Positions 1 through 64,000 of a stretch of DNA of 64,000 nucleotides are shown in pieces. The stretch is taken from assembly GCA_039815185.1 (NCBI GenBank), contig JBCBZT010000026.1:44205-108204 (forward strand). The letters run 5' to 3'. The notes beneath the pieces are model-generated. The model had not been told where the DNA came from and ran no database searches. It saw only the letters and a program-made list of their open reading frames with translations. The position numbers were made by a program, and so were the translations under genes. The number at the start of each line of letters is the position of its first letter. Position 1 is the stretch's first letter. This DNA is from Cyanobacteria bacterium P01_A01_bin.123 (GTDB lineage: Bacteria; Cyanobacteriota; Cyanobacteriia; Phormidesmidales; Phormidesmidaceae).

Positions 1-108
1 ATTCTGGCTACCTTTCAATTACCCCATCTTCAATAAGCTTTGAGATAATCTGCTTAATTGATCAAAAAATCTTTGTCCGTCAACCTTAATAGGTTGCGTT
101 TTAAAGCG

Positions 109-1347
109 ATGCGTACTCGACTAAAAGTTTTAATAACAATACTCACGGTGTTCCTGTTGATGCCAGCCCCATCTCCAGCGATCGCATTGACCATTCTCTT
201 CCCGACAATCGCGCAAGTCACACCGACCCAGCAATTTACCCCCAGCCAAGCCTTAGAAAGACTCTTTACCCAGCCCACAGTAGAGTCTACCTGGTTTGCC
301 GATCGGTTTTTATCCCAAATTTCAATCGACCAAGTTCAGCAAATTGTCCAAAGCCTATCCCGCAACTTAGGCACATTTCAGCGGGTAGAACCGGTGGACG
401 ATCGCTATCAGTTGGTCTTTGAGCGGGGCATCGTTCCGACCCAGATTCGGCTGAATACAGCAGGGCAAATCACCATGCTGTTTTTCCAGCCACCCCAGTT
501 AGGCAATGTTTCCTTAGATGAGGTCGTTGCAGCCTTTGAGCAACTTCCAGGGCAAGTGCATTTGCTCATTCGTCGAGGCAATGAAACCTTGGCAGCAATC
601 AATCCAGAGACGCCATTAGCAGTCGGGTCAGCCTTCAAGCTGGTGGTCTTGCAGGCCCTAGAGCAGCAAATTGCCGCCGGAACCTACAGATGGGATCAGG
701 TGATTGTCCTTGATCCAGCTTGGCAAAGTTTGCCCAGCGGGATTTTGCAACGTTGGCCTGCCGATACGCCGCTGACGGTGCAAACCCTAGCAACACTGAT
801 GATTTCCCTGAGCGACAACACCGCTACTGATGCGTTGATTAACCTGGTCGGCACCGATGCCATTGAAGCCTTGAGTCCCCGCAATCAGCCCTTCCTCACG
901 ACTCGAGCCGCCTTTACGCTCAAAAATCCAGCCAATCAAGCGCTGCTCGATCGCTATCTACAAGCAGGAGAATCTGAGCGGCGATCGCTGCTGGCGACCG
1001 TCACCGACTATCCCCTGCCAGCGGTTGAACTCTTTACCGATCAGCCCCTGGTTCCTGAAATTGAGTGGTTTTTTACCGCCACAGAGCTTTGCGACGCGAT
1101 CGCCACCGTCGCCGACCTCCCCCCTGTGCATGTCGAACCGGGATTGGCCGATCCGGCTGACTGGATCCAAATCGCCTACAAAGGCGGTTCAGAACCAGGA
1201 GTGCTCAATTTCACGACCCACCTCACGACCGACAACGGCAGCACCTATTGCATTACCGCTACCTGGAATCGAGATACGGCATTGGACGAGGCACAGTTTG
1301 CGGGGTTGTATCAAAGTGCGATCGCAGTGTTAAAGACCGAGGATTGA
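109..1347 (+). CDS. Secreted serine hydrolase, class A beta-lactamase-like, with N-terminal Cpe/LpqF-type domain
   Basis: SxxK (GSAFK), SDN (SLSDNTA) and KGGSEPG motifs; hydrophobic N-terminal signal. ATG at 109 preferred over TTG at 58. Confidence 0.8.
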   Translation: MRTRLKVLITILTVFLLMPAPSPAIALTILFPTIAQVTPTQQFTPSQALERLFTQPTVESTWFADRFLSQISIDQVQQIVQSLSRNLGTFQRVEPVDDRYQLVFERGIVPTQIRLNTAGQITMLFFQPPQLGNVSLDEVVAAFEQLPGQVHLLIRRGNETLAAINPETPLAVGSAFKLVVLQALEQQIAAGTYRWDQVIVLDPAWQSLPSGILQRWPADTPLTVQTLATLMISLSDNTATDALINLVGTDAIEALSPRNQPFLTTRAAFTLKNPANQALLDRYLQAGESERRSLLATVTDYPLPAVELFTDQPLVPEIEWFFTATELCDAIATVADLPPVHVEPGLADPADWIQIAYKGGSEPGVLNFTTHLTTDNGSTYCITATWNRDTALDEAQFAGLYQSAIAVLKTED

Positions 1348-1676
1348 AGTTTTAGTCGCCATCCCCGACGATACATTCCCAACCATTCCATTATTTACAG
1401 TAGATGATCTGCCTGCCAGTGGGTCGAGTTTGATCTACCTTGGTGTAAAAGCAGGGCTATTTTACAGTGTATTGTTGCGCTCGAAGGGGAATGGGACTGC
1501 AACATCTCCCAAAGGTTGAAAACCCGGAAGCATTCTTAAATGCAAACCCTAAGTGCAAAGCTGAAGGGGAGTGGATTCAGGCTTGGTTTGCGCTTCGACA
1601 GTTTGCGCCATCTCATCGACCCTTGCCCTACCATGGTTTACTAAAGCACATGGTCTCTGAGATGAAAGGGTTGACG

Positions 1677-3503
1677 ATGGAGTTTAAGGTGAAACAACGG
1701 TTAAGCGCGATCGCCCGTCATGGGCAAATCTTTGCTAAACAAGGGTTGCTGTGGGGGATAGTGGCTGTAGTCGCGATCGCGCTTTCAGGGTGCAGCCTTG
1801 AGCAATTTCGCGTCGCCGAAGCAGCCCAAGGGACTCAGATGATCGCTGCCTTTTCTGAAAACCCCAAGACCTTCAATGCAGCCCTCAGTGCTGAAATTCC
1901 TAATGTTTTTTACTATTTCACCTATGAAGGACTGCTGACTGAAAACAAGATTACAGCAGAACTCGAACCTGGCCTGGCTGAATCCTGGGAAGTGTCCGAC
2001 GACAATCTGAGCTTGGCATTCACCCTGCGCGAGGGATTGAAATGGTCTGATGGCGAACCGCTCACCGCCGAAGACTTTGTTTTTACAATCAACGACGTTT
2101 ATCTCAACGAAGCGATTCCGGCAAATGGTCGAGATGGCCTGCGAGTGGGTGAACAGGGTCTATTTCCAGAGGTCTCGGCAGTCGATGAACGCACCATCAT
2201 GATCGTCTCTCCCGAGCCGTTTGCCCCCCTAGTCAGAACCATTGGCCTCTCCTCCCCGCTCCCTAAGCATGCACTCGAAGACGCTGTTAAAGAGGTGGAT
2301 TCATCTGGAGAACCCCGTTTTAATAGCACTTGGAGCATTAATGCCGATCCCCGCGAAGTGGTCTGCAATGGCCCATATGTGATCTCAGATTATGCACCAG
2401 GGGAACGAGTCATCTTTGAACGCAACCCCTACTACTGGCGCCAAGATGACCAGGGTAATCCCATGCCCTACATCGATCGCATTATCCGCCCGATTATTGA
2501 ATCGTCAGACAATGCGCTGTTGCAGTTTCGCTCTGGCGGGCTGGATGTCGCTGGCGTTGCCCCCAGCAACTACTCTTTACTCAAAAAAGAAGAAGATCGG
2601 GGCAACTTCACCATTCGCATTGGTGGGCCAAACTCGGGCATGTCCTTCATAACCTTCAATCTCAACAAAGGCAGCCGCAACGGCAAACCCTTGATCGATC
2701 CCATCAAGTCAAGTTGGTTTAACCGTAAGGAATTTCGCCAAGCCGTTGCCTATGGTATCGATCGCGGCACCTTGATCAACAATCTCTATCGGGGCATTGG
2801 CGAACCTCAATATTCCCCAATCTCGTTGCAAAGCCCCTATTATCTGTCTCCGGAGGAAGGGCTTAAGGTTTATGAACATGACCCTGACATGGCTAGACAG
2901 TTGCTAGAAAGTGGAGGATTTGAATATGATGGCTCCGGTCAACTGCAGGATGAAGCCGGGAATGCCGTGCGTTTTACTCTCAGCGCCCCGTCCGGTAGCC
3001 CCACGACGGGCAACATCTTGTCTCAGATTAAGCGAGATTTGGGTGCCATTGGCATCCGGGTCGATACACAGGAGATAACTTTCAGCAGCCTGCTCGATAA
3101 AATTGACGACAGTATTGACTGGGAATGTATTTTCCTAGGCTTTACTGGGGGTGTTGAACCCAATGGAGCCTCAAACTTTTGGCAACCCGAAGGACGACTG
3201 CACATCTTTAACCAGATGGCACAACCTGGCCAAGACCCAGTCGAAGGTCGAGAAATATCCGATTGGGAAATGCAGATTGGTCAGCTTTACACCCAAGCTG
3301 CCCAAGAAATGGATGAAGAAAGACGAAAAGCTATCTACGCTGAGTTTCAGCAGATTGCCCTAGAACAGTCGCCCTTGATTTACATGGTCAATCCAATTTC
3401 AATGGCAGCAGTCCGCGATCGCTTCGAGAATATTCAGTTCGCAGCCCTCGACCGCACCCTGTTTTGGAACATCTACGAGGTGAAAGTCAAGGATGAAGAT
3501 TAA
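1677..3503 (+). CDS. Peptide/nickel ABC transporter substrate-binding lipoprotein (family 5, OppA/DppA-like)
   Basis: Lipobox LSGC; family 5 signature LAESWEVSDD..FTLREGLKWSDGEPLTAED; NGPY and ERNPYYW motifs. Start uncertain (ORF opens at 1467). Confidence 0.88.
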   Translation: MEFKVKQRLSAIARHGQIFAKQGLLWGIVAVVAIALSGCSLEQFRVAEAAQGTQMIAAFSENPKTFNAALSAEIPNVFYYFTYEGLLTENKITAELEPGLAESWEVSDDNLSLAFTLREGLKWSDGEPLTAEDFVFTINDVYLNEAIPANGRDGLRVGEQGLFPEVSAVDERTIMIVSPEPFAPLVRTIGLSSPLPKHALEDAVKEVDSSGEPRFNSTWSINADPREVVCNGPYVISDYAPGERVIFERNPYYWRQDDQGNPMPYIDRIIRPIIESSDNALLQFRSGGLDVAGVAPSNYSLLKKEEDRGNFTIRIGGPNSGMSFITFNLNKGSRNGKPLIDPIKSSWFNRKEFRQAVAYGIDRGTLINNLYRGIGEPQYSPISLQSPYYLSPEEGLKVYEHDPDMARQLLESGGFEYDGSGQLQDEAGNAVRFTLSAPSGSPTTGNILSQIKRDLGAIGIRVDTQEITFSSLLDKIDDSIDWECIFLGFTGGVEPNGASNFWQPEGRLHIFNQMAQPGQDPVEGREISDWEMQIGQLYTQAAQEMDEERRKAIYAEFQQIALEQSPLIYMVNPISMAAVRDRFENIQFAALDRTLFWNIYEVKVKDED

Positions 3504-3586
3504 AGGAAAATTGTACGGGCAGATTTAGTCATAAAGCATTGAGCATAGCTGCAAAATAACTTTCAAACCCCGCCCATATCAAACAA

Positions 3587-4930
3587 CTACCCTTCACCAG
3601 TGACTGAAAGGGCGTCTACCCAAACGCGTGGGCATATTCCACCAGGCGTGATCTCAGCTTCCGGTTCCATATAGATAATGGAATTCAGCACATCCTGGAT
3701 GTCCCCAGCCACCGTGGCCGACTCAATGCTGGTTTTCTCACCTTGATGCAGCATCCAGCCGTCAAAAGGCAGCGAGAAAGACCCTTGCAGGGCATTCACG
3801 CCAGCGTGGAGCGCCTGCAACTCATCGATCCAAATCACATTTTCTGCCGACTCAAGGCTCAAGCTGTCGCTCACCGTCTTACCCGGCAATACATGGTAAA
3901 AGTTCGCCCCAACACTAACTTTGGCCCCAATGCTGGCATGGCCTGTGGGTTTAGCCTTGAGTCGTTTGGCTGTCCCTGCACTATGCAAGAAGTTTGCCAG
4001 AATCCCATCCGTAATCAGGGGCAGTCGCCGGGTTGGGGTGCCTTCGCCATCGAAGGTTTCAGCTGAAATATTCTCCGGGTGTAGCGCATCATCGTAAACC
4101 GTCAGCAGCGGTGAGGCAACTTGCGTCCCTAACGACTCAGGCGTAGACAAACTACGCTTATCTAAAATGCTCTGGGCATTAAACAGATTAGAAAACGCGC
4201 TCAGCAAGCTGAGAAACGCCTCAGCAGAAAATACCACCGGGTACTTGCCAGACTGGATTTTTTCATAGTTGAGGTGGCTAATGATTTTATCCGCGGCTTC
4301 TTTGAGGCAACCTGCAGTATCCAGTTGTGACAGCCCACTTTGGATACGCATGGCTCCTGCTGCTCGAGGTTTGCGGCCCTCTTGTTCAGTTTTGCCATAC
4401 AGATAAATCGAGGCGTAGGTGCGGGCCTCCTGGCGCAGGGCACCATTACTATTGAGATAAAATCGCTCAATATCTCGTTGGGCTAAGCCGTTATAGGGCA
4501 CACTCGCGATCGCGTCGTGAGCTTCCAACAGCGTTTTCTCCGCCGCCACCAGTTTTTCAATCAAGTTCGAGACAGGAGCCTGGGGTTGCGATTCCACCTC
4601 AACATTAGCCGTGGGCGCAGTGGCTTCTGGGCTAAAGTCAGGGACATGCTCCTTAGCCCCAAAATCACTGGCTTCTTGGGCAGTTTTCAGCGCCAACTCT
4701 AACCCGGTCGTATCTAAATCCGTCGTGGTGGTCACCCCCAAGCGATCGTCATTATTCCACACCCGCACAATCACGCTAGAGCGGTTGGAAGCTTTAACTT
4801 GCTTGGGTTCCCCTCTATCTACCTGCACGCTGGTTTCGTCTACAGACGATCCGTAAATGTCGTATTTAGCAATTCCTAGCTTCTTCGCTGTGGTTTCGGC
4901 TTGAGCCGCAATATCTTGGATCTGCGTCAT
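3587..4930 (-). CDS. tldE: TldE/PmbA family protein
   Basis: FDGEGTP motif, no HExxxH, C-terminal TVAGD; lies directly downstream of tldD. Confidence 0.9.
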   Translation of the reverse strand: MTQIQDIAAQAETTAKKLGIAKYDIYGSSVDETSVQVDRGEPKQVKASNRSSVIVRVWNNDDRLGVTTTTDLDTTGLELALKTAQEASDFGAKEHVPDFSPEATAPTANVEVESQPQAPVSNLIEKLVAAEKTLLEAHDAIASVPYNGLAQRDIERFYLNSNGALRQEARTYASIYLYGKTEQEGRKPRAAGAMRIQSGLSQLDTAGCLKEAADKIISHLNYEKIQSGKYPVVFSAEAFLSLLSAFSNLFNAQSILDKRSLSTPESLGTQVASPLLTVYDDALHPENISAETFDGEGTPTRRLPLITDGILANFLHSAGTAKRLKAKPTGHASIGAKVSVGANFYHVLPGKTVSDSLSLESAENVIWIDELQALHAGVNALQGSFSLPFDGWMLHQGEKTSIESATVAGDIQDVLNSIIYMEPEAEITPGGICPRVWVDALSVTGEG

Positions 4931-4932
4931 GG

Positions 4933-6417
4933 TTATCGTCCTCCCACGGTAATCGCATCCACTTTTAGGTGGGGTTGACCCACGGTCACATAAATACTGC
5001 CGCTAACCGAGCCACAAAAGCCCGGTGCCAGACCCAAATCATTGGAGCACATGGAAATCCGATCCATAATTTCGGTTGCTTCACCAATCAGCGTTGCGCC
5101 CTTCAAGGGCTTGGTCAGCTTACCATTCTCAATCAGATAGGCTTCACTCACCGCGAAATTGAATTGCCCCGTTGGCCCGACGCTACCGCCGCCCATTTTC
5201 TTGCAGTAAATGCCTTTGTCAATGGAGGCGAACAAGTCATCAATACTGTGCTCACCCGGTGCGATATAGGTATTACGCATGCGAGATGCCGCAGCATAGG
5301 TATAGCTTTGCCGTCGGCCACTGCCCGTGCGCGGGTGTCCAGTCCTCATAGAACCCGCTCGATCGGACAGGAAATTCTTCAACACGCCGTTTTCAATCAG
5401 CAGGGTACGTTGGGCAGGCATCCCCTCATCGTCCATGTCAATGGTGCCAAACTCATCGTCGGTTAATCCCTCATCCCAGGCGGTAAGGTTTTCGTGGGCG
5501 ATTTTTTCACCCTTTTTATCCATAAAAGGCGTTGTCCCCCGTTCGATTTGGGTGGTTTCGAGCAGGTGACCGCAAGCTTCATGGAAAATGACGCCGCCAA
5601 AGTGATTAGCCATCACAATTGGGTAGGTGCCCGACTCAACGTAGTCGGCATAAAGCATTTTGCCCGCCGCCTCAGAGACCTGATCGGCGGTGTCGTTATA
5701 GTCCCAAGTTCTCAGGAAGGCTGGATCGCTAGTATCGCCTACCCGCTGCCCAATGGAAGAGCGATGGCTACCATCGGCACACAACAAGTTGTAGCCAACC
5801 GATTGGGTGAGGCGAATGTCACGGGCGAAAGTGCCGTCACTAGAGGCCACCAGTACCTCTTGCCAATCACGGAAATAGGCTGCACGGCGCGACTGGACGT
5901 GGCTAGCCTTTTGCTCCAGAGCAGCGTTGGCCGCCAGCAGCACGTCCCCCATCTCCTGCATTGAGCTGCACTGTGCTAGCCAGGGCTCTTTGTTACGGGC
6001 GATCGCGTAGTCACGCAATAACTCCAAGTTGATTTCTGGCACGTGGGCATTGGGACTGGGTAGCGTCAACCCCATGATCGACAATCCCTTTTCCAAAGCA
6101 GCCTTCAACCCGTTAAAACTCAAGTCATTGGTGCTGACATAACAATCTGCTTTGCCCAAAAATACCCGTACCCCAGCCCCCGTAACTAATCGAGGCGAAA
6201 TGCTGGTAATCGCATCATCCTCAGCCTGGGCACTGATATAGTTGTTGCGCTCTAAGAAAAACTCAATAAAATCTGCCCCAGCAGCTCGCCCTAGCCCCAA
6301 CAGAGTCGAGAGGGGCTTTTCCCACGACTGATCAAAGCGATCGCGGGTGGCATGGTAGTGCAACGATGGGATCTCCTTAGACCGGAGAAATATAGGAGAG
6401 GGGGTAGCCAGAGTCAT
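4933..6417 (-). CDS. tldD: TldD family metalloprotease
   Basis: HEACGH zinc motif, DDEG, RMRNT and GFCG..VGQP motifs. ATG at 6417 (MTLATP) preferred. Confidence 0.92.
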
Positions 6418-6643
6418 GCAATCCTTATTCCTTAAGTGAATAGACGCAATTATTTCAGGTCTTCTCAGTCTAACAAACTGTTGAGAGATGAGAGAAACCG
6501 CGTAGGGCATCCCGCTATAAAGCTCATTGAAAAAGCTCAACTAACCCGTCAAAAGAAGAATATCGTATCTTTACAGCCGAGCTTGATTGAGCACTCCATC
6601 TCACATCCCAGTTTTTTCAACACCCTACGTATTTTTTCTTAGA

Positions 6644-6761
6644 CTAGATAGAATCACTTAACTTTGTCTAATGGACAATCACCCTAAAAAGTGCTTTTTC
6701 TCGAGAAAAAAAATTTAGCCAGTGATCTCCTAAGAATTTATCCCTAGATAGAATTACTTAA
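6644..6761. promoter_or_regulatory. 18-bp direct repeat CTAGATAGAAT(C/T)ACTTAA, two copies exactly 100 bp apart, in the tldD/NRPS divergent intergenic region
   Basis: Copies at 6644-6661 and 6744-6761 match at 17/18 positions; a regulatory role is inferred. Confidence 0.5.
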
Positions 6762-7190
6762 GCTTAGCCAGAAAGCACCTCTAAATTGGCTCAAAAAAAT
6801 ATATTCATAATGATTGAGGAACTCTCAGAGCTTTTCTATTTCAAATACATGCCACTTCACTTCAGTCAATAGAGAAAAGCTCGAAAAAGCGTTCAATTTG
6901 AGTTTTAGAGAATCCGTCATATGGCTTAGTCAATCCCCGAATCCGCTGGGAATGATCAGATTGGAGCACCTTTGGTATAGGTTCAATCTCATTCTGGATT
7001 TTTCATAAATTTTTGATCTAATTAAATTTTGGCGATTTTCAAAGATCAGAAATATGAGTCTATATAAACGTGAGACCATGCTTTAACCCTGGGCATCAAC
7101 TTTAGTTCTTACAGGATGTCGAGAAGTTTATGCTCTTCAAAATCATCAGGCTGTGGTTTGTTTCTAATTAGGTTGTTGGACAATGGGGAA

Positions 7191-10100
7191 ATGGATTCAT
7201 TTAAGCATAATAATCAGTTTGAAGGCGTACATGTCTGGTTTGAACAGCAAGTTGATAAGGCTCCAGACGCGATCGCTATTGTGTCTGGCATGCAGCAATA
7301 TAGCTATCGAGAACTTAATCACCAGGCGAATCAATTAGCAAGATATCTAAAAAAGTTAGATGTTAAGCCAGAAACACTGATCGGCATCTGCGTAGAGCGA
7401 TCGCCAATTATGATAGTTGCGCTATTAGCCGTGCTAAAAGCTGGTGGTGCATACGTCCCTATTGACCCGACGTACCCTAGAGAAAGAGTCACTCTGATGC
7501 TGGAAGACTCACAGGTACCAATCGTTCTAACCCAGCAACAACATATCTCCAATCTGCCTACCCCCAAAGCCACCATTGTTTGTCTAGATACAGACTGGCC
7601 GGTCATTGCTGAAGAAAAAACAGCCAATTTAGACACAGCAATTACTAGCGACAATTTGGCCTACATCATCTATACCTCCGGCTCTACAGGTAAACCGAAA
7701 GGGGTAATGATCGAGCACCACGCTTTGGCAAATTTCGTTCAGGCGATTGGTCGGAACTACGAGATCATCGCAACTGATCGGGTCTTGCAATTTGCGTCTG
7801 TCAGCTTTGATGTAGCAGTTGAAGAAATCTTTGTCACCTTAGCCAAAGGGGCGACCCTGATCCTACGCTCTCAAGACATGCTGCGGTCTATTCCAGCATT
7901 TCTGGAAACCTGTAAAGCATGGGACTTAACAGTTCTGAATTTACCCACTGCCTTCTGGCACAAAATTTGTGCTGAATTACCCCAGACCGAAATTCCAACC
8001 TGTGTAAGGCTAGTCGTCATTGGTAGCGAACGTGCCATACCCCGTTGGCTGACGATCTGGCAGCAGCATGCCCCAAATCATGTTCGTCTCATCAATGCCT
8101 ATGGTCCAACTGAGGCTACCGTAGGGTCAACTTTATGTGATTTAGCTGGCCCCCATGCGGTAGACACAACCGATAAACGGATACTACCTATTGGTAAACC
8201 GATTGACCACGTACAAATTTACGTCCTGAATCCAGACCTCCAGCCTGTTGGGGTTGGCGTCACTGGTGAGTTATACATTGCTGGGGCAGGGCTAGCTCGT
8301 GGGTACTTAAATCGCCCTGATCTGACTGCCGTTCGCTTTATCTATATGCAATGTGGAGAGGGGCAAATTCGTCTCTATAGGACGGGTGATTTAGTTCGTT
8401 ATCGCGAAGACGGTCACCTCGAATTCCTTGGCCGAAGCGATCATCAGGAAAAAATTCGCGGCTTTCGCATTGAGTTAAATGAAATCGAAACCATCCTGGA
8501 ACAACATTCAAACGTACAGCAGGCGCTGGTTCTGGCGCGGGAAGATGTTCCAGGGGATAAGCGGCTGGTAGCCTATATCGTACTGGCCTCATCCGTATCC
8601 ACTGGCAACCTGCTTGATAAACCAAAGCATCGTTTGGTACCCCATCTCCGCTCTTATCTGCGCGGCAAACTACCCAGTTACATGGTGCCTTCATCATTCG
8701 TGTTACTGAATAGTCTGCCTCTCAGTCCAAATGGCAAGGTTGATCGGCGAGCCCTACCGGCACCTACTGCAGCACGTCCTGCCCTAGATGAAATCTATGT
8801 TGCCCCTTGCACACCACTAGAGCAAACATTGGCTCAACTTTGGTCAGCAGTATTAGGCATCGCTGAAATTGGGGTGAACGACAACTTTTTTGAGCTAGGG
8901 GGTGACTCGCTGCAAACAACCCAGCTCATTTCTCAGATTGAAAAGAACCATCAGGTCGTTATCCCGCTTCTTGACTTTTTCAAAATACCAACCATTAGGG
9001 GACTGGCCATCCTCATTCAGGAAGTTCGGACAGATCAGCAAGTATCTACTGAACATATGACTCTGCCGCAACTGCAAGCACAGGTTGTGCTAGAGGCATC
9101 TATTCAACCGCAATACCTTGCGGAAACAGCAGCCGAGCCCAAAGCCATTTTTCTAACAGGTAGTACTGGATTCGTCGGAGCATTTCTCCTACATGAACTC
9201 CTGCAGCAAACCCAGGCCAAGGTTTATTGCCTGGTGCGGGCTCGACATTTCTCCGAAGTCCATCAAAAAATCTGCACCACCCTAGAACGCTACTTTAATC
9301 AAGTCGAGACCTACTATTCACGTATTATTCCAGTTATTGGCGACCTAGCTCAGCCCCGATTAGGACTAACAGAGCGACGGTTTCAAGCGTTAGCTGACTC
9401 GATTGATGTCATCTATCACTGTGGTGCGAATGTCAATTTGCTTTATCCTTACACAGCCTTGCACAGTACCAATGTAATCGGCACCCATGAGATTTTGAGG
9501 CTGGCAAGTTACGGTCAACCCAAACGTCTCCACTATCTCTCCACCCTGGATGTCTTTGAGTCAGTGGCGAAAACAGGGGTAAAAGTTTTCCATGAGAATG
9601 ACAGCATTGATCGCGGTCAGGGCATCTCTAGCGGCTATGCTCAGAGCAAATGGATTGCCGAGCAGCTCGTGAAGCGAGCTGCCGAACGAGGTTTATCAGT
9701 CTGCATTTATCGACCGGGAATGGTAACAGGGCATAGTCAGAGCGGTCACTCGAACACCGCCGACGTGCTCTGTCGTTTTGTGAAGAGTATGATCCAACTC
9801 CGGCAAGCTCCAGATTTAGATCTGATGCTAGATATGACCCCAGTGGATTATGTGAGCCGGGCAATTGTGCAGCTTTCGTTACAGTCTGAACTATCAGGAC
9901 AAACCTTTCATCTGGTTAACCCTAACCCTCTAGCCTTATCCCAGCTCGTAAATGTGCTATGTACCAGAGGCTTCCCGATTCAGCGGGCTCCCTACTTGCA
10001 GTGGCAGGCCAAGCTCAAACTAGAACCCAATGCCCTCAGTCCGTTGGCTGCGCTCTTAACACAAGCAAACGAAGACGATCAGCGCACTGGCCTAGAAATG

Positions 10101-10280
10101 TGGCTTGGCGGCAGCGATCAGTTTGACTGCACCAACACACACCAAGGCTTACAAAACTCTATTACCTGTCCTTCTGCCAACCCAAAGCTAGTAGACACCT
10201 ATCTCAACTATTTCATCCAGAGTGGCTTTATCCAGGCTACATCTGCTTACTCCGTCTCTACTTCCTTACCCAGTGAATGA
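7191..10280 (+). CDS. Monomodular NRPS-like enzyme: adenylation, thiolation, thioester reductase (A-T-R); no condensation domain
   Basis: A-domain cores YTSGSTGKPKG, NAYGPTE, GELYIAGAGLARGYL, YRTGD, KIRGFRIEL, NGKVDR; carrier motif FFELGGDSL; reductase motifs LTGSTGFVG and GYAQSKW. Start 7191 or 7116. Confidence 0.95.
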   Translation: MDSFKHNNQFEGVHVWFEQQVDKAPDAIAIVSGMQQYSYRELNHQANQLARYLKKLDVKPETLIGICVERSPIMIVALLAVLKAGGAYVPIDPTYPRERVTLMLEDSQVPIVLTQQQHISNLPTPKATIVCLDTDWPVIAEEKTANLDTAITSDNLAYIIYTSGSTGKPKGVMIEHHALANFVQAIGRNYEIIATDRVLQFASVSFDVAVEEIFVTLAKGATLILRSQDMLRSIPAFLETCKAWDLTVLNLPTAFWHKICAELPQTEIPTCVRLVVIGSERAIPRWLTIWQQHAPNHVRLINAYGPTEATVGSTLCDLAGPHAVDTTDKRILPIGKPIDHVQIYVLNPDLQPVGVGVTGELYIAGAGLARGYLNRPDLTAVRFIYMQCGEGQIRLYRTGDLVRYREDGHLEFLGRSDHQEKIRGFRIELNEIETILEQHSNVQQALVLAREDVPGDKRLVAYIVLASSVSTGNLLDKPKHRLVPHLRSYLRGKLPSYMVPSSFVLLNSLPLSPNGKVDRRALPAPTAARPALDEIYVAPCTPLEQTLAQLWSAVLGIAEIGVNDNFFELGGDSLQTTQLISQIEKNHQVVIPLLDFFKIPTIRGLAILIQEVRTDQQVSTEHMTLPQLQAQVVLEASIQPQYLAETAAEPKAIFLTGSTGFVGAFLLHELLQQTQAKVYCLVRARHFSEVHQKICTTLERYFNQVETYYSRIIPVIGDLAQPRLGLTERRFQALADSIDVIYHCGANVNLLYPYTALHSTNVIGTHEILRLASYGQPKRLHYLSTLDVFESVAKTGVKVFHENDSIDRGQGISSGYAQSKWIAEQLVKRAAERGLSVCIYRPGMVTGHSQSGHSNTADVLCRFVKSMIQLRQAPDLDLMLDMTPVDYVSRAIVQLSLQSELSGQTFHLVNPNPLALSQLVNVLCTRGFPIQRAPYLQWQAKLKLEPNALSPLAALLTQANEDDQRTGLEMWLGGSDQFDCTNTHQGLQNSITCPSANPKLVDTYLNYFIQSGFIQATSAYSVSTSLPSE

Positions 10281-11677
10281 CAATGAAAACCATGCTGTCA
10301 GGATCAAAGGTTCTTGCAGAAATTAAGTCTTGCACCATGCTGTCTATTCCCCTAGCAGCCGCCCAAGTTACCGACTCTATCACTGGTTTTGTCGACACCA
10401 TGATGATGGGTTGGCTAGGAAGCCAATCGCTGGCTGCTGGGGCACTAGGCGCGATCTCGTTTAACTATTTATTGTGGATTACCACATCTATTGTCTCTGC
10501 TGTGAGCCCGCTGACAGCGCAAGCCTATGGCAAGGGAAATCCCCAAACCGTAAGGCAGATTTTACAGCAAGGGTTATGGTTAGCAAGCATCTTGGGTGCT
10601 CCCATAACTTTGCTACTTTGGCATGGCGGCACAATCCTGCATTATCTAGGACAAGACCCCAATACGATTGTCTTTACGGAACAATATCTGAAGGCGATCG
10701 CTTGGGGATTTATCCCTGCCATCGGCTTCTCAGTTTTAAAGGGGTTTGTCTCTGCGCTCTCCCACCCACGGGTCGTCATGCTGATGGTGATTTTGGGCGT
10801 TTTGCTTAACATCTGTGGCAATTATGTGCTGATGTTCGGCAAGTTTGGCCTACCAGCTCTAGGGTTAGCTGGTATTGGCTGGGCCAGCACCTTATCACTG
10901 TGGAGCACATTTCTCCTAATGCTGTTATATGTTTCTTGCCGCAAGTACTTTGCCGTCTTCAAACTTTGGTCTAAGCTACAGTTCAACCATCGCATATTGA
11001 GTGAACTATTGCGGGTTGGCTTGCCAATTGGTGGGTTAATGTTAGTCGAAGCTGGTATCAGTGCAGTGGGTACCTTTTTGGCCGGACAATTAGGCACTAC
11101 GTCTCTAGCAGCTCACCAAATTGCCTACCAAACAGCTGGCATTATTACCTATCAGGTTGCCAGTGGCATTTCTATCGCTACCACCATACGCGTAGGCCAG
11201 TTCGTAGGTCAAAATAAGGTTCAAGCGAGCCGTTTAGCCGGATTTGTCGGCATTGGCCTAGCTGGAGCCTGCATGGGGGTATTTAGTCTAGCGTTTGTGC
11301 TAATTCCCAATCAAATTGTGGGGCTATATCTGGATGTGTCTCAGCCTGATACGGCCGATGTTGCAGCCCTTGCTAAAACCCTGCTAATCATTGCTGCACT
11401 GTTTCAAATGATTGATGGGGCTCAAGTCACCGCTGCTGGGGCACTGCGAGGTCTAAAGGATACCCAAGTACCAATGCTCATTGGAATCATGGCTCATTGG
11501 GTCATTGGCCTACCTGTTAGTTATGTGTTGGGTATGCAGTTGGGTTTCGGTGTAGTCGGGCTTTGGTTAGGCGTTGCCACAGGACTAAGCATTGCTGCCA
11601 TTGTCCTCATCTGGCGTTTTAAGACAGAATCTTGGCGAGCTATTCGTCATAGTAATCATGTCTTACGAAACTGTTAG
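10277..11677 (+). CDS. MATE family efflux transporter (NorM-like)
   Basis: About 12 hydrophobic segments; FVDTMMMGWLG, LAAHQIA, GALRGLKDT motifs; overlaps the NRPS stop (ATGA). Confidence 0.93.
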   Translation: MTMKTMLSGSKVLAEIKSCTMLSIPLAAAQVTDSITGFVDTMMMGWLGSQSLAAGALGAISFNYLLWITTSIVSAVSPLTAQAYGKGNPQTVRQILQQGLWLASILGAPITLLLWHGGTILHYLGQDPNTIVFTEQYLKAIAWGFIPAIGFSVLKGFVSALSHPRVVMLMVILGVLLNICGNYVLMFGKFGLPALGLAGIGWASTLSLWSTFLLMLLYVSCRKYFAVFKLWSKLQFNHRILSELLRVGLPIGGLMLVEAGISAVGTFLAGQLGTTSLAAHQIAYQTAGIITYQVASGISIATTIRVGQFVGQNKVQASRLAGFVGIGLAGACMGVFSLAFVLIPNQIVGLYLDVSQPDTADVAALAKTLLIIAALFQMIDGAQVTAAGALRGLKDTQVPMLIGIMAHWVIGLPVSYVLGMQLGFGVVGLWLGVATGLSIAAIVLIWRFKTESWRAIRHSNHVLRNC

Positions 11678-11921
11678 CAACCTAAGACCAAACCAATACA
11701 TCCAAGCCTGATAAATAATTATCGAGTTGGGCACTCTAAGAGCGGGAACAGTTCCTAATTATCAAATATCAATTCATCTTTTTTATAAAAGAGAATTAGA
11801 GGCATTCAGATTCGAGGAATACTACTTAACTCAAAACCAAAAATATCTGCTGATTACCTGAAAGAACTTTAACATTTCTTCACTGTCTACGCCATCTCTC
11901 AGAAACTGATAGGTTTGCAAA

Positions 11922-14858
11922 ATGAGACTGCCATTCAATCGATTAAGACGTACAGATCAATATCAACGTAAAATCCCCCTGCGACTGATCTTGGTGGTAC
12001 CGTTTGTTGTAGAAATATCTGCTGCAGTAGGCTTAACAGGTTATCTCTCACTGCAAAATGGCCAACGAGCCGTCAACGAATTGGCGGGCCGACTTAGATA
12101 TGAAGTCAGTAATCGAATTGATCAGGAGTTAGATCAGTATCTAACCATAGCTCAGCGGGTTACCCAGAATAATGGTGCCGCTTTCGATTTAGGCTTATTA
12201 AACCCAGAGAACTTAGAGCAACTAGGTCACTATTTCTGGCAGCAAATGCAGATTTATCCCGTTGGCTACATTCTCTATGGAACCACATCTGGAGATATGG
12301 CGGCTGCAGGAGACTATTTCGAAAACGGGCAGATCGCAATTCACGAATCTTCACCTCGCTTACACCAGAATTCTAGTCTGTATACCTACCTCACTGATGA
12401 GCAAGGGAATCGAACTGAACTAGGCGAAGTATTGCCTGATCATTCTTTCTATCAAGAAGGGTGGTATGCCGAAACCATTCGCTTAGGTCGTCCTAGTTGG
12501 ACTCCGATTTATCAGTGGGAAACAGCGCCTTACACCTTATCTGTGGCGATCGCCCGTCCCGTTTATGATCCATCAGGAGAAATTATTGGCAGTATCGCTA
12601 CAGAGCAGCCTCTGTCTGAAATCGGTGATTTTTTGAAAAACCTAAACGTCAGTCCCTCGGGCAAAACATTTATCCTGGAGCGTGATGGTTCACTGGTTGC
12701 AAGTTCCAGTGAGGAAGAACCTTACACATTAGTTGATGGCAAACCAGAGCGATTACAAGCAACAGATAGCTCTGATCCATTTATTCAATCTACGGCCGAT
12801 TACCTGATAGCAAGGTTTGGAGATCTGAATAATATTACTGTTTCACAACAGATTGATTTTTGGATTGAAGATCAGCACCAGTTTGTTCAAGTTACGCCTT
12901 GGCAAGATGAGCTTGGATTAGATTGGCTCATGGTGGTAGTAGTCCCAGAGTCCGATTTCATGGAACAGATCGAGGCTAATACTCGCACAACAATCATCCT
13001 TTGTCTAATGGCCCTGGTCGTTGCACTTGTATTGGGATATTTTACGTCTCGCTGGATTGCTGAACCTATTCTCCAGATTAGCCATGCCTCAGAGGCGATC
13101 GCCAATGGAGATCTTGATCAAACAGTAGAAGCCTCAAACGTGAACGAGCTTAATGTACTTTCTCATGCATTCAACCGCATGGCTCAGCAACTGAAGGAAT
13201 CTTTCACAGCCTTGGCCAAGACTAATGAAGAACTAGAACTCCGTGTAAAGCAACGTACCCTTGAACTACAAGAGGCAAAGGAGTCCGCCGAGGTTGCTAA
13301 TACTGCCAAGAGCGAGTTTTTAGCCAATATGAGCCATGAATTGCGAACCCCAATGAACGCCATCATTGGCTATAGCGAAATGTTACAAGAAGAAGCTGAA
13401 GAGATGAATGAAGACATCTTTAGCCAAGATTTAAATAAAATTCACGGTGCAGGCAAACATCTCCTAAATCTAATTAATGACATACTAGATTTATCAAAAA
13501 TTGAAGCTGGTCACATGGAACTTTTCTTAGAAAACTTTCAGATCAGAGACCTAATTAATGAAATAGAAGCAACTATTTCACCACTCATTGAGAAGAATAA
13601 AAACCAACTAATCATCCATTGCCCTGAAGGGATCGGTAGCATAAAGGCCGACCTCACAAAAGTTCGTCAGTCACTACTTAATCTGCTAAGTAATGCCTCT
13701 AAATTCACTCAACAAGGGACAATAGCCCTGACCGTGAGTCGTTACAGTTTTAATGAACAGCCTTGGCTGAGCTTTAAGGTGAGCGATAGTGGCATTGGGA
13801 TGACATCAGAACAGATGAAAAAGTTATTCCAAGCATTTAGTCAAGCCGACGCTTCAACCACTCGAAAATATGGTGGTACAGGTCTAGGTTTAGCGATTAC
13901 TAAGAAATTTTGTGAAATGATGGGAGGAACCATCGAAGTAGAAAGTCAGATCAACAAAGGCAGTACCTTTAGTATAAATTTACCAGCAGAAGTTGGTACA
14001 AAATTATCTGACAGCGAGGTGAACAAATTAACTGCTCCTGAAAGCCTTAGTCCTCGAAAATCAACGGTTTTGGTTATTGATGACGATCCTGCAGCCCAGG
14101 ATATTCTCCAGCGTTTTCTCAATAAGCAAGGATTTGATGTTATCGCAGCAAGCAACGGTAAAGAAGGACTAAGATTAGCCGAAGAGAAACAGCCAGATGC
14201 CATTACTTTAGATGTGATGATGCCAGAGATGGATGGCTGGGAAGTTTTGAGCAAGTTAAAAGCTAATCAGACAGTCGCCCATATCCCAGTCATTATGATG
14301 ACTATGGTAGACAACAAGAATTTAGGATATGCCTTAGGCGCAGCTGATTACCTTCTTAAACCCGTCGATCGCCAACAATTAGCATCAGTCCTCCAAAAGT
14401 ACCAGATCAAAAAATCTCCATCTATTCTACTCGTCGTAGAAGATGACTCGATTACTCGTGAAATGCTAAAGCGACAACTAGACATAGAAAATGTCAAAGT
14501 TATTGAGGCTTCCGATGGAAGACAAGCGCTCAGCCTCATGCAATCGACAAAGCCAGGCGTCATTATTCTTGATTTAATGATGCAAAATATGGATGGTTTC
14601 GAGCTCATTTGCCAGCTTCAAAATCAACCTGATTGGCAGTCAGTTCCGGTAGTGGTTATTACAGCTAAAGAACTCACAAGAGCAGAAAGAGAATACCTCA
14701 ACAGTCGGGTTCAGCAAATCTTCCAAAAAGGTGCTTATGATCGCAACACCTTACTTAATGAGGTAACCAGTCTGCTTTCTAAGGCATTAGACCAAGGAAA
14801 ACCTGATAATCAAGAATCTACTCTAGATGAACCCAATAATGTCTTGATTGAGAAGTAA
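11922..14858 (+). CDS. Membrane hybrid sensor histidine kinase (TM, Cache-like periplasmic domain, TM, HAMP, HisKA, HATPase, two REC domains)
   Basis: [19 protein letters not shown]-box, [24 protein letters not shown]; two receivers (TLDVMMP, ILDLMMQ); [10 protein letters not shown] resembles dCache. Confidence 0.93.
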
Positions 14859-14947
14859 AGGATAGAATTTTCAGACACCGCTGAGACAAAGAGTCAGAAG
14901 TAAGAAATATTAGTTTTGATCAACTTAGAAATTTAAGGAGAGAAACC

Positions 14948-15325
14948 ATGACCAAAATACTCTTGGTTGAAGACAACGAAATGAATCAAGATATGCTGTC
15001 GAGGCGATTAGTTCGCAAAGGCTATGACATCATTATTGCTTCAGATGGGGCCGAAGGATTAGCCAAGTCAAAATCAGACAATCCCGATCTAATTCTCATG
15101 GATATGAGCTTACCTGTGATCGATGGTTGGGAAGCAACTCGACAGCTAAAGGCAGACCCGAAGACCCATACCATTCCAGTGATAGCGCTAACGGCCCATG
15201 CTATGTCAGGCGATCGAGAAAAAGCATTGGCAGCCGGTTGCGATGATTATGACACAAAGCCAATTGAGCTCGCACGACTAATCAACAAAATCAAGAATTT
15301 GCTGCAGCAAGGACAGCTTGTATAA
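14948..15325 (+). CDS. Single-domain response regulator (CheY/DivK-like)
   Basis: ILLVEDN, LMDMSLP, ALTAHAM, KP motifs; AAGGAG ribosome-binding site upstream. Confidence 0.93.
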   Translation: MTKILLVEDNEMNQDMLSRRLVRKGYDIIIASDGAEGLAKSKSDNPDLILMDMSLPVIDGWEATRQLKADPKTHTIPVIALTAHAMSGDREKALAAGCDDYDTKPIELARLINKIKNLLQQGQLV

Positions 15326-15351
15326 GGGTGTTGGCACACCCTTATACAAGC
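15316..15351. repeat. Perfect 16-bp inverted repeat with 4-nt loop spanning the response regulator stop codon
   Basis: GCTTGTATAAGGGTGT-tggc-ACACCCTTATACAAGC; no T-tract on either side. Confidence 0.85.
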
Positions 15352-15449
15352 CTTATCTCAGAAACTTGAACCTAACCTAAGTCAATCTAGATCCTTGAGA
15401 GTGCCCTATATAAGGGTTGGCGATCAATTTTTATCAAAAATCACTGGCT

Positions 15450-17237
15450 ATGATTGCTAATTTTGAGATTACAACTTCCCTCCTAGCATTCTGGCGTCAT
15501 GAACTGTATGCGCCTCTCAATACTATTCAAGGATATAGTGGCCTAATTATTGATGAATTGGAAGATCAATATGGCTCTCAGAGGGATAATAACGTCATTG
15601 AAATCTTGTCTAGCATCTTAAAATTCAGCAAAGAGATTCAGGAAATCATTGGCAACACACTTGATTCTAAAATCTTAGATGATAGAGAATGTGTTCGCAA
15701 TATCATCGATTTAAGATATCTGTTAGAACAAAAGCTAATCAACAAGATTGACCAAATCAACCTGGACGTGCAAAGGATATTAACAGAGTATTCTATAGGA
15801 TTTGATTCAGATCTAGACAAGATTATAAAGTCTACTCATAACTTGAAGAGCTTATTGAGCGGCAATTTGCTTTGGTTGAAGGATTTCTCACCAACTGTTG
15901 AGCCCTCTCAACCTGAAAATAATTTTGTTGGCTTGAAAAAGAGCACAGATCAAAACAAATCAACGCTTAGTGATATAGAGCAATCTCTGAGGATTATCAG
16001 GCATACCCACTATGATAGACAATACAACCCTCAAGACTTTAAAATTTTAGTTGTTGACAATAATAGAAGTAATCAAGAGCTACTCTATCGTCAACTTGAG
16101 CGGGAAGCCTACCATGTCGATACAGTAGAATCTGGGGAAGAAGCAATCCAAGTAATTCAGGATAAAAACTATGACTTAATCCTTCTAGATATCATAATGC
16201 CGGGGTTGAATGGCTACCAAGTGCTGCATTATTTAAAGTGTAGCCAGTGGAAAAATATACCTGTCATTATGATCTCTTCCCTGAATGAGATAGATAGTAT
16301 TACAAAATGCATCGAAATGGGTGCAGAAGATTACCTACCTAAACCTTTCAACTTTACTCTGCTAAGGGCTAGGATAGACGCTTGCTTAGAGAAGAAAGAC
16401 TTACAAGATCAAGAAAAGATCTTTATTAATCAGCTGGCTTCTGCAAATAAAGAAATCGAAGCACTTAATGACAAGCTAAAAGCTGAGAATATTAGACTGT
16501 CAACTGAGCTAGAGATTACTCGCCGACTACAGCAACTAATCTTACCAAAAGATTCTGAGCTTAGAGAGATTGAAGATATTGATATCGCTGGATTCATGGA
16601 GCCTGCTGAAGAGGTCGGAGGAGACTACTATGATGTCCATGAATATAACGGAAGCGTTAATATCAGCATTGGAGATATTACAGGTCACGGTCTTGAAAGT
16701 GGACTGTTGATGATCATGGTTCAAACAGCTATTCGAACATTAATTGAAAATAACGAAACAGATCAGAAAAAGTTATTAAATACACTCAACCAAATTATTA
16801 TCAATAACGCCAAAAGAATTGAATCAGAGCGAAATTTAACACTTTTACTGATCAACTATGTTAAAGGAACCTTGAGCATTGCAGGTCAACATGAAGACAT
16901 TGTTATCGTTCGTGCCAGCGGCCAGATAGAACGTATCGATACTACCTATTTAGGGTTCCCAATTGGACTAGAAGAAGATATCAAGAGTTTTATCCACGAA
17001 ACTCAATTGAGTCTATCTTCGGGAGACGTCATGATTCTTTATACCGATGGAATCACAGAAGCAGAGAGTGAATGTGGAAACCAGTATGGCATGGAACGTC
17101 TTTGTGACACAGTCCGAAAGAATCGTATGCACCCAGCTAAAACAATCAAAAAAATGGTGATTGATGATTTAAGAGCACACATCGGAGAAAATAAAATTTT
17201 AGATGATTTAACCCTGCTTGTTCTGAAGCAGAAATAA
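15450..17237 (+). CDS. HisKA-like helix, REC and SpoIIE/PP2C phosphatase fusion (RsbU/SiaA-like)
   Basis: N-terminal RHELYAPLNTIQGYS; REC LLDIIMP; PP2C motifs VGGDYYD, GDITGHG, YTDGITEA, DDLTLL. Confidence 0.9.
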   Translation: MIANFEITTSLLAFWRHELYAPLNTIQGYSGLIIDELEDQYGSQRDNNVIEILSSILKFSKEIQEIIGNTLDSKILDDRECVRNIIDLRYLLEQKLINKIDQINLDVQRILTEYSIGFDSDLDKIIKSTHNLKSLLSGNLLWLKDFSPTVEPSQPENNFVGLKKSTDQNKSTLSDIEQSLRIIRHTHYDRQYNPQDFKILVVDNNRSNQELLYRQLEREAYHVDTVESGEEAIQVIQDKNYDLILLDIIMPGLNGYQVLHYLKCSQWKNIPVIMISSLNEIDSITKCIEMGAEDYLPKPFNFTLLRARIDACLEKKDLQDQEKIFINQLASANKEIEALNDKLKAENIRLSTELEITRRLQQLILPKDSELREIEDIDIAGFMEPAEEVGGDYYDVHEYNGSVNISIGDITGHGLESGLLMIMVQTAIRTLIENNETDQKKLLNTLNQIIINNAKRIESERNLTLLLINYVKGTLSIAGQHEDIVIVRASGQIERIDTTYLGFPIGLEEDIKSFIHETQLSLSSGDVMILYTDGITEAESECGNQYGMERLCDTVRKNRMHPAKTIKKMVIDDLRAHIGENKILDDLTLLVLKQK

Positions 17238-17273
17238 AAGCAGATAGTTTTTTGACGTCCATCATATTTAAAT

Positions 17274-17843
17274 ATGACTTTAATTTTAGGAGATTTTATT
17301 GAGTACCTCCCGTCCAAAAGGGATTCTGCAACAATCAACTTTACATTTAGCTACAACTCAGCCAATCATCAGTATTTAAATAATCACTTATCATTTGGCA
17401 TTATCGCCATCCATATGCTTAAGTCTATTGGAATTCAGTTTTCAAATAATGCCACAGGCAAAGAAAATGAGATCAGAAATTCTGTTGACTATATTGCTAA
17501 TGAACTGTTAGAAAACTCAATCAAGTATGGCGAACATTCTTTCCATGAAATCAATATCGAAATTCACGTCTTTGAATGTAGAGTTGTTATTATATCGACA
17601 AATTTAGTTAATGAGCTTAGAGAAAAATTGTTTCAAACATATATTCAGAAAATAATTACTTCAGATGTCTCAGAATTATACTTCAAGCAGTTAGAAGAGA
17701 ATATTGACAACAACCAAAAATCTGGGCTTGGTTTATTAACGATTATAAATGATTATAAAGCTAAAGTTGGGTGGAAATTTGAATCTTCCGACCATGGATA
17801 CGGGACTTTAAGTTCTGTAATGGTTCAGCTCCCAGCATCTTAG
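17274..17843 (+). CDS. GHKL-fold anti-sigma-factor-like Ser/Thr kinase (Slr1658/SiaB-like)
   Basis: N-box ANELLENSIKY and G-box SGLGLLTI; sits between a PP2C gene and a STAS gene. Confidence 0.75.
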   Translation: MTLILGDFIEYLPSKRDSATINFTFSYNSANHQYLNNHLSFGIIAIHMLKSIGIQFSNNATGKENEIRNSVDYIANELLENSIKYGEHSFHEINIEIHVFECRVVIISTNLVNELREKLFQTYIQKIITSDVSELYFKQLEENIDNNQKSGLGLLTIINDYKAKVGWKFESSDHGYGTLSSVMVQLPAS

Positions 17844-17895
17844 ACACATAAACACTTGAATTAACCCTAGTACAAAAGGATAAGCTGTCAAATTC

Positions 17896-18243
17896 ATGAA
17901 TAATAAACTCGCAAAGTACTCGATCCATTATGACAGCGAATCTGAAACTATTAGCTTTAGCGGCAAGCTACGCTTTACCCAAACAGATCCTGAGTTTGCT
18001 GAGATCTCAGAATTGTTAAAAACAGTCCTTGAAAAGGATCCGCCACAGATTACACTCAACTTGGAAGAGTTAGAATTTTTGAACAGTCTAGGTATCAGCA
18101 TGATTTCGAAGTTCATCATAAAGATTAGAAATAAAAAGAGTATTCACGCAATTGTTAAAGCTTCTCATGAAATTTCTTGGCAGGGTAAGTCTTTAGTGAA
18201 TTTACAACGAATTATGCCCAGCCTCGAATTTACATGGGTATAA
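17896..18243 (+). CDS. STAS-like anti-anti-sigma protein (Slr1659/SiaC-like)
   Basis: LEELEFLNSLGISMISKF resembles the SpoIIAA phospho-Ser loop; ISWQGKSLVNLQRIMP C-terminal motif; 115 aa. Confidence 0.75.
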   Translation: MNNKLAKYSIHYDSESETISFSGKLRFTQTDPEFAEISELLKTVLEKDPPQITLNLEELEFLNSLGISMISKFIIKIRNKKSIHAIVKASHEISWQGKSLVNLQRIMPSLEFTWV

Positions 18244-18352
18244 ATAGAAAAGAATACTTTCATTCTTTGGAGAGTTCTACTTCTTCTATTGGGGAGCTTT
18301 TTCTCTCAAGATATAAAAATCCCACAAAAATGTAGATAAGCCGAAGAGAGAT

Positions 18353-20518
18353 ATGAGTGAGATTGACGTTATGGAGAAGACCAATAAGAATCAAAAGCTT
18401 CAACAAATCTGGCTTCCTAGAAATCAAAATGAAAGCTCTTTTGTGGATGATCTTACAGGCTTACCAAATCGCAATTTGCTTTTACAAAAACTTCAAGACA
18501 ATATAGCCTTTTGCAAAGAACATTCAAATAAGACGCTTGCACTTCTGGTCTTAGACATCGATCACTTCAAGGTTGTTAACAATAGCTTGGGTATTGCAGT
18601 AGGCGATCAGCTACTTATAAAAGTTGCTGAAAGACTTCAAGACATTATGCGATTTGATGATTATGTTGTACGTCTTGGCGGAGACGAGTTTGCAGTTGTA
18701 CTGAATAACATAAAAGATATTGATAACATCCATAAAATCGCATCCAGAATTCATGACGGATTAATGCTCCCGTTTTGTCTAAATGACAATGAAGTATTTA
18801 TTAACACAAGTATGGGAATTACCCATAGCCATGTGAGTTTCGGGAAAGCAGAAGACTTTTTCCGAGATGCTGATACGGCCATGAATTACGCAAAATCTTT
18901 GGGGCGCTCATGCCGCGTAATTTTCCAGCCAGAGATGCATAAGAGCGTTGTTCAACGCCTCAATTTAGGAAACTCATTGAGGCAGGCACTCAGCCGAAAA
19001 GAATTCTTCTTAGAGTATCAGCCTATCGTCTCTCTGGATGAAGAGATCTTGGTAGGATTTGAAGCGCTTATTCGTTGGAAGCACCCACAGCAAGGTACTA
19101 TTCCACCATCAGACTTTATTCATCTAGCTGAGGAAATAGGTCTCATTGAACCTATTGGCCAGTGGGCACTTGAAGAGGCCTGCCAACAGACAAAAGCTTG
19201 GCAGGTGCAGTTTGAAGGTATGCAAGATCTAACAATCAGTGTAAATTTGTCCGCCAAACAAATTTTCGACAATAATTTCTTTACGCAAGTAAAAACAGCC
19301 TTAGCAAAATCTGAACTTGAGCCATGCTGTCTAAAGCTAGAAGTCACCGAAAACATTCTGCTGGAAGACAAGAAAAAAGTAGCGGCTGTGCTAGATAATG
19401 TTAGATCTCTAGGTGTCCAAATTTCAATTGATGATTTTGGCACAGGCTATTCTTCTCTCAGTTATTTAATGCACTTCCCTTTTGACGTATTAAAGCTGGA
19501 CACTTCTTTTACAGAAGGCATTGACAATAACTATAAAAAATTCAACCTTGTCAAAGGTATTCTCACTTTAAGTCAAGGCCTAGACGTTGAAGTTGTTGCT
19601 GAAGGTTTAGAAACTCAAGATCAGCTTTTACAGTTTAAGGCTTTGAAATGCAGATATGGACAGGGATATATTTTTTCAAAACCTTTGAGTAAGCAGAAGG
19701 TTGAAAGTTTTATTTTATCAAATCTCATCGGCCTCAAAAATTCAAGCCTCGAAAGAGAAACTTGCCTGTTTCACGAGCAATTAGATATCTCACAAAAAGA
19801 CGAATTAAGCAGAGACGAATTACTTATAAAGATAGAGAATTTAAAGTTTGAGGTAAAGGAATTAAAGCAAGAAAAGAAAGATTTTGAGATTCTTTTAGAA
19901 ACGGCTGAAAGCCATGCAGAAGTGATTGAACATGAACTTCATCAGGAAATATTTGAGCATCAGAGTACAGAGCTTAAATTACAGTTAACTAATCATCAAC
20001 TACAACAATTAAGCTACATTGACGGTTTGACTAAAGTTGCCAATCGTCGCCATTTCGATGAGTATTTATGCCAGGCATGGAAATGTGCAACTAAGGAACA
20101 GAAGCCAATTTCACTAATTCTTGCTGATGTCGATTTTTTCAAGCGCTACAACGATAAGTATGGCCATCAAGTCGGTGATTATTGCTTGGTTCGAATAGCT
20201 CAAGCTTTGGCAAAGATCGCAAACCGATCAGCAGACTTAACCGCACGGTATGGAGGTGAAGAATTTGCATTGATTCTGCCTGAATCCAGGCCAGAAAGGG
20301 CTGTGGAGGTAGCTGAGAACATTCGCTCAGCTGTAAAATCACTTAAGATTCTTAATCCTCATTCTTCTGTTAACGATTATGTAACTATCAGTTCAGGTAT
20401 AGTTAGTGTTGTGCCACAAGATTTTTATTCACTTAGTGATTTTATTGGGCACGCTGACAAAGCACTATATAACGCAAAGAATCGAGGTCGGGACTGTTTC
20501 AATATCCTTCCTTGGTAG
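18353..20518 (+). CDS. c-di-GMP enzyme: GGDEF-EAL-coiled coil-GGDEF
   Basis: RLGGDEF; FEALIRW, EVTE, DDFGTGYSSL, AEGLET; heptad-like linker; second cyclase RSAD..RYGGEEF. Confidence 0.93.
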   Translation: MSEIDVMEKTNKNQKLQQIWLPRNQNESSFVDDLTGLPNRNLLLQKLQDNIAFCKEHSNKTLALLVLDIDHFKVVNNSLGIAVGDQLLIKVAERLQDIMRFDDYVVRLGGDEFAVVLNNIKDIDNIHKIASRIHDGLMLPFCLNDNEVFINTSMGITHSHVSFGKAEDFFRDADTAMNYAKSLGRSCRVIFQPEMHKSVVQRLNLGNSLRQALSRKEFFLEYQPIVSLDEEILVGFEALIRWKHPQQGTIPPSDFIHLAEEIGLIEPIGQWALEEACQQTKAWQVQFEGMQDLTISVNLSAKQIFDNNFFTQVKTALAKSELEPCCLKLEVTENILLEDKKKVAAVLDNVRSLGVQISIDDFGTGYSSLSYLMHFPFDVLKLDTSFTEGIDNNYKKFNLVKGILTLSQGLDVEVVAEGLETQDQLLQFKALKCRYGQGYIFSKPLSKQKVESFILSNLIGLKNSSLERETCLFHEQLDISQKDELSRDELLIKIENLKFEVKELKQEKKDFEILLETAESHAEVIEHELHQEIFEHQSTELKLQLTNHQLQQLSYIDGLTKVANRRHFDEYLCQAWKCATKEQKPISLILADVDFFKRYNDKYGHQVGDYCLVRIAQALAKIANRSADLTARYGGEEFALILPESRPERAVEVAENIRSAVKSLKILNPHSSVNDYVTISSGIVSVVPQDFYSLSDFIGHADKALYNAKNRGRDCFNILPW

Positions 20519-20574
20519 TTTTGCGTTTGATCGATCGCTACAATCTAAAGCTTAGGCAGCTTTTCCCCTAAACT

Positions 20575-21207
20575 ATGCCAGATGTCCACCTAATCCGACA
20601 CCCCCTTGTCCAACACAAGCTTACTATCATGCGGCAAGTGGACACCAGTACTGCTAAATTTCGAGCATTACTCAAAGAAATCAGCATGCTGTTGGCCTAT
20701 GAGGTTACCCGTGATCTACCTTTGAAAGCAGAAACTATTCAAACCCCTTTGGCAACAATGGAAGCACCGGTATTAGCACCTGACAAGAAGATGGTGGTGG
20801 TATCGATTATGCGAGCAGGGCAAGGCATTCTCGACGGCATTTTGGAACTGATTCCGTCTGCAAGGGTGGGGCACATTGGGCTCTACCGCGACCCGCGTAC
20901 CCATGTAGTGATTGAGTATTACTTTAAAGTACCCCAGGATGTCGCTGGGCGCGATTTCTTGGTCGTCGACCCGATGATTGCGACGGGAAATACTGCGATC
21001 GCAGCCGTCAACCGCCTCAAGCAAATTAATCCCCAATCCCTTCGTTTTATGTGTCTGTTAGCTGCCCCAGAAGGTATTGCTCAATTCCACCAAGCCCACC
21101 CTGATGTGCCGCTCTACACTGCTGCCATTGATGACAAGCTTGATGAGCACGGCTATATCTTACCGGGCTTAGGAGATGCAGGCGATCGCTTGTTTGGCAC
21201 ACGCTAG
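20575..21207 (+). CDS. upp: Uracil phosphoribosyltransferase
   Basis: [39 protein letters not shown]. Confidence 0.97.
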
Positions 21208-21410
21208 ACCATCAAACCTTTAAACCGTTTCCGCATTCTGAATCGGCGTTTTGCTTATGGGAACTCCACATGCTGGGCTAGCCTGGATGTATAGCGCTGG
21301 CCAGATTGCTTAGTGCACCGAGTATCGCCATGATGCTGAGTACACAAGCAATCTGGCTCGCGGTAGGCACAAAGCTTTGTGCGCTACCGCCATAGCTTCA
21401 AGCCATAATC

Positions 21411-21441
21411 AAGAAAAAGCCCCCGTTTTAACAACGGGGGC
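21411..21441 (-). terminator. Intrinsic terminator for a minus-strand transcript with no obvious gene
   Basis: GCCCCCGTT/AACGGGGGC stem preceded on + by AAGAAAAA, which is a U-tract on the minus strand. Confidence 0.7.
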
Positions 21442-21967
21442 CTTGCTGGTTATAGGAGAAAGTTGAACACCAACTTAATGTGCGCAAAGCCTTGATGACG
21501 CTGCGATGGAGCAGGCAGACATTACTCACAACGTTAGCTACAGTCTTCAGAGCAAGCATTTCATAAAGCAGAACAAAAACCTTAGATCTTGCTCCTCCAT
21601 ACAAAACTCTTGCATCAGAGACAGCTTTATAGTGCCGTGAATCCGCTAATTTTTGGGTGATAGCTATCTATCCAACCTGTGATTATTACCCCTAACACAG
21701 GTGACTCAGATCACCCATCTCTAGCATTGGTTGGGAGGAGTCAGCCTTCCAAACGGTCTACCCGCCTAGACTCCTAGCTCTCCTGAGCTAAAAGCTCAAG
21801 CGTTTTTCCTTGCAGAAGAAGCGCAGGCCTTAGCCCTACTCAGTATTTCCAGTCGGGTGTGGTTTAGGGTGCTACCGAACCCCGCCGTTCGGCATTGACC
21901 CCTGAAGGATGTTAACAACCTCGTCTATATTAAAAACTGTGTTACCAAATTTTGGGTTATAAAGCTT

Positions 21968-22621
21968 ATGGTGTTATTTGGATTTGGCAAAAAGCTAAGT
22001 ATGCCAACCGCTGAGGCGGCACTACCGGGACGGGCGGAGGCCATGCCAGTACCCGAGCGCCATTATGTTAATGGCAATCCACTCCAGCCTCCCTTTCCAG
22101 AGGGCATGGAAACTGCGATGTTTGGCCTGGGTTGTTTTTGGGGTGCCGAGCGTTGTTTTTGGCAGCAGGCAGGTGTCTTTTCTACGGCTGTTGGATATGC
22201 TGCTGGCCATACTCCCAACCCCACTTACCAAGAAGTTTGCAGCGGTCAAACCGGGCATAACGAGGTCGTGCAGGTGATATATGACCCCAATGTAATTAGC
22301 TATGAGCAACTGCTCAAGGTATTTTGGGAAAGCCATAACCCTACCCAGGGTATGCGCCAGGGCAATGATATGGGTACCCAATATCGCTCTGGGGTTTATA
22401 CCTACTCTGAATCTCAGCGTCAATTGGCGGAAGCGAGCCTTGGGGCTTATCAAACAGCTCTAGCAGAAGCAGGTCACGGTAAAATCACGACTGAAATCCT
22501 GGATGCACCATCCTTTTATTATGCTGAGAGCTATCACCAGCAGTACTTGGCCAAGAACCCCAACGGCTACTGCGGGTTAGGCGGCACCAACGTTGCTTGC
22601 CCGATTGGCCTGGGCGTTTAG
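21968..22621 (+). CDS. msrA: Peptide-methionine (S)-S-oxide reductase
   Basis: GCFWG active site, [22 protein letters not shown]. Confidence 0.97.
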
Positions 22622-22769
22622 TCAGGGCGTTTAGTTGAAGGCTTGGTGACACACACTGGGTTAAGCACTCATTTGCGCGATCGCGTTGAATTTTCCAAAC
22701 TTGCGCGATCGCGTAAAAATCCTTCTCAAGTGGGCCAAGAAACATGTATTCGCAGCTATTGCTACTACC

Positions 22770-23318
22770 ATGACCCTCTTTCCTTTGGAAACTGAGCGAT
22801 TGTGGATTCGCTACTGGCAGCCGAGTCAAGATGCGGCCCAAGCCTATGAAATTTACAGCGATCCCCGAGTGACTCAGTGGATTGGCGACAAGACCACTGC
22901 CCAAACGATTGAGGATGTGCGCGATCGCTTACAACGCTACTGCGATCGCTTTTACAAGGCTGCTGAAGGTACTGGCTGCTGGGCCGTGGTCGAAAAAAAC
23001 ACCGAACAAATTATTGGCAACGTACTGCTGGTACGCCTACCTGATGGTCATGGCAACCCTTGTGAAGATCGCGAAATTGGCTGGCATTTTCGTCCTGCCA
23101 GTTGGGGCTATGGTTACGCAACTGAAGCAGCTCGGCGGATTGTCGATTATGGGTTTCAAACATTAAATTTAGCCGAACTGTACGCTGTAGCGATGGTAGG
23201 CAACCAGCGTTCAACCCGAGTGATGAAACGCCTCGGTATGGCTACCCTTGGCATCACCACAAATTACTACAGCGGTGCCGAATTACTCCTCTACCGACTG
23301 CGTGCCCCTCAGCATTAG
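22770..23318 (+). CDS. GNAT N-acetyltransferase (RimJ/RimL type)
   Basis: LETERL, EIGW, WGYGYATEAA, N.RS.RVMKRLGM. Confidence 0.88.
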   Translation: MTLFPLETERLWIRYWQPSQDAAQAYEIYSDPRVTQWIGDKTTAQTIEDVRDRLQRYCDRFYKAAEGTGCWAVVEKNTEQIIGNVLLVRLPDGHGNPCEDREIGWHFRPASWGYGYATEAARRIVDYGFQTLNLAELYAVAMVGNQRSTRVMKRLGMATLGITTNYYSGAELLLYRLRAPQH

Positions 23319-23421
23319 CACCCCAGATAGGCTGATTAAAATATCAATGCTGGTTAGCAGCGTCACACATCTTTTGTGGGCCGCGTGGCTATGCCCCCTT
23401 ACCCAATCCTTATATTTAGCG

Positions 23422-24114
23422 CTACTTGGAAGATTTAATCTCAACCCAAGTCTTAACCCCATCAATTACCTGGGCTGCTGTGGCCGTCCAGCCAACAATA
23501 CCACCCTGGGCCCGTACCATGTCTAAGGTGGCTTGTTTGAACTCTGGGAAATAGCTAGCCGTAGCGTCTTCAACCAAGAGGCAATTATAGCCACGATCGT
23601 TTGCTTCGCGCATGGTGCTTTGCACGCATACTTCTGTCGTTACTCCAGTGATGATCAGGTGAGAAATATCGTGGGTTTTGAGCAAAAACTCCAGATTAGT
23701 GTTGTAAAATGCCCCTTTACCTGGCTTGGGGATTACGGTTTCGTGGGGTAGTGGGGCTAATTCTGGAATGATGGCATTCCCCGGTTCTCCCAAAACTAAA
23801 ATCCGTCCCATAGGGCCAGGGTCACCGATTTTGAGGGCAGCGTTGCCTCGGTTCCGCTTAGTCGGTGGGCAGTCTGATAAGTCAGGATGGTGGCCTTCTA
23901 CAGTTTGAAAAATAACCAGGTTCAACTGACGAAAGATCGCTTGCAACGATTGAATTGCAGGCGCGATCGCCTCTAATTGTGATACGTCGTTCCCCAAAGC
24001 TTCCCCAAAACCACCCGGTTCTAAAAAGTCCCGCTGCATATCGATAATCAATAGGGCAACCCCTGTCTCAGTGGGTAACGGATAATCATAGGGTTGGGCT
24101 GCAATTACTGCCAT
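23422..24114 (-). CDS. Isochorismatase-family cysteine hydrolase, triuret hydrolase (TrtA)-like
   Basis: Asp-Lys-Cys triad in IDMQRDF, KPGKGAF, TTEVCV; GGFGEALGND, SYFP and QGGIVG match the TrtA rather than the BiuH pattern as recalled. Confidence 0.8.
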   Translation of the reverse strand: MAVIAAQPYDYPLPTETGVALLIIDMQRDFLEPGGFGEALGNDVSQLEAIAPAIQSLQAIFRQLNLVIFQTVEGHHPDLSDCPPTKRNRGNAALKIGDPGPMGRILVLGEPGNAIIPELAPLPHETVIPKPGKGAFYNTNLEFLLKTHDISHLIITGVTTEVCVQSTMREANDRGYNCLLVEDATASYFPEFKQATLDMVRAQGGIVGWTATAAQVIDGVKTWVEIKSSK

Positions 24115-24116
24115 CA

Positions 24117-25664
24117 CTAATGTCCTGCCATTTTTTGACCAATGAGCTGTAAATCTGCCTGGTCAACCGGGCCTTCGTAAACAAACTCCCCTTCGCTAAT
24201 GACAATGATTTGATCAGCTAGACTCAACAACTCATCTAAATCTTCGCTGACCAATAGTACCGCCACCCCCCGATTGCGGGCTTCCACAATGGCGCTATGA
24301 ATAAAGTCCACGGCCGAAAAATCTAGCCCAAAGCAGGGATTGGCCGCGATCAGTAGGCGGATGTGGTCAGAAGACAACTCCCGCGCCAACACCGTCCGCT
24401 GTATGTTTCCCCCAGACAGATTGCTCACGGGTACATCGGGTGACGGCGTCTTGACCGAAAAAGTCTGAATCAGCCCCTGAGCCATCTGCCGAATTGCGTT
24501 GAGCACTAGCAACCAATTCCATTTGGCCTGGGGCGGTTTATCAAAAGTTCGGAGGGCCATGTTTTCGGCCACACTCATGTGGGGTACACAGGCATTGCGA
24601 AGGGGTTCTTCTGGCAAAGCAAATACCCGATGGCGATCCATCTCGGTGCGGGTAGCCGTGTAAGCTTCGCCATTGACTTTGATAGTGCCTTGGTTTGCCG
24701 TTCGCTGCCCCGCCAGCACCTCTATCAGTTCTCGCTGACCATTGCCAGAAACCCCAGCAATACCGACAATCTGGCCACTTTGGACCGTCAGATCAACCCC
24801 GCTGACAGCAGGCAATCCATTGTCTTTGTTGGCGTGCAGTCCACGCACTTCTAGCACAGGGGTTGGGTCAGCAAAAGGAATCTTTGCCACTTCCTTCGTT
24901 TGTCGTTCTTCCCCTAGCATCATCTGGGCCATGGCTTCGACAGAAAGATGTTGTACTAACCCGTTACCCGCTAGTTTGCCTTTGCGTAGCACGGTCACTT
25001 CATCGGTAAACGCAGTGACTTCTCGAAACTTGTGGGTAATGAGCAGCACGCTTAGATGCCCGGCCTCTACCGATTGGCGCAGCAGCCCCAACACTTCATC
25101 AGCTTCCACTGGAGTGAGCACTGACGTAGGTTCGTCTAAGATCAAAATGCGGCTTTTAAGGTAAAGCTGCTTGAGAATTTCGAGCTTTTGTTTTTGCCCT
25201 GCGGCCAATTGGGCAATGGGGGTTTCCAATTCAACCTGAAATGGCGCATCAGCCATAAACGCTCGCAGCGCTTCAAATTCTTGCTTCCAGTTGATTAGGG
25301 TTTGGTTGTCGTAGCGAGAAAGCACCAAATTTTCGGCTACGGTCATCGCTGGCACCGAAGTGAAATGCTGATACACCATGCCGATGCCGCATCCATGGGC
25401 ATCTTTGGGGCTGCGAATGGTGCGCTCTGCCTGGTCGATTAAAATTCTGCCCGCGGTGGGGCTGTAAAAGCCCATGATGCATTTAACCAGGGTACTTTTA
25501 CCTGCCCCGTTTTCTCCCAGCAGGGCGTGAAAAGTACCGGGTTTCACGGTCATTGACACGTTGTCTAGGGCAACTAAGCTGCCAAACTGCTTGATCATCC
25601 CCACCACCTGCAATTCTGGAGGACGCTCGGTTTGGGTTGGCGGGGCTAGGGTAGCAGAATCCAT
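24117..25664 (-). CDS. ABC transporter ATP-binding protein with two NBDs (sugar/nucleoside type)
   Basis: GENGAGKS, LDEPT, second domain GVSGNGQ and LSGGN; abuts the hydrolase gene. Confidence 0.92.
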   Translation of the reverse strand: MDSATLAPPTQTERPPELQVVGMIKQFGSLVALDNVSMTVKPGTFHALLGENGAGKSTLVKCIMGFYSPTAGRILIDQAERTIRSPKDAHGCGIGMVYQHFTSVPAMTVAENLVLSRYDNQTLINWKQEFEALRAFMADAPFQVELETPIAQLAAGQKQKLEILKQLYLKSRILILDEPTSVLTPVEADEVLGLLRQSVEAGHLSVLLITHKFREVTAFTDEVTVLRKGKLAGNGLVQHLSVEAMAQMMLGEERQTKEVAKIPFADPTPVLEVRGLHANKDNGLPAVSGVDLTVQSGQIVGIAGVSGNGQRELIEVLAGQRTANQGTIKVNGEAYTATRTEMDRHRVFALPEEPLRNACVPHMSVAENMALRTFDKPPQAKWNWLLVLNAIRQMAQGLIQTFSVKTPSPDVPVSNLSGGNIQRTVLARELSSDHIRLLIAANPCFGLDFSAVDFIHSAIVEARNRGVAVLLVSEDLDELLSLADQIIVISEGEFVYEGPVDQADLQLIGQKMAGH

Positions 25665-26243
25665 GGCAAAGCAAGGAGAGGATGGTCGAATTTAGCGTAC
25701 CTGATCAGGGGCGATCGCGTTTGCAATCTCAGGCAACACCTGGCAATTGCACGACATTTGGCCCAGATTAGCCTTTCCCTGCCTCGAATCATCCCCCTCG
25801 AAGCTTAGAGGCTGACACGCCTGGATCCTGGGCAAGACTCTAAAACGAATGGTATCAATCAGCACCCTTTAGCCTGTATTTGAAATATGATCGAGTTGCG
25901 CTGTTTACTAGAACGCCTATTATGAAACGGGTTTACCCCTCTATCCGGTGAGCGTGAAGATATTTTGGCAGCGGCAAGTCAGCAAGATCTAGATCAACAA
26001 AAAAAAGGATTCAGATCAACGGGGCTTAGGGGAGACGATCACGGTCAATCGCGTTACTGCTTGTGTACTTTGGATTAAAGCGAACCCGTTGAAGCACAGT
26101 ATGTACCCCAAGGTTGCAATATTATTTAGGAATAAGACTGAGCTTTAACTTGCGGTGGCTCTGAAGAGCCAATCTTTGCTTTAACCCTCACAGTCGCTGA
26201 TATCCCCCATCATCCTTAACATTCACGGTTTGCATCTCAAGTT

Positions 26244-27803
26244 ATGGCAAAAGTTGCACTACTAATCGGCACCACTGACTACGAACCCGGCTTGGCCCCT
26301 CTGCCCGGTGCTCGCGAAGACGTTTTGGCCATGGAGCGGATTTTACACGATGTCAAATTAGGAGGATTTGACAAGGTAGAGGTGCTGAATAACCCCGACC
26401 CGATTGTCATGCAAACGGCCATTGAAACCCTATTTGCCAGTTGCAGTAAGCAAGATTTGGCGTTGCTATACCTCTCAGGCCACGGCATCAAAGACGATAA
26501 TGGACGACTCTACTTTGCGACCCGGATCACTCGCAAAAACGCCAAAGGTGACTTGATCAAAGCCACGGCGGTGCCTGCCAATTTTGTCCAGGGCACCATG
26601 AGCGACAGCCGCTGTAAACGTCAGGTGGTGATTCTCGATTGCTGCTTTAGCGGTGCCTTTGCCGAAGGCATGACGGCCAAAGATGATGGCACTGTAGATA
26701 TCGAAACTCAAATGGGCGGGGAAGGTCGAGCGGTGCTTACCTCCTCTAGTGCCACTCAATATTCCTTTGAAGATGAAACCGATAAGCTGTCGGTCTATAC
26801 CCGTTTCATCGTAGAAGGGATCGAAAAAGGGGTAGCTGATGCCGATAACGACGGCATCGTGTCCATCGACGAACTGCACGAGTATGCCTCTCAAAAAGTT
26901 CAGGAAGTCTCTCCGGCGATGAAGCCTAAGATTTACGCCGTAGAGGAAGGTTTCAAAATTCGGGTGGCACGGGCAGCTGTCGGCGACCCTAAGATTCGCT
27001 ATCGCAAAGAGCTAGAGCACTTCGCCAGTCGTGGGTCGATTTCCACAATTGGGCGCTATACCTTGGATGCACTAAGAAACGAGCTGAGCATCCCCGCTGA
27101 AGTCGCTAAGCAGATTGAAGCGGAGGTGTTGCAACCCTATCGTGAATATCAGGAAAAGCTAAGTCGATATGAAACAGCTCTCAAACAAGCCGTTGAACGA
27201 GAAACCCCCTTATCTCAAGTCACGGTAGATGATTTAGACCGCTATCAAATTGTCTTAGGCTTAGCCGATGAGGATATCGCCCATATTCGCGATCGCCTCT
27301 TGCCCATAACCACTAAACCTAAAGCCCCAGAGCCTTCCCTTCAGTCAGCTGCCGCAGCCCCACATCCTGTGGTGAAGGCAGCTGCGGAACCTGTTGCTGT
27401 GCAGCCCACTGAATCTCAACCGTTGCAAACTCGGCCGCAAACCCAAAGTCCTGGTGACAACAATGCCAATCGTGGCATTAAGATACCCGTCATCGTGGGG
27501 AGTGGATTGGGCGCGATCGTATTAGTTATTGGCCTCGTTGCCATCCTAAATAGTGGGGAATCCCCCCAACTCGCTGTTCAAAGTGACCCACCGCCTCGGC
27601 CAGCAGATCAATCCGATCCCCCCCCCCGTGACAATTACGATCCCCAAGACAATTACCATGATTGCATCTGCAATGAAGCCGATGGCTGCTTTGATCCCGA
27701 TATTGAGAAGACAGTTCCTTATGATCACGAGGTTGGTGATATTCCGCAAGACGCCGTGGAGGCCTTTAAAGAGGAAGGATTTGTATGCGATCCAGTGTCC
27801 TAG
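26244..27803 (+). CDS. Caspase-like (peptidase C14) protein with helical middle domain, one TM helix and small Cys-containing C-terminal domain
   Basis: KVALLIG start; His-Cys dyad in YLSGHG and ILDCCFSG; TM segment IVGSGLGAIVLVIGLVAIL. Confidence 0.88.
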   Translation: MAKVALLIGTTDYEPGLAPLPGAREDVLAMERILHDVKLGGFDKVEVLNNPDPIVMQTAIETLFASCSKQDLALLYLSGHGIKDDNGRLYFATRITRKNAKGDLIKATAVPANFVQGTMSDSRCKRQVVILDCCFSGAFAEGMTAKDDGTVDIETQMGGEGRAVLTSSSATQYSFEDETDKLSVYTRFIVEGIEKGVADADNDGIVSIDELHEYASQKVQEVSPAMKPKIYAVEEGFKIRVARAAVGDPKIRYRKELEHFASRGSISTIGRYTLDALRNELSIPAEVAKQIEAEVLQPYREYQEKLSRYETALKQAVERETPLSQVTVDDLDRYQIVLGLADEDIAHIRDRLLPITTKPKAPEPSLQSAAAAPHPVVKAAAEPVAVQPTESQPLQTRPQTQSPGDNNANRGIKIPVIVGSGLGAIVLVIGLVAILNSGESPQLAVQSDPPPRPADQSDPPPRDNYDPQDNYHDCICNEADGCFDPDIEKTVPYDHEVGDIPQDAVEAFKEEGFVCDPVS

Positions 27804-27878
27804 CAGACAATTGAGTCTTAGCCTCTGGATTCACTAACACAATTTTTCGATGGTTAGCTATGAGCAGAGCTATAAGCC

Positions 27879-27914
27879 AAAAAATCCCCCATGCATTGTT
27901 GCCAACGCATGGGG
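27879..27914 (-). terminator. Intrinsic terminator of the DUF4278-type gene
   Basis: CCCCATGC/GCATGGGG stem preceded on + by an A-run. Confidence 0.7.
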
Positions 27915-27941
27915 AAACTCAAACAACCACTAACTAACTCA

Positions 27942-27977
27942 AATAAGTGAGTTCTTGGGAATAAGTGAGTTCTTGGG
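27942..27977. repeat. 18-bp tandem duplication AATAAGTGAGTTCTTGGG x2
   Basis: Identical copies at 27942-27959 and 27960-27977. Confidence 0.9.
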
Positions 27978-27979
27978 AA

Positions 27980-28156
27980 CTAACGGACTTCAGCGCCGCG
28001 ATACTTCAAGCCAGAAACTCGATTTTGAGCTGGCATTTGCTTGGGAGAGCGCTTGCTAACAACTGCACCTCGGTAACGGCCAATCACTTCGCCTTCACTC
28101 ATTTCAACTTGAGCTTGAGGAGCTTCGTACTTAACACCGCGATAGAACAGGTTCAT
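27980..28156 (-). CDS. 58-aa DUF4278-type small basic protein (below the ORF-track cutoff)
   Basis: Manual translation MNLFYRGVKYEAPQAQVEMSEGEVIGRYRGAVVSKRSPKQMPAQNRVSGLKYRGAEVR has three YRG motifs; GAGG RBS upstream; riboswitch before and terminator after. Confidence 0.88.
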   Translation of the reverse strand: MNLFYRGVKYEAPQAQVEMSEGEVIGRYRGAVVSKRSPKQMPAQNRVSGLKYRGAEVR

Positions 28157-28190
28157 GGATTTCGCCTCTTTAATGTAGGTAGAGAATGGA

Positions 28191-28280
28191 GGCGCGTTCC
28201 TTCGGGGAGTATCCCTACTTCCGTCCCTGATGCAAGGTCATTGAATAATTCTCAAAACTGTTGCTTTCGGGATGAACGAT
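28191..28280 (-). promoter_or_regulatory. Glutamine riboswitch (glnA RNA motif) with extended P2
   Basis: Minus strand reads ATCGTTCATCCC...GGGACGGAAGTAGGG.atactc.CCCGAAGGAACGCGCC, the conserved glnA motif core, upstream of a DUF4278-type gene. Confidence 0.9.
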
Positions 28281-28287
28281 TTATTTC

Positions 28288-28303
28288 TGTATCTATTTTT
28301 ACA
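28288..28303. promoter_or_regulatory. NtcA binding site TGTA-N8-TACA, probably repressing
   Basis: TGTATCTATTTTTACA lies 7 bp from the 5' end of the riboswitch, over the expected -10 region. Confidence 0.75.
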
Positions 28304-28490
28304 GTTTTGCGCTTTCCTTGTCAAGAAAAAACTGAAAAGTTTTGGTCAACACAATGCACGAAATAAGCGTGTGGGTTTATACCTTTTTCAAGGTTTCTAC
28401 GCGATCGCCCCGATGATGTATCTCGTACGATGGGCTACATCATTCAAGTCTAAATTTATGTAAACCCAATACTGAGACTACTGACTTCCA

Positions 28491-29300
28491 ATGCACGGCC
28501 CCATTCCTGCCAACCGATTTTTCCCTTACCTATCCTGGACAGCAGTAGAAGCGCTGACCGATAAAGCCAATACCGTGATCATTCAGCCCATCGGTGCCAT
28601 TGAACAGCATGGCCCCCATTTGCCATTAGTCGTCGATGCCGCGATCGCCGTTTCAGTGCTCGGACGCGCCCTAGAAAAGTTGCCTTCTGATATCCCTGCC
28701 TATGCCTTGCCCCCCCTGTATTACGGCAAATCTAACGAGCACTGGCACTTCCCCGGCACTATTACCCTTTCAGCCCAAACCCTAATAGCTGTGCTCACTG
28801 AGGTGGCCGAAAGCATTTATCGAGCCGGGTTACGTAAGTTGGTTTTACTCAATGCCCACGGGGGACAGCCTCAAATCTTAGAAATTGTTGCCCGAGACCT
28901 GCACCAGCGGTACGAGGACTTCATGGTGTTTCCCCTATTTGTATGGAAAGCGCCCCATGACGCTGGAAAGCTCCTAAGCGATCAAGAAAAAGCCCTGGGT
29001 ATCCACGCTGGGGATGCTGAAACTAGCGTTATGCTTTCTCTGCTGCCCGATCAGGTAGACATGACGAAAGCAGTCAAGGAATTTCCCCATGGTCTGCCGG
29101 AAGACAGCCTGCTCAGCATGGAGGGTAAACTGCCCTTTGCCTGGACTACCCGCGACCTGACTCGCAGCGGGGTGCTAGGCGATGCCACTGTGGCCACCCA
29201 AGCCAAAGGCGATCGCATCTTGGCCTCAGTCACTGAGGGCTGGGTACAGGTGATTACAGATATTTATCGATTTCGACAGCCTCAAGCTTGGAAGGGTTAA
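28491..29300 (+). CDS. Creatininase family amidohydrolase
   Basis: GAIEQHGPHLP..D, SNEH..FPGT, NAHGG, HAG..ETS metal-binding motifs. Confidence 0.9.
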   Translation: MHGPIPANRFFPYLSWTAVEALTDKANTVIIQPIGAIEQHGPHLPLVVDAAIAVSVLGRALEKLPSDIPAYALPPLYYGKSNEHWHFPGTITLSAQTLIAVLTEVAESIYRAGLRKLVLLNAHGGQPQILEIVARDLHQRYEDFMVFPLFVWKAPHDAGKLLSDQEKALGIHAGDAETSVMLSLLPDQVDMTKAVKEFPHGLPEDSLLSMEGKLPFAWTTRDLTRSGVLGDATVATQAKGDRILASVTEGWVQVITDIYRFRQPQAWKG

Positions 29301-29594
29301 GGGATGAGAGAGGAGTTGTTCGCAAGGGGTGAGGGGTGAGCACGTTAGGCGTAAACAGCCATCCAACGGGTACGGTTTGCCAACTTATGTCATTAACTTT
29401 TGTGAATCAAAATCACGGATTCTTGCTTTGCTGAGTCACGAGCTTTGATAATCAGGGTGCATGGGGCTGTGCGATCGCGTTGGATTGATTCATTCCAAAG
29501 GCGCTCAAAGCAGAATTGCTGCATTTGCGTAGTCTTGATGGGCAAGATTCACAGTCCTCTGATAGCAATCCGATAGCGTGGAGTAATCTCGGCA

Positions 29595-30068
29595 ATGGGT
29601 CTGATTAAGAAAATTTTTGGTGGATTTTTCGCATTTATTGGTGGCTTGTTTGGCTCCCTAGGCAAACTAGTTGGTATTGGCAAATCTGATTATTATCTCG
29701 AGCTAGACGAGGCGGCAACCGGAAACAAATCTGAGGCTCCCGTGGCAGCTAAAGCCGCTGTTGCACCTGAGGCGTCTGCAAAGGCAAACACTCAACCTAA
29801 AGCATCTAAAAAACCAGTTCCTGCTGGTCGGACGGCTCCTACCCCAGTCCCTAAAGCAAAGCAAGTCCCTACACCCACTTTGGTTGAAGGTGAATTACCA
29901 GTAGCCCAAGCATCAGCAAACGGTTCTAAAAAAACTGGCACTGAGCCCACTTTCGCAACTGATTATTTGGTCAATCCTCGGCTCAGCAATGGCGGTCGTC
30001 GTCGTCCTGGGCCTAGCCTCTCTCCTTTTAAGGACATGGCAAAACAGGTCAAGACACCATTCGTATAA
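29595..30068 (+). CDS. Conserved cyanobacterial hypothetical protein
   Basis: Amphipathic N-terminus, YYLELD motif, Pro/Ala/Lys linker, C-terminal RRRPGPSL..FKDMA; GGAG RBS. Confidence 0.75.
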   Translation: MGLIKKIFGGFFAFIGGLFGSLGKLVGIGKSDYYLELDEAATGNKSEAPVAAKAAVAPEASAKANTQPKASKKPVPAGRTAPTPVPKAKQVPTPTLVEGELPVAQASANGSKKTGTEPTFATDYLVNPRLSNGGRRRPGPSLSPFKDMAKQVKTPFV

Positions 30069-30120
30069 GCCTTCTTAGACAAAAGTCTTGGCTAATACCA
30101 ATTGCGTATCAAGGTGATTA

Positions 30121-30151
30121 AGGGGCGTAAGTGATTGCGTCTCTTTTTTTT
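30121..30151 (+). terminator. Intrinsic terminator
   Basis: AGGGGCGTAA-gtga-TTGCGTCTCT followed by a T-run. Confidence 0.65.
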
Positions 30152-30166
30152 AGGTGACTTATTTTT

Positions 30167-31192
30167 TTAGGTGACTTGAAATCTTTCCCCAACAGTCAAT
30201 CGACTGCCGTTGGCAAAATCCCAACCCGACTGAGCACCCTTACCGCTAGGTTTGACGGTTTGCAACAGCAGTAATCCATCCCCCGTTTGGACGACTGGAC
30301 CATAGTGCTTGAGTATCGCCACAATCGCCCCTAATTCAATCTGTTCGTCTCCCTGATCCATAATTTCCGCTTGGACAAGAATGGCCAACTCATGCCAATC
30401 AGCGGGGCAGCTATCCCGCAATAATGGGTCTGAAAGCACTCTAATGGGAATGGTGGCGGTGATTTTAATCGGCTCTCCGCGAAATTGGGTCGTGCAGTTG
30501 GGGTAAAAACCTCGCACTTGATTGTGCAGCGCGATCGCGCTTTTTCGCCAATCTAAAGCGTAATCTTCTTTTTTAATTAGCGGCGCATAGGTGGCGATCG
30601 CATCTTCTTGAGGCATGGGTTCTAAGGTGCCCTGTGCCAATTTCTGCAAGGTTTCTACTAACAAATCGGCACTCATAGAAGCAAGGGACTGGGCCAGATC
30701 CCAGGCGTGACTTTCCCACCCAATCGACAGGGTCGATTTGAGCAGCATTGCCCCGGTATCCATACCTGCATCCATCAGCATAGTGGTGACCCCCGTTTCC
30801 ATCTCGCCGTGGTAGAGACACCACTGAATTGGCGCAGCCCCTCGATAGGCTGGCAATAATGAACCATGGGCATTGATGCAACCCAGGCGAGGCATGTCTA
30901 GGATGAGTTGAGACAAAATCTGACCATAGGCCACTACGACAAAGGCATCAGCCTCAAGGCGATCAAGTTGATCTAGGGTTTCTGCGTCTTGCTTGATCCG
31001 CTTGGGTTGCCACACCGGGCAATCTGCCGCCAACGCGATCGCTTTCACGGGTGACGGGCTCACCTGCTTCCCCCGTCCCCGTCGCTTGTCAGGTTGAGTC
31101 ACCACTGCCGCCACTTCAAAATCGGGATGGGCCAGCAGCGCTTCTAAACTAGGAACGGCGAATTGGGGAGTACCGAAGAAGACGATGCGCAT
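30167..31192 (-). CDS. fmt: Methionyl-tRNA formyltransferase
   Basis: [42 protein letters not shown]. Confidence 0.97.
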
Positions 31193-31194
31193 GG

Positions 31195-31665
31195 CTAGAT
31201 GCCAAATTCTTGTAGGGCAGGTTCAAAGTTATTATTTTCGTGGCTGGGGCGGCTTAATTTGATCAGGGCAAAGCGTTGGGGGGGCGTCAGCGATCGCCAT
31301 TGCGCCAAAACCAAGCTTGCCCCAACCTGTTCGACTCGGGCCTGCACCATTTCTGGAATCTGGTCGCTGTTGTGCCAAGGGGGATGGGGGTCGACGGACA
31401 ATTCTCCAGCAGGTTTCCCTGTGTAGTGCGTGACGAGTTGTTGGAGTTGTGTGCGATAGGCGTCTGCCTCTGAAGGATTTTCACAGGGCAACGCGACAAA
31501 CCGCTGTCGTTCTTCCTGAGTAAATTGATGCCAATGGGCCAATTTCAGCTTCACCCCACAGGTATCAAGCTTCATCCGTACCTGCATTGGGATACAGCGT
31601 AGTGACTCGACAAAATCTGCCTCAAACTGAAAAAACGATCCCACGGCCTCCACCTCCACTGACAC
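31195..31665 (-). CDS. Nitrate reductase-associated protein (cyanobacterial NarM-like)
   Basis: [27 protein letters not shown] and [18 protein letters not shown] motifs. Confidence 0.85.
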
Positions 31666-31734
31666 CCGTCGCCACCTTACGAGCCTTTCAACTTCTAATT
31701 CCGCTCATCTTCCCATCTCCCTTGACCCCACGCC

Positions 31735-32784
31735 TTACCGCACAAACGCAGGCATCACTTCCGCTGCGGTATATAACCCATACAGCCCCCGACGGTGAAA
31801 TTGAATACCGGCTTTGAGGTAGCCAAAAGCCGGACCGCAGACGTTAGCGGCCATGCTAGTTTCATCCCCCAGAGTAAAGGTATGGGTGGAAATTTTGCCT
31901 TCGAAGGTGCGACCGGTCACTTTTACATTGGTGCTAAGGGGTTTTTTAGGGTTGCGGGTATCGACAATGCCTCCAACGGTGACCCGATCGCGATCGCAGA
32001 TCCCTGCCAACTCCAACATCAGATCGTCGGCATGCTCCATGTTTTCAAGGGCCAAAATACCGTTGGTCTGATCGAGTAAAGCCTCTACTTCAGCGTCGGT
32101 CATATCGCGGGCTTTATCGACGTCAAAACCTGGCATATGGGCAATGTCTTCGCGGATAGTGGCGCGGTATGCTTCCCAGTTAGCAATGCCGACGCCAAAG
32201 GTAATTGCAACACTGTGGATTTCAGCGTAGCTTTGGGCAGCTACCGCCGCCGCCGCCGTCAATAGTCCAGGCGTCGCTCCGCACCCCGTCATATAAGTAA
32301 TGCCAGCGCGCTGCAAATCTGCTTTCAGTTCAAAAATCTGAGCCATGGCGCTGGTACGCTTCAGGGCATCTACCAACACACCTCGCCAACCCGCTGCAAT
32401 AAACTGCTTCACCACTGAGGCCATGAAGGTATTGGGTAAATTGGGCAACGCCAAAAAGTAGCCCTCTACGCCTTGGGTTTGGGCAATTAAGTCAGCAATG
32501 CTGTCCAAGCTCAGACACCCACTATCGACTAGATGCCCGAGGGAGCCTTGCTTCTGGTATGCCTGAGTACAAGCTTTTAAGTCCAAACCGTCTGCGGAAT
32601 AGACATAGCCTTGTTTATCTGCTGCTGCCACCCATTGCATCTCTTGCTTGGGTGCCAATACCTGAGCAGCAGCTTGGCCTAGCCCTCCAAATCCCAAAAC
32701 CCCCACAGCGATGGGGTTGGTAGCATGCCCTAGCAACGATGACTGGGGAATAGTTCGAGTGGAATGGGATGGCGTCGTGGTCAT
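31735..32784 (-). CDS. bioU: Biotin biosynthesis enzyme BioU (dehydrogenase-like)
   Basis: GFGGLG Rossmann motif, ALPNLPN, DALKRTS lysine motif, GCGATPG, EHADD, SMAANV. Confidence 0.85.
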
Positions 32785-33266
32785 GGTCAATGCCTCAAGC
32801 AAAACTCTATCTAACTAAACAAGTAACAACCGCCCCAATACCCAGTATTTTCTTTGGACATTGTGCGGTTATGAGCCCTATTGCTGCCCTAGCGAAGCGG
32901 TTTAGCCATACTGGAAACCTTCAGCAATGTGGCCAAAGCTCTATTACTTTAGAGCTTTTCTTACCCAGGAATCGAGGGTTTGAACAAACCCTGGAAGAAA
33001 ATCCAACAACAACCGCATCAGAAACCCAACTTCGTGCACTAGAAGATTGTTGTAATTTGTAATGAAGGCCGCGATCGCGCAAAGTCTTTCCATCGGCCTT
33101 TCCTAGGGGTTCAGATCAGACCAAAGGCGCTTGACGCTCTTCAAAAGTTACGCGACACTAACATCTAACCGAGGTATTCACTCGCCCGGTCAATAACATT
33201 CATGTATATTCTTGTTGAATCCTGATCGAATCTTTGACGAGTGCTAAGCCTTACTCAACGTAAATC

Positions 33267-33482
33267 ATGGAAACACTGGAGTTCGTAATCTATCCTGACG
33301 GTCGAGTTAAAGAGCTTGTAACAGGGATCGTAGGGGTTTCCTGCGCTGAAGTAACTGCTGCCATCGAAGCAGAGTTGGGTCAGGTGATGGCTCAAGAAAA
33401 AACGTCCGATTATTATGCTCAGTCTGCGCAGCAGGCCAATGAATCTGCGGCACAGACTCAGATTTCTTTTAGCCAGTGGTAG
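33267..33482 (+). CDS. DUF2997 family protein
   Basis: METLEFVIYPDGRVKE.V.GIVG.SC.EVT; conserved position before ycf35. Confidence 0.88.
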   Translation: METLEFVIYPDGRVKELVTGIVGVSCAEVTAAIEAELGQVMAQEKTSDYYAQSAQQANESAAQTQISFSQW

Positions 33483-33518
33483 TTTTTTGTCCCTTTAGAT
33501 CAATTCATACGTATTAAC

Positions 33519-33911
33519 ATGTCTCACTTTAGCCAGATCAAAACAAAAATCCGTAACCTCGATTCTTTGCAGCTGGCGCTCTCTGATGTTGGAGCTGATT
33601 GGAAAGCAGGGCCTCAACCGGTTAGAGGCTACCAGGGACAAACTCAGACTGCTGATGTGGTTATCGAGCAAGAGAACGGCTACGACATCGGGTTTCGACT
33701 CAATCCTGAAACGAAGGACTATGAGTTGGTCGCTGATTTGCAGTATTGGCAACAGCCTTTATCAGTAGATGGTTTTGTCAATCGAGTCACCCAGCGTTAT
33801 GCATACCACACTGTGCTCACCCAAACGTCCCATCAGGGATTCCAAGTTTCTGAGCAACAGCAAAACGCAGATGGTTCTATTCGGTTGGTGCTGCAACGCT
33901 GGAACGGTTGA
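33519..33911 (+). CDS. ycf35: DUF1257/Ycf35 family protein
   Basis: MSHFSQIKT, DIGF, ELVADLQYWQQ, QRYAY. Confidence 0.9.
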   Translation: MSHFSQIKTKIRNLDSLQLALSDVGADWKAGPQPVRGYQGQTQTADVVIEQENGYDIGFRLNPETKDYELVADLQYWQQPLSVDGFVNRVTQRYAYHTVLTQTSHQGFQVSEQQQNADGSIRLVLQRWNG

Positions 33912-33913
33912 TT

Positions 33914-34387
33914 ATGGATAACCCAGACCTCTTCTCAGAACCATTTAACCCAGCGTCATCTGGTGGGGAGCAGACGGGACTGGAGCCTGAATTAGGGGGG
34001 CCGCTACGAGGTCATGAGTCTCGCAGCGGCCTTGAACCCGAGCTAGGTGGCCTGCTGCGTCAGCAAGGCGTTTATGTTGACGAATTGACATGTATCGGAT
34101 GCCGTCACTGCGCCCATGTGGCACGCAATACGTTTTATATCGAGCCAGACTATGGTCGGGCGCGAGTGGTTCGGCAAGATGGCGATTCAGAGGATCGAAT
34201 CCAGGAAGCGATTGATACCTGTCCGGTGGATTGCATTCATTGGCTCGACTACACCGAATTGCAAAGCCTAGAGGAAGAGCGCAAGTATCAGGTGATTCCA
34301 GTTGCCGGCTTTCCGGTGGATAAGGCTATGGCAATCGCCAGGCAAAGGCGTTTGAAAAAGAAGCGCCAGCCCAAGTCTGATGCATGA
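33914..34387 (+). CDS. Fe-S ferredoxin (Fer4_13 type) with N-terminal EPELGG repeats
   Basis: CIGCRHC and CPVDCIHW motifs. Confidence 0.9.
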   Translation: MDNPDLFSEPFNPASSGGEQTGLEPELGGPLRGHESRSGLEPELGGLLRQQGVYVDELTCIGCRHCAHVARNTFYIEPDYGRARVVRQDGDSEDRIQEAIDTCPVDCIHWLDYTELQSLEEERKYQVIPVAGFPVDKAMAIARQRRLKKKRQPKSDA

Positions 34388-34429
34388 AAATAGCCTGCAT
34401 TTAAGTCAATTAAATGCAGGCTATTTTTT
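34387..34429. terminator. Bidirectional terminator between convergent genes
   Basis: AAAATAGCCTGCATTTAA-gtcaa-TTAAATGCAGGCTATTTT perfect inverted repeat. Confidence 0.85.
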
Positions 34430-34464
34430 GAGCCAAATCCGTCACTCTAAAATCACTAGAGCTT

Positions 34465-35352
34465 CTAGATTTCAGCTACGGCCCGTTCTATCAATCGCCG
34501 TGCCAGGGTTTGTACTCCAGTATGTTCATAGTAGTTGGTGGTCATATCTAAGAATGCACCAAAGTAATCGAGCTTATCATCGGTTACGTCAATGAACTTC
34601 TGGACGTTCTTGGCGACTTTTTCCTGGGTCAGTCCTTTTGATTCCACAAAGTCGCCCATCCAGTCTTTAGTAGAGTTGAAGCTGGCTTCGATAAAGTTCA
34701 GCTTGTCGTTGGCATTGTTGCCAGGGAGTCGCCCCTTGAGTTTCTTAAAAGCGCCGTTGTCTTCCAAATCTTTTGGTGTCAGTCGGCCCAAGGTGGTTTG
34801 GGCAAGGCGTAGGAAATTTGGCCCGAGGGGCACCAAGCCATCAAAGGAAACTAGGGCCGCCATGCGAATCAAGGATTCACCGCTGTAGTCTCCCAATGCC
34901 CGGACGAAATCTTTGAGGCTATCTCCGGGTAACCCATTGATGTGGCAAAAGGCCACCACTTCAGTCACCAGCTTGAGACAGAGATCGATGGTTTGGGCCT
35001 TTTCGGGTTTGGGCGTCATTTTGTTGAGGAAGCCCAAGAAGGAAACATTTTCACCAATCTTGTTAGCTAAGGCCGCGGTTCCCAGGGCACTGCCAGTGCT
35101 ATCAATGGTTTGGTACAGCCACAGGGCCCGCTGATACCCTTCGGATTTATCGTTGAACAGTTTGATCGCCCGCGCGCCAACTTGCTCAATCAGTTTGTCA
35201 TCGGTTTCGCGGGTAACGGCACGAATGGTTTGCTCAAACCCGACCAGATTGTCCCACTCGCCAGGCAGGGCGAAATCCAGCGATCGCAGCGCATAGACCG
35301 TTAAATTTTTAGTGGGCAAGTCATCGACGAGTTGATAAATAGATTTGCTCAT
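34465..35352 (-). CDS. Conserved hypothetical protein
   Basis: 295-aa ORF with helical-looking sequence, apparently in an operon with the upstream lipoprotein. Confidence 0.8.
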   Translation of the reverse strand: MSKSIYQLVDDLPTKNLTVYALRSLDFALPGEWDNLVGFEQTIRAVTRETDDKLIEQVGARAIKLFNDKSEGYQRALWLYQTIDSTGSALGTAALANKIGENVSFLGFLNKMTPKPEKAQTIDLCLKLVTEVVAFCHINGLPGDSLKDFVRALGDYSGESLIRMAALVSFDGLVPLGPNFLRLAQTTLGRLTPKDLEDNGAFKKLKGRLPGNNANDKLNFIEASFNSTKDWMGDFVESKGLTQEKVAKNVQKFIDVTDDKLDYFGAFLDMTTNYYEHTGVQTLARRLIERAVAEI

Positions 35353-35408
35353 GGATTTAGAGGGAAGAGGGAATAGATGATGTCAGATCCTGAGGTGAGA
35401 CCTGGCAG

Positions 35409-35936
35409 TTACTGAACCAGGGACTCCAATCCGGCAAGATCGAATTTTTCGATCCAAGCTTCGCGATCTTCGATAGTGAAGCTGTCGGCACGGGAGAGGA
35501 CTTTGACTTGTAGGCGATCGCCGACCAAAACCCCTGTCGCGGTGCTGCCTGTGTTAGCTGCGGGATATCCACCAATAGTCAGCGCGCTGTTGCGGTATTT
35601 CTCAGCGGCAGTAGGGTTAGCGGCAGTGTCAGAAACTGAGAGCATGGCCAGGTCTTCGCCGTCTTGCTTTAGCTTGGCTTCGGCGAAGCCAGATTTCTCC
35701 TGGGTGTAGATTCGTTGAAAGCCATCACCTTCGGGGGGAAAAAACTGATTAAACGCTGACCCAGAGAGTGGTTCGACTGACTCAACGCCAGATTCAACGG
35801 CAACCTGCTCTTGCTGTTGCCCAGTTTCTTCAACGGCTTCCCAACGGGATGCAGTCTTAGTACTACAGGCACTAAGCAGCAGCAACGTAGCTAAGCAAAA
35901 GGCTGAGAGGAAACGAAAAGAACGCTGCATCATCAT
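35409..35936 (-). CDS. Hypothetical lipoprotein
   Basis: Lipobox LSAC; QEKSGFAEAKLK and QVKVLSR motifs; GGAG RBS. Confidence 0.8.
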   Translation of the reverse strand: MMMQRSFRFLSAFCLATLLLLSACSTKTASRWEAVEETGQQQEQVAVESGVESVEPLSGSAFNQFFPPEGDGFQRIYTQEKSGFAEAKLKQDGEDLAMLSVSDTAANPTAAEKYRNSALTIGGYPAANTGSTATGVLVGDRLQVKVLSRADSFTIEDREAWIEKFDLAGLESLVQ

Positions 35937-36279
35937 GGGATCTACTCCATTCCATCAAAGCGAACGTCTCCAATCCAAAAGTAGAGATTAGTCTGATTTG
36001 GATCCGTCACCGACCAAACCATACTGTTTTTTAGCCCGGGATTGGAGAAATTGATAGATTTCTTTCTTGGGCGATCGCAGAACCCTTTCGCTGCTCAATG
36101 GCTGCTTTATCACTGGATTGGGGAAATATGCCGAATCCAGCTCAGGATGTGGCATTTTCCTACAAGCAAAACGCCAGGTCTCTATTTGGACAAGGTTTAA
36201 ACAACAGATTTGCCCAAAAGTGTAATTTTTGAGCCTGTCCAGCCCATAATGGGGACGACGATTTAGATAGCGAATCACA

Positions 36280-36534
36280 ATGCCAAGAACACCCAGTGAA
36301 TACGTCGTTCACTTACTGTTTGAAGGAGGGCATCGAGAAGAGGTGCGTTTTGCCACTATTCAAGAATTTCAGAAGTGGTACAGCAATGATTTCACACCTA
36401 AGGCAGCCTCCAACGACTTTATCAGTGTCCCTATTCCCAAAATTAATCCGGGAGAATATATGGTCGTTCGCCCATCCAAGATTATTGGTATCCGCGTGGA
36501 ACCCGTCTTTAGTTCTAGCGTCGAACGGTATTAG
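36280..36534 (+). CDS. Conserved small cyanobacterial hypothetical protein
   Basis: GGHREEVRF..IQEFQKWY and GEYMVVRPS..IRVEP motifs. Confidence 0.75.
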   Translation: MPRTPSEYVVHLLFEGGHREEVRFATIQEFQKWYSNDFTPKAASNDFISVPIPKINPGEYMVVRPSKIIGIRVEPVFSSSVERY

Positions 36535-36684
36535 TTTTGAAGTGCAGGCATCAGAAGCCAGTTGTATGCTGACTTTTGACGTAGAGGTACTTCCTGCTTT
36601 AAGTAGCCAAAATCGCTAAGGAAAATTGTGTTGGGGTTGATTGACAAGCCGTTTGGGTTGGGTCGAGTACGCTGTCTTAGACTG

Positions 36685-37866
36685 ATGCGTCCGCTCCTGA
36701 TGTTTGTTTTGGGGTTGGGGCTAGCGTTTGGGATGACGGTTTCGGTGACTGCTTCTGCCGTGCTCCAACCCGTGTCTTATCCGCCGTCCGATCAGCAAAA
36801 TTTGGCAGTTCCCTTGGGTTATGATCCGCAAATTTTTGGGCATGATTCGTTCTCCGCTGATCGGCCTGCATTGGTTGAGGCAATTGATCATAGCTTGGGC
36901 TATCTCAACACACCAGTTGCCGGTCAGGCTTATCGTGACTATCCGGTGGCGAGCATTACCCGCGATCGCGTCCGACGCAGTTTGATTCGATTTCGTGAAC
37001 TGTTACGCGAAACTGACGATGCGGAGGCATTGCGGGTAGCTGTCGCTGAGGATTTTGAGTTTTATCGCACCATCGGCAATGACGACCAGGGTACTGTTGC
37101 CTTTACGGGATATTTTGAACCCACCTATGGGGCGAGTCGCGTTCGCACGGACACCTATCGCTACCCGCTTTATCGCGTCCCGCCCACTTTAGATCGTTGG
37201 GCAAGTCCCCACCCGACTCGCATTGAATTAGAAGGTGCTGATGGATTGCAGGCTAACCAAGGGCCACTGCGGGGGCTAGAGCTCGTGTGGCTGCGCGATC
37301 GCTTAGAAGCTTTCTTAGTGCAGGTTCAGGGATCAGCGCGGTTACAGTTAACCGATGGCAGTGTCATGAGCGTGGGCTACGCAGGCCGTACTGACTATGC
37401 TTACACCAGCATTGGCCGCCAACTGATCGACGACGGCAAAATCAGAGAAGAAGATTTGTCGTTACCTGTGCTGCTCGACTATTTTCGAGCGCATCCCGAC
37501 GCATTGAATGTTTACTTGCCCCGCAACCAGCGATTTGTTTTTTTTCGAGCAACCAATGGTGCCCCGCCAACCGGATCTTTAGGGGTACCGGTCACCGCAG
37601 GTCGCTCCATCGCCACCGATAAAACAGTAATGCCCCCAGGGGCCCTGGCGCTAATTAGCCTCTCCATGCCAATGCAGGACTGTTCAGGCACGTGGGGCAG
37701 TGAATCCGTCAACCGCTACGTGCTCGATCAAGATACTGGCGGGGCAATTCGCGGCCCTGGCCGGGTAGATTTGTTTGTGGGCACGGGTATCGAGGCGGGC
37801 GAGCAGGCTGGATTAATCAACACCAACGGCACACTCTATTATCTGCTCCTGAAAGATGAAGGGTGA
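36685..37866 (+). CDS. mltA: Lytic murein transglycosylase A
   Basis: FTGYFEP, VQGS, NQRFVFF, SIATD and QDTGGAIRGPGRVDLFVG. Start uncertain. Confidence 0.92.
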   Translation: MRPLLMFVLGLGLAFGMTVSVTASAVLQPVSYPPSDQQNLAVPLGYDPQIFGHDSFSADRPALVEAIDHSLGYLNTPVAGQAYRDYPVASITRDRVRRSLIRFRELLRETDDAEALRVAVAEDFEFYRTIGNDDQGTVAFTGYFEPTYGASRVRTDTYRYPLYRVPPTLDRWASPHPTRIELEGADGLQANQGPLRGLELVWLRDRLEAFLVQVQGSARLQLTDGSVMSVGYAGRTDYAYTSIGRQLIDDGKIREEDLSLPVLLDYFRAHPDALNVYLPRNQRFVFFRATNGAPPTGSLGVPVTAGRSIATDKTVMPPGALALISLSMPMQDCSGTWGSESVNRYVLDQDTGGAIRGPGRVDLFVGTGIEAGEQAGLINTNGTLYYLLLKDEG

Positions 37867-38146
37867 TGTGGGATCACGGTGCGATCGCCCTTGCAAACCC
37901 CGCACAGATTGCCACAGTGAAATGCTGGTAGACTAGGTAAAATAACTTAAAAGTCTCCTATTTATCATCATTGATCACCTTGACCTGCTAGGCGGACGCG
38001 TTAACCTGGGGAAAGTCAGTAGTTAATCATTGTTAATATCAACTGGATACCTAGCGCAACGATTTTGAATCCTCTGCCATCGATTTCAGTTCAGAACTCT
38101 GGGTTCCATGGGGAATCTGCGGTTGCTGCTATCCGCTGAGATGCCT

Positions 38147-40177
38147 ATGGATACTCCCTTTGAGATTACTCTGCAAATTGTATTAACTGTAGTATCGGGT
38201 ATCAGCGCCCAGGTCATTGCAGAACGGCTCAAAGTACCCAGCATTATCTTTTTGTTGGCCTTCGGCATTTTGCTGGGGCGGGATGTTCTGGGCATCCTGC
38301 ATCCAGAAGTTCTGGGAATTGGGCTTGAGGTGATTGTCGCCCTTTGCGTAGCCTTAATCTTGTTTGAAGGGGGCTTAAGCCTTGAGCTCAAGGAACTGGG
38401 GCGAGTTTCAGGTAGCTTACGGAATCTGGTGACCTTCGGCATTTTCGTCACGCTCATTGGCGGGGGTATGGCTGCCCATTGGCTGGGGGAATTCCCTTGG
38501 CCCATTGCTTTTCTCTATGCGTCGTTGGTGGTCGTCACCGGCCCCACGGTGATTAACCCACTGTTACGCCAGGTCAAGGTCGATCGCAAGGTTTCGACTC
38601 TGCTAGAGGGAGAAGGGGTGCTGATTGACCCCGTGGGCGCAATTTTGGCCGTGGTGGTACTCGATGTAATTCTCAACGGTGATGCCGATCCGCTAGCGGT
38701 GATAGGGGGGCTAGTTGTGCGTTTGGGCACCGGCGTCCTGATTGGCGGCGTTGGCGGCGCCTTGTTGGGCTTCTTCCTAAAACGAGCCGACTTTTTGACT
38801 GAAGAACTGCGTAACTTAGTCGTGCTGGCAGGCCTTTGGGGATTGTTTGGGCTGGCCCAAACAATCCAAGATGAGTCGGGGTTGATGACGGCAGTAGTCG
38901 CAGGTATTGTAGTGCGATCGCTCTCAGTTCCTGATGAACGGCTTTTGCGACGGTTCAAGGGGCAGTTGACCATTCTGGCCGTGTCGGTGCTGTTTGTGCT
39001 GTTGGCAGCTGACTTGTCCATTGCCAGTGTGTTTGCCTTGGGGCAAGGTGCACTACTGACGGTATTGGTGCTGATGTTTGTGGTGCGCCCGTTCAACATT
39101 GCCCTGTGCACCTGGAACAGTGACTTAAATTGGCGACAAAAAATCTTCCTCAGCTGGGTCGCGCCGCGCGGTATTGTATCAGCCTCTGTGGCCTCTTTGT
39201 TTGCGATTTTGTTGACCGAACGGGGCATCAACGGGGGCGACGCCATTAAGGCCCTGGTGTTTCTCACGATTTTGCTGACAGTGGCCTCCCAAGGCTTAAC
39301 GGCGGGCCGCATGGCTAAACTCTTGGGTATTACTTCCAACCAAGCCACCGGTGTGGTGATTGTCGGGTGCAGTCCGCTAAGTTTGCTAATTGCCCGTTTG
39401 TTTCGCGATCGCGGTGAATCAGTCGTGCTCATCGACACTAACGCCGACGCCTGCGAAGATGCCATCCAAGCCGATTTTCGCGTATTTGTCAGCAGTGCTC
39501 TCGAAGCCGACGTTTTGGAAGAGGCAGGTCTAGACTCGACAGGCACTTTTTTGGCAATCACCAATAATGGCGAGGTCAACGCTGTTGTCGCCCAGCGAGC
39601 GATGGAAGAATTTCAACCCCCCCGAGTGTTAGCGGTGTTTCCCAAGGGTAAAGCCGTTGAGAAGGGCCAAGACGAAACTGCCAGCACTGCCGCCTCTAAA
39701 ACCACCAAAATAAAACGGGCTTTAGTGCCCCAACTCCCTCTTAAAACCTGGAATACCCATCTCACCGATCGCGAAGTGAAACTCGGGGAAACCCGACTGC
39801 GCCGAGAAGGTTTTTTGTTTCAGCAAGCCCATCTTAGGGCACTCATTCGCAGTAACGAGTTAGTGCCGCTGTTGCTGATTCGCGAAGAACGGCTGCAAAT
39901 TGTGGCCGCCAGTGACGATTGGCAAGCCGGCGATCGCATTATTTACCTGCTCCATGACCCCAAACCCAAACTGCTGAAGCGGCTTTCCGGTTCGAGCAAC
40001 GCCGAGCTGACCATCGAAAAACTACCTGCGGTGGAAGAGGTTCCCATGCCTATCCCGACCCAAACACCGCCACCGCCGCCACCACCCGATACGCCAGCAG
40101 GCCCAACTCAACCCAGTCCAAACGGCAAAGGCCCCAACATACCGAAAGTCGACTCACCCAAAGCCAACCCTGCCTGA
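38147..40177 (+). CDS. CPA1 (NhaP-type) cation:proton antiporter with TrkA-N/RCK domain and Pro-rich tail
   Basis: ILFEGGL, VTGPTV, LEGEGVLID, APRGIVSA; cytoplasmic VVIVG Rossmann-like domain. Confidence 0.9.
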   Translation: MDTPFEITLQIVLTVVSGISAQVIAERLKVPSIIFLLAFGILLGRDVLGILHPEVLGIGLEVIVALCVALILFEGGLSLELKELGRVSGSLRNLVTFGIFVTLIGGGMAAHWLGEFPWPIAFLYASLVVVTGPTVINPLLRQVKVDRKVSTLLEGEGVLIDPVGAILAVVVLDVILNGDADPLAVIGGLVVRLGTGVLIGGVGGALLGFFLKRADFLTEELRNLVVLAGLWGLFGLAQTIQDESGLMTAVVAGIVVRSLSVPDERLLRRFKGQLTILAVSVLFVLLAADLSIASVFALGQGALLTVLVLMFVVRPFNIALCTWNSDLNWRQKIFLSWVAPRGIVSASVASLFAILLTERGINGGDAIKALVFLTILLTVASQGLTAGRMAKLLGITSNQATGVVIVGCSPLSLLIARLFRDRGESVVLIDTNADACEDAIQADFRVFVSSALEADVLEEAGLDSTGTFLAITNNGEVNAVVAQRAMEEFQPPRVLAVFPKGKAVEKGQDETASTAASKTTKIKRALVPQLPLKTWNTHLTDREVKLGETRLRREGFLFQQAHLRALIRSNELVPLLLIREERLQIVAASDDWQAGDRIIYLLHDPKPKLLKRLSGSSNAELTIEKLPAVEEVPMPIPTQTPPPPPPPDTPAGPTQPSPNGKGPNIPKVDSPKANPA

Positions 40178-40225
40178 GAAGCATCAGGGGCAAAGGGCGA
40201 GAGCGTCAGGGGCAAAATCTCGGTT

Positions 40226-40996
40226 TCACGGAGACATCTGGGCAAAGTTCATGCGGCTGAGGAATGCCCGCAAGCGATCGCTATTCGGATGAATCAACAC
40301 TTCACGGGGATCGCCTTCTTCTTCAACCTGTCCCTTATTTAGAAACATCACTCGGTTTGCAACATCCCTGGCAAACTGCATTTCGTGGGTCACCACCACC
40401 ATGGTCATGCCCTCCTCTGCGAGTTGCTGCATCACCATGAGCACTTCACCCACCAGTTCTGGATCTAAGGCACTCGTGGGTTCATCAAACAAGATTACAT
40501 CGGGCTTCATACAAAGCGCACGGGCGATCGCCACCCGTTGTTTTTGTCCCCCAGATAGCTGATCGGGATAGGCATAAGCTTTTTCTGAGAGCCCCACTTT
40601 GTTAAGGAAAAAGAGGGCGCTTTCCCGGCTCTCTTTTTTGGAGCATTTCAACACTTTTTGCGGTGCCAAGCAAAGGTTTTCAACCACCGTCATGTGGGGA
40701 AACAAATTGAACTGCTGAAATACCATCCCCACTTTGGCCCGCAGCTGTAACAAATTCCGACGGCTTAGATCGGGCTTCGATAAATCCAGCCCATTGACAA
40801 TCAGCTGTCCACCGTTGATCACCTCCAGCCGATTGAAACAGCGTAGCAGCGTGCTCTTGCCGCACCCAGAGGAACCAATAATAGAAACCACTTCCCCCCG
40901 GTTAATTTGACCGCTGATGCCCCGCAATACCTGAAGTGTGCCAAAGTTCTTCTGAAGATTGCGAAATAAGATGGCGGGCATATCGGTCTGCATCAT
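40226..40996 (-). CDS. Polar amino-acid ABC transporter ATP-binding protein (BgtA/GlnQ-like)
   Basis: [27 protein letters not shown]. Confidence 0.93.
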
Positions 40997-41252
40997 TACC
41001 TGCTTGAAAATGCTGAATTGTGGACGTCAGCATATCATCTCGCCTAAGGCTTAGCAGTATCCGCTTTAGCTTTCCTCATGGATTGGGGTTGGGGGTTGTT
41101 GTGCTTCATACAGTCTCTCAACAAAGATTTTGTATACTGGAATGCTTAGACCCAATATCAAATTGGCGTTATGGCATCGAATTCTGCCATAACGTCCCAA
41201 GCGAGAGGTATCTGGGCCTTGTGTGGTGAACTTTAGAACACTTGAACCCCCC

Positions 41253-42107
41253 ATGGTAATTACTCGGTCTCAATTCATTCGTAACTTAGCCCTTGGCCTC
41301 AGCGCGTCTTTAATGTTAGCCGCCTGTGGTGGGGCAACCAGTGATACTGCCAGCGAACCTACCGATGGTGCTGACGCCCCAGAGGCCACGGAAGCCCCAG
41401 AAGAAGCGACCGGGGGTGTCCTGACAGTTGCAACCGAACCAGCCTTTCCCCCCTTTGAATCTCAGGGAGACGATGGCGAACTTGAGGGATTTGATATTGA
41501 CTTGATGAACGCCATTGGCGAAGCGTCAGGGTTAGAAATTCAGTACGAAAGCTTGCCTTTTGACGGCATTATTCCGGCCCTCCAGGCCGGCACAGTTGAT
41601 GCCGCCATTAGCGCCATGACCATCACTGAAGAACGGTCTGAAACCGTAGACTTTTCTCGCCCTTATTTTAAGGCGGGCTTAGCGATCGCAGTGGCTGAAG
41701 ACAATACCGATATCGCCACCTTAGATGACCTTGAAGGCATGCAGATCGCCGTACAGATCGGCACTACCGGGCAAGGCCAAGCTGAGGAAATTCCGGGTGC
41801 TGAAGTCAGCACCTTTGACTCTGCCCCCTTGGCACTGCAAGAACTGGCCAATGGCAATGTTGACGCCGTGATCAACGATGCCCCGGTTACCCTAGACGCG
41901 ATCGCCTCTGGCAATATCAGCGGTCTAAAAGTCGTCGGTGAACTAGTCACCGAGGAGTTCTATGGCATTGCTTTGCCCCAAGGTTCTCCCAACGTTGCCA
42001 TCGTCAACGATGCCCTCAGTACGATGCTTGAAGACGGCACCTATGCTGAAATTTATCAAAAATGGTTTGGTGCTGAACCCCCTGAACTACCTGAATCAGC
42101 ATTTTGA
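41253..42107 (+). CDS. Basic amino-acid ABC transporter substrate-binding lipoprotein (family 3)
   Basis: Lipobox LAAC; TEPAFPPFE, GFDIDL, MTITEER, QIGTTG. Confidence 0.92.
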   Translation: MVITRSQFIRNLALGLSASLMLAACGGATSDTASEPTDGADAPEATEAPEEATGGVLTVATEPAFPPFESQGDDGELEGFDIDLMNAIGEASGLEIQYESLPFDGIIPALQAGTVDAAISAMTITEERSETVDFSRPYFKAGLAIAVAEDNTDIATLDDLEGMQIAVQIGTTGQGQAEEIPGAEVSTFDSAPLALQELANGNVDAVINDAPVTLDAIASGNISGLKVVGELVTEEFYGIALPQGSPNVAIVNDALSTMLEDGTYAEIYQKWFGAEPPELPESAF

Positions 42108-42208
42108 TGAAGTATGCTTTGGGCGATTTGCGGCTACGAGCTAGTCACCCATCCCTCAGCCTTGCTCAAAACAAAAGCTCCCTCTTAGCCCAAACACAGG
42201 TTTAGATC

Positions 42209-42258
42209 AAAAAAGCGTTGCAGTGGTCACCATTTCGGTTCACTGCAACGCTTTTTTT
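42209..42258. terminator. Intrinsic terminator (bidirectional type)
   Basis: AAAAAAGCGTTGCAGTG...CACTGCAACGCTTTTTT. Confidence 0.85.
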
Positions 42259-42296
42259 AAGCTTTGCAAAACCTTTATATAACCTTTATATAACCA
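42256..42296 (+). promoter_or_regulatory. Pho box (SphR/PhoB site), four units at 11-bp period
   Basis: TTTAAGCT, CAAAACCT, TATAACCT, TATAACCA at 42256, 42267, 42278, 42289; resemble the cyanobacterial CTTAACCT consensus; upstream of pstS. Confidence 0.8.
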
Positions 42297-42378
42297 AAAC
42301 TCCCCTAAGTCCTTAATCTTCAACGGCTACTTTGTCTAGTGGCCTGTTTATTTACCGTATTATCACGGAGTGTGTTGT

Positions 42379-43299
42379 ATGTTCAGTCGCCGTACTTTTG
42401 TTGGCACAACCTTGGCTGTTGCCGCAACTGCTGGTTTAGCGGTTCCCGCGATTTCTCAAAGCGGTACCGAAATCAAAATCGACGGTTCCAGCACCGTTTT
42501 CCCCATCACTGAAGCCATGGCCGAAGCTTACGGTGGAAACGTTACCGTGGGTGTATCTGGAACGGGCGGCGGTTTTCGCAAGTTCTGCGCTGGAGAAACT
42601 GATATCTCCAATGCGTCCCGTGAAATTAAAGAAGAAGAAATAGCAGAATGTGAGGCTAATGGCATTGATTACGTCAAGTTCGACGTTGCCTTTGACGCAA
42701 TTACCGTGGTTGTCCCCAACGATAGCCCCTTGGTTCAAGCAGACGGCAGCGTACTCCCTCTGACAGTTGAACAGCTCAACGTGCTTTGGCGTCCTGAGAG
42801 CCCAGCTAACACTTGGAGCGAATTGGATTCTAGCTGGCCCAACGAAGAAATCTCTTTGTATGGCCCTGGTACAGACTCCGGTACTTTTGACTACTTTACC
42901 GATGAAATCAACGGTGAAGAGGGCGCTAGCCGCAATGATTACGTTGCCAGTGAAGATGACAACGTCTTGGTGCTGGGTGTCTCTGGTGAAACCAACGCCC
43001 TAGGCTACTTTGGTCTGGCTTATTACGCAGAAAATGCTAGCGTACTCAAGGCTGTGCCCATTGATGCCGGTGAGGGCCCTGTTTTGCCCACGGCAGAGAA
43101 CGTGAACAACGGCACTTACACGCCCTTGTCTCGCCCCATCTTCATCTACGTCAATGCAGCTCGCTTAGAACCCGGTTCTGATGTTCACTCTTTCGTTGAG
43201 TTCTACCTCACCGAAGCTCGCGATAGCAGCATCATCCCTGAGGTGGGCTACGTTCAGCTCCCTGAAACGCAATACACTGCGTACCTCGACAGCCTCTAA
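42379..43299 (+). CDS. pstS: Phosphate ABC transporter substrate-binding protein
   Basis: [38 protein letters not shown]. Confidence 0.95.
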
Positions 43300-43460
43300 G
43301 TCACCGGAGCTTGGGGCTTTTCTGTAGCAAACGCTCACAGATTTTTCACCTAATAGCAACGGTTAGTTCATTGAGCTGATGACGTTCTCTCACTCTGGGG
43401 AAAGCAGTACTGCTTTCCTCAGAGTCACTTGCATATTCATTCTTTTGCCTTACGGTTTCC

Positions 43461-44273
43461 ATGGCGCGTCATGCCGCTGCTTCCAGCCGTTTATCTTTTC
43501 TCTGGCGAATTCTCCGCCACCCTTTGGTGTGGATTTCAATCGGAGCACATGGCTTGTTTTTGATTGCTCCCATGCCTGAAATACCGACCACCTCACTTGA
43601 AGAGGAAGCTGTAGAAGAAGAACCGGAAGAGGAAGTACCTATCGACATTTTGAGCTTTTCTCCCCAACTTGCTGAACCCCAAGTTCAACAAGCCCCAATC
43701 GAACCCCAATCTGCCCCTAGACCCTCGTCTCAGCCGCCTGCACCCACTGAAGAGAATTTGGAACGTCAGCAGGACTTGGATGCAGAAGCACTTGACGATG
43801 AAACGTCCGTTGATGACGATGCGGGAGATGATCAACCTGATGGTCAGGATAATCCAGGACTTCCGTTTAGTTTTAGCGGAAACTGTGATCAGGTTAGCGG
43901 AAACTTTGACATTACTCGACCTCCATTTTGGCCTGATTTAGTTTCAGGCGAATTGGCCAGTCTTACCAACGACCAATTAACGCTGTTTTTTACCCAAGAG
44001 AGTGTAAGTAATGGTACTTATCAGGAGGTAGACGGGATTGATTGTCTCAAACTAATTAGCCGAGACGAAGCAACTTTCGTTAACACGACTTTGCAAGACA
44101 ACGCTACGCAAGCAAACCTGATCGTCGGAACACCAGAAACCTATGGTGGACAAACGCTACACAGGCTCTTGCAGGCAGATGGAGTTACACCTGCTTCATT
44201 TGTTACGACCATTCCCCTACCCCCTGCAAAAGTTCTTGTTTTAACCTGGAATATAGATCCTAGGATGCGTTGA
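43461..44273 (+). CDS. Hypothetical membrane-anchored protein with TonB-like N-terminal anchor and acidic/Pro-rich linker
   Basis: TM WISIGAHGLFL (S-x3-H) followed by Glu/Pro-rich spacer. Confidence 0.6.
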   Translation: MARHAAASSRLSFLWRILRHPLVWISIGAHGLFLIAPMPEIPTTSLEEEAVEEEPEEEVPIDILSFSPQLAEPQVQQAPIEPQSAPRPSSQPPAPTEENLERQQDLDAEALDDETSVDDDAGDDQPDGQDNPGLPFSFSGNCDQVSGNFDITRPPFWPDLVSGELASLTNDQLTLFFTQESVSNGTYQEVDGIDCLKLISRDEATFVNTTLQDNATQANLIVGTPETYGGQTLHRLLQADGVTPASFVTTIPLPPAKVLVLTWNIDPRMR

Positions 44274-44274
44274 G

Positions 44275-45342
44275 ATGAAGCAAGATCCCCAGAATTCTGT
44301 TGTCGGTTCCTTGATCAAGTGGCTCCACCCAATGTTTTTGGTAGCCGCTGGCTTGCACGGCTTTTTACTATTTGTGCCGCTGTCTTCAGAAGAAACCATC
44401 ACGGTACCAGAAGAAGAGGCCACGGAGGCAATTACAGTCAGTCGCATCCCCAACCCTCCAGCATCAAATACGCCCGAAAGAAGTGAGTCAGGACAATCTG
44501 CTTCATCACAGTCATCCGCTTCAGGTGCGCAAAGTAATAGCGGTGGAGCTGCGGCTAGTAGTGGGGCGAGTGCTTCGCGGCCTGGTAACGGCCGATCTAG
44601 CGAGGTAGAGGGAGGTTCTGGTGGTAGCAACCCCAATCGGGATGTAGAAAACGAAGTTGCGGATTTATCGAACGACAACGGTTCTAACAATAGCGATACA
44701 AACGACATAAGCGATACCGTAGCAGTTCGGGGGAACAACAATGCTGATGAGGATAATCGTGTTGATCCGCTGCTAGCTTATGCCAGGGAAATCAGCGATC
44801 GCGATCAGCGTCAGGTCTCTGATGCTCTATATGCCTATGTAAGAGCGCTCAGCTTAGCCTATGTCTATATCCCCGTTGACAATACACCAGCCGTCATTGA
44901 AAAAGATATTGAGGATTGGATCAATATCATCCGAATTCAGGCCAATCAGCCCAATCTGTCACCAGAGCGAATTGAAGATCCACTCACTATTGATTACCCT
45001 TTAATCACTTGCCTCACTCCCCCCCCGGAATCAGCAACCCTGGGCGTGCTGGTAGACGCTAATGGCGAAGTCATCCCAGTAGAAACGAGTGACGAAGAGA
45101 TGACGATAACAACGGCGATCGCACCCCTGACCGGGGAATTGAGCCCCAATACTGTGGCAAAGGTGATTAAAGGCACAGGCTATCGGGGTTTAGACCACAG
45201 AGCCCTCGAAGTAGTCAGTGAACAAGAATTTGAGGATGGCAATGAGGTTAAAGCCTACCTCTATGAAGTGCAGGTTAACTATGACGCTAATAACTGCATT
45301 GCAGTACCCAACCCATCTGGGCCAACAAATGCAGCTAATTAG
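44275..45342 (+). CDS. TonB-like protein (N-terminal anchor, low-complexity linker, TonB C-terminal-like domain)
   Basis: TM LVAAGLHGFLL; C-terminal VLVDANGEV...KGTGYRGLDHRALE resembles TonB_C. Confidence 0.6.
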   Translation: MKQDPQNSVVGSLIKWLHPMFLVAAGLHGFLLFVPLSSEETITVPEEEATEAITVSRIPNPPASNTPERSESGQSASSQSSASGAQSNSGGAAASSGASASRPGNGRSSEVEGGSGGSNPNRDVENEVADLSNDNGSNNSDTNDISDTVAVRGNNNADEDNRVDPLLAYAREISDRDQRQVSDALYAYVRALSLAYVYIPVDNTPAVIEKDIEDWINIIRIQANQPNLSPERIEDPLTIDYPLITCLTPPPESATLGVLVDANGEVIPVETSDEEMTITTAIAPLTGELSPNTVAKVIKGTGYRGLDHRALEVVSEQEFEDGNEVKAYLYEVQVNYDANNCIAVPNPSGPTNAAN

Positions 45343-45387
45343 AAATTAGAGCTGGATCAAGGTTTTTACAACCCGCCCAATCAGTCG

Positions 45388-46209
45388 CTAAACCAAAGCA
45401 CGATCAGTGAGGATGTCGTGTCCTGCCTCAGTGACTAGCACTGTATGTTCATACTGAGCTGATAGGGCGCGATCGACGGTGACTACCGTCCAGCGATCGC
45501 TGAGAGTACGAGTATGCCTTGACCCAGCATTGAGAATGGGTTCAACAGCTAAGGTCATCCCTGGATGGAGGGTCAAATTCGGCAGGCTGCGGGTGCGAAA
45601 GTTAAACACCGAGGGCGGCTCATGCAAATTTCGCCCGACTCCGTGGCCGGTGTAATCTTCCACTACGCTAAAGCCGCTGGCCTTAACTGCATCTTCGATG
45701 GCCCCAGCAATGTCTAGTAGAGTGTTACCCGGTTTGACTTGGGCAATACCCGCGTAGAGGGCAGCCTCGGCCGCTTCCATCAACTGTTTGGCTTTGGTGC
45801 TGACCTGGCCCACAGCAATGGTGATGCACGAATCGCCATGAAATCCTTCGTAGTAGGCACCCGTATCGACTTTCAGCACATCCCCAGATCGAATCACCTT
45901 GCGTTTACGGGGAATGCCGTGCACCACTTCGTCATTGACGCAGGCACAAATAGAGCTGGGGAAACCGTGATAGCCCTTGAAACTCGGGGTTGCTCCCATT
46001 TCACGAATGCGCTGCTCGGCGTAAGCATCCAAATCTGCCGTGGTCATGCCAGGTTCCACCCGTTCTGAGACTTCTTTGAGCACCGTCGCAACGATCCGCG
46101 CGGACTGACGCATGATGGCGATTTCAGCCTCAGATTTAAGTTCCACTCCCCGAATACGCTTACGAGGGCGGGGGGTAGCTTTTGAAATTAACTGGGTCAG
46201 GAGATTCAT
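45388..46209 (-). CDS. map: Methionine aminopeptidase type I
   Basis: [40 protein letters not shown]. Confidence 0.97.
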
Positions 46210-46254
46210 TGAATGCTGGCTAGATTTGAGCGTTTTTAAGAGGGGAGTATTTTT

Positions 46255-46785
46255 TTAAGGTGCTGACACCGTCAATGTTCCGGTCATCCCTGCTTCGCGG
46301 TGGCCGGCAATTGAACAATACAGCGTGTAAGTCCCGGTTTTTAGCGGGATGAAGACCCACTCTGCCTCGCCGCCTGGCTTCAGCTCTACTTCGTGAATGG
46401 CACCTTTTACTTCTACTGCCCCGGCTTCTACTTTTTGTGTCCAGATAGCATCGGCAAAATCTTTTGCCGTGAAATAATGCTTTTGCGGACTGGGATTATC
46501 AAGCACTAGCTTATAGCGTTTTCCGGCTTCAAAGCTCAGTTCAGCGGGTTCAAACGTTAACTCACCCGCTGAGGATCCGAGATGAATTGACACCTCATCA
46601 GGTGATTGCTTTAGAGGCGCGATCGCTTGAGTCATCGCGAACTGAGTATTGGTAGCCAATTCTGTTGATGCCAAGGCTAAATTTGTCGGCAGGGCCATTA
46701 ACCCAATGACAACCCCAACAAGCATCAATCCAAAAATTCTGCCCAATCGCGATCGCACCTCAGATTCCACCACCCTAGTCATCAT
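46255..46785 (-). CDS. Exported cupredoxin (plastocyanin/azurin-like copper-binding protein)
   Basis: KHYF and YCSIAGHREAGM type-1 copper ligands; hydrophobic signal. Start uncertain. Confidence 0.85.
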   Translation of the reverse strand: MMTRVVESEVRSRLGRIFGLMLVGVVIGLMALPTNLALASTELATNTQFAMTQAIAPLKQSPDEVSIHLGSSAGELTFEPAELSFEAGKRYKLVLDNPSPQKHYFTAKDFADAIWTQKVEAGAVEVKGAIHEVELKPGGEAEWVFIPLKTGTYTLYCSIAGHREAGMTGTLTVSAP

Positions 46786-47043
46786 CTCGCTATCAATCTT
46801 TCGTCTTGAAATCTCTTGTCTTGTCTCATTTGTCTCATTATGCTTACCCCAAGAGCAGGCTGGAGTACACCCGTCAATCGAACCAAAGTCGAGGCTCAAG
46901 GGAAGCAACGCACTTTGCACTTCTTAATTACTTTAGGGTAAATCAATCGCCGATAGTAATTCTCAAAAAAACTTCGCGATTCACTCTGGCGCTTTTTTGC
47001 AATCATGTCGTATTATTATAGACCGTGTGCTTTTTAAGGCCTT

Positions 47044-47406
47044 ATGAACGCTGAGCAAATCATCCGCTCTATTGAAGCGGAACAACTTAAAGCGGATATT
47101 CCCACAATTTACGTCGGCGATACTGTCCGCGTCGGCGTCCGCATTCAAGAGGGGGGGAAAGAACGGGTTCAACCTTTCGAGGGAACCGTCATTGCCAAGC
47201 GTCACGGCGGCATCAACGAAACCATCACCGTCCGTCGTATTTTTCAAGGCGTTGGGGTTGAGCGGGTGTTTTTGCTTCACGCGCCTCGTGTAGCCAGCAT
47301 TAAAGTGCTGCGTCGCGGTAAGGCTCGTCGGGCTAAGCTTTACTATCTACGCGATCGCGTCGGTAAAGCAACCCGCCTAAAGCAGCGGTTTGACCGTCCC
47401 CTTTAA
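47044..47406 (+). CDS. rplS: 50S ribosomal protein L19
   Basis: [29 protein letters not shown]. Confidence 0.98.
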
Positions 47407-47502
47407 GCCGATTACATCTGGGGAAAGTTCAATTCTGAGCTTCCCTGAACTGCGTCGGCTATCTGCTCTACAATAGAGCATAGGCAAAGCCCTAGACACC
47501 TT

Positions 47503-47575
47503 GCGCTCTTAGTTCAGTTGGTAGAACGCAGGTCTCCAAAACCTGATGTCCGGGGTTCGAGTCCTCGAGGGCGCG
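47503..47575 (+). tRNA. trnW: tRNA-Trp (CCA)
   Basis: GCGCTCT/AGGGCGC acceptor stem, CAGGT-CTCCAAA-ACCTG anticodon arm, GTTCGAG T-loop; usual position before secE. Confidence 0.97.
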
Positions 47576-47689
47576 CTTGGGGCATGGGTAAAAGCCTACT
47601 TAAAGCTCTACGGAATCAGCAATGATTGCCTTAAAGGGCTTTGAGTAGGCTTAGAGTTTTTAACGCCTGCTAAACAGAGGTAACCTAAC

Positions 47690-47935
47690 GTGGTTAACAA
47701 AGACACCAAATCAGAACCCCAAAAAGGAGCTGTCGGCTCAGCTCCAACCGAAGGTGGGTTTCAGCTCAGTAGCTTCTTAGTGGGAACCAAAGATGAACTA
47801 AGCAAAGTTGTTTGGCCCAGTCGTCAACAGCTGATTAGTGAATCTATTGCGGTCATTTTGATGGTGACTTTGTCGGCCAGTTTGATTTACTTGATCGATA
47901 ACTTTTTTAGCTTTGTGTCTAGGCAGGTATTTTAG
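47690..47935 (+). CDS. secE: Preprotein translocase subunit SecE
   Basis: ELSKVVWPSR plus one TM helix; GTG start with GAGG RBS. Confidence 0.95.
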   Translation: MVNKDTKSEPQKGAVGSAPTEGGFQLSSFLVGTKDELSKVVWPSRQQLISESIAVILMVTLSASLIYLIDNFFSFVSRQVF

Positions 47936-48592
47936 ATGGTCTCGACATCGGACGATTTTAATTACCAAGAGCCGATGGAAGAACCGGTTCATGATTCAGG
48001 AGAAGAGGGAGAAGTCAAATTTTCTATCTCCCAAGCTCGTTGGTATGCTGTACAGGTTGCTTCCGGATGTGAAAAGCGGGTCAAGTTAAATCTGGAACAA
48101 CGCATTATCACCTTAGATGTTGCCGACCGTTTCTTCGACATTGAAATTCCCCAGACTCCTGCGGTCAAGCTCAAAAAGGATGGCAGTCGCCAAAATATTG
48201 ACGAAAAAGTCTTTCCAGGTTACGTCCTGATTCGCATGGTGATGGATGATGACGCCTGGCTTGTGGTCAAAGACACGCCCCATGTAATCAACTTTGTCGG
48301 TGCCGAACAGCGGCGACACTATGGACGCGGACGCGGGCACGTTAAGCCAATGCCCTTGAGCCATGCTGAAGTTGAGCGCATCTTTAAGCAGACTCAAGAG
48401 CAAAAGCCTGTGGTGAAAGTAGATATGGCTACAGGCGATAAGATAACGGTTTTGTCTGGGCCATTCAAAGATTTTGAGGGCGAGGTGATCGAAGTCAGCC
48501 CAGAGCGCAGCAAGCTCAAAGCACTTCTGTCCATCTTCGGACGAGACACCCCTGTCGAATTGGAATTTAATCAAGTGCAAAAAGAGAGTTAA
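47936..48592 (+). CDS. nusG: Transcription termination/antitermination factor NusG
   Basis: WYAVQVASGCE, FPGYVL, KOW SGPFKDFEG, SIFGRDTPVEL. Confidence 0.98.
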   Translation: MVSTSDDFNYQEPMEEPVHDSGEEGEVKFSISQARWYAVQVASGCEKRVKLNLEQRIITLDVADRFFDIEIPQTPAVKLKKDGSRQNIDEKVFPGYVLIRMVMDDDAWLVVKDTPHVINFVGAEQRRHYGRGRGHVKPMPLSHAEVERIFKQTQEQKPVVKVDMATGDKITVLSGPFKDFEGEVIEVSPERSKLKALLSIFGRDTPVELEFNQVQKES

Positions 48593-48595
48593 TCG

Positions 48596-49021
48596 ATGGC
48601 GAAAAAGGTCGTTTCCATTATCAAGTTAGCAATCCCTGCCGGGAAGGCTAACCCAGCGCCTCCCATTGGTCCTGCCTTGGGTCAGCACGGCGTTAACATC
48701 ATGATGTTCTGCAAAGAATACAATGCCAGAACTGCCGAGCAAGTTGGGCTTGTGGTTCCTGTTGAAATTTCAGTCTTTGAAGACCGGAGTTTCACCTTCA
48801 TTCTCAAAACACCGCCCGCTTCTGTCTTAATTAAGAAAGCCGCAGGCATCGAGAAAGGATCAGGAGAACCCAACCGAACAAAGGTGGCTTCGATTACCCG
48901 CGCCCAACTCCAAGACATTGCCCAAACCAAAATGCCTGACCTCAATGCCAACGATATTGACGCTGCCATGCGAATCGTAGAAGGTACCGCTCGCAACATG
49001 GGCGTGACTATCGCCGATTAA
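48596..49021 (+). CDS. rplK: 50S ribosomal protein L11
   Basis: [30 protein letters not shown]. Confidence 0.98.
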
Positions 49022-49079
49022 TGCGATGGTTGAATTAGGTTAGCCCTCTTTGTTCAAACGTTTCGTTGTATTGTTTATC

Positions 49080-49109
49080 GGGGGAGAAGCCTCGCTTCGC
49101 AATGACCCC
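49080..49109 (+). promoter_or_regulatory. Ribosomal protein L1-binding mRNA element upstream of rplA
   Basis: GGGGGAG-AAGC-ctc-GCTTCG-caatga-CCCC hairpin with internal loop just before the rplA RBS; this location is typical of cyanobacteria. Confidence 0.65.
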
Positions 49110-49120
49110 AAGGAGTAACC

Positions 49121-49837
49121 ATGGCTAAGAAAGTATCCCGTCGATTACAGGCCTTACTTGATAAGGTCGAAGATCGGCTCTATGAACCTCAAGAAGCATT
49201 GGGATTACTCAGGGAGACCGCAACCGCAAAGTTTCCCGAGTCCGCAGAGGCCCATATTCGCTTGGGAATAGATCCCAAATACACCGACCAACAGCTTAGA
49301 ACCACAGTCATCTTGCCAAAAGGTACCGGGCAAACTATTCGGGTTGCCGTGATCGCTCGGGGTGAAAAAGTCACTGAGGCTACCAATGCTGGGGCCGATA
49401 TGGCGGGTTCTGAAGAACTGATTGAAGATATTCAAAAGGGGATGATGGATTTTGATGTCCTGATTGCGACTCCAGATATGATGCCTAAGGTGGCTAGGTT
49501 AGGTCGTTTACTGGGTCCCCGTGGTTTAATGCCGTCTCCTAAAGGGGGTACAGTCACAGCTGACTTACCGACAGCCATTGAAGAGTTTAAGGCCGGTAAG
49601 TTAGAATTCCGGGCTGACAAAACCGGTATTGTTCATGTTATGTTTGGCAAGGCCAGTTTTGCTTCGGAAGATTTGCTGGTTAACCTTAAGGCATTGCAAG
49701 AGTGCATTGATCGCAATCGTCCTTCAGGCGCGAAAGGTCGATATTGGCGGACTGTTGCCGTCTCTGCCACGATGGGGCCTGCGATTCGCCTAGATGTCAA
49801 TGCACTGCGTGATCTAAAGCTAGCTGAGGTGGCTTAG
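49121..49837 (+). CDS. rplA: 50S ribosomal protein L1
   Basis: [33 protein letters not shown]. Confidence 0.98.
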
Positions 49838-49944
49838 TCACTAGTGACATTTTAGACATCTAGGGAGGATGTTTAACTTAGGTTTTGTTGTTATTCCGTC
49901 ATTGATTAAGTACCGCCTATTGACCATTGTTGCAATTTAATAGG

Positions 49945-50100
49945 CTGCCGAAGACAGCAGGTGCGTTTGGTTTGACCCAGATGCTTAACTCCCTGCCGAG
50001 GTCGCACGCCGTAAATTAGCACTTGGGGTTGCCGGTGGCAACTTTAAACGCTTGATGGTTTACGGTAGCGAACCTCGGTAATTAAGCCGGGGTTTTTTGC
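49945..50100 (+). promoter_or_regulatory. L10 leader (rplJ autoregulatory RNA)
   Basis: CCGAAGACAGCAGG...TTAA...CCTGCCGAGG core followed by a terminator-like hairpin AACCTCGG..CCGGGGTTTTTT. Confidence 0.85.
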
Positions 50101-50177
50101 TGCACTGTTTGCTCGTTTGCTCGGCCAATGACCGGATCTAGTTTCAGACCCCAATATTCAAGGAGGTGAGATTCAAA

Positions 50178-50738
50178 ATGGGGAGAACGATTGAAAACAA
50201 AAAGGAGATTGTCTCAGAACTCAAAACGTTACTGAGCGATGCCCAATTAGCCCTAGTGATTGACTACAAGGGCTTGACCGTGGGAGAGATTACAGATTTA
50301 CGCAATCGGCTACGGGAAAAGGGAACGACTTGTAAGGTCACGAAAAATACCTTGATGCGCATTGCCGTAGAGGGGAATGAGACCTGGCAGCCAATGACCG
50401 AGTTTCTCAAAGATTCTTCGGCGTTTCTGTTAGTTCAAGATGACCTGGGTGGTGCCATTAAGGCCTATCAAGACTTCCAAAAAGCAACCAAGAAGACCGA
50501 ACTTCGCGGTGGCGTGATGGAGGGTCGGGCCTTAAGTGAAAACGATATTAAAGCGATCACCGATTTGCCCTCCAAGGAGGAGCTGATGGCTCGAATTGCA
50601 GGGGCAATTCAGGCCAACACGCGCAAATTGGCTGTTGGCATCAATGCTGTCCCGACGAAGTTGGCCGTGGGCATCAAAGAAGTGCCTGCTTCGCTTACCC
50701 GCGCTATCAAAGCGGTTTCCGAAAAAGAGGGTGCGTAG
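50178..50738 (+). CDS. rplJ: 50S ribosomal protein L10
   Basis: DYKGLTV, KVTKNTL, LPSKEEL; AGGAGG RBS before ATG 50178. Confidence 0.98.
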   Translation: MGRTIENKKEIVSELKTLLSDAQLALVIDYKGLTVGEITDLRNRLREKGTTCKVTKNTLMRIAVEGNETWQPMTEFLKDSSAFLLVQDDLGGAIKAYQDFQKATKKTELRGGVMEGRALSENDIKAITDLPSKEELMARIAGAIQANTRKLAVGINAVPTKLAVGIKEVPASLTRAIKAVSEKEGA

Positions 50739-50794
50739 TCCCTTTGTTTGCTGTTGATTATTCGTTTATTGCTTTTATCTAACGGAGTGTAACC

Positions 50795-51199
50795 ATGTCT
50801 GCTAAAACTGATGAAATTTTGGAACAGTTGAAGTCTTTGTCTTTGCTAGAGGCTTCTGAATTGGTCAAGCAAATTGAAGATGCCTTTGGTGTCGATGCTT
50901 CTGCCTCTGCGGGTGGCGGCATGATGATGATGGCACCCGGAATGCCTGCAGGTGGCGGTGCTGAAGCAGAGCCTGAGGAAGAAAAGACTGAATTTGACGT
51001 TGTACTCGAAGAGTTCCCCTCTGACAAGAAGATTGCTGTCTTGAAGGTTGTGCGTGCTCTGACAGGTCTGGGGCTGAAAGAAGCCAAGGAAATCGTGGAA
51101 GCTGCACCCAAGGCAATTAAAGAAGCAGTTGCCAAAGAAGCTGCAGAAGATGCCAAGAAGCAGCTGGAAGACGCTGGGGCAAAAGTCAGCGTTAAGTAA
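50795..51199 (+). CDS. rplL: 50S ribosomal protein L7/L12
   Basis: [30 protein letters not shown]. Confidence 0.98.
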
Positions 51200-51219
51200 G
51201 TTCTGTCAAGTTCTGATTC

Positions 51220-51253
51220 AAAGCCCTTGGGTCTATGACGCCAAGGGCTTTTT
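51220..51253 (+). terminator. Intrinsic terminator after rplL
   Basis: AAAGCCCTTGG...CCAAGGGCTTTTT. Confidence 0.85.
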
Positions 51254-51488
51254 GTCTAATCCCACGATGCCAAAACGATGGCGTTATGACGCTTACAGCT
51301 ATGACTCCCGTGGAACACAACCGAACTTATCTGAGGAGTCAGTAACGAACTGAGAAGCTAGTTGAAGAAATGAGGTGTTTACTAATCCTTTTGGAAGAAC
51401 AATAGTCTGATGCGGCACTCATGGGAGTTAATAAAGAAAGAGTTAAGTACAAATACTCATGAAATGCATATGTGAATCTCCGCTCTCA

Positions 51489-51686
51489 ATGGCTTTGGTG
51501 CAAGTGCTACCGGAGCGCCTCAAAGCTCATTCATACACCATCATTGGGCTGGCTCAGGAAATCGCTCAAGAATTTGAGTGCCCGCTATGTGAAATCTTGA
51601 CACCCATGGGTGAGGCACTCATGGCGTTGGCGGCAGAGCATCAGGTTAGGTTTGACCGGAATCGGAAGCAGATCATGTTGGCCTAA
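51489..51686 (+). CDS. Small hypothetical protein with CPLC motif
   Basis: 65-75 aa ORF alone in its interval; family not recognised; start 51459 or 51489. Confidence 0.5.
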   Translation: MALVQVLPERLKAHSYTIIGLAQEIAQEFECPLCEILTPMGEALMALAAEHQVRFDRNRKQIMLA

Positions 51687-51826
51687 GGGAGGGCAAGCAG
51701 TCACTCCCTATCCCAATTTTCGGGTCGCCTGCTTAGGCAGTCAGTTCATTTGCTTACTGGGATTAATGGTATATGGTGTGATGTGAAGCAACGCATGCCA
51801 TTTTGGGCACCCAATAGCCGCTGAAG

Positions 51827-52699
51827 ATGACCCTTGGGAAAACCTGGTTAGATTACAAAGGTGCGCAGCGAGAGATCGAGTTAGCTGCCAACACGGTTGC
51901 CCATATTTCCGTCACGATTCGCTACATCGATATCGGCACAGACCAAAACGGCACCATTTTACTGATGCACGGGATTCCCACGTGGGGATTTCTCTATCAC
52001 GCGGTGATTCCGCCACTGGTTGATGCAGGCTATCGGGTGATTGCACCTGATTTTCTAGGGCATGGCTGGTCCGATCGGCGCGATCGCTTTGATCGATCTT
52101 TTCAAGATCAGGCCCGGATGATTTGCGCTCTCCTAGACGTGCTGGCACTACCCCAAGTCCACGTTGTGGGACACGATACCGGCGGCGCAGTTGCCCTGAT
52201 TTTGGCCATTGAACATTCCCAATTCGTCAATCAGCTGGTTATTTCTAACTCAGTTTGCTACGACCGCTTTGATGACGACATGCTGGATTTTGGTCATCCC
52301 CTGCGGTGGAAGCCCCGCCCTGTTGATGATTTAGTGGCTGCCTTAGAAGAGAGCTTGGCCATGGGGATTTCTCGCTCTGAGCGACTGACGGCAGACTTTC
52401 GCGCCGGGATTATTGCCCCTTGGGCCAGTGAAGAAGGGAAGTTGAGCCTGCTGCGCAATGCCTCAGCGCTGAACGCCAATCAAACCATGGCGCTAGTCGA
52501 TCGCCACGGCAGCGTGACGGCCCCTACCCTAATTTTATGGGGCATGGATGACCCCTGGCAAAAAGCTGAGGATGGGAAGCGTTTGGCCACAGAAATTCCT
52601 AACGCGATATTCCAGCCAATCAAAAACGCCTCCCACTGGATTCAGCAAGATGCCCCTGAAGAATTTGCAGGGGCATTACTCCAGTTTTTTACCCCATAG
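51827..52699 (+). CDS. Alpha/beta hydrolase (epoxide hydrolase/haloalkane dehalogenase-like, Asp nucleophile)
   Basis: HGIPTW, PDFLGHGWSD, GHDTGG, WGMDD, ASHWIQQDAP. Confidence 0.88.
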   Translation: MTLGKTWLDYKGAQREIELAANTVAHISVTIRYIDIGTDQNGTILLMHGIPTWGFLYHAVIPPLVDAGYRVIAPDFLGHGWSDRRDRFDRSFQDQARMICALLDVLALPQVHVVGHDTGGAVALILAIEHSQFVNQLVISNSVCYDRFDDDMLDFGHPLRWKPRPVDDLVAALEESLAMGISRSERLTADFRAGIIAPWASEEGKLSLLRNASALNANQTMALVDRHGSVTAPTLILWGMDDPWQKAEDGKRLATEIPNAIFQPIKNASHWIQQDAPEEFAGALLQFFTP

Positions 52700-52705
52700 A
52701 ATTGA

Positions 52706-53767
52706 CTAACTTTCGGTGCTGCGATCGCGCTTTAACCCCAAACCGACTAACCCCAGCGTCAATAGCCCAGCCACGACACCCGGTTCAGGCACGCTGGCCT
52801 TGAACAACAAACCGATGGGGCGTTGCAAGACGGGTGAGGTGTCTGCAATCAAGATCCGCTCTCCGGTTGTTGTATCAAACTTCAATAGAGACCCGATGGC
52901 TGTTGCCCCCGTATCAAAGCCCACAGTATATAGCTCGTCTTTAGGACCAAACGTCAGACTGCCGATAAAGTTGCTGCTCGGTATTGTCTCGGTGTAGTTG
53001 GTGTCAAAAATATCCAGCTCTGCACCACTCAAAAAGTCGTAGCGCCGAATCCCATTGGCAAAGTCACTCACGTACAAATCACCATCCTGAGGACCAATCG
53101 CCAGTCCCAAGAAACTGACAAAGCCAAAACTGCTCGGAAAGGGCGTGGGTTGGGGCACAAACACCTCGCCCATGCCGGTTACGATGTCGTACCGCAATAT
53201 CTGGCTATCGAAGAGAAATTCGATCTCGCCGTCTGCATCAGCAACACTACCTTGGGTCGTCACATAGAGTTGGCCGTCAGGCCCAAACAATAGGCCATTG
53301 GGGCCGTTCAGCCCTGCGCTGGTGCCATCACCCTGAGCAAAGACATCGACAAATTCACCGGTGAAGGCGTCGTAGCGCAAAATTTGATCAGAGCGGAAGC
53401 TGCTGACATAGAGCAGCCCATCCGGGCCAAAGGCCAAACCATAGGGGCGGAGTAAGCCACCCCCCGAGGCAAATTTATCAATCAGCGCCCCAGTCTGGCT
53501 GTCAAACCGATAGATGGCTGAGGTCTCTCGGGTTGTACCACTACTGATATATAAATCGCCATCTGGCCCATAGGTGAGGGTATCTGGACTTTCAAACCCC
53601 GCAAACGGTGAAATGAACTCACCCAAAAAATCACCTGTCTTTTCATCCAGCGCCACGATATTGTTACCTGTCGTGTTGCCAATCAAAATTGCAGCTTGAG
53701 CAGGCAGCAAACTCATGCTGCCCAGTGTAACCACTGACGATAGTCCAAGAACGGCGGTAATTCTCAT
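52706..53767 (-). CDS. PEP-CTERM surface protein with beta-propeller (NHL/Vgb-like) repeats
   Basis: Signal peptide, repeated L.FGPDG.LYVS units, C-terminal VPEPG-TM-KRDR. Confidence 0.88.
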   Translation of the reverse strand: MRITAVLGLSSVVTLGSMSLLPAQAAILIGNTTGNNIVALDEKTGDFLGEFISPFAGFESPDTLTYGPDGDLYISSGTTRETSAIYRFDSQTGALIDKFASGGGLLRPYGLAFGPDGLLYVSSFRSDQILRYDAFTGEFVDVFAQGDGTSAGLNGPNGLLFGPDGQLYVTTQGSVADADGEIEFLFDSQILRYDIVTGMGEVFVPQPTPFPSSFGFVSFLGLAIGPQDGDLYVSDFANGIRRYDFLSGAELDIFDTNYTETIPSSNFIGSLTFGPKDELYTVGFDTGATAIGSLLKFDTTTGERILIADTSPVLQRPIGLLFKASVPEPGVVAGLLTLGLVGLGLKRDRSTES

Positions 53768-53951
53768 ACCCAGGAAATCCTAATTGTTGACTTAGCGAAT
53801 CAAATTGTGACAGCGAAAGTCAATCTAAAAAGCGTTTTTGACTACAAAAGCAAACCGCACGGCTGGTGTATTGTGAGCGCTGGCTCACCAGCATTTGCGT
53901 TTTAAGCTAGCTGCAAATCCGAGAATTGATTCTTTTTTGATTCCCTCAGAG

Positions 53952-55319
53952 ATGATGTCTAAGAACAACAGACCGATTCAACACGTTGCTATTGGGGTTG
54001 GATTAGCGGTTTCTATAGTGCTCCAAGCGCCTGCTGCTTTTGCGGGTTCTCTCGTTTTGACGGGGGGAAGCTGGGCATTTCCCGGTAGCGGTGGAGAGGC
54101 TGAAGACTACGGCATCTCTATCTATGAGGAAATTGTGGAACTGGCAGGCGGTATCGACAACGCCAAAATTGGGATTATCTCCACCGCCAGTTCTAATCCT
54201 GAACGATCGGCAGGATTCTATCTCGAAGATTTTGACATCCTTTATGGAGATGCCGCAGATGTAGCGTGGATTCCGATCACGCAGGATACCTGCGACACGT
54301 TTAAGAATGACAGCACCTCCGCGATCGCAACCCAAATCAAAGACCGCAACAGCTTTATTTTTACGGGCGGCGACCAGTCATTCATTACAGACTGTTTCTT
54401 CAATGAAGACCCGATTGCCCAAACCCGCACCAACACAGCGCTGATCGAAGCCCTGCGAGAGCAGTTTGACGAGGGGGCCGTGATTGCAGGCACCAGCGCC
54501 GGTACCGCAGTGCAACCCGTTGAGCCAATGATCACCAATGGCGAAACCTACGAAGCTTTGCGGGACGGAACCTTCAGTTTTGTCGGCAGCCCACCGTTTG
54601 ACAACACGCTCTACTACAATCCGTTGGGGGGATTGGGCTTTTTTGAATATGGCTTAATCGACAGCCACTTTAGTGAACGGGGACGGCAAGGCCGACTCAT
54701 TCGGTTGGCCGCAGATTTGGGCGTTGAAACCACCTATGGGGTGGATGAAAATACTGCCCTGGTTGTGACTGGAACGGGCACACCTGATGTGAACTTTGAA
54801 GTCTTGGGTGAAGGGGGGGTGTTTATTTCTGATCTGGCCAAAGCTGAAGTGGGTGAGAAAAATGGCTATTGGACGATTGCTGGGGCAGCGGCAACCTATC
54901 TAACCGAAGGCGATCAGTTCAACCCGCTGACGAAAACGGCCTCCTTTGGCGACAAAACCCCTTTGACTGGACAATCGCAATCGGTGCCGCTGACGGAAAA
55001 TATCTTTAGCTATTTTGATGATGATCTGGGGGACTGGACTGACCCGCGAGCGTTTACCGAAACTGCGATCGCGCTGTTTAATAGCGAAGCTGACACGGTT
55101 TTTGGTGAAAGCTTTGAAAGTGATCCTACCTATGGGGTTACCCTAACGAAACTGCTCGCATCACAGGGATTTTCTGGCCTAGATAGTCAGGGCAGCTTGA
55201 AAGTCTCGTTTGAAAATTTAGCCATTGATATTGAGCCTGTGCCAGAGCCGGGAACAGTTTTAGCGCTGCTGGGGTTGGGCATTTTGGGCCTTGGCATCAA
55301 GCTGAAGCCAAAAATTTAG
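53952..55319 (+). CDS. Secreted cyanophycinase (peptidase S51) with PEP-CTERM anchor
   Basis: Signal peptide ending AAFA; FTGGDQS, GTSAG (Ser), IDSHFSERGRQGRL (His), GVDENTAL (Glu); C-terminal VPEPG-TM-KLKPK. Confidence 0.9.
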   Translation: MMSKNNRPIQHVAIGVGLAVSIVLQAPAAFAGSLVLTGGSWAFPGSGGEAEDYGISIYEEIVELAGGIDNAKIGIISTASSNPERSAGFYLEDFDILYGDAADVAWIPITQDTCDTFKNDSTSAIATQIKDRNSFIFTGGDQSFITDCFFNEDPIAQTRTNTALIEALREQFDEGAVIAGTSAGTAVQPVEPMITNGETYEALRDGTFSFVGSPPFDNTLYYNPLGGLGFFEYGLIDSHFSERGRQGRLIRLAADLGVETTYGVDENTALVVTGTGTPDVNFEVLGEGGVFISDLAKAEVGEKNGYWTIAGAAATYLTEGDQFNPLTKTASFGDKTPLTGQSQSVPLTENIFSYFDDDLGDWTDPRAFTETAIALFNSEADTVFGESFESDPTYGVTLTKLLASQGFSGLDSQGSLKVSFENLAIDIEPVPEPGTVLALLGLGILGLGIKLKPKI

Positions 55320-55378
55320 TTTCCTATATCAACCCTATAGTTTTCATAGGGAATTACGCCGTAGTTTTAGAAAATAGG

Positions 55379-55420
55379 GTAGCAACGAGTACTTTCCTGG
55401 TTTCCTCCTATCGATATGCT
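55379..55420 (+). promoter_or_regulatory. Canonical NtcA-activated promoter GTA-N8-TAC-N22-TAN3T
   Basis: GTAGCAACGAGTAC at 55379-55392, 22-nt spacer, TATGCT at 55415-55420. Confidence 0.7.
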
Positions 55421-55602
55421 GACCCTTTAAAGTGTTGTTTAGGGTTGAGAAAAAATAATCTATTTGACTTTTAACTTAGCTCAGGTCACATCCGATTTAA
55501 AGCTTGAATTTAAACACTCCGCTCTAAAGTTTTTTTAGGGCTAGTTCAAAGTGTGAGTGTTGACCTTTTTCACTGTAGATAGATAAGGACTCATGCAGTT
55601 TT

Positions 55603-56403
55603 ATGAAACGGAAGCGCTTTTTAGTTATAACGGCTGCGGCTGCTCTTTTTACCTTGGGTGTCGCGACCGCCTGCACGTCTCCCGGTGAGAACGGAGCAGC
55701 CGAGACAGAGGGCGATCAGGTTTTGGTGATGGCCACCTCTGCGGACTATCCCCCCTATGAGTTTTATGAAACCGCTAGCGGTGACGGAGAACCGATCGGG
55801 TTTGATATTGACATTGCCAAAGCAATTACAGAAAAGCTGGGATATACCCTAGAGATTGAGGATATGGAATTTAACGGCATCATCCCGGCGCTACAAGCCG
55901 AACGGGCTGATTTTGCCATGGCGGGCATGACCCCCACTGAGGAACGCCTGGAAAGCGTCGATTTTTCCCAAATTTACTACGACGCCAAAAACACGATCAT
56001 TTCAGCGGCAGGGGCAGGGTATGCCAGCTATGAAGATTTAGAAGGAAAAACGGTGGGTGTCCAGCTCGGCTCGATCCAAGAAGGAGAAGCCAAGGAGCAA
56101 GCGGAAACGATCAGCATGACAATTGAACCGCGAAATAAGGTTAGTGAATTGATTCAAGAAATCAAGGCGGGGCGTTTAGATGCTGCGATTGTAGAAGACA
56201 CCGTGGCCAAGGGCTACGTTCAGAACACTGAAGGTCTGGAATTTACCACCATAGAGATTGAAGGGGTCTCTGGTTCCGCGATCGCCTTTCCAAAAGGGTC
56301 TCCGCTGGCGGCCGAATTTGATCAGGCACTCACCGAAATGACTGAAAGTGGTGAGCTCGACGAGCTGATTAAAATCTGGTTTGAAGATTACTACGACCAG
56401 TAG
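55603..56403 (+). CDS. Polar amino-acid (arginine-type) ABC transporter substrate-binding lipoprotein
   Basis: Lipobox ATAC; ATSADYPPYEF, GFDIDIA, GMTPTEER, VQLGSIQ. Confidence 0.9.
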   Translation: MKRKRFLVITAAAALFTLGVATACTSPGENGAAETEGDQVLVMATSADYPPYEFYETASGDGEPIGFDIDIAKAITEKLGYTLEIEDMEFNGIIPALQAERADFAMAGMTPTEERLESVDFSQIYYDAKNTIISAAGAGYASYEDLEGKTVGVQLGSIQEGEAKEQAETISMTIEPRNKVSELIQEIKAGRLDAAIVEDTVAKGYVQNTEGLEFTTIEIEGVSGSAIAFPKGSPLAAEFDQALTEMTESGELDELIKIWFEDYYDQ

Positions 56404-56475
56404 ATTTGACAGTAGATCTGTGCGTGGATAAGGGTTTGCCGTTGTCTTTGATCGGAGTTGAATGTGTTGTTCCCA

Positions 56476-57153
56476 ATGCCGCTGATTGCGGCTTTAGATT
56501 TAGATTTCAGCCGGGTGCTGCCATCCCTACCGTTTATCTTGGGGGGGTTGTGGGTCACTATTCAGTTCACAGTCCTATCTGCCCTACTGGGGTTTATTTG
56601 GGGCACCATCCTGTCGTTGTGCAAGATTTCTAGTTTTAAGCCGCTGTACTGGTTTGGCACGATATACACGTCTATCTTTCGCGGTACACCCTTACTAGTG
56701 ACGCTGTCGCTAATTTACTTTGCCACCCCCCAGCTGACCGGGCAGGATATTTCTGGATTTCAGGCTGGGGTGATTACCTTTGCGCTTAACTCCGGGGCTT
56801 ACATTTCTGAGGTGATTCGAGCCGGTATCTTGGCGGTCAATAAAGGCCAACGGGAAGCGGCGGTTTCCCTGGGGGTACGCTACCGTCCAATGATGTTGGA
56901 CATTATTTTGCCCCAGGCAATCAAAAACATTTTGCCCGCCTTGGTGAATGAATCCATTGCCTTGCTCAAAGATTCCACGCTGGTCTCTGTGATTGGGGCT
57001 CAGGATTTACTGCGTCGGGCCCAAATTGTGGCGGCTGAAAAATATGTCTATTTTGAACCCCTGTTGATTGTGGCGGTCGTGTATTACATCATTGTGATGG
57101 TGTTGTCAGTCTCGGCAACGTTCCTAGAGAGACGTTTACAAAAGAGTAGTTAA
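56476..57153 (+). CDS. Polar amino-acid ABC transporter permease
   Basis: [31 protein letters not shown]. Confidence 0.93.
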
Positions 57154-57155
57154 CG

Positions 57156-57926
57156 ATGTCTGAATCACCTTTCCCTCAAGCCGCTGAGCAATCTGGTACG
57201 GTCGCCATTCAAGTCCGCCATCTGGCTAAATCCTTTGGGCCCCTCAATGTCTTAAAAGATATTTCAACGGATGTGGATAAAGGGGAAGTGGTGGCGATGA
57301 TTGGCCCCTCAGGGTCGGGGAAATCTACGTTTTTGCGGTGTATTAATCTGCTGGAAATGCCGACGTCTGGCAGCATCCAAATCAACGGCATGGAAATCAC
57401 CCATCAAAAAACAGATGTGATGGAGATGCGTCAACATGTGGGAATGGTGTTTCAGCACTTCAATTTGTTTCCCCATATGACGGTGCTGCAAAACATTACG
57501 TACGCTCCAGTCCGGGTTAAAAATGTGGCTAAGGCTAAGGCTAAGGCCAAGGGCATGGAATTACTAGAAAAGGTTGGTCTGGCTGAAAAGGCAGATGTGT
57601 TTCCGTCTAAGTTGTCGGGGGGGCAAAAGCAACGGGTCGCGATCGCCCGTGCCCTAGCGATGGAACCCGAAATTATGCTGTTCGATGAACCCACTTCGGC
57701 CCTCGATCCAGAGATGGTAAAAGAGGTGCTAGACGTGATGAAAGATCTAGCCGTGAGCGGCATGACAATGGTGATTGTCACCCACGAGATGGGGTTTGCC
57801 CGAGAAGCCGCAAACCGAATTTTGTTTTTAGATCAGGGCTATGTGGTGGAAGATGCCACCCCGGAAATCTTTTTTAGCACGCCCAAAAGTGAGCGTGCCT
57901 GCCAATTTCTTGAGAAGGTTTTGTAG
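57156..57926 (+). CDS. Polar amino-acid ABC transporter ATP-binding protein
   Basis: [27 protein letters not shown]. Confidence 0.94.
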
Positions 57927-58083
57927 CGCGATTGAAACAACACGACTCATCCCTGGCGAGGTTATTAATTTATCGGGCGATCACCTCGAATTTTATATCA
58001 GGAATATTTCCCCGATTGGGTACAGTGGGTTCAAGAGAAGTGGTTTAGGAAAATTACTTTCTTCTATCAGAAACAGAATAGTC

Positions 58084-58364
58084 AAGCCAATTCGAATCCA
58101 GACCGATGTCCTCAGTGATCACTGGGTGACCATTCTCATTACCGAAATGGGGCGGGTATTCCTGAAGCCATTGGCAGTCAAGTGTTTGATCCATTTTTTA
58201 CAACTAAGGTTGTTAGTAAAGGGACAAGTTTAGGCTTATCCATTAGCTACCAGATCATTGTTGAAAAGCATTGTGGCAAACTATGGTCTAACTCTAAGTT
58301 AGGGCAGGGAACTGAATTTGTTATTCAAATCCCGGTTAACCAAATGATGTCTAAGGCAGCATAG
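58084..58364 (+). pseudogene. Remnant of a histidine kinase HATPase C-terminus
   Basis: IRIQT..WVTILIT, frameshift near 58145, then NGAGIPEAIGSQVFDPFFTTK..KGTSLGLSISYQIIVEKHCG..GQGTEF; no N-terminal part. Confidence 0.85.
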
Positions 58365-58429
58365 GTTCAGACATCATGATCCGGTTAACCAAATGATGTC
58401 TAAGGCAGCATAGGTTCAGACATCATGAT
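58332..58429. repeat. Perfect 49-bp tandem duplication with internal inverted repeat
   Basis: 58332-58380 equals 58381-58429; each unit contains ATGATGTCT...AGACATCAT. Confidence 0.95.
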
Positions 58430-60481
58430 TAAGTGCACCGGATCGAGCCGCACATTCCAGGGAAAGGGACGGCTTCTCAGCAGTTCCCACTTTTCTCGAT
58501 AGACTTCCGCATGTAGGTGATAGTCATGGGGAGATTTGGGTTCACTGTGAAGCTTGATGTAAAGCGTGACCCGGTGCTGGGTTTCACTAATCATGGCTAA
58601 CCAACCGGGGAACGTATTGCTCTGGTTGGCTCGCTTCAAAAACTGGATATGGTGAGCACGAATACCCAAATAGGCGATATTAGGCGGTATCGGATCAATC
58701 ACTTCCAGGCGGCACCCCCAATCTAGTCCCTCGACATGCTGAGCATCTGCCCGACGACCGCGGGAAAAGTTTTTGCATTCCGTCACCTGGGCGACCTCAA
58801 AGGTGGGTGGGCGCTCAAAGATATCTTCTTTGGTACCTTCCGCCAGAATTTCGCCATTGGAGAGGACTAACAGATTAGAACAGACGCGATAGGCTTCCTC
58901 CAGTTTGTGGGTGATGAATAGAGTGACGCCCTTATAGGTGGAAAGTACGTCGATTAACAACTGTTCGATTTGGCTACGTAGGTAAGTGTCGAGGGCAGAC
59001 AGCGGCTCATCCAACAGTAGAATATCTGGCTGAATCGCTAGGGCTCGGGCTAGAGCCACCCGCTGTTGTTGCCCCCCGGAGAGCTGATGGGGATAGCGAT
59101 CGCCCAAACCCGATAGCTCCATCATGTCAAGATAGTTGATCACTTGAGCGACTCGCTGGTCTTTGGGAATAGCCTGCATGCCAAAAGCGATATTTTGCGC
59201 CACAGTCAAATGAGGAAATAGGGCGTAATTTTGGAAAACAAGGCCAACTTTGCGATCGCGGCTAGGGACATTCACCCCAGTTTGAGAATCAAACAAAACC
59301 CGACCATTCAGCACAATTCTGCCTTGGGATGGGGTTTCCAACCCAGCCACGCAGCGCAGCGTCATACTTTTACCTGAGCCCGATGCCCCCAACAAACCCA
59401 ATGGTTCATGCAGGGTTCTAAACTGAGTTTTGAGGTGAAATCCTGGCACCTGTTTTTCGATCTGCACGACCAGTTCAGCAGCGGAGGGGTTCTGGATTGA
59501 TCGAGTCAGTGGGGTAGTTTCTAGGCTTGAATGGGTTGAGTATTCAACACCGCCTTGGTAGATGGGTTGCCAGTCCATGCCTGCAACTGGTGATGGCTTA
59601 TCTGCATTAGGGGTGCCCACTAGCGCCGGAACTTTATCACTGTCCATTGAAGCTGAGGATGACGCCCTGTCAACGCCAGTGAATGGCCCGCTCAGATCGG
59701 GTTGGCGTCTAGCTAAACCCGTTGGAAAATGCCAAAATTGCTGCCTTATGAATTTGCCAAAGTAGACCCGATTAAACCCTTGCTTCGTCAAAATATTAGG
59801 GTTAACTTTCGTTTGCGACCGAGGCCGGTTGCCGTAACCAATCCCGGTAATCACTGCTAAAGAAACGGCCACCATCAACAAAACCCAAGCCAAGGCCACC
59901 GTCATTCGTCCTGCTTCTGCGGCAAAAAAGATTGCAATGGGAATCGTCTGAGTAACGCCGGGAATGCTGCCGCCGACCATGAGCGTCGCGCCAAATTCTC
60001 CTAGAGCCCGGGCAAAGGCCAAAATTGTGCCCGCCAGTACCCCCGGCCAGGCTAATGGCAGTAAAACCTGCCAAAAAATTCGCCATTCTGATGCACCTAG
60101 GGTGCGGGCAGAGCTCACCAACGTCAGGTCAATCTGCTCAAACGCACCCAGCACGGTTTTGTACATCAAGGGGAAGGCAACCACCGTGGCAGCAATCACG
60201 GTAGCGGGCCAGGTGAAGATGATTGAGATGCCTAATGCGTTGAGTAACTGACCGACCGGACCGTTTTTGCCCAGCAGCAGCAACAGCAAAAACCCCACGA
60301 CCGTTGGCGGTAGCACTAGCGGTAGGGTGAGAACGCCGTCGATTAAGCTGCGGGCCCGACCGCGATAGGTCATCATCCAGCGGGCTGCGGTAATCCCTAA
60401 TAGAAACGCCAGTAGGGTAGCCGTCAATGTAGTTCTTAGGGAAATCCACAGCGGCGTAAAGTCTTCGGGGATAGCGATCAT
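58400..60481 (-). CDS. modBC: Fused molybdate ABC permease/ATPase (ModB-ModC)
   Basis: LPLVLPPTVVG and ARALGEFGAT (ModB); GASGSGKS, LSGGQQQR, LLDEP (ModC). Confidence 0.93.
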   Translation of the reverse strand: MIAIPEDFTPLWISLRTTLTATLLAFLLGITAARWMMTYRGRARSLIDGVLTLPLVLPPTVVGFLLLLLLGKNGPVGQLLNALGISIIFTWPATVIAATVVAFPLMYKTVLGAFEQIDLTLVSSARTLGASEWRIFWQVLLPLAWPGVLAGTILAFARALGEFGATLMVGGSIPGVTQTIPIAIFFAAEAGRMTVALAWVLLMVAVSLAVITGIGYGNRPRSQTKVNPNILTKQGFNRVYFGKFIRQQFWHFPTGLARRQPDLSGPFTGVDRASSSASMDSDKVPALVGTPNADKPSPVAGMDWQPIYQGGVEYSTHSSLETTPLTRSIQNPSAAELVVQIEKQVPGFHLKTQFRTLHEPLGLLGASGSGKSMTLRCVAGLETPSQGRIVLNGRVLFDSQTGVNVPSRDRKVGLVFQNYALFPHLTVAQNIAFGMQAIPKDQRVAQVINYLDMMELSGLGDRYPHQLSGGQQQRVALARALAIQPDILLLDEPLSALDTYLRSQIEQLLIDVLSTYKGVTLFITHKLEEAYRVCSNLLVLSNGEILAEGTKEDIFERPPTFEVAQVTECKNFSRGRRADAQHVEGLDWGCRLEVIDPIPPNIAYLGIRAHHIQFLKRANQSNTFPGWLAMISETQHRVTLYIKLHSEPKSPHDYHLHAEVYREKWELLRSRPFPWNVRLDPVHLIMMSEPMLP

Positions 60482-60520
60482 GGCGAGTTTTCGCAGCAAT
60501 GCTAATGGATGGGGCAATCG

Positions 60521-61354
60521 TTATTCAGCCATTGAAAAGCCATAGTCTACGAAGATGGCCACGGCAGTATCCGTGGATAGAAAATCCACAAATGCCTGGG
60601 CGGCTTCTGCGTTGGTGCTATCTTGCACAACAGCCACAGGATAAACGATTGGGGAATGGGTGTCGGCAGGGGCAGTGGCGATCGCCTGCACCTGATCTGA
60701 TAGCAGCGCGTCGGTGGCATAAACTAAACCCGCATCTACGTTACCCGTTGCCACATAAGACAACACTTGCCGCACATCTTTGCCAAACACTAGCTTCGAT
60801 TGCAGGGGTTCAAACAGGGTCATCGCCGTCAACACTTCTTTGGCATAGCGCCCTGCGGGTGAACTTTCGGGTTCACCGATGGCAACTTTGCTGATCGAGT
60901 CAGCGTCGAGAGCCTGGAAATCGGTAATGTTAGTCTCAGCCTGGGGCACAATCAAGACTATTGCGTTTTGCAGTAAGTTTTGACGAGACCCCTCAAGGAT
61001 TTGATCTTCTTCTTCTAAATTGTCCATCCACTTTTTGGATGCGGACAAAAAGACGTCAGTGGGGGCACCTTGGGCAATTTGCTGCGCCAGCGATCCTGAT
61101 GGGCCGAAATTGTAGGTGATTGTGACGTTTGGGGCTTCTGCTTGATAGGCTGCCTGCACCTCATTCATCGCATCCTGCACGCTGGCGGCTACAGAGATGG
61201 TGAGTTCAACCGATTCAGCAGACGAGACAGTCGTGTCAGCAGAATCCTCACCAGCCGATGGGGGGGTGACCACGGCAGGACTACAGCTAAGCATACCCAG
61301 GCAAGTGATCAATGCCCCGGTGGATAAGGCAGCAAAGTGTCGTCTCTTGATCAT
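60521..61354 (-). CDS. modA: Molybdate ABC transporter substrate-binding protein
   Basis: AASVQDAM, GPSGSLAQQIAQGAPTDVFLSA, PAGRYA, DAGLVYATD. Confidence 0.95.
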   Translation of the reverse strand: MIKRRHFAALSTGALITCLGMLSCSPAVVTPPSAGEDSADTTVSSAESVELTISVAASVQDAMNEVQAAYQAEAPNVTITYNFGPSGSLAQQIAQGAPTDVFLSASKKWMDNLEEEDQILEGSRQNLLQNAIVLIVPQAETNITDFQALDADSISKVAIGEPESSPAGRYAKEVLTAMTLFEPLQSKLVFGKDVRQVLSYVATGNVDAGLVYATDALLSDQVQAIATAPADTHSPIVYPVAVVQDSTNAEAAQAFVDFLSTDTAVAIFVDYGFSMAE

Positions 61355-61364
61355 GGGTTATGTC

Positions 61365-61637
61365 CTATTGAGGCTGAGACTGGGGAGAAAGCCCCAACTG
61401 GTGAGCCAATTCTCGGGCGATAAAGATCAAGAATTTAGCCGCGTCGGGATTGTCGTTATGGGCAAAGTAGCTGGCGACCTGCATCAACGTGTTGACAAAT
61501 CCGGCATCCAGTAAATCGGGTTCAGCATTGAGGATGTTGGGTTCTTCTCCGTTATCACAGGCTAATAATCGATCGATTAGAGCCATATAAGACGCTTGAC
61601 GAGGATCGGGGGGAGCAGCACTGGGGGAAGTTTGCAT
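61365..61637 (-). CDS. Small conserved cyanobacterial hypothetical protein
   Basis: R..Y..LI..LL.C..GEEP.IL...DLLDAG helical motif; fits between cysK and modA with GAGAG RBS. Confidence 0.7.
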   Translation of the reverse strand: MQTSPSAAPPDPRQASYMALIDRLLACDNGEEPNILNAEPDLLDAGFVNTLMQVASYFAHNDNPDAAKFLIFIARELAHQLGLSPQSQPQ

Positions 61638-61653
61638 GGGTTTTTCTCTCAAC

Positions 61654-62658
61654 CTAAGCGACAGGATTTGGAGATTGATATTCGGTGGGTAACGTATCTG
61701 GAACCAAGGACGGGTAGGCGGGTTCCAAATCTTTGAATAACACGCTGCTGAGGTAGCGTTCGCCAAAACTGGGTTGGATCATGACGATCAGCTTGCCTGC
61801 ATTTTCAGGGCGTTGGCCGACTTGGATGGCAGCAGCCAGGGCAGCGCCAGCAGAAATGCCGGAGAGCAACCCCTCCTCGCGGGCCAGGCGACGGCTAAAG
61901 TCTAGGGCCGACTCATCCGGGACGGTGACGACTTCGTCAATCAGATCGACTTTCAGCACTGAGGGGATAAAACCAGCGCCAATACCCTGGATCTTATGAG
62001 GGCCTGCACTGCCACCAGATAGCACGGGACTGTTGGTGGGTTCGACGGCGATCGCACGAAAACTGGCTTTGCGCGCCCTCAGCACCTCGGCAATGCCGGT
62101 GATGGTACCGCCCGTGCCGACCCCAGCGACGACCATATCTACCTGGCCATCCGTATCGGCCCAGATTTCTTCGGCGGTGGTTTCTTGGTGGATTTGGGGA
62201 TTCGCCGGATTGTCAAACTGCTGGGGCATAAAGGCATTGGGCAGATGGGTGGTGATCTCTTGGGCTTTAGCGATCGCGCCCTTCATCCCCTGATTGCCCG
62301 GCGTCAACACCAACTCTGCCCCATAGGCTTTGAGCATCGCCCGACGCTCTATGCTCATGGTTTCGGGCATAGTCAGGATAATGCGGTAGCCCTTGGCTGC
62401 GGCAACCATCGCCAGGGCAATGCCGGTATTCCCCGAAGTCGGTTCTACCAGTACGGTTTCTCCGGGGGCGATCGCCCCCGCAACCTCAGCCGCATGAATC
62501 ATGTTGGCCCCAATCCGGTCTTTCACCGAAGCAGCAGGGTTCATGCCCTCCAGCTTGACCAAGATTTGAGCCCTGCAACCCTCTGATTGAGGAATCCGAT
62601 TGAGCTGCACCAGCGGCGTCCGACCAATGAGCTGAGTCACGTCTTGAGCAACCTGCAT
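61654..62658 (-). CDS. cysK: Cysteine synthase A
   Basis: [14 protein letters not shown] (PLP lysine), [31 protein letters not shown]. Confidence 0.97.
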
Positions 62659-63239
62659 TGACGGTTCTCCTAATTTAATAATGACAATTTCTGGGTGGTA
62701 ATTTCTATGAGTTTAATCGGGTCAGTTCTCGATGCGCTAAGTACAGCATCAAACCCAAAAGTTAGCTCACAATAGCCACGAAGGAACGGGCTTAACGGCT
62801 ACGTTTAAAGGTTATCCATTCAAGCTTGACAACGCCGTAGCATACAGGGACGTAGTCAAGCACACCAATCAATCACACTCTCTAAGTAGAATTTAATCAG
62901 AACTCAAACGGATAAACTGTATTCATTAAACCAAATTCGAATCTTTAATCTTTTAAATAACCATCTAACGTGTGACTGTCTTCTAGGTTTAAAGCATTCC
63001 CTTATAAAGACACGATAGTTTGCCCAGCAAAATTAATCTATTCAGAAAAGGCAATGACTTGCATCGGCAAAATCAATACATTTAGAAATCCTAAAACAAC
63101 TAAAATTGCCAGCTTTTTTTCTAATGAGTTTGCTATTGTCAGTATGTGAGTATAGACTGTATGCAAGTACCTAGCTCTCGGAGCTTTTCATGCAGACCAA
63201 TGCCCATAATGCGTTGAAAGAAATCGTTAAATCTGTAGA

Positions 63240-63869
63240 TTAGCAACGGCGGGCAACAATATTATAGATATGCCAATATTTTTCCTCTCCTAGTGCAGTT
63301 TCACCAGGATGTTCTTCTTCATCTAAAAGTTCTATGTTGAAGGGAGCCAGTAGCTGTTCGAGCTGTGAGCGGGTGTGGCGACCAATGTCAGGATAAACAG
63401 CCCAAGAGTCGCGATCGCCAAACAGCTGCCCACAAAAGCGTCCACCAGGTCGCAAGGCGGCAACAATCTCTTCCCAGAGTTCTGAAAAGTGTTCTGGCGG
63501 GCAAAACGGTAGGCAAAAGCTGGCATTAATCAAGTCTACCTCGGGCGGCAATGTCAACGCTTCGAACCGCTGCACCCGCGTTTCCAAATAGAGGCGATTG
63601 ATATCTGGGCGTTGCTGTAGTCGGGCGATCGCATCAGGTTCCCCATCAATCGCGAGAACCCGCCAATTGCGCCGCAGCATCTCTACCGTGTCGCGCCCAT
63701 CCCCACAACCCAGATCCACGGCAAATCCAGCTTTAGATCGGCTTGACGTTGTGGATTCAGCGTCAAAGTGATCAAGGGCTTTAATCAGTGTTTCACGCGG
63801 GGGGCGACCGACAACGGCCTGATAATAGTCAGCCCACTTACGTTGCCCCTTAAAGCCCTCAGTAACCAT
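63240..63869 (-). CDS. Class I SAM-dependent methyltransferase (TehB-like)
   Basis: VDLGCGDGRD motif I, ALRPGGRF. ATG at 63869 preferred. Confidence 0.88.
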   Translation of the reverse strand: MVTEGFKGQRKWADYYQAVVGRPPRETLIKALDHFDAESTTSSRSKAGFAVDLGCGDGRDTVEMLRRNWRVLAIDGEPDAIARLQQRPDINRLYLETRVQRFEALTLPPEVDLINASFCLPFCPPEHFSELWEEIVAALRPGGRFCGQLFGDRDSWAVYPDIGRHTRSQLEQLLAPFNIELLDEEEHPGETALGEEKYWHIYNIVARRC

Positions 63870-64000
63870 AGTGTTGGCGGGGTTCTTTTGCCATCGATCC
63901 CAAAAGTGACACATTTTACTAACGAGGTGACCTCGTGATTCAACTGTTTAGAGGCGATCGCGTTTTTAGTAGGCACCGACTCCATGGAGGCCAGCAGGTA

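What the first reader, a model, noticed from the sequence alone, without database searches (positions are those of the whole stretch)
7191..20518. Candidate make-export-sense-respond circuit: A-T-R NRPS and MATE exporter linked to a phosphorelay, partner switch and c-di-GMP enzyme
Seen: eight co-directional genes between the core genes tldD and upp, namely NRPS (A-T-R), overlapping MATE, Cache-like hybrid kinase, single receiver, HisKA-like/REC/PP2C, GHKL kinase, STAS and GGDEF-EAL-GGDEF. Established: monomodular A-T-R enzymes release amino aldehydes that can condense to pyrazines or be reduced further; dCache domains often bind amino acids and amines; PP2C-kinase-STAS-cyclase is the Pseudomonas SiaABCD logic controlling aggregation. 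Inference: the block may make a small amino-acid-derived signal, export it, sense it and convert it into c-di-GMP, a quorum-sensing-like system I do not recognise as described in cyanobacteria.
Basis: partly seen in the sequence, partly recalled or inferred. Interest (0 to 1): 0.85.

Follow-up and report, generated by a model that had tools for sequence, protein, structure and literature searches.

The report
Cyanobacterial NRPS signal with matched sensor
A cyanobacterium carries a one-module enzyme predicted to reduce arginine to a small amine beside a membrane sensor kinase, and across cyanobacteria the sensor's binding domain is swapped together with the enzyme's amino-acid choice, so the two are likely a private chemical signal and its receptor, here likely wired to a c-di-GMP switch.

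Summary
All eight genes are real and intact. The conserved unit is not NRPS plus MATE but NRPS plus sensor: 38 of 49 stand-alone A-T-R loci in other cyanobacteria have a membrane sensor kinase next door. The window's kinase is a chimera. Its dCache domain groups with sensors beside other Arg-type A-T-R enzymes (65-72% identity), its kinase core with kinases heading the same REC/PP2C/slr1658/slr1659/cyclase cassette (67-80%) whose synthase and sensor are Lys-, Pro- or Ala-type. The carboxylate-binding Arg of amino-acid dCache sensors is Glu here, but Arg in 16 of 17 paralogues of the same genome, as expected if the ligand's carboxyl is reduced. The output half is the common cyanobacterial slr1658/slr1659 switch, a distant SiaABCD analogue; its STAS protein is predicted to bind the cyclase stalk. 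Against: such sensors also occur without an NRPS, the cassette occurs without one (4 of 12), MATE is not conserved, and neither product nor binding is shown. Ten paper searches found no description. Verdict: probable undescribed family of synthase-receptor pairs.

The parts
7191..10280 (+). Stand-alone A-T-R NRPS-like reductase, predicted Arg-activating; proposed signal synthase
   Evidence: Domains; pocket residues searches match 8 of 10 positions of the Arg-activating AerM (Table 2 of PMC3765200); best solved match of the pocket region is ApnA A1, 127 bits against 47 for the next
10277..11677 (+). MATE transporter, overlapping the NRPS stop; candidate exporter, not conserved in the family
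   Evidence: a 199-aa membrane protein stands in its place in the closest loci
11922..14858 (+). Hybrid sensor kinase TM-dCache-TM-HAMP-HisKA-HATPase-REC-REC; chimeric origin
12042..12986 (+). Periplasmic dCache domain; Glu179 (12456-12458) and Glu228 (12603-12605) stand at the PctA Arg126 and Asp173 positions
   Evidence: Alignments to solved dCache receptors; paralogue comparison; model pLDDT 92.8; Foldseek
14948..15325 (+). Single-domain receiver
   Evidence: 72-83% identical in the cassettes
15316..15351 (+). Perfect 16-bp hairpin over the receiver's stop codon, single copy in the genome; no U-run
   Evidence: z -4.75
15417..17237 (+). Soluble HisKA(no ATPase)-REC-PP2C phosphatase; likely phosphorelay end point (start may be ATG 15450)
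   Evidence: orthologue survey
17274..17843 (+). slr1658-superfamily GHKL-type protein (DUF6272), predicted Ser kinase of the STAS protein
   Evidence: NF047703 151 bits (cut-off 100); SiaB model only 24 bits (cut-off 85)
17896..18243 (+). slr1659-superfamily STAS-like switch protein; invariant Ser64 (18085-18087)
18353..20518 (+). GGDEF-EAL-coiled-coil stalk-GGDEF protein; stalk motif at about 19880-19936 is the predicted STAS docking site
   Evidence: cyclase, I-site and EAL signature residues read by eye in the translation

Best explanation
The A-T-R enzyme likely loads arginine and releases it with its carboxyl reduced (argininal, probably further reduced or condensed to a cationic amine), and the neighbouring dCache kinase is likely the receptor for that product, so the two would form a synthase-receptor pair of a cyanobacterial cell-to-cell signalling family. 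Shown: gene order, domains, persistent adjacency, matched swapping of synthase class and sensor domain, loss of the carboxylate-binding Arg. Inferred: MATE exports the product; ligand binding sets phosphate flow from the kinase through its receivers, the HisKA of the PP2C protein and the single receiver; the PP2C and the slr1658 kinase set phosphorylation of Ser64 of the STAS protein; unphosphorylated STAS binds the stalk and switches on the C-terminal cyclase against the EAL domain, as SiaC does for SiaD. The output cassette is a plug-in: most pairs feed a REC-kinase instead.
For: (1) 38 of 49 stand-alone A-T-R loci found by NRPS similarity have a membrane sensor kinase within one gene; 9 do not, 2 are cut by contig ends (my count); 0 of 5 longer C-A-T-R-type controls, 2 of them contig-limited. 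(2) Reciprocal: 39 of 40 loci of the Ala/Gly-type sensor have an A-T-R upstream (31 of 32 without the 8 seen before). (3) Window sensor is 65-72% identical to the sensors of the four other Arg-code loci L179-L182 (clade SH-aLRT 99), where the kinase lies divergently upstream and its core is only 42-44% identical; its core is 80%, 72% and 67% identical to L201 (Pro-type), L001 (Lys-type) and L052 (Ala-type), whose sensors match over a short stretch at 27%, at 43%, or not at all. AU tests reject win+L001 for the sensor (p 2e-35) and win+L179-L182 for the core (p 7e-5) (groups chosen after seeing the trees). Five of six Lys-code loci share a separate sensor clade (SH 100). (4) Of 50 sensors of the window's family scored in five genomes, 40 have Arg at the PctA-126 position, 7 Glu/Asp, 3 other; all 4 NRPS-linked ones are acidic, and in four of the five genomes the NRPS-linked sensor is the only acidic one (1 of 18, 8, 5, 5; two gapped rows dropped). 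Arg126 binds the ligand carboxyl and is lost in amine receptors (PMC10104139). (5) 8 of 12 full-length orthologues of the HisKA-REC-PP2C protein lie behind an A-T-R and a Cache kinase. (6) STAS with stalk: score 0.86, best of 3 controls 0.00; the mark was reached by 116 of 157 solved and 2 of 215 mismatched pairs; runs agree in at least 89% of contacts, partner pLDDT at least 87; Ser64 touches stalk residues 43, 46, 47. The solved SiaC-SiaD complex is alike, so the pass may reflect likeness. (7) Precedent: the A-T-R HamD makes the quorum signal valdiazen (PMC5878181).
Against: No product, binding, expression or phenotype is shown. Neighbours co-inherit: within the Ala/Gly family the sensor correlates with the R domain (partial Mantel 0.36) at least as well as with the A domain (0.30), the Gly-type sensors are one clade, and L093/L098 changed A-domain code while keeping a Gly-type sensor. 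Acidic-126 sensors also occur without an NRPS: 12 of 17 top-scoring loci fetched with wide flanks, 3 in G023; in the wider Ala/Gly-like family only 10 of 30 loci show an NRPS within 1.5 kb, 11 counting one with a known spacer gene. Lys-code enzymes pair with at least four sensor types (L001 group, L184, L141-L143, L147-L148). 4 of 12 cassette orthologues have no NRPS, and 6 of the 8 linked ones are one Pro-type clade. MATE is not conserved. Foldseek ranks amine and amino-acid receptors alike.
Confidence: 0.65

Rival explanations
1. The sensor detects the product, but as a local or self-monitoring cue rather than a population signal: the aldehyde or amine is a defensive or housekeeping metabolite (argininal-type protease inhibitor, osmotic or nitrogen overflow amine) and the kinase reports its build-up in the sheath or periplasm.
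For: All comparative evidence shows matching, not cell-to-cell use. Argininal and argininol end groups are known from cyanobacterial protease inhibitors (PMC3765200). Most loci have no exporter next to them.
Against: The family varies the amino acid (at least five pocket classes) and adds methyltransferases while keeping a matched sensor, the pattern of private signal alleles; outputs are regulatory only, with no resistance or target gene in the window block.
Confidence: 0.18
2. Linkage without ligand relation: an amine-sensing kinase regulates, or merely travels with, a small biosynthetic gene; synthase class and sensor type match because adjacent DNA is inherited and recombined as one block.
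For: Partial Mantel values fit gene order alone; many sensors of the same subfamilies have no NRPS; G023 and G008 hold the same enzyme class and a related sensor on different contigs; the chimeric kinase can arise from one crossover near HAMP.
Against: The Arg-type match survives an inversion and a change of kinase core; unrelated sensor families were each placed beside an A-T-R; the linked sensor is the only Arg-less paralogue in four genomes.
Confidence: 0.13
3. Chance insertion: an NRPS-MATE pair landed upstream of an unrelated signalling cassette in this genome.
For: GC steps down between MATE and the cassette; the slr1658/slr1659 switch is common elsewhere.
Against: The same order, without MATE, is in G010, twice in G562, and in G447, G688, G778, G659; the sensor half of the kinase belongs with the NRPS.
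Confidence: 0.03

Closest known systems
HamD/valdiazen (Burkholderia cenocepacia) and the related Pvf/Mgo signal systems (PMC5878181, PMC10194917; passages read)
   Same: A single A-T-R enzyme is the core of a diffusible, amino-acid-derived signal.
   Different: Those clusters need an N-oxygenase and further enzymes, none present here; their receptor is not identified in the passages read, whereas here a matched dCache kinase is next door; host is a cyanobacterium and the predicted substrate is Arg.
ATRed of Xenorhabdus indica (PMC7586950; first third of the text read)
   Same: Minimal A-T-R that releases an amino aldehyde, which dimerises to a pyrazine.
   Different: Phe substrate, no linked sensor or signalling role in the part read.
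SiaABCD of Pseudomonas aeruginosa (PMC8457831; passages read)
   Same: PP2C, GHKL-type kinase, small STAS-like protein and a cyclase with a helical stalk; the phospho-residue is predicted to insert into the stalk dimer.
   Different: The phosphatase is soluble and driven by a His-Asp relay, not a membrane sensor; Ser instead of Thr; SiaB and SiaD models score under cut-off and no SiaC family is hit; the cyclase is fused to a GGDEF-EAL pair and has one stalk motif, not two.
slr1658/slr1659 of Synechocystis PCC 6803 (NCBIfam NF047703, NF047705; Zer et al. 2018 seen only as cited in PMC7555055 and PMC6525291)
   Same: Both proteins are members of these superfamilies.
   Different: Only an iron-recovery and pgr5 phenotype is reported, with the signalling chain unknown; no link to a synthase or to c-di-GMP in the passages read.
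Adjacent synthase-sensor kinase quorum systems: RpfF/RpfC/RpfG, PhcB/PhcS/PhcR, CqsA/CqsS (recalled, from no call)
   Same: Signal synthase beside a hybrid sensor kinase; Rpf ends in c-di-GMP turnover, Phc is followed by a REC-kinase as most loci here are.
   Different: Fatty-acid-derived signals, other synthase folds and other sensor domains.
dCache_1AA and dCache_1AM receptors (PMC10104139; passages read)
   Same: Same fold; Trp128 and Tyr144 positions kept.
   Different: Arg126 is Glu and Asp173 is Glu: not the amino-acid motif; the amine motif was not fully tested.

Membership tests
A-T-R (ATRed-type) NRPS-like reductase | A, T and R domains in one chain, no C domain | tested here: met
A-T-R (ATRed-type) NRPS-like reductase | Releases an amino aldehyde, alcohol or pyrazine | not testable with these tools
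   Needs expression and LC-MS; the genome has 3 PPTase-family matches
Ham/Pvf/Mgo signal clusters | A-T-R with diiron N-oxygenase and HamA/HamE-type partners | tested here: not met
   None of the eight genes is such an enzyme
dCache_1AA amino-acid sensor | Tyr121, Arg126, Trp128, Tyr144, Asp173 motif | tested here: not met
   His, Glu, Trp, Tyr, Glu at these positions
dCache_1AM amine sensor | AM motif with terminal Asp and the Arg103/Asp133 insertion | tested here: inconclusive
   Arg126 lost as in AM receptors, but the terminal Asp is Glu and the insertion was not checked; Foldseek ranks amine and amino-acid receptors alike
SiaABCD | SiaA: membrane-bound PP2C with periplasmic sensor | tested here: not met
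   PP2C here is HisKA-REC-SpoIIE without a sensor domain
SiaABCD | SiaB-family kinase (NF038262) | tested here: not met
   24 bits, cut-off 85
SiaABCD | SiaC (DUF1987) with phospho-Thr68 | tested here: not met
   No Pfam family hit, weak STAS matches only, Ser64 invariant
SiaABCD | Switch protein binds the cyclase stalk through its phospho-site | tested here: inconclusive
   Predicted only: 0.86 against control 0.00; SiaD model 257 bits, cut-off 290
slr1658/slr1659 superfamilies | NF047703 and NF047705 over cut-off, adjacent genes | tested here: met
   151 and 131 bits, cut-offs 100; paired in the loci
Quorum-sensing synthase-receptor pair | Synthase and receptor linked and co-varying | tested here: met
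Quorum-sensing synthase-receptor pair | Secreted self-made ligand binds the receptor; density-dependent response | not testable with these tools
   Needs bench work

The most novel reading that the evidence does not exclude
Filamentous and mat-forming cyanobacteria have a widespread, undescribed quorum-sensing family in which minimal A-T-R enzymes turn Arg, Lys, Gly, Ala or Pro (some N-methylated) into carboxyl-reduced amines read by cognate dCache kinases, with interchangeable outputs including this slr1658/slr1659 c-di-GMP switch; it would give cyanobacteria a defined autoinducer-receptor system and give NRPS-derived signals their first genome-predictable receptors.
Probability: 0.45. Interest if true: 0.92.

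Novelty: new variant of a known kind. Interest (0 to 1): 0.8.

Why it matters
How cyanobacteria sense their own density when they aggregate, glide or build mats is largely open (my knowledge; no call surveyed it). This gives a small, testable parts list: one enzyme, one soluble sensor domain and at least five predicted substrate classes that allow a cognate versus non-cognate binding matrix. It also assigns a likely ligand class to Arg-less dCache sensors, and a likely mechanism (STAS docking on a cyclase stalk) to slr1658/slr1659, whose signalling chain is stated to be unknown (PMC6525291).

Tried and rejected
NRPS+MATE as the conserved unit: rejected. Acidic residue at position 126 as a marker exclusive to NRPS-linked sensors: rejected, orphans are common. 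Co-evolution beyond linkage inside the Ala/Gly family: not shown. Metagenome scan with the window NRPS found nothing. Sequencing runs: no RNA holder listed. Promoter and terminator scans gave chance-level counts (31 against 30.5, 13 against 12.8). Empty insertion site between tldD and upp: not testable, the same-genus genome has them on separate short contigs. Profile comparison of the two sensor families aligned only downstream of position 126, so that position in Ala/Gly- and Pro-type sensors (Glu and Gln) is read by eye only; a fold of the Ala/Gly-type sensor was not finished when last collected. The automatic tally (66 of 85) holds duplicates, one wrongly included control and threshold misses, so it was not used. 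Positions of catalytic motifs were not computed; they are read by eye. Earlier-findings look-ups by place and sequence gave nothing on this locus. Paper searches without a description of the pair; the library lacks most subscription journals, and no supplements were read.
Full report
Observation. The eight co-directional genes between tldD and upp are present at the stated coordinates and carry the stated domains. Two labels can be sharpened: the small GHKL protein and the STAS protein pass the cut-offs of the slr1658 and slr1659 superfamilies (151 and 131 bits, cut-off 100), while the SiaB and SiaD models stay under theirs. Each of these two genes is single-copy in the genome. GC is 0.48 in NRPS and MATE, 0.43 in the kinase and 0.33-0.39 from PP2C to cyclase, against 0.50 for the genome. 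Runs holding the DNA are marine and coral metagenomes; one contig from another study spans 4832-21312 with 513 differences, so the block is real.

The synthase. It is a stand-alone A-T-R. Its ten pocket residues match the Arg-activating AerM of Nodularia at 8 of 10 positions, differing at 330 and 331 (Table 2 in PMC3765200, passages), and the best solved match of the pocket region is ApnA A1, which takes Arg and Tyr (PMC8402340, passages). I call it Arg-type. The labels Lys, Gly, Ala and Pro for relatives rest on recalled specificity codes, not on a call. AerM's R domain yields argininal and argininol ends; ATRed yields a pyrazine by dimerisation (PMC7586950, first third read).

What travels with it. 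I took A-T-R homologues from three genome searches (61, 401 and 173 genomes), fetched those with a full-length or nearly full-length match in a frame of about 650-1075 residues, and read their neighbours. Of 49 loci, 38 have a membrane sensor kinase within one gene (including two cut by a contig end, two with a split sensor gene and one permease-like sensor, L047), 9 have none and 2 are contig-limited. Five of the nine are one Pro-type clade; in four of them a soluble kinase lies a few kb away, with a FIST protein where checked; L011 is probably a cut longer enzyme. Five longer C-A-T-R-type modules had no such neighbour (2 contig-limited). A MATE lies near 2 of the 49 (L003, L191) and near the methyltransferase-bearing L205, at 35-37% identity; the closest loci carry instead a 199-residue membrane protein whose predicted fold resembles KDEL-receptor and SemiSWEET/PQ-loop proteins (TM 0.74 and 0.66, under the bar for naming a family). 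In the reverse direction, 39 of 40 loci of the Ala/Gly-type sensor have an A-T-R upstream, in records titled Nostoc, Trichormus, Calothrix, Microcoleus, Phormidesmis, Spirulina, Geitlerinema and others; the patterns came from linked sensors, so this is biased. The looser profile search shows the limit: 36 of 301 genomes matched, and of 30 loci read with 1.5-kb flanks 10 show an NRPS, 11 with one inferred behind a known spacer gene; the eight of the tight subtype are all among these.

Synthase class and sensor move together. Each pocket class has its own sensor type. The sharpest case is the window itself. Its dCache domain is 65-72% identical to the sensors of L179-L182, the four other Arg-code loci, where the kinase gene points away upstream of the NRPS and has a core only 42-44% identical. 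Its kinase core is 80% identical to L201 (Pro-type), 72% to L001 (Lys-type) and 67% to L052 (Ala-type), whose sensors are remote. Trees of the two halves disagree, and AU tests reject each half's grouping in the other (p 2e-35 and 7e-5, groups named after the trees were seen). So the pairing outlasted an inversion and a change of kinase core. Limits: within the Ala/Gly family the correlations fit gene order alone, and two loci changed code without changing sensor; Lys-code enzymes use at least four sensor types.

The pocket. Alignments to solved receptors place Glu179 at PctA Arg126 and Glu228 at Asp173. Arg126 holds the ligand's carboxyl and is not kept in amine receptors (PMC10104139, passages). 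Among 50 family members scored in five genomes, 40 keep Arg, 7 are acidic and 3 other; all four NRPS-linked ones are acidic, and in G000, G010, G033 and G052 they are the only acidic copy. This fits a ligand that lost its carboxyl and gained charge, and favours an amino alcohol, cyclic amine or piperazine over a neutral pyrazine (inference). Acidic sensors also exist alone (12 of 17 wide-flank loci), so the enzymes were probably paired with members of wider amine-sensing subfamilies. The model (pLDDT 92.8) is a dCache fold; Foldseek does not separate amine from amino-acid receptors.

The output. slr1658 passes its cut-off in 22 of 61 genomes and lies beside slr1659 in all 22 loci read, mostly with a PP2C and proteins bearing a shared coiled-coil motif; it is a general cyanobacterial switch. 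The specific form here, with a HisKA-REC-PP2C protein, has 12 full-length orthologous loci in 173 plus 401 genomes searched (overlapping sets): 8 follow an A-T-R and a Cache kinase (Arg 1, Lys 1, Pro 6, one with a split NRPS), 4 do not; L052 and L055 add Ala-type cases with split or partial cassettes. Four further fetched loci had other PP2C architectures and were not counted. The STAS protein is predicted to bind the stalk dimer with Ser64 at the stalk motif: score 0.86, best control 0.00, mark reached by 116 of 157 solved and 2 of 215 mismatched pairs, contacts agreeing at 89% or more, partner pLDDT 87 or more. SiaC Thr68 inserts between the SiaD stalks in the same way (PMC8457831, passages), so the pass may be by likeness.

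Comparison and novelty. It works like a synthase-receptor quorum pair and its output works like SiaABCD, but it fails membership of SiaABCD, of the Ham/Pvf clusters and of dCache_1AA. An A-T-R enzyme as source of a quorum signal is known (HamD; PMC5878181, passages), with the receptor of the related Pvf system left to future work (PMC10194917, passages). slr1658 has a mutant phenotype but no known chain (PMC7555055 and PMC6525291, passages). Searches found no paper on A-T-R/dCache pairs or on a cyanobacterial Sia-like switch; subscription journals are mostly missing and no supplements were read. Other agents of this scan noted reductase-NRPS/kinase pairs in gut Clostridia and the slr1658/slr1659 switch; these are unchecked notes, not support. 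I rate the finding a new variant of a known kind, interest 0.8: the comparative case for a matched pair is strong, the claim of quorum sensing is untested.

Noticed in passing
L082:4358-7765, L147:5219-9463, L148:4899-9734 (same insert in L073, L086, L090): A PilZ-like domain is inserted in the A subdomain of some synthases (Pfam); only the second Arg of the c-di-GMP motif is present. Possible c-di-GMP feedback on signal synthesis; one search found no paper.
   Followed up: partly
L141-L143, L205: A(methyltransferase)-T-R enzymes with a Lys-type code, an NNMT/PNMT-family methyltransferase and their own sensor clade; many such proteins among the hits.
   Followed up: partly
L047:6843-9956: The kinase after a Gly-type A-T-R has a large permease-like membrane domain in place of dCache (read by eye; no Pfam hit for that part).
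   Followed up: no
L210, L211, L213: The same output cassette follows another kinase, two NMT1-type binding proteins and a divergent aminotransferase; L211 also shows a DHDPS-like enzyme and an SMR exporter: perhaps a different signal-making module on the same output.
   Followed up: partly
G000:C82:120538-122784 (L149): The window's genome holds an orphan sensor kinase of the wider Ala/Gly-like family with no NRPS nearby.
   Followed up: partly
L001:12270-12869 and L179-L187: Unnamed 199-residue membrane protein with a PQ-loop/KDEL-receptor-like predicted fold accompanies Arg- and Lys-type synthases; in L179 the frame runs on into a Mutator transposase.
   Followed up: partly
window 15316-15351: Perfect 16-bp hairpin overlapping the receiver's stop codon, unique in the genome; may stabilise or attenuate the transcript before the PP2C gene.
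   Followed up: partly
window 21290-21400: A short element after upp draws very high contig depth and many loose ends in four runs: a dispersed repeat.
   Followed up: no
L073: A record titled Rhizobium MAG holds an A-T-R/sensor locus that groups among cyanobacterial ones; binning error or transfer.
   Followed up: no
window 58-1347 and 26244-27803: A class A beta-lactamase-family protein and a caspase-domain protein; unrelated to the finding.
   Followed up: no

Follow-up and report, generated by a model that had tools for sequence, protein, structure and literature searches.

In cyanobacteria, cyanophycin is regarded as an internal store that becomes food for heterotrophs after lysis, and scavenging kits resembling the one considered here have so far been described only in non-photosynthetic microbes. 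Cyanophycin utilisation loci are documented, as excerpted, by Ben Hania et al. for strain L21-Spi-D4 (via PMC10206079) and by Sharon and Schmeing (2023). In Pseudomonas aeruginosa, the arginine ABC importer AotJQMP is needed for growth on beta-Asp-Arg, according to the excerpt of PMC9974463.

The locus compared with these systems lies in a window, i.e., the whole 64,000-nucleotide stretch of DNA that was analysed, from Cyanobacteria bacterium P01_A01_bin.123 (contig JBCBZT010000026.1). Like CphE (Q8KQN8; CphEal of P. alcaligenes DIP1, excerpt of PMC3235067), its predicted enzyme has about 400 mature residues and a Sec signal, together with the Ser-His-Glu triad, the pocket residues and the C-terminal extension. 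CphE is made by heterotrophs and released to the medium, whereas the window enzyme carries an additional PEP-CTERM tail and belongs to a cyanophycin-making phototroph. Catalytic fold and residues are also common to the intracellular cyanobacterial CphB (3EN0), but CphB is short and cytoplasmic, while the window enzyme is long and of the exported type. Judged from its sequence, the locus probably represents a cyanophycin-scavenging cassette of two units, in a cyanobacterium that itself makes cyanophycin.

The predicted exported cyanophycinase

The forward-strand reading frame at 53952-55319, 455 residues from its ATG, is predicted to encode an exported CphE-type cyanophycinase (peptidase S51) on the basis of Pfam, an alignment with CPHE_PSEAG and a structure model. 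Its layout comprises a signal peptide, a catalytic domain, the CphE C-terminal extension and a PEP-CTERM tail. The peptidase S51 with Ser, His and Glu motifs proposed in the earlier note is readily recognised: the Pfam search returns Peptidase_S51 (PF03575) at E 2.3e-9, and in the CphB alignment the triad of the GxSxG, DxH and DE motifs is intact, with S182 at 54495-54497, H239 at 54666-54668 and E266 at 54747-54749. The active-site motifs, spanning 54366-54749 on the same strand, are GGDQ (Q142), GTSAG (S182), DENTA (E266) and DSHFSERGRQGR, which supplies D237, H239, R243, R245 and R248. Among the listed homologues, GxSAG occurs in 120 of 120 and the Asp-His-Arg-Arg motif in 116 of 120.

It is highly improbable that the protein serves in vivo as something other than a cyanophycinase, either acting on another beta-aspartyl or polyamide sheath substrate or being a poorly active PEP-CTERM surface protein of the exopolysaccharide-tied type. 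This reading finds some support in the TIGR02069 cyanophycinase equivalog score, which at 111.8 bits is below the 126.6 cut-off (a score for the window enzyme alone), and in the loss of the catalytic domain in G167 and in several Thermoleptolyngbya records, where just the last 175-194 residues remain. Furthermore, the nearest solved chain, by sequence as well as by Foldseek, is titled 'pseudo-CphB' and retains the same motifs; we take this chain to be inactive. Because these motifs are shared with it, they are no proof of cyanophycinase activity. Against this alternative stands the full-length homology to the characterised CphE of Pseudomonas anguilliseptica BI (CPHE_PSEAG; 37% identity over 395 columns), with the same domain layout. 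According to the residue roles given for CphB and CphE in the excerpt of PMC3235067, five of the six CphB pocket residues are also kept (Gln101, Asp172, Arg178, Arg180 and Arg183 as Q142, D237, R243, R245 and R248), and the sixth, Gln173, is S238 here and Thr in CphE. The structure model (pLDDT 87.1) likewise matches CphB 3EN0 (Z 29.0, rmsd 2.5, 258 aligned residues) much more closely than PepE-type peptidases (Z 14-21). Residues 300-430, a segment that includes catalytic-domain strands, are modelled at pLDDT 94.4 with a best Z of 4.7, and they gave no Foldseek match at E 0.001 and no usable Atlas match; as modelled, these results are evidence neither for a known fold nor for a new one.

The signal peptide and PEP-CTERM anchor noted earlier on the peptidase are likewise found. 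Hydropathy in 19-residue windows marks two hydrophobic stretches, residues 8-38 and 433-453. The first belongs to a Sec-type signal peptide (residues 1-31, 53952-54044, forward strand) with a basic N-terminus, a hydrophobic core and probable cleavage after AFA, assigned by eye and from hydropathy. In the alignment it stops where the mature region of CphE starts; CphEal is cleaved at HA-AG, as stated in the excerpt of PMC3235067. At the other end, 55239-55316 on the forward strand encodes a PEP-CTERM sorting signal composed of VPEP, a hydrophobic helix and a basic tail (PF07589, 24.5 bits, cut-off 20.7), and a PEP-CTERM-like tail is present on 34 of the best 35 enzyme matches. The host genome encodes cyanoexosortase B (TIGR04156, 413.8 bits, cut-off 300). 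All the features of an exosortase substrate are present, namely the PEP motif, the transmembrane helix, the basic tail, the N-terminal signal and a genomic exosortase. An exosortase-family match is found in all 11 enzyme-bearing genomes, one of these matches being partial.

The importer and its predicted NtcA promoter

Downstream of the enzyme, the complete polar amino-acid ABC transporter described in the earlier note is confirmed on the same strand. It consists of a family-3 substrate-binding lipoprotein with Cys24 (55603-56403; SBP_bac_3, PF00497), a permease encoded by a single gene (56458-57153; BPD_transp_1 PF00528 and TIGR01726, both above cut-offs) and a GlnQ-type ATPase (57156-57926; ABC_tran PF00005, PRK09493 E 4e-99). 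Translation of the permease may instead begin with the ATG at 56476.

For the binding protein, the best NCBIfam model is TIGR01096, every NCBIfam score being under its cut-off, and the nearest solved chain is 4YMX (E 5e-57). Its motifs SADYPPYE, F90, GMT, R115, QxGS and E198 align with 4YMX, 4I62 and 6SVF, which we take to be arginine binders and from which we assume the roles of the pocket residues. These presumed pocket residues are identical in 9 binding proteins linked to the enzyme and 21 unlinked ones; the 22 fixed differences between the two groups all fall outside the presumed ligand positions, where no change specific to linked copies was found. From its sequence, the pocket looks like that of an ordinary arginine binder. 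Since it is arginine-binder-like and does not differ in copies that lack linkage to the enzyme, import of beta-Asp-Arg is something we infer rather than read from the protein. Among 400 phylum genomes, 37 contain the importer family, and 31 family genomes have it unlinked to the enzyme; at 28 of 29 loci it is accompanied by an adjacent ATPase of its own.

Between the enzyme and the binding protein, at 55379-55420 on the forward strand, lies an exact match to the NtcA class II promoter pattern GTA-N8-TAC-N22-TATGCT, as previously pointed out. The window holds a single instance of this pattern, the 8.09 Mb genome 21 when both strands are counted; among random 420-nt windows, 0.055% contain one. 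An equivalent class II site is found before the importer in 8 of 8 linked relatives, and in the host genome nirA and the genes for a NarK transporter, an amt fusion and an amidase also have this pattern in front of them. A chance motif is ruled out by the 21 sites per genome and the conservation in the linked relatives. GTA-N8-TAC also precedes 18 of 21 unlinked importer copies, and the predicted promoter is older than the enzyme-importer cassette.

Placed between peptidase and binding protein, this promoter can drive the transporter only. No NtcA site is present upstream of the enzyme within the window, and a class II site precedes the enzyme in 1 of 10 family loci. The hairpin after the enzyme gene has a z of -1.0 in the window and is strong in only 2 of 6 relatives. 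Uptake under nitrogen limitation, as proposed in the earlier note, is retained for the importer, with its conserved predicted promoter; nitrogen control of the enzyme is unsupported, because the promoter lies downstream of it and predates the cassette.

Distribution of the enzyme and linkage to the importer

The enzyme gene is rare, with 11 carriers among the 172 genomes of the order and 2 among 400 genomes sampled from the phylum as a whole. The neighbourhood survey that had been proposed as a check gave a positive outcome: in 8 of the 11 enzyme-bearing relatives the ABC importer is directly downstream of the enzyme, as in the window. These loci belong to five genera and differ in their flanking genes, and with genera g17 and g19 excluded, the 8 genomes, out of 107, that have the enzyme are exactly those that have the importer. 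In a quick tree, from which row L091 was left out owing to short coverage, the linked binding proteins group together as a single clade (support 98). All eight linked cases go back to a single ancestral cassette and cannot be counted as independent. The divergent NHL/PEP-CTERM gene and the alpha/beta hydrolase were rejected as cassette members, occurring in 36 and 59 of 150 genomes, respectively, mostly without the enzyme. PEP-CTERM enzymes are also present in Leptolyngbya sp. FACHB-671 and FACHB-261 and Oscillatoria sp. FACHB-1407, and in Oculatella sp. FACHB-28 by cluster membership.

It is fairly unlikely, but deserves weight, that the exported cyanophycinase is real while the transporter is a general NtcA-controlled importer of arginine and basic amino acids that takes up no dipeptide. 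Heterotrophic neighbours would then split the dipeptide, or another carrier would serve, and the linkage would reflect one old co-transfer. The unchanged pocket, the separate promoters of enzyme and importer, and the wide occurrence of importer family and NtcA site without the enzyme all fit this alternative. So does the enzyme without a nearby importer in 3 of 11 enzyme-bearing genomes (G019, G049 and G568, the last flanked instead by a sodium/solute symporter and an NhaC/ArcD-like carrier) and in most other cyanobacteria; 18 of 27 cyanobacterial cphE loci have no importer of this family nearby, some contigs being short. Weighing against it are the co-occurrence of both genes in an identical set of 8 among 107 genomes, the example set by Aot, an arginine ABC importer, for uptake of the dipeptide (excerpt of PMC9974463), and the recurrent position of cphE beside amino-acid transporters in distantly related lineages. 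The same importer family adjoins cphE in a Xenococcaceae genome (L083) and in Tumebacillus lacus (L090), whose cphE-adjacent importer shares 56% (binding protein), 67% (permease) and 72% (ATPase) identity with that of the window. Of 37 Pseudomonas-type loci, 35 have a family-3 binding protein immediately upstream of cphE, with only 23-32% identity to the window's.

A candidate scavenging pathway and its described counterparts

The host genome (G000, a filamentous cyanobacterium) carries cphA1, cytoplasmic cphB, iaaA, argZ (above cut-off) and nifH, which makes it a producer as well as a probable scavenger. One cphB copy lies upstream of cphA1, split across contig ends C31/C83, and another on C43; iaaA is on contig C92, away from the cassette. 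A contaminant contig is ruled out (G000 is 5.99% contaminated): the contig is 108 kb long, with ribosomal-protein genes beside the locus, and the locus GC of 0.49-0.51 against 0.50 for the genome and the 67-83% orthologues in 11 relatives also argue against contamination. Both cphA1 and iaaA are present in 10 of 10 tested relatives. A link between the enzyme and diazotrophy is not general, as nifH is above cut-off in only 4 of 11 relatives. No iaaA match was found in 80 cphE loci, no leader peptide was seen by eye in 15 iaaA-family loci, and the dipeptidases iadA (TIGR01975) and CphZ-type (PF04952) have no match in the host genome.

According to the literature, PEP-CTERM proteins may be surface-exposed, sheath-bound or periplasmic. 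With a periplasmic location and a host that has cphA1 and nifH, the enzyme could salvage short fragments leaked from its own cells for recovery by the importer, with no community scavenging; the release of aspartyl-arginine by Microcoleus vaginatus (PMC4595634) is in line with this. We nevertheless give this alternative very little credence: the excerpt of PMC9974463 knows of no export route for cyanophycin, a cyanophycinase is needless for leaked dipeptide, and 12 of 35 Nostoc punctiforme PEP-CTERM proteins were detected in the exoproteome.

In the preferred reading, that of a scavenging cassette, the peptidase would leave the cytoplasm through Sec, be retained by its PEP-CTERM tail and, after processing by cyanoexosortase B, remain at the envelope or in the sheath. 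There it may trim cyanophycin found outside the cell to beta-Asp-Arg, whether the polymer was set free by lysed neighbours or by dead cells of the same filament, and tethering would hold the product close to its producer within a mat. Under nitrogen shortage NtcA would turn on the downstream importer, which may take up arginine-type ligands. Intact dipeptide would be the most useful import, as the single isoaspartyl dipeptidase that was found lacks a signal peptide. IaaA could then split beta-Asp-Arg, after which ArgZ would free the nitrogen or CphA1 re-store it. The scavenging interpretation of the earlier note thus stands in part: the exported-type enzyme, the linkage, the promoter and the intracellular iaaA/argZ route support it, and the absence of an NtcA site upstream of the enzyme in the window gives no ground for nitrogen control of the enzyme itself.

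More tentatively, some mat cyanobacteria might use a tethered CphE and an NtcA-induced beta-Asp-Arg importer to draw on the nitrogen stored in dead cyanobacteria, their own kin among them. If true, this would be the first cyanophycin-scavenging pathway of cyanobacteria, and a producer recapturing cyanophycin outside the cell would close a nitrogen loop in the mat and compete with heterotrophs. To our knowledge, PEP-CTERM proteins are mostly uncharacterised, and the enzyme would be among the few with a defined catalytic, nutritional role; the locus offers a testable enzymatic role for such a protein and a candidate cyanobacterial beta-Asp-Arg carrier.

A full-text literature search returned no report of such a kit in cyanobacteria. 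Bgt of Anabaena PCC 7120 (excerpt of PMC4500139) belongs to the same ABC family as the window importer (TC 3.A.1.3), but BgtB is fused to a permease and shares its ATPase with the N-II cluster, whereas the window importer has split genes and its own ATPase. Many cyanobacterial homologues of the binding protein are fused to a permease in BgtB-like fashion, and one fused gene that stands alone (L193) clusters with the other binding protein encoded in the window (41223-42107), not with that at 55603-56403. An assignment to Bgt finds no support in the split genes, the own ATPase and the L193 grouping. As in the window, the aotJQMOP-argR locus of P. aeruginosa ties a family-3 arginine ABC importer to cyanophycin dipeptide use; per the excerpt of PMC9974463, it differs in its dipeptidase CphZ (the PF04952 type), its lack of a cyanophycinase and its ArgR control. 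The candidate cassette is a variant of the known cyanophycin utilisation loci, in which, as excerpted, a cyanophycinase is likewise clustered with an amino-acid transporter for scavenging. Those loci occur in genomes without cphA1 and hold an isoaspartyl dipeptidase inside the cluster, whereas here cphA1 is present, iaaA lies elsewhere, and the locus has an exosortase signal and a predicted NtcA promoter for the importer.

Identity and export of the enzyme

The four open reading frames claimed by the earlier note were confirmed at their positions. The first (53952-55319, plus strand) contains Peptidase_S51 and PEP-CTERM domains, both above the Pfam cut-off, and is by sequence a cyanophycinase of the CphE type, not CphB. 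It shares 37% identity with P. anguilliseptica CphE over 395 columns, C-terminal extension included, and scores 111.8 bits against the cyanophycinase equivalog TIGR02069, below the cut-off of 126.6. The catalytic and substrate-binding residues of CphB/CphE listed in the accessible part of PMC3235067 correspond to S182, H239, E266, Q142, D237, R243, R245 and R248, and S238 occupies the position of a Gln in CphB and a Thr in CphE. The structural model (pLDDT 87.1) matches CphB (3EN0) with Z 29.0, compared with Z 14-21 for PepE-type peptidases. As a caution, the closest solved structure, both by sequence and by Foldseek, is titled "pseudo-CphB" and carries the same motifs as the enzyme; it is reportedly inactive. 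Several homologues already bear the database label "cyanophycinase". The C-terminal part (54849-55241) folds confidently by itself (pLDDT 94.4) and has no match among solved structures (top Z 4.7); as a guess, it could bind the insoluble polymer.

The enzyme had been described as surface-anchored. Export and exosortase processing are well supported by the signal peptide, the PEP-CTERM tail and the cyanoexosortase B encoded in the genome, while anchoring itself is likely. Among the best 120 of 297 homologues found, a PEP-CTERM-like tail is present in 34 of the top 35, 44 of the top 74 and 2 of the 46 lowest-ranked. In a quick tree, 31 rows form one clade (support 100), cyanobacterial wherever a taxon is given, and a few further cyanobacterial CphEs without the tail lie outside it. 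A cyanobacterial subclade (P0036, P0037, P0040, P0049, P0039, L081, L082, L084, L086) has neither signal peptide nor PEP-CTERM; a different export route is suggested by an N-terminus rich in Ser and Thr and by the PF13448 domain at the C-terminus of four of these proteins. Truncated remnants consisting of only the final 175-194 residues and the tail occur alongside full-length cluster members in Thermoleptolyngbya records (P0246, P0248, P0250, P0253, P0254), and the same type is found at G167:C1:5447111-5447623. Full-length homologues with intact motifs also appear in bivalves (P0108, P0109, P0115; Saccostrea, Magallana, Sinanodonta), two of them on chromosome-scale contigs; the quick tree places them among bacterial CphEs, and gene transfer into filter feeders eating cyanobacteria is possible.

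The host is a cyanobacterium, and the enzyme's closest named relatives carry the titles Phormidesmidales or Phormidesmis. Its genome holds cphA1, a cphB upstream of it (split across two contig ends), a second cphB, a single leaderless asparaginase-2 gene of the IaaA type, argZ and nifH. An internal cyanophycin cycle (cphA1, cphB, iaaA-type, argZ) is thus already there, and the window's gene is additional.

Linkage of enzyme and importer

The three downstream reading frames encode a polar amino-acid ABC importer with a single permease gene (binding protein, 55603-56403; permease, 56458-57153; ATPase, 57156-57926). The enzyme gene is rare, occurring in 10/150 family genomes, 11/172 in the order and 2/400 across the phylum, where one copy is truncated. 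The neighbourhood survey that the earlier note had proposed for PEP-CTERM cyanophycinases placed the importer directly downstream of the enzyme in 8 family genomes. Matches to the binding protein occur in 39 of these 150 family genomes: those eight copies are 77-84% identical, and the other 31, from genera g17 and g19, are 54-62% identical and unlinked among those inspected. Outside these two genera, enzyme and binding protein co-occur in the identical 8 of 107 genomes, thinly scattered across five genera with differing flanking genes. The linked binding proteins form one clade, nearer to copies from other families than to those of g17/g19; the cassette therefore behaves as a single inherited or transferred unit, and its eight occurrences do not count as independent.

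Three relatives carry the enzyme without a linked importer. G019 has a 57% binding-protein copy on a different contig; in G049 (78% complete) the enzyme gene lies at a contig end; in G568 the best match is 35%, and the enzyme is flanked by a sodium/solute symporter and an NhaC/ArcD-like carrier. Among the best 80 of 510 loci in the genome collection, this importer adjoins the enzyme in 9/27 cyanobacterial loci. Eight of them fall in the cassette clade described above; the remaining one, L083 (Xenococcaceae), has a fused, divergently placed copy. Within the same 80, the importer family lies directly upstream of cphE in Tumebacillus lacus, polar amino-acid ABC genes lie upstream in three actinomycete loci, and a family-3 binding protein is directly upstream in 35/37 Pseudomonas-type loci. 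A fused importer copy follows a distant S51 gene (TIGR02069 E 2e-11) in G277. An M20 peptidase, a candidate beta-Asp-Arg dipeptidase, is grouped with cphE and amino-acid ABC genes in Tumebacillus (L090:2165-3328) and Nonomuraea (L130:4793-5905).

Around the cassette, a divergent NHL beta-propeller gene (52706-53767, minus strand) encodes a signal peptide and VPEP tail and is ScyE/ScyF-like below cut-off; it is found in 36/150 genomes and lies no more than 6 kb from the enzyme in four relatives, in two of them after rearrangement. By eye, the stretch 57980-58430 shows a degraded histidine-kinase ATPase-domain fragment and, at 58332-58429, a sequence of about 49 bp duplicated in tandem across the end of a fused modB-modC gene. 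At 7116-11677, read from translation, an NRPS-like gene of one module, ending in a reductase-like region, precedes a MATE-like exporter.

Putative importer ligand and predicted NtcA control

The closest solved structures of the binding protein are 4YMX, AncQR, 4I62 and 6SVF, all presumably arginine binders, and one fused homologue carries the JGI name "arginine/lysine/histidine". At the presumed pocket positions, the 9 linked copies compared show the same residues as the 21 unlinked ones. The importer is probably not Bgt, as its own ATPase is present in 28/29 phylum loci. A stand-alone fused gene fitting the bgtB description in the accessible part of PMC4500139 clusters with the second binding protein of the window (41223-42107), which probably also counts against Bgt. 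That protein and a divergent ATPase (40226-42107) are likely the Bgt equivalent, with the probable permease on contig C43. No leader was found on iaaA-family genes at 15 loci of these genomes; together with the precedent that P. aeruginosa needs an arginine ABC importer for growth on beta-Asp-Arg (PMC9974463, in part), this suggests by analogy that the dipeptide would be imported intact.

The claimed promoter (GTA-N8-TAC-N22-TATGCT) is exact at 55379-55420, one of 21 such sites genome-wide. Behind 11 of the other 20, picked by eye, the genes above cut-off include ferredoxin-nitrite reductase, a NarK nitrate/nitrite transporter, an ammonium-transporter fusion, an aliphatic amidase and uroporphyrinogen methyltransferase, with a UrtA-like binding protein below cut-off and no match at two sites; the pattern thus marks nitrogen genes in this genome. 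All eight linked relatives have GTA-N8-(T/C)AC in the spacer (four TAC, four CAC) and TAN3T 22-23 nt on. Aligned around the motif, the window and seven of them keep GTA, AC, TA and T invariant at a mean column identity of 62%; by chance, the relaxed pattern turns up in 1.1% of random sequences of 420 nt and in 2.1% of AT-rich ones of 280 nt. GTA-N8-TAC also precedes 18/21 unlinked copies, so NtcA control would belong to the importer and predate the cassette. The window shows no NtcA site in front of the enzyme gene, a position where 1/10 family loci carry a class II site.

Comparison with known utilisation loci

The cassette is real, rare and conserved. We favour, with moderate confidence, the explanation that it would serve like a cyanophycin-utilisation locus. 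In the openly accessible full text searched, no paper joins cyanophycinase with PEP-CTERM; an earlier mention elsewhere is possible. Five supplements of PMC10206079 hold nothing for cphE, Leptolyngbya or Phormidesmis; in the PMC12188702 supplement, at least two of the three "cyanophycinase" rows are short, CphB-sized proteins. The portions consulted of PMC10206079, PMC9974463, PMC11890772, PMC9576798 and PMC7367855 describe scavenging loci in heterotrophs and an intracellular cyanobacterial CphB. The mechanism is familiar; what is new is the host, together with the exosortase tether and the importer under NtcA control. Unlike the published loci, the cassette has no dipeptidase in its cluster, and its host possesses cphA1.
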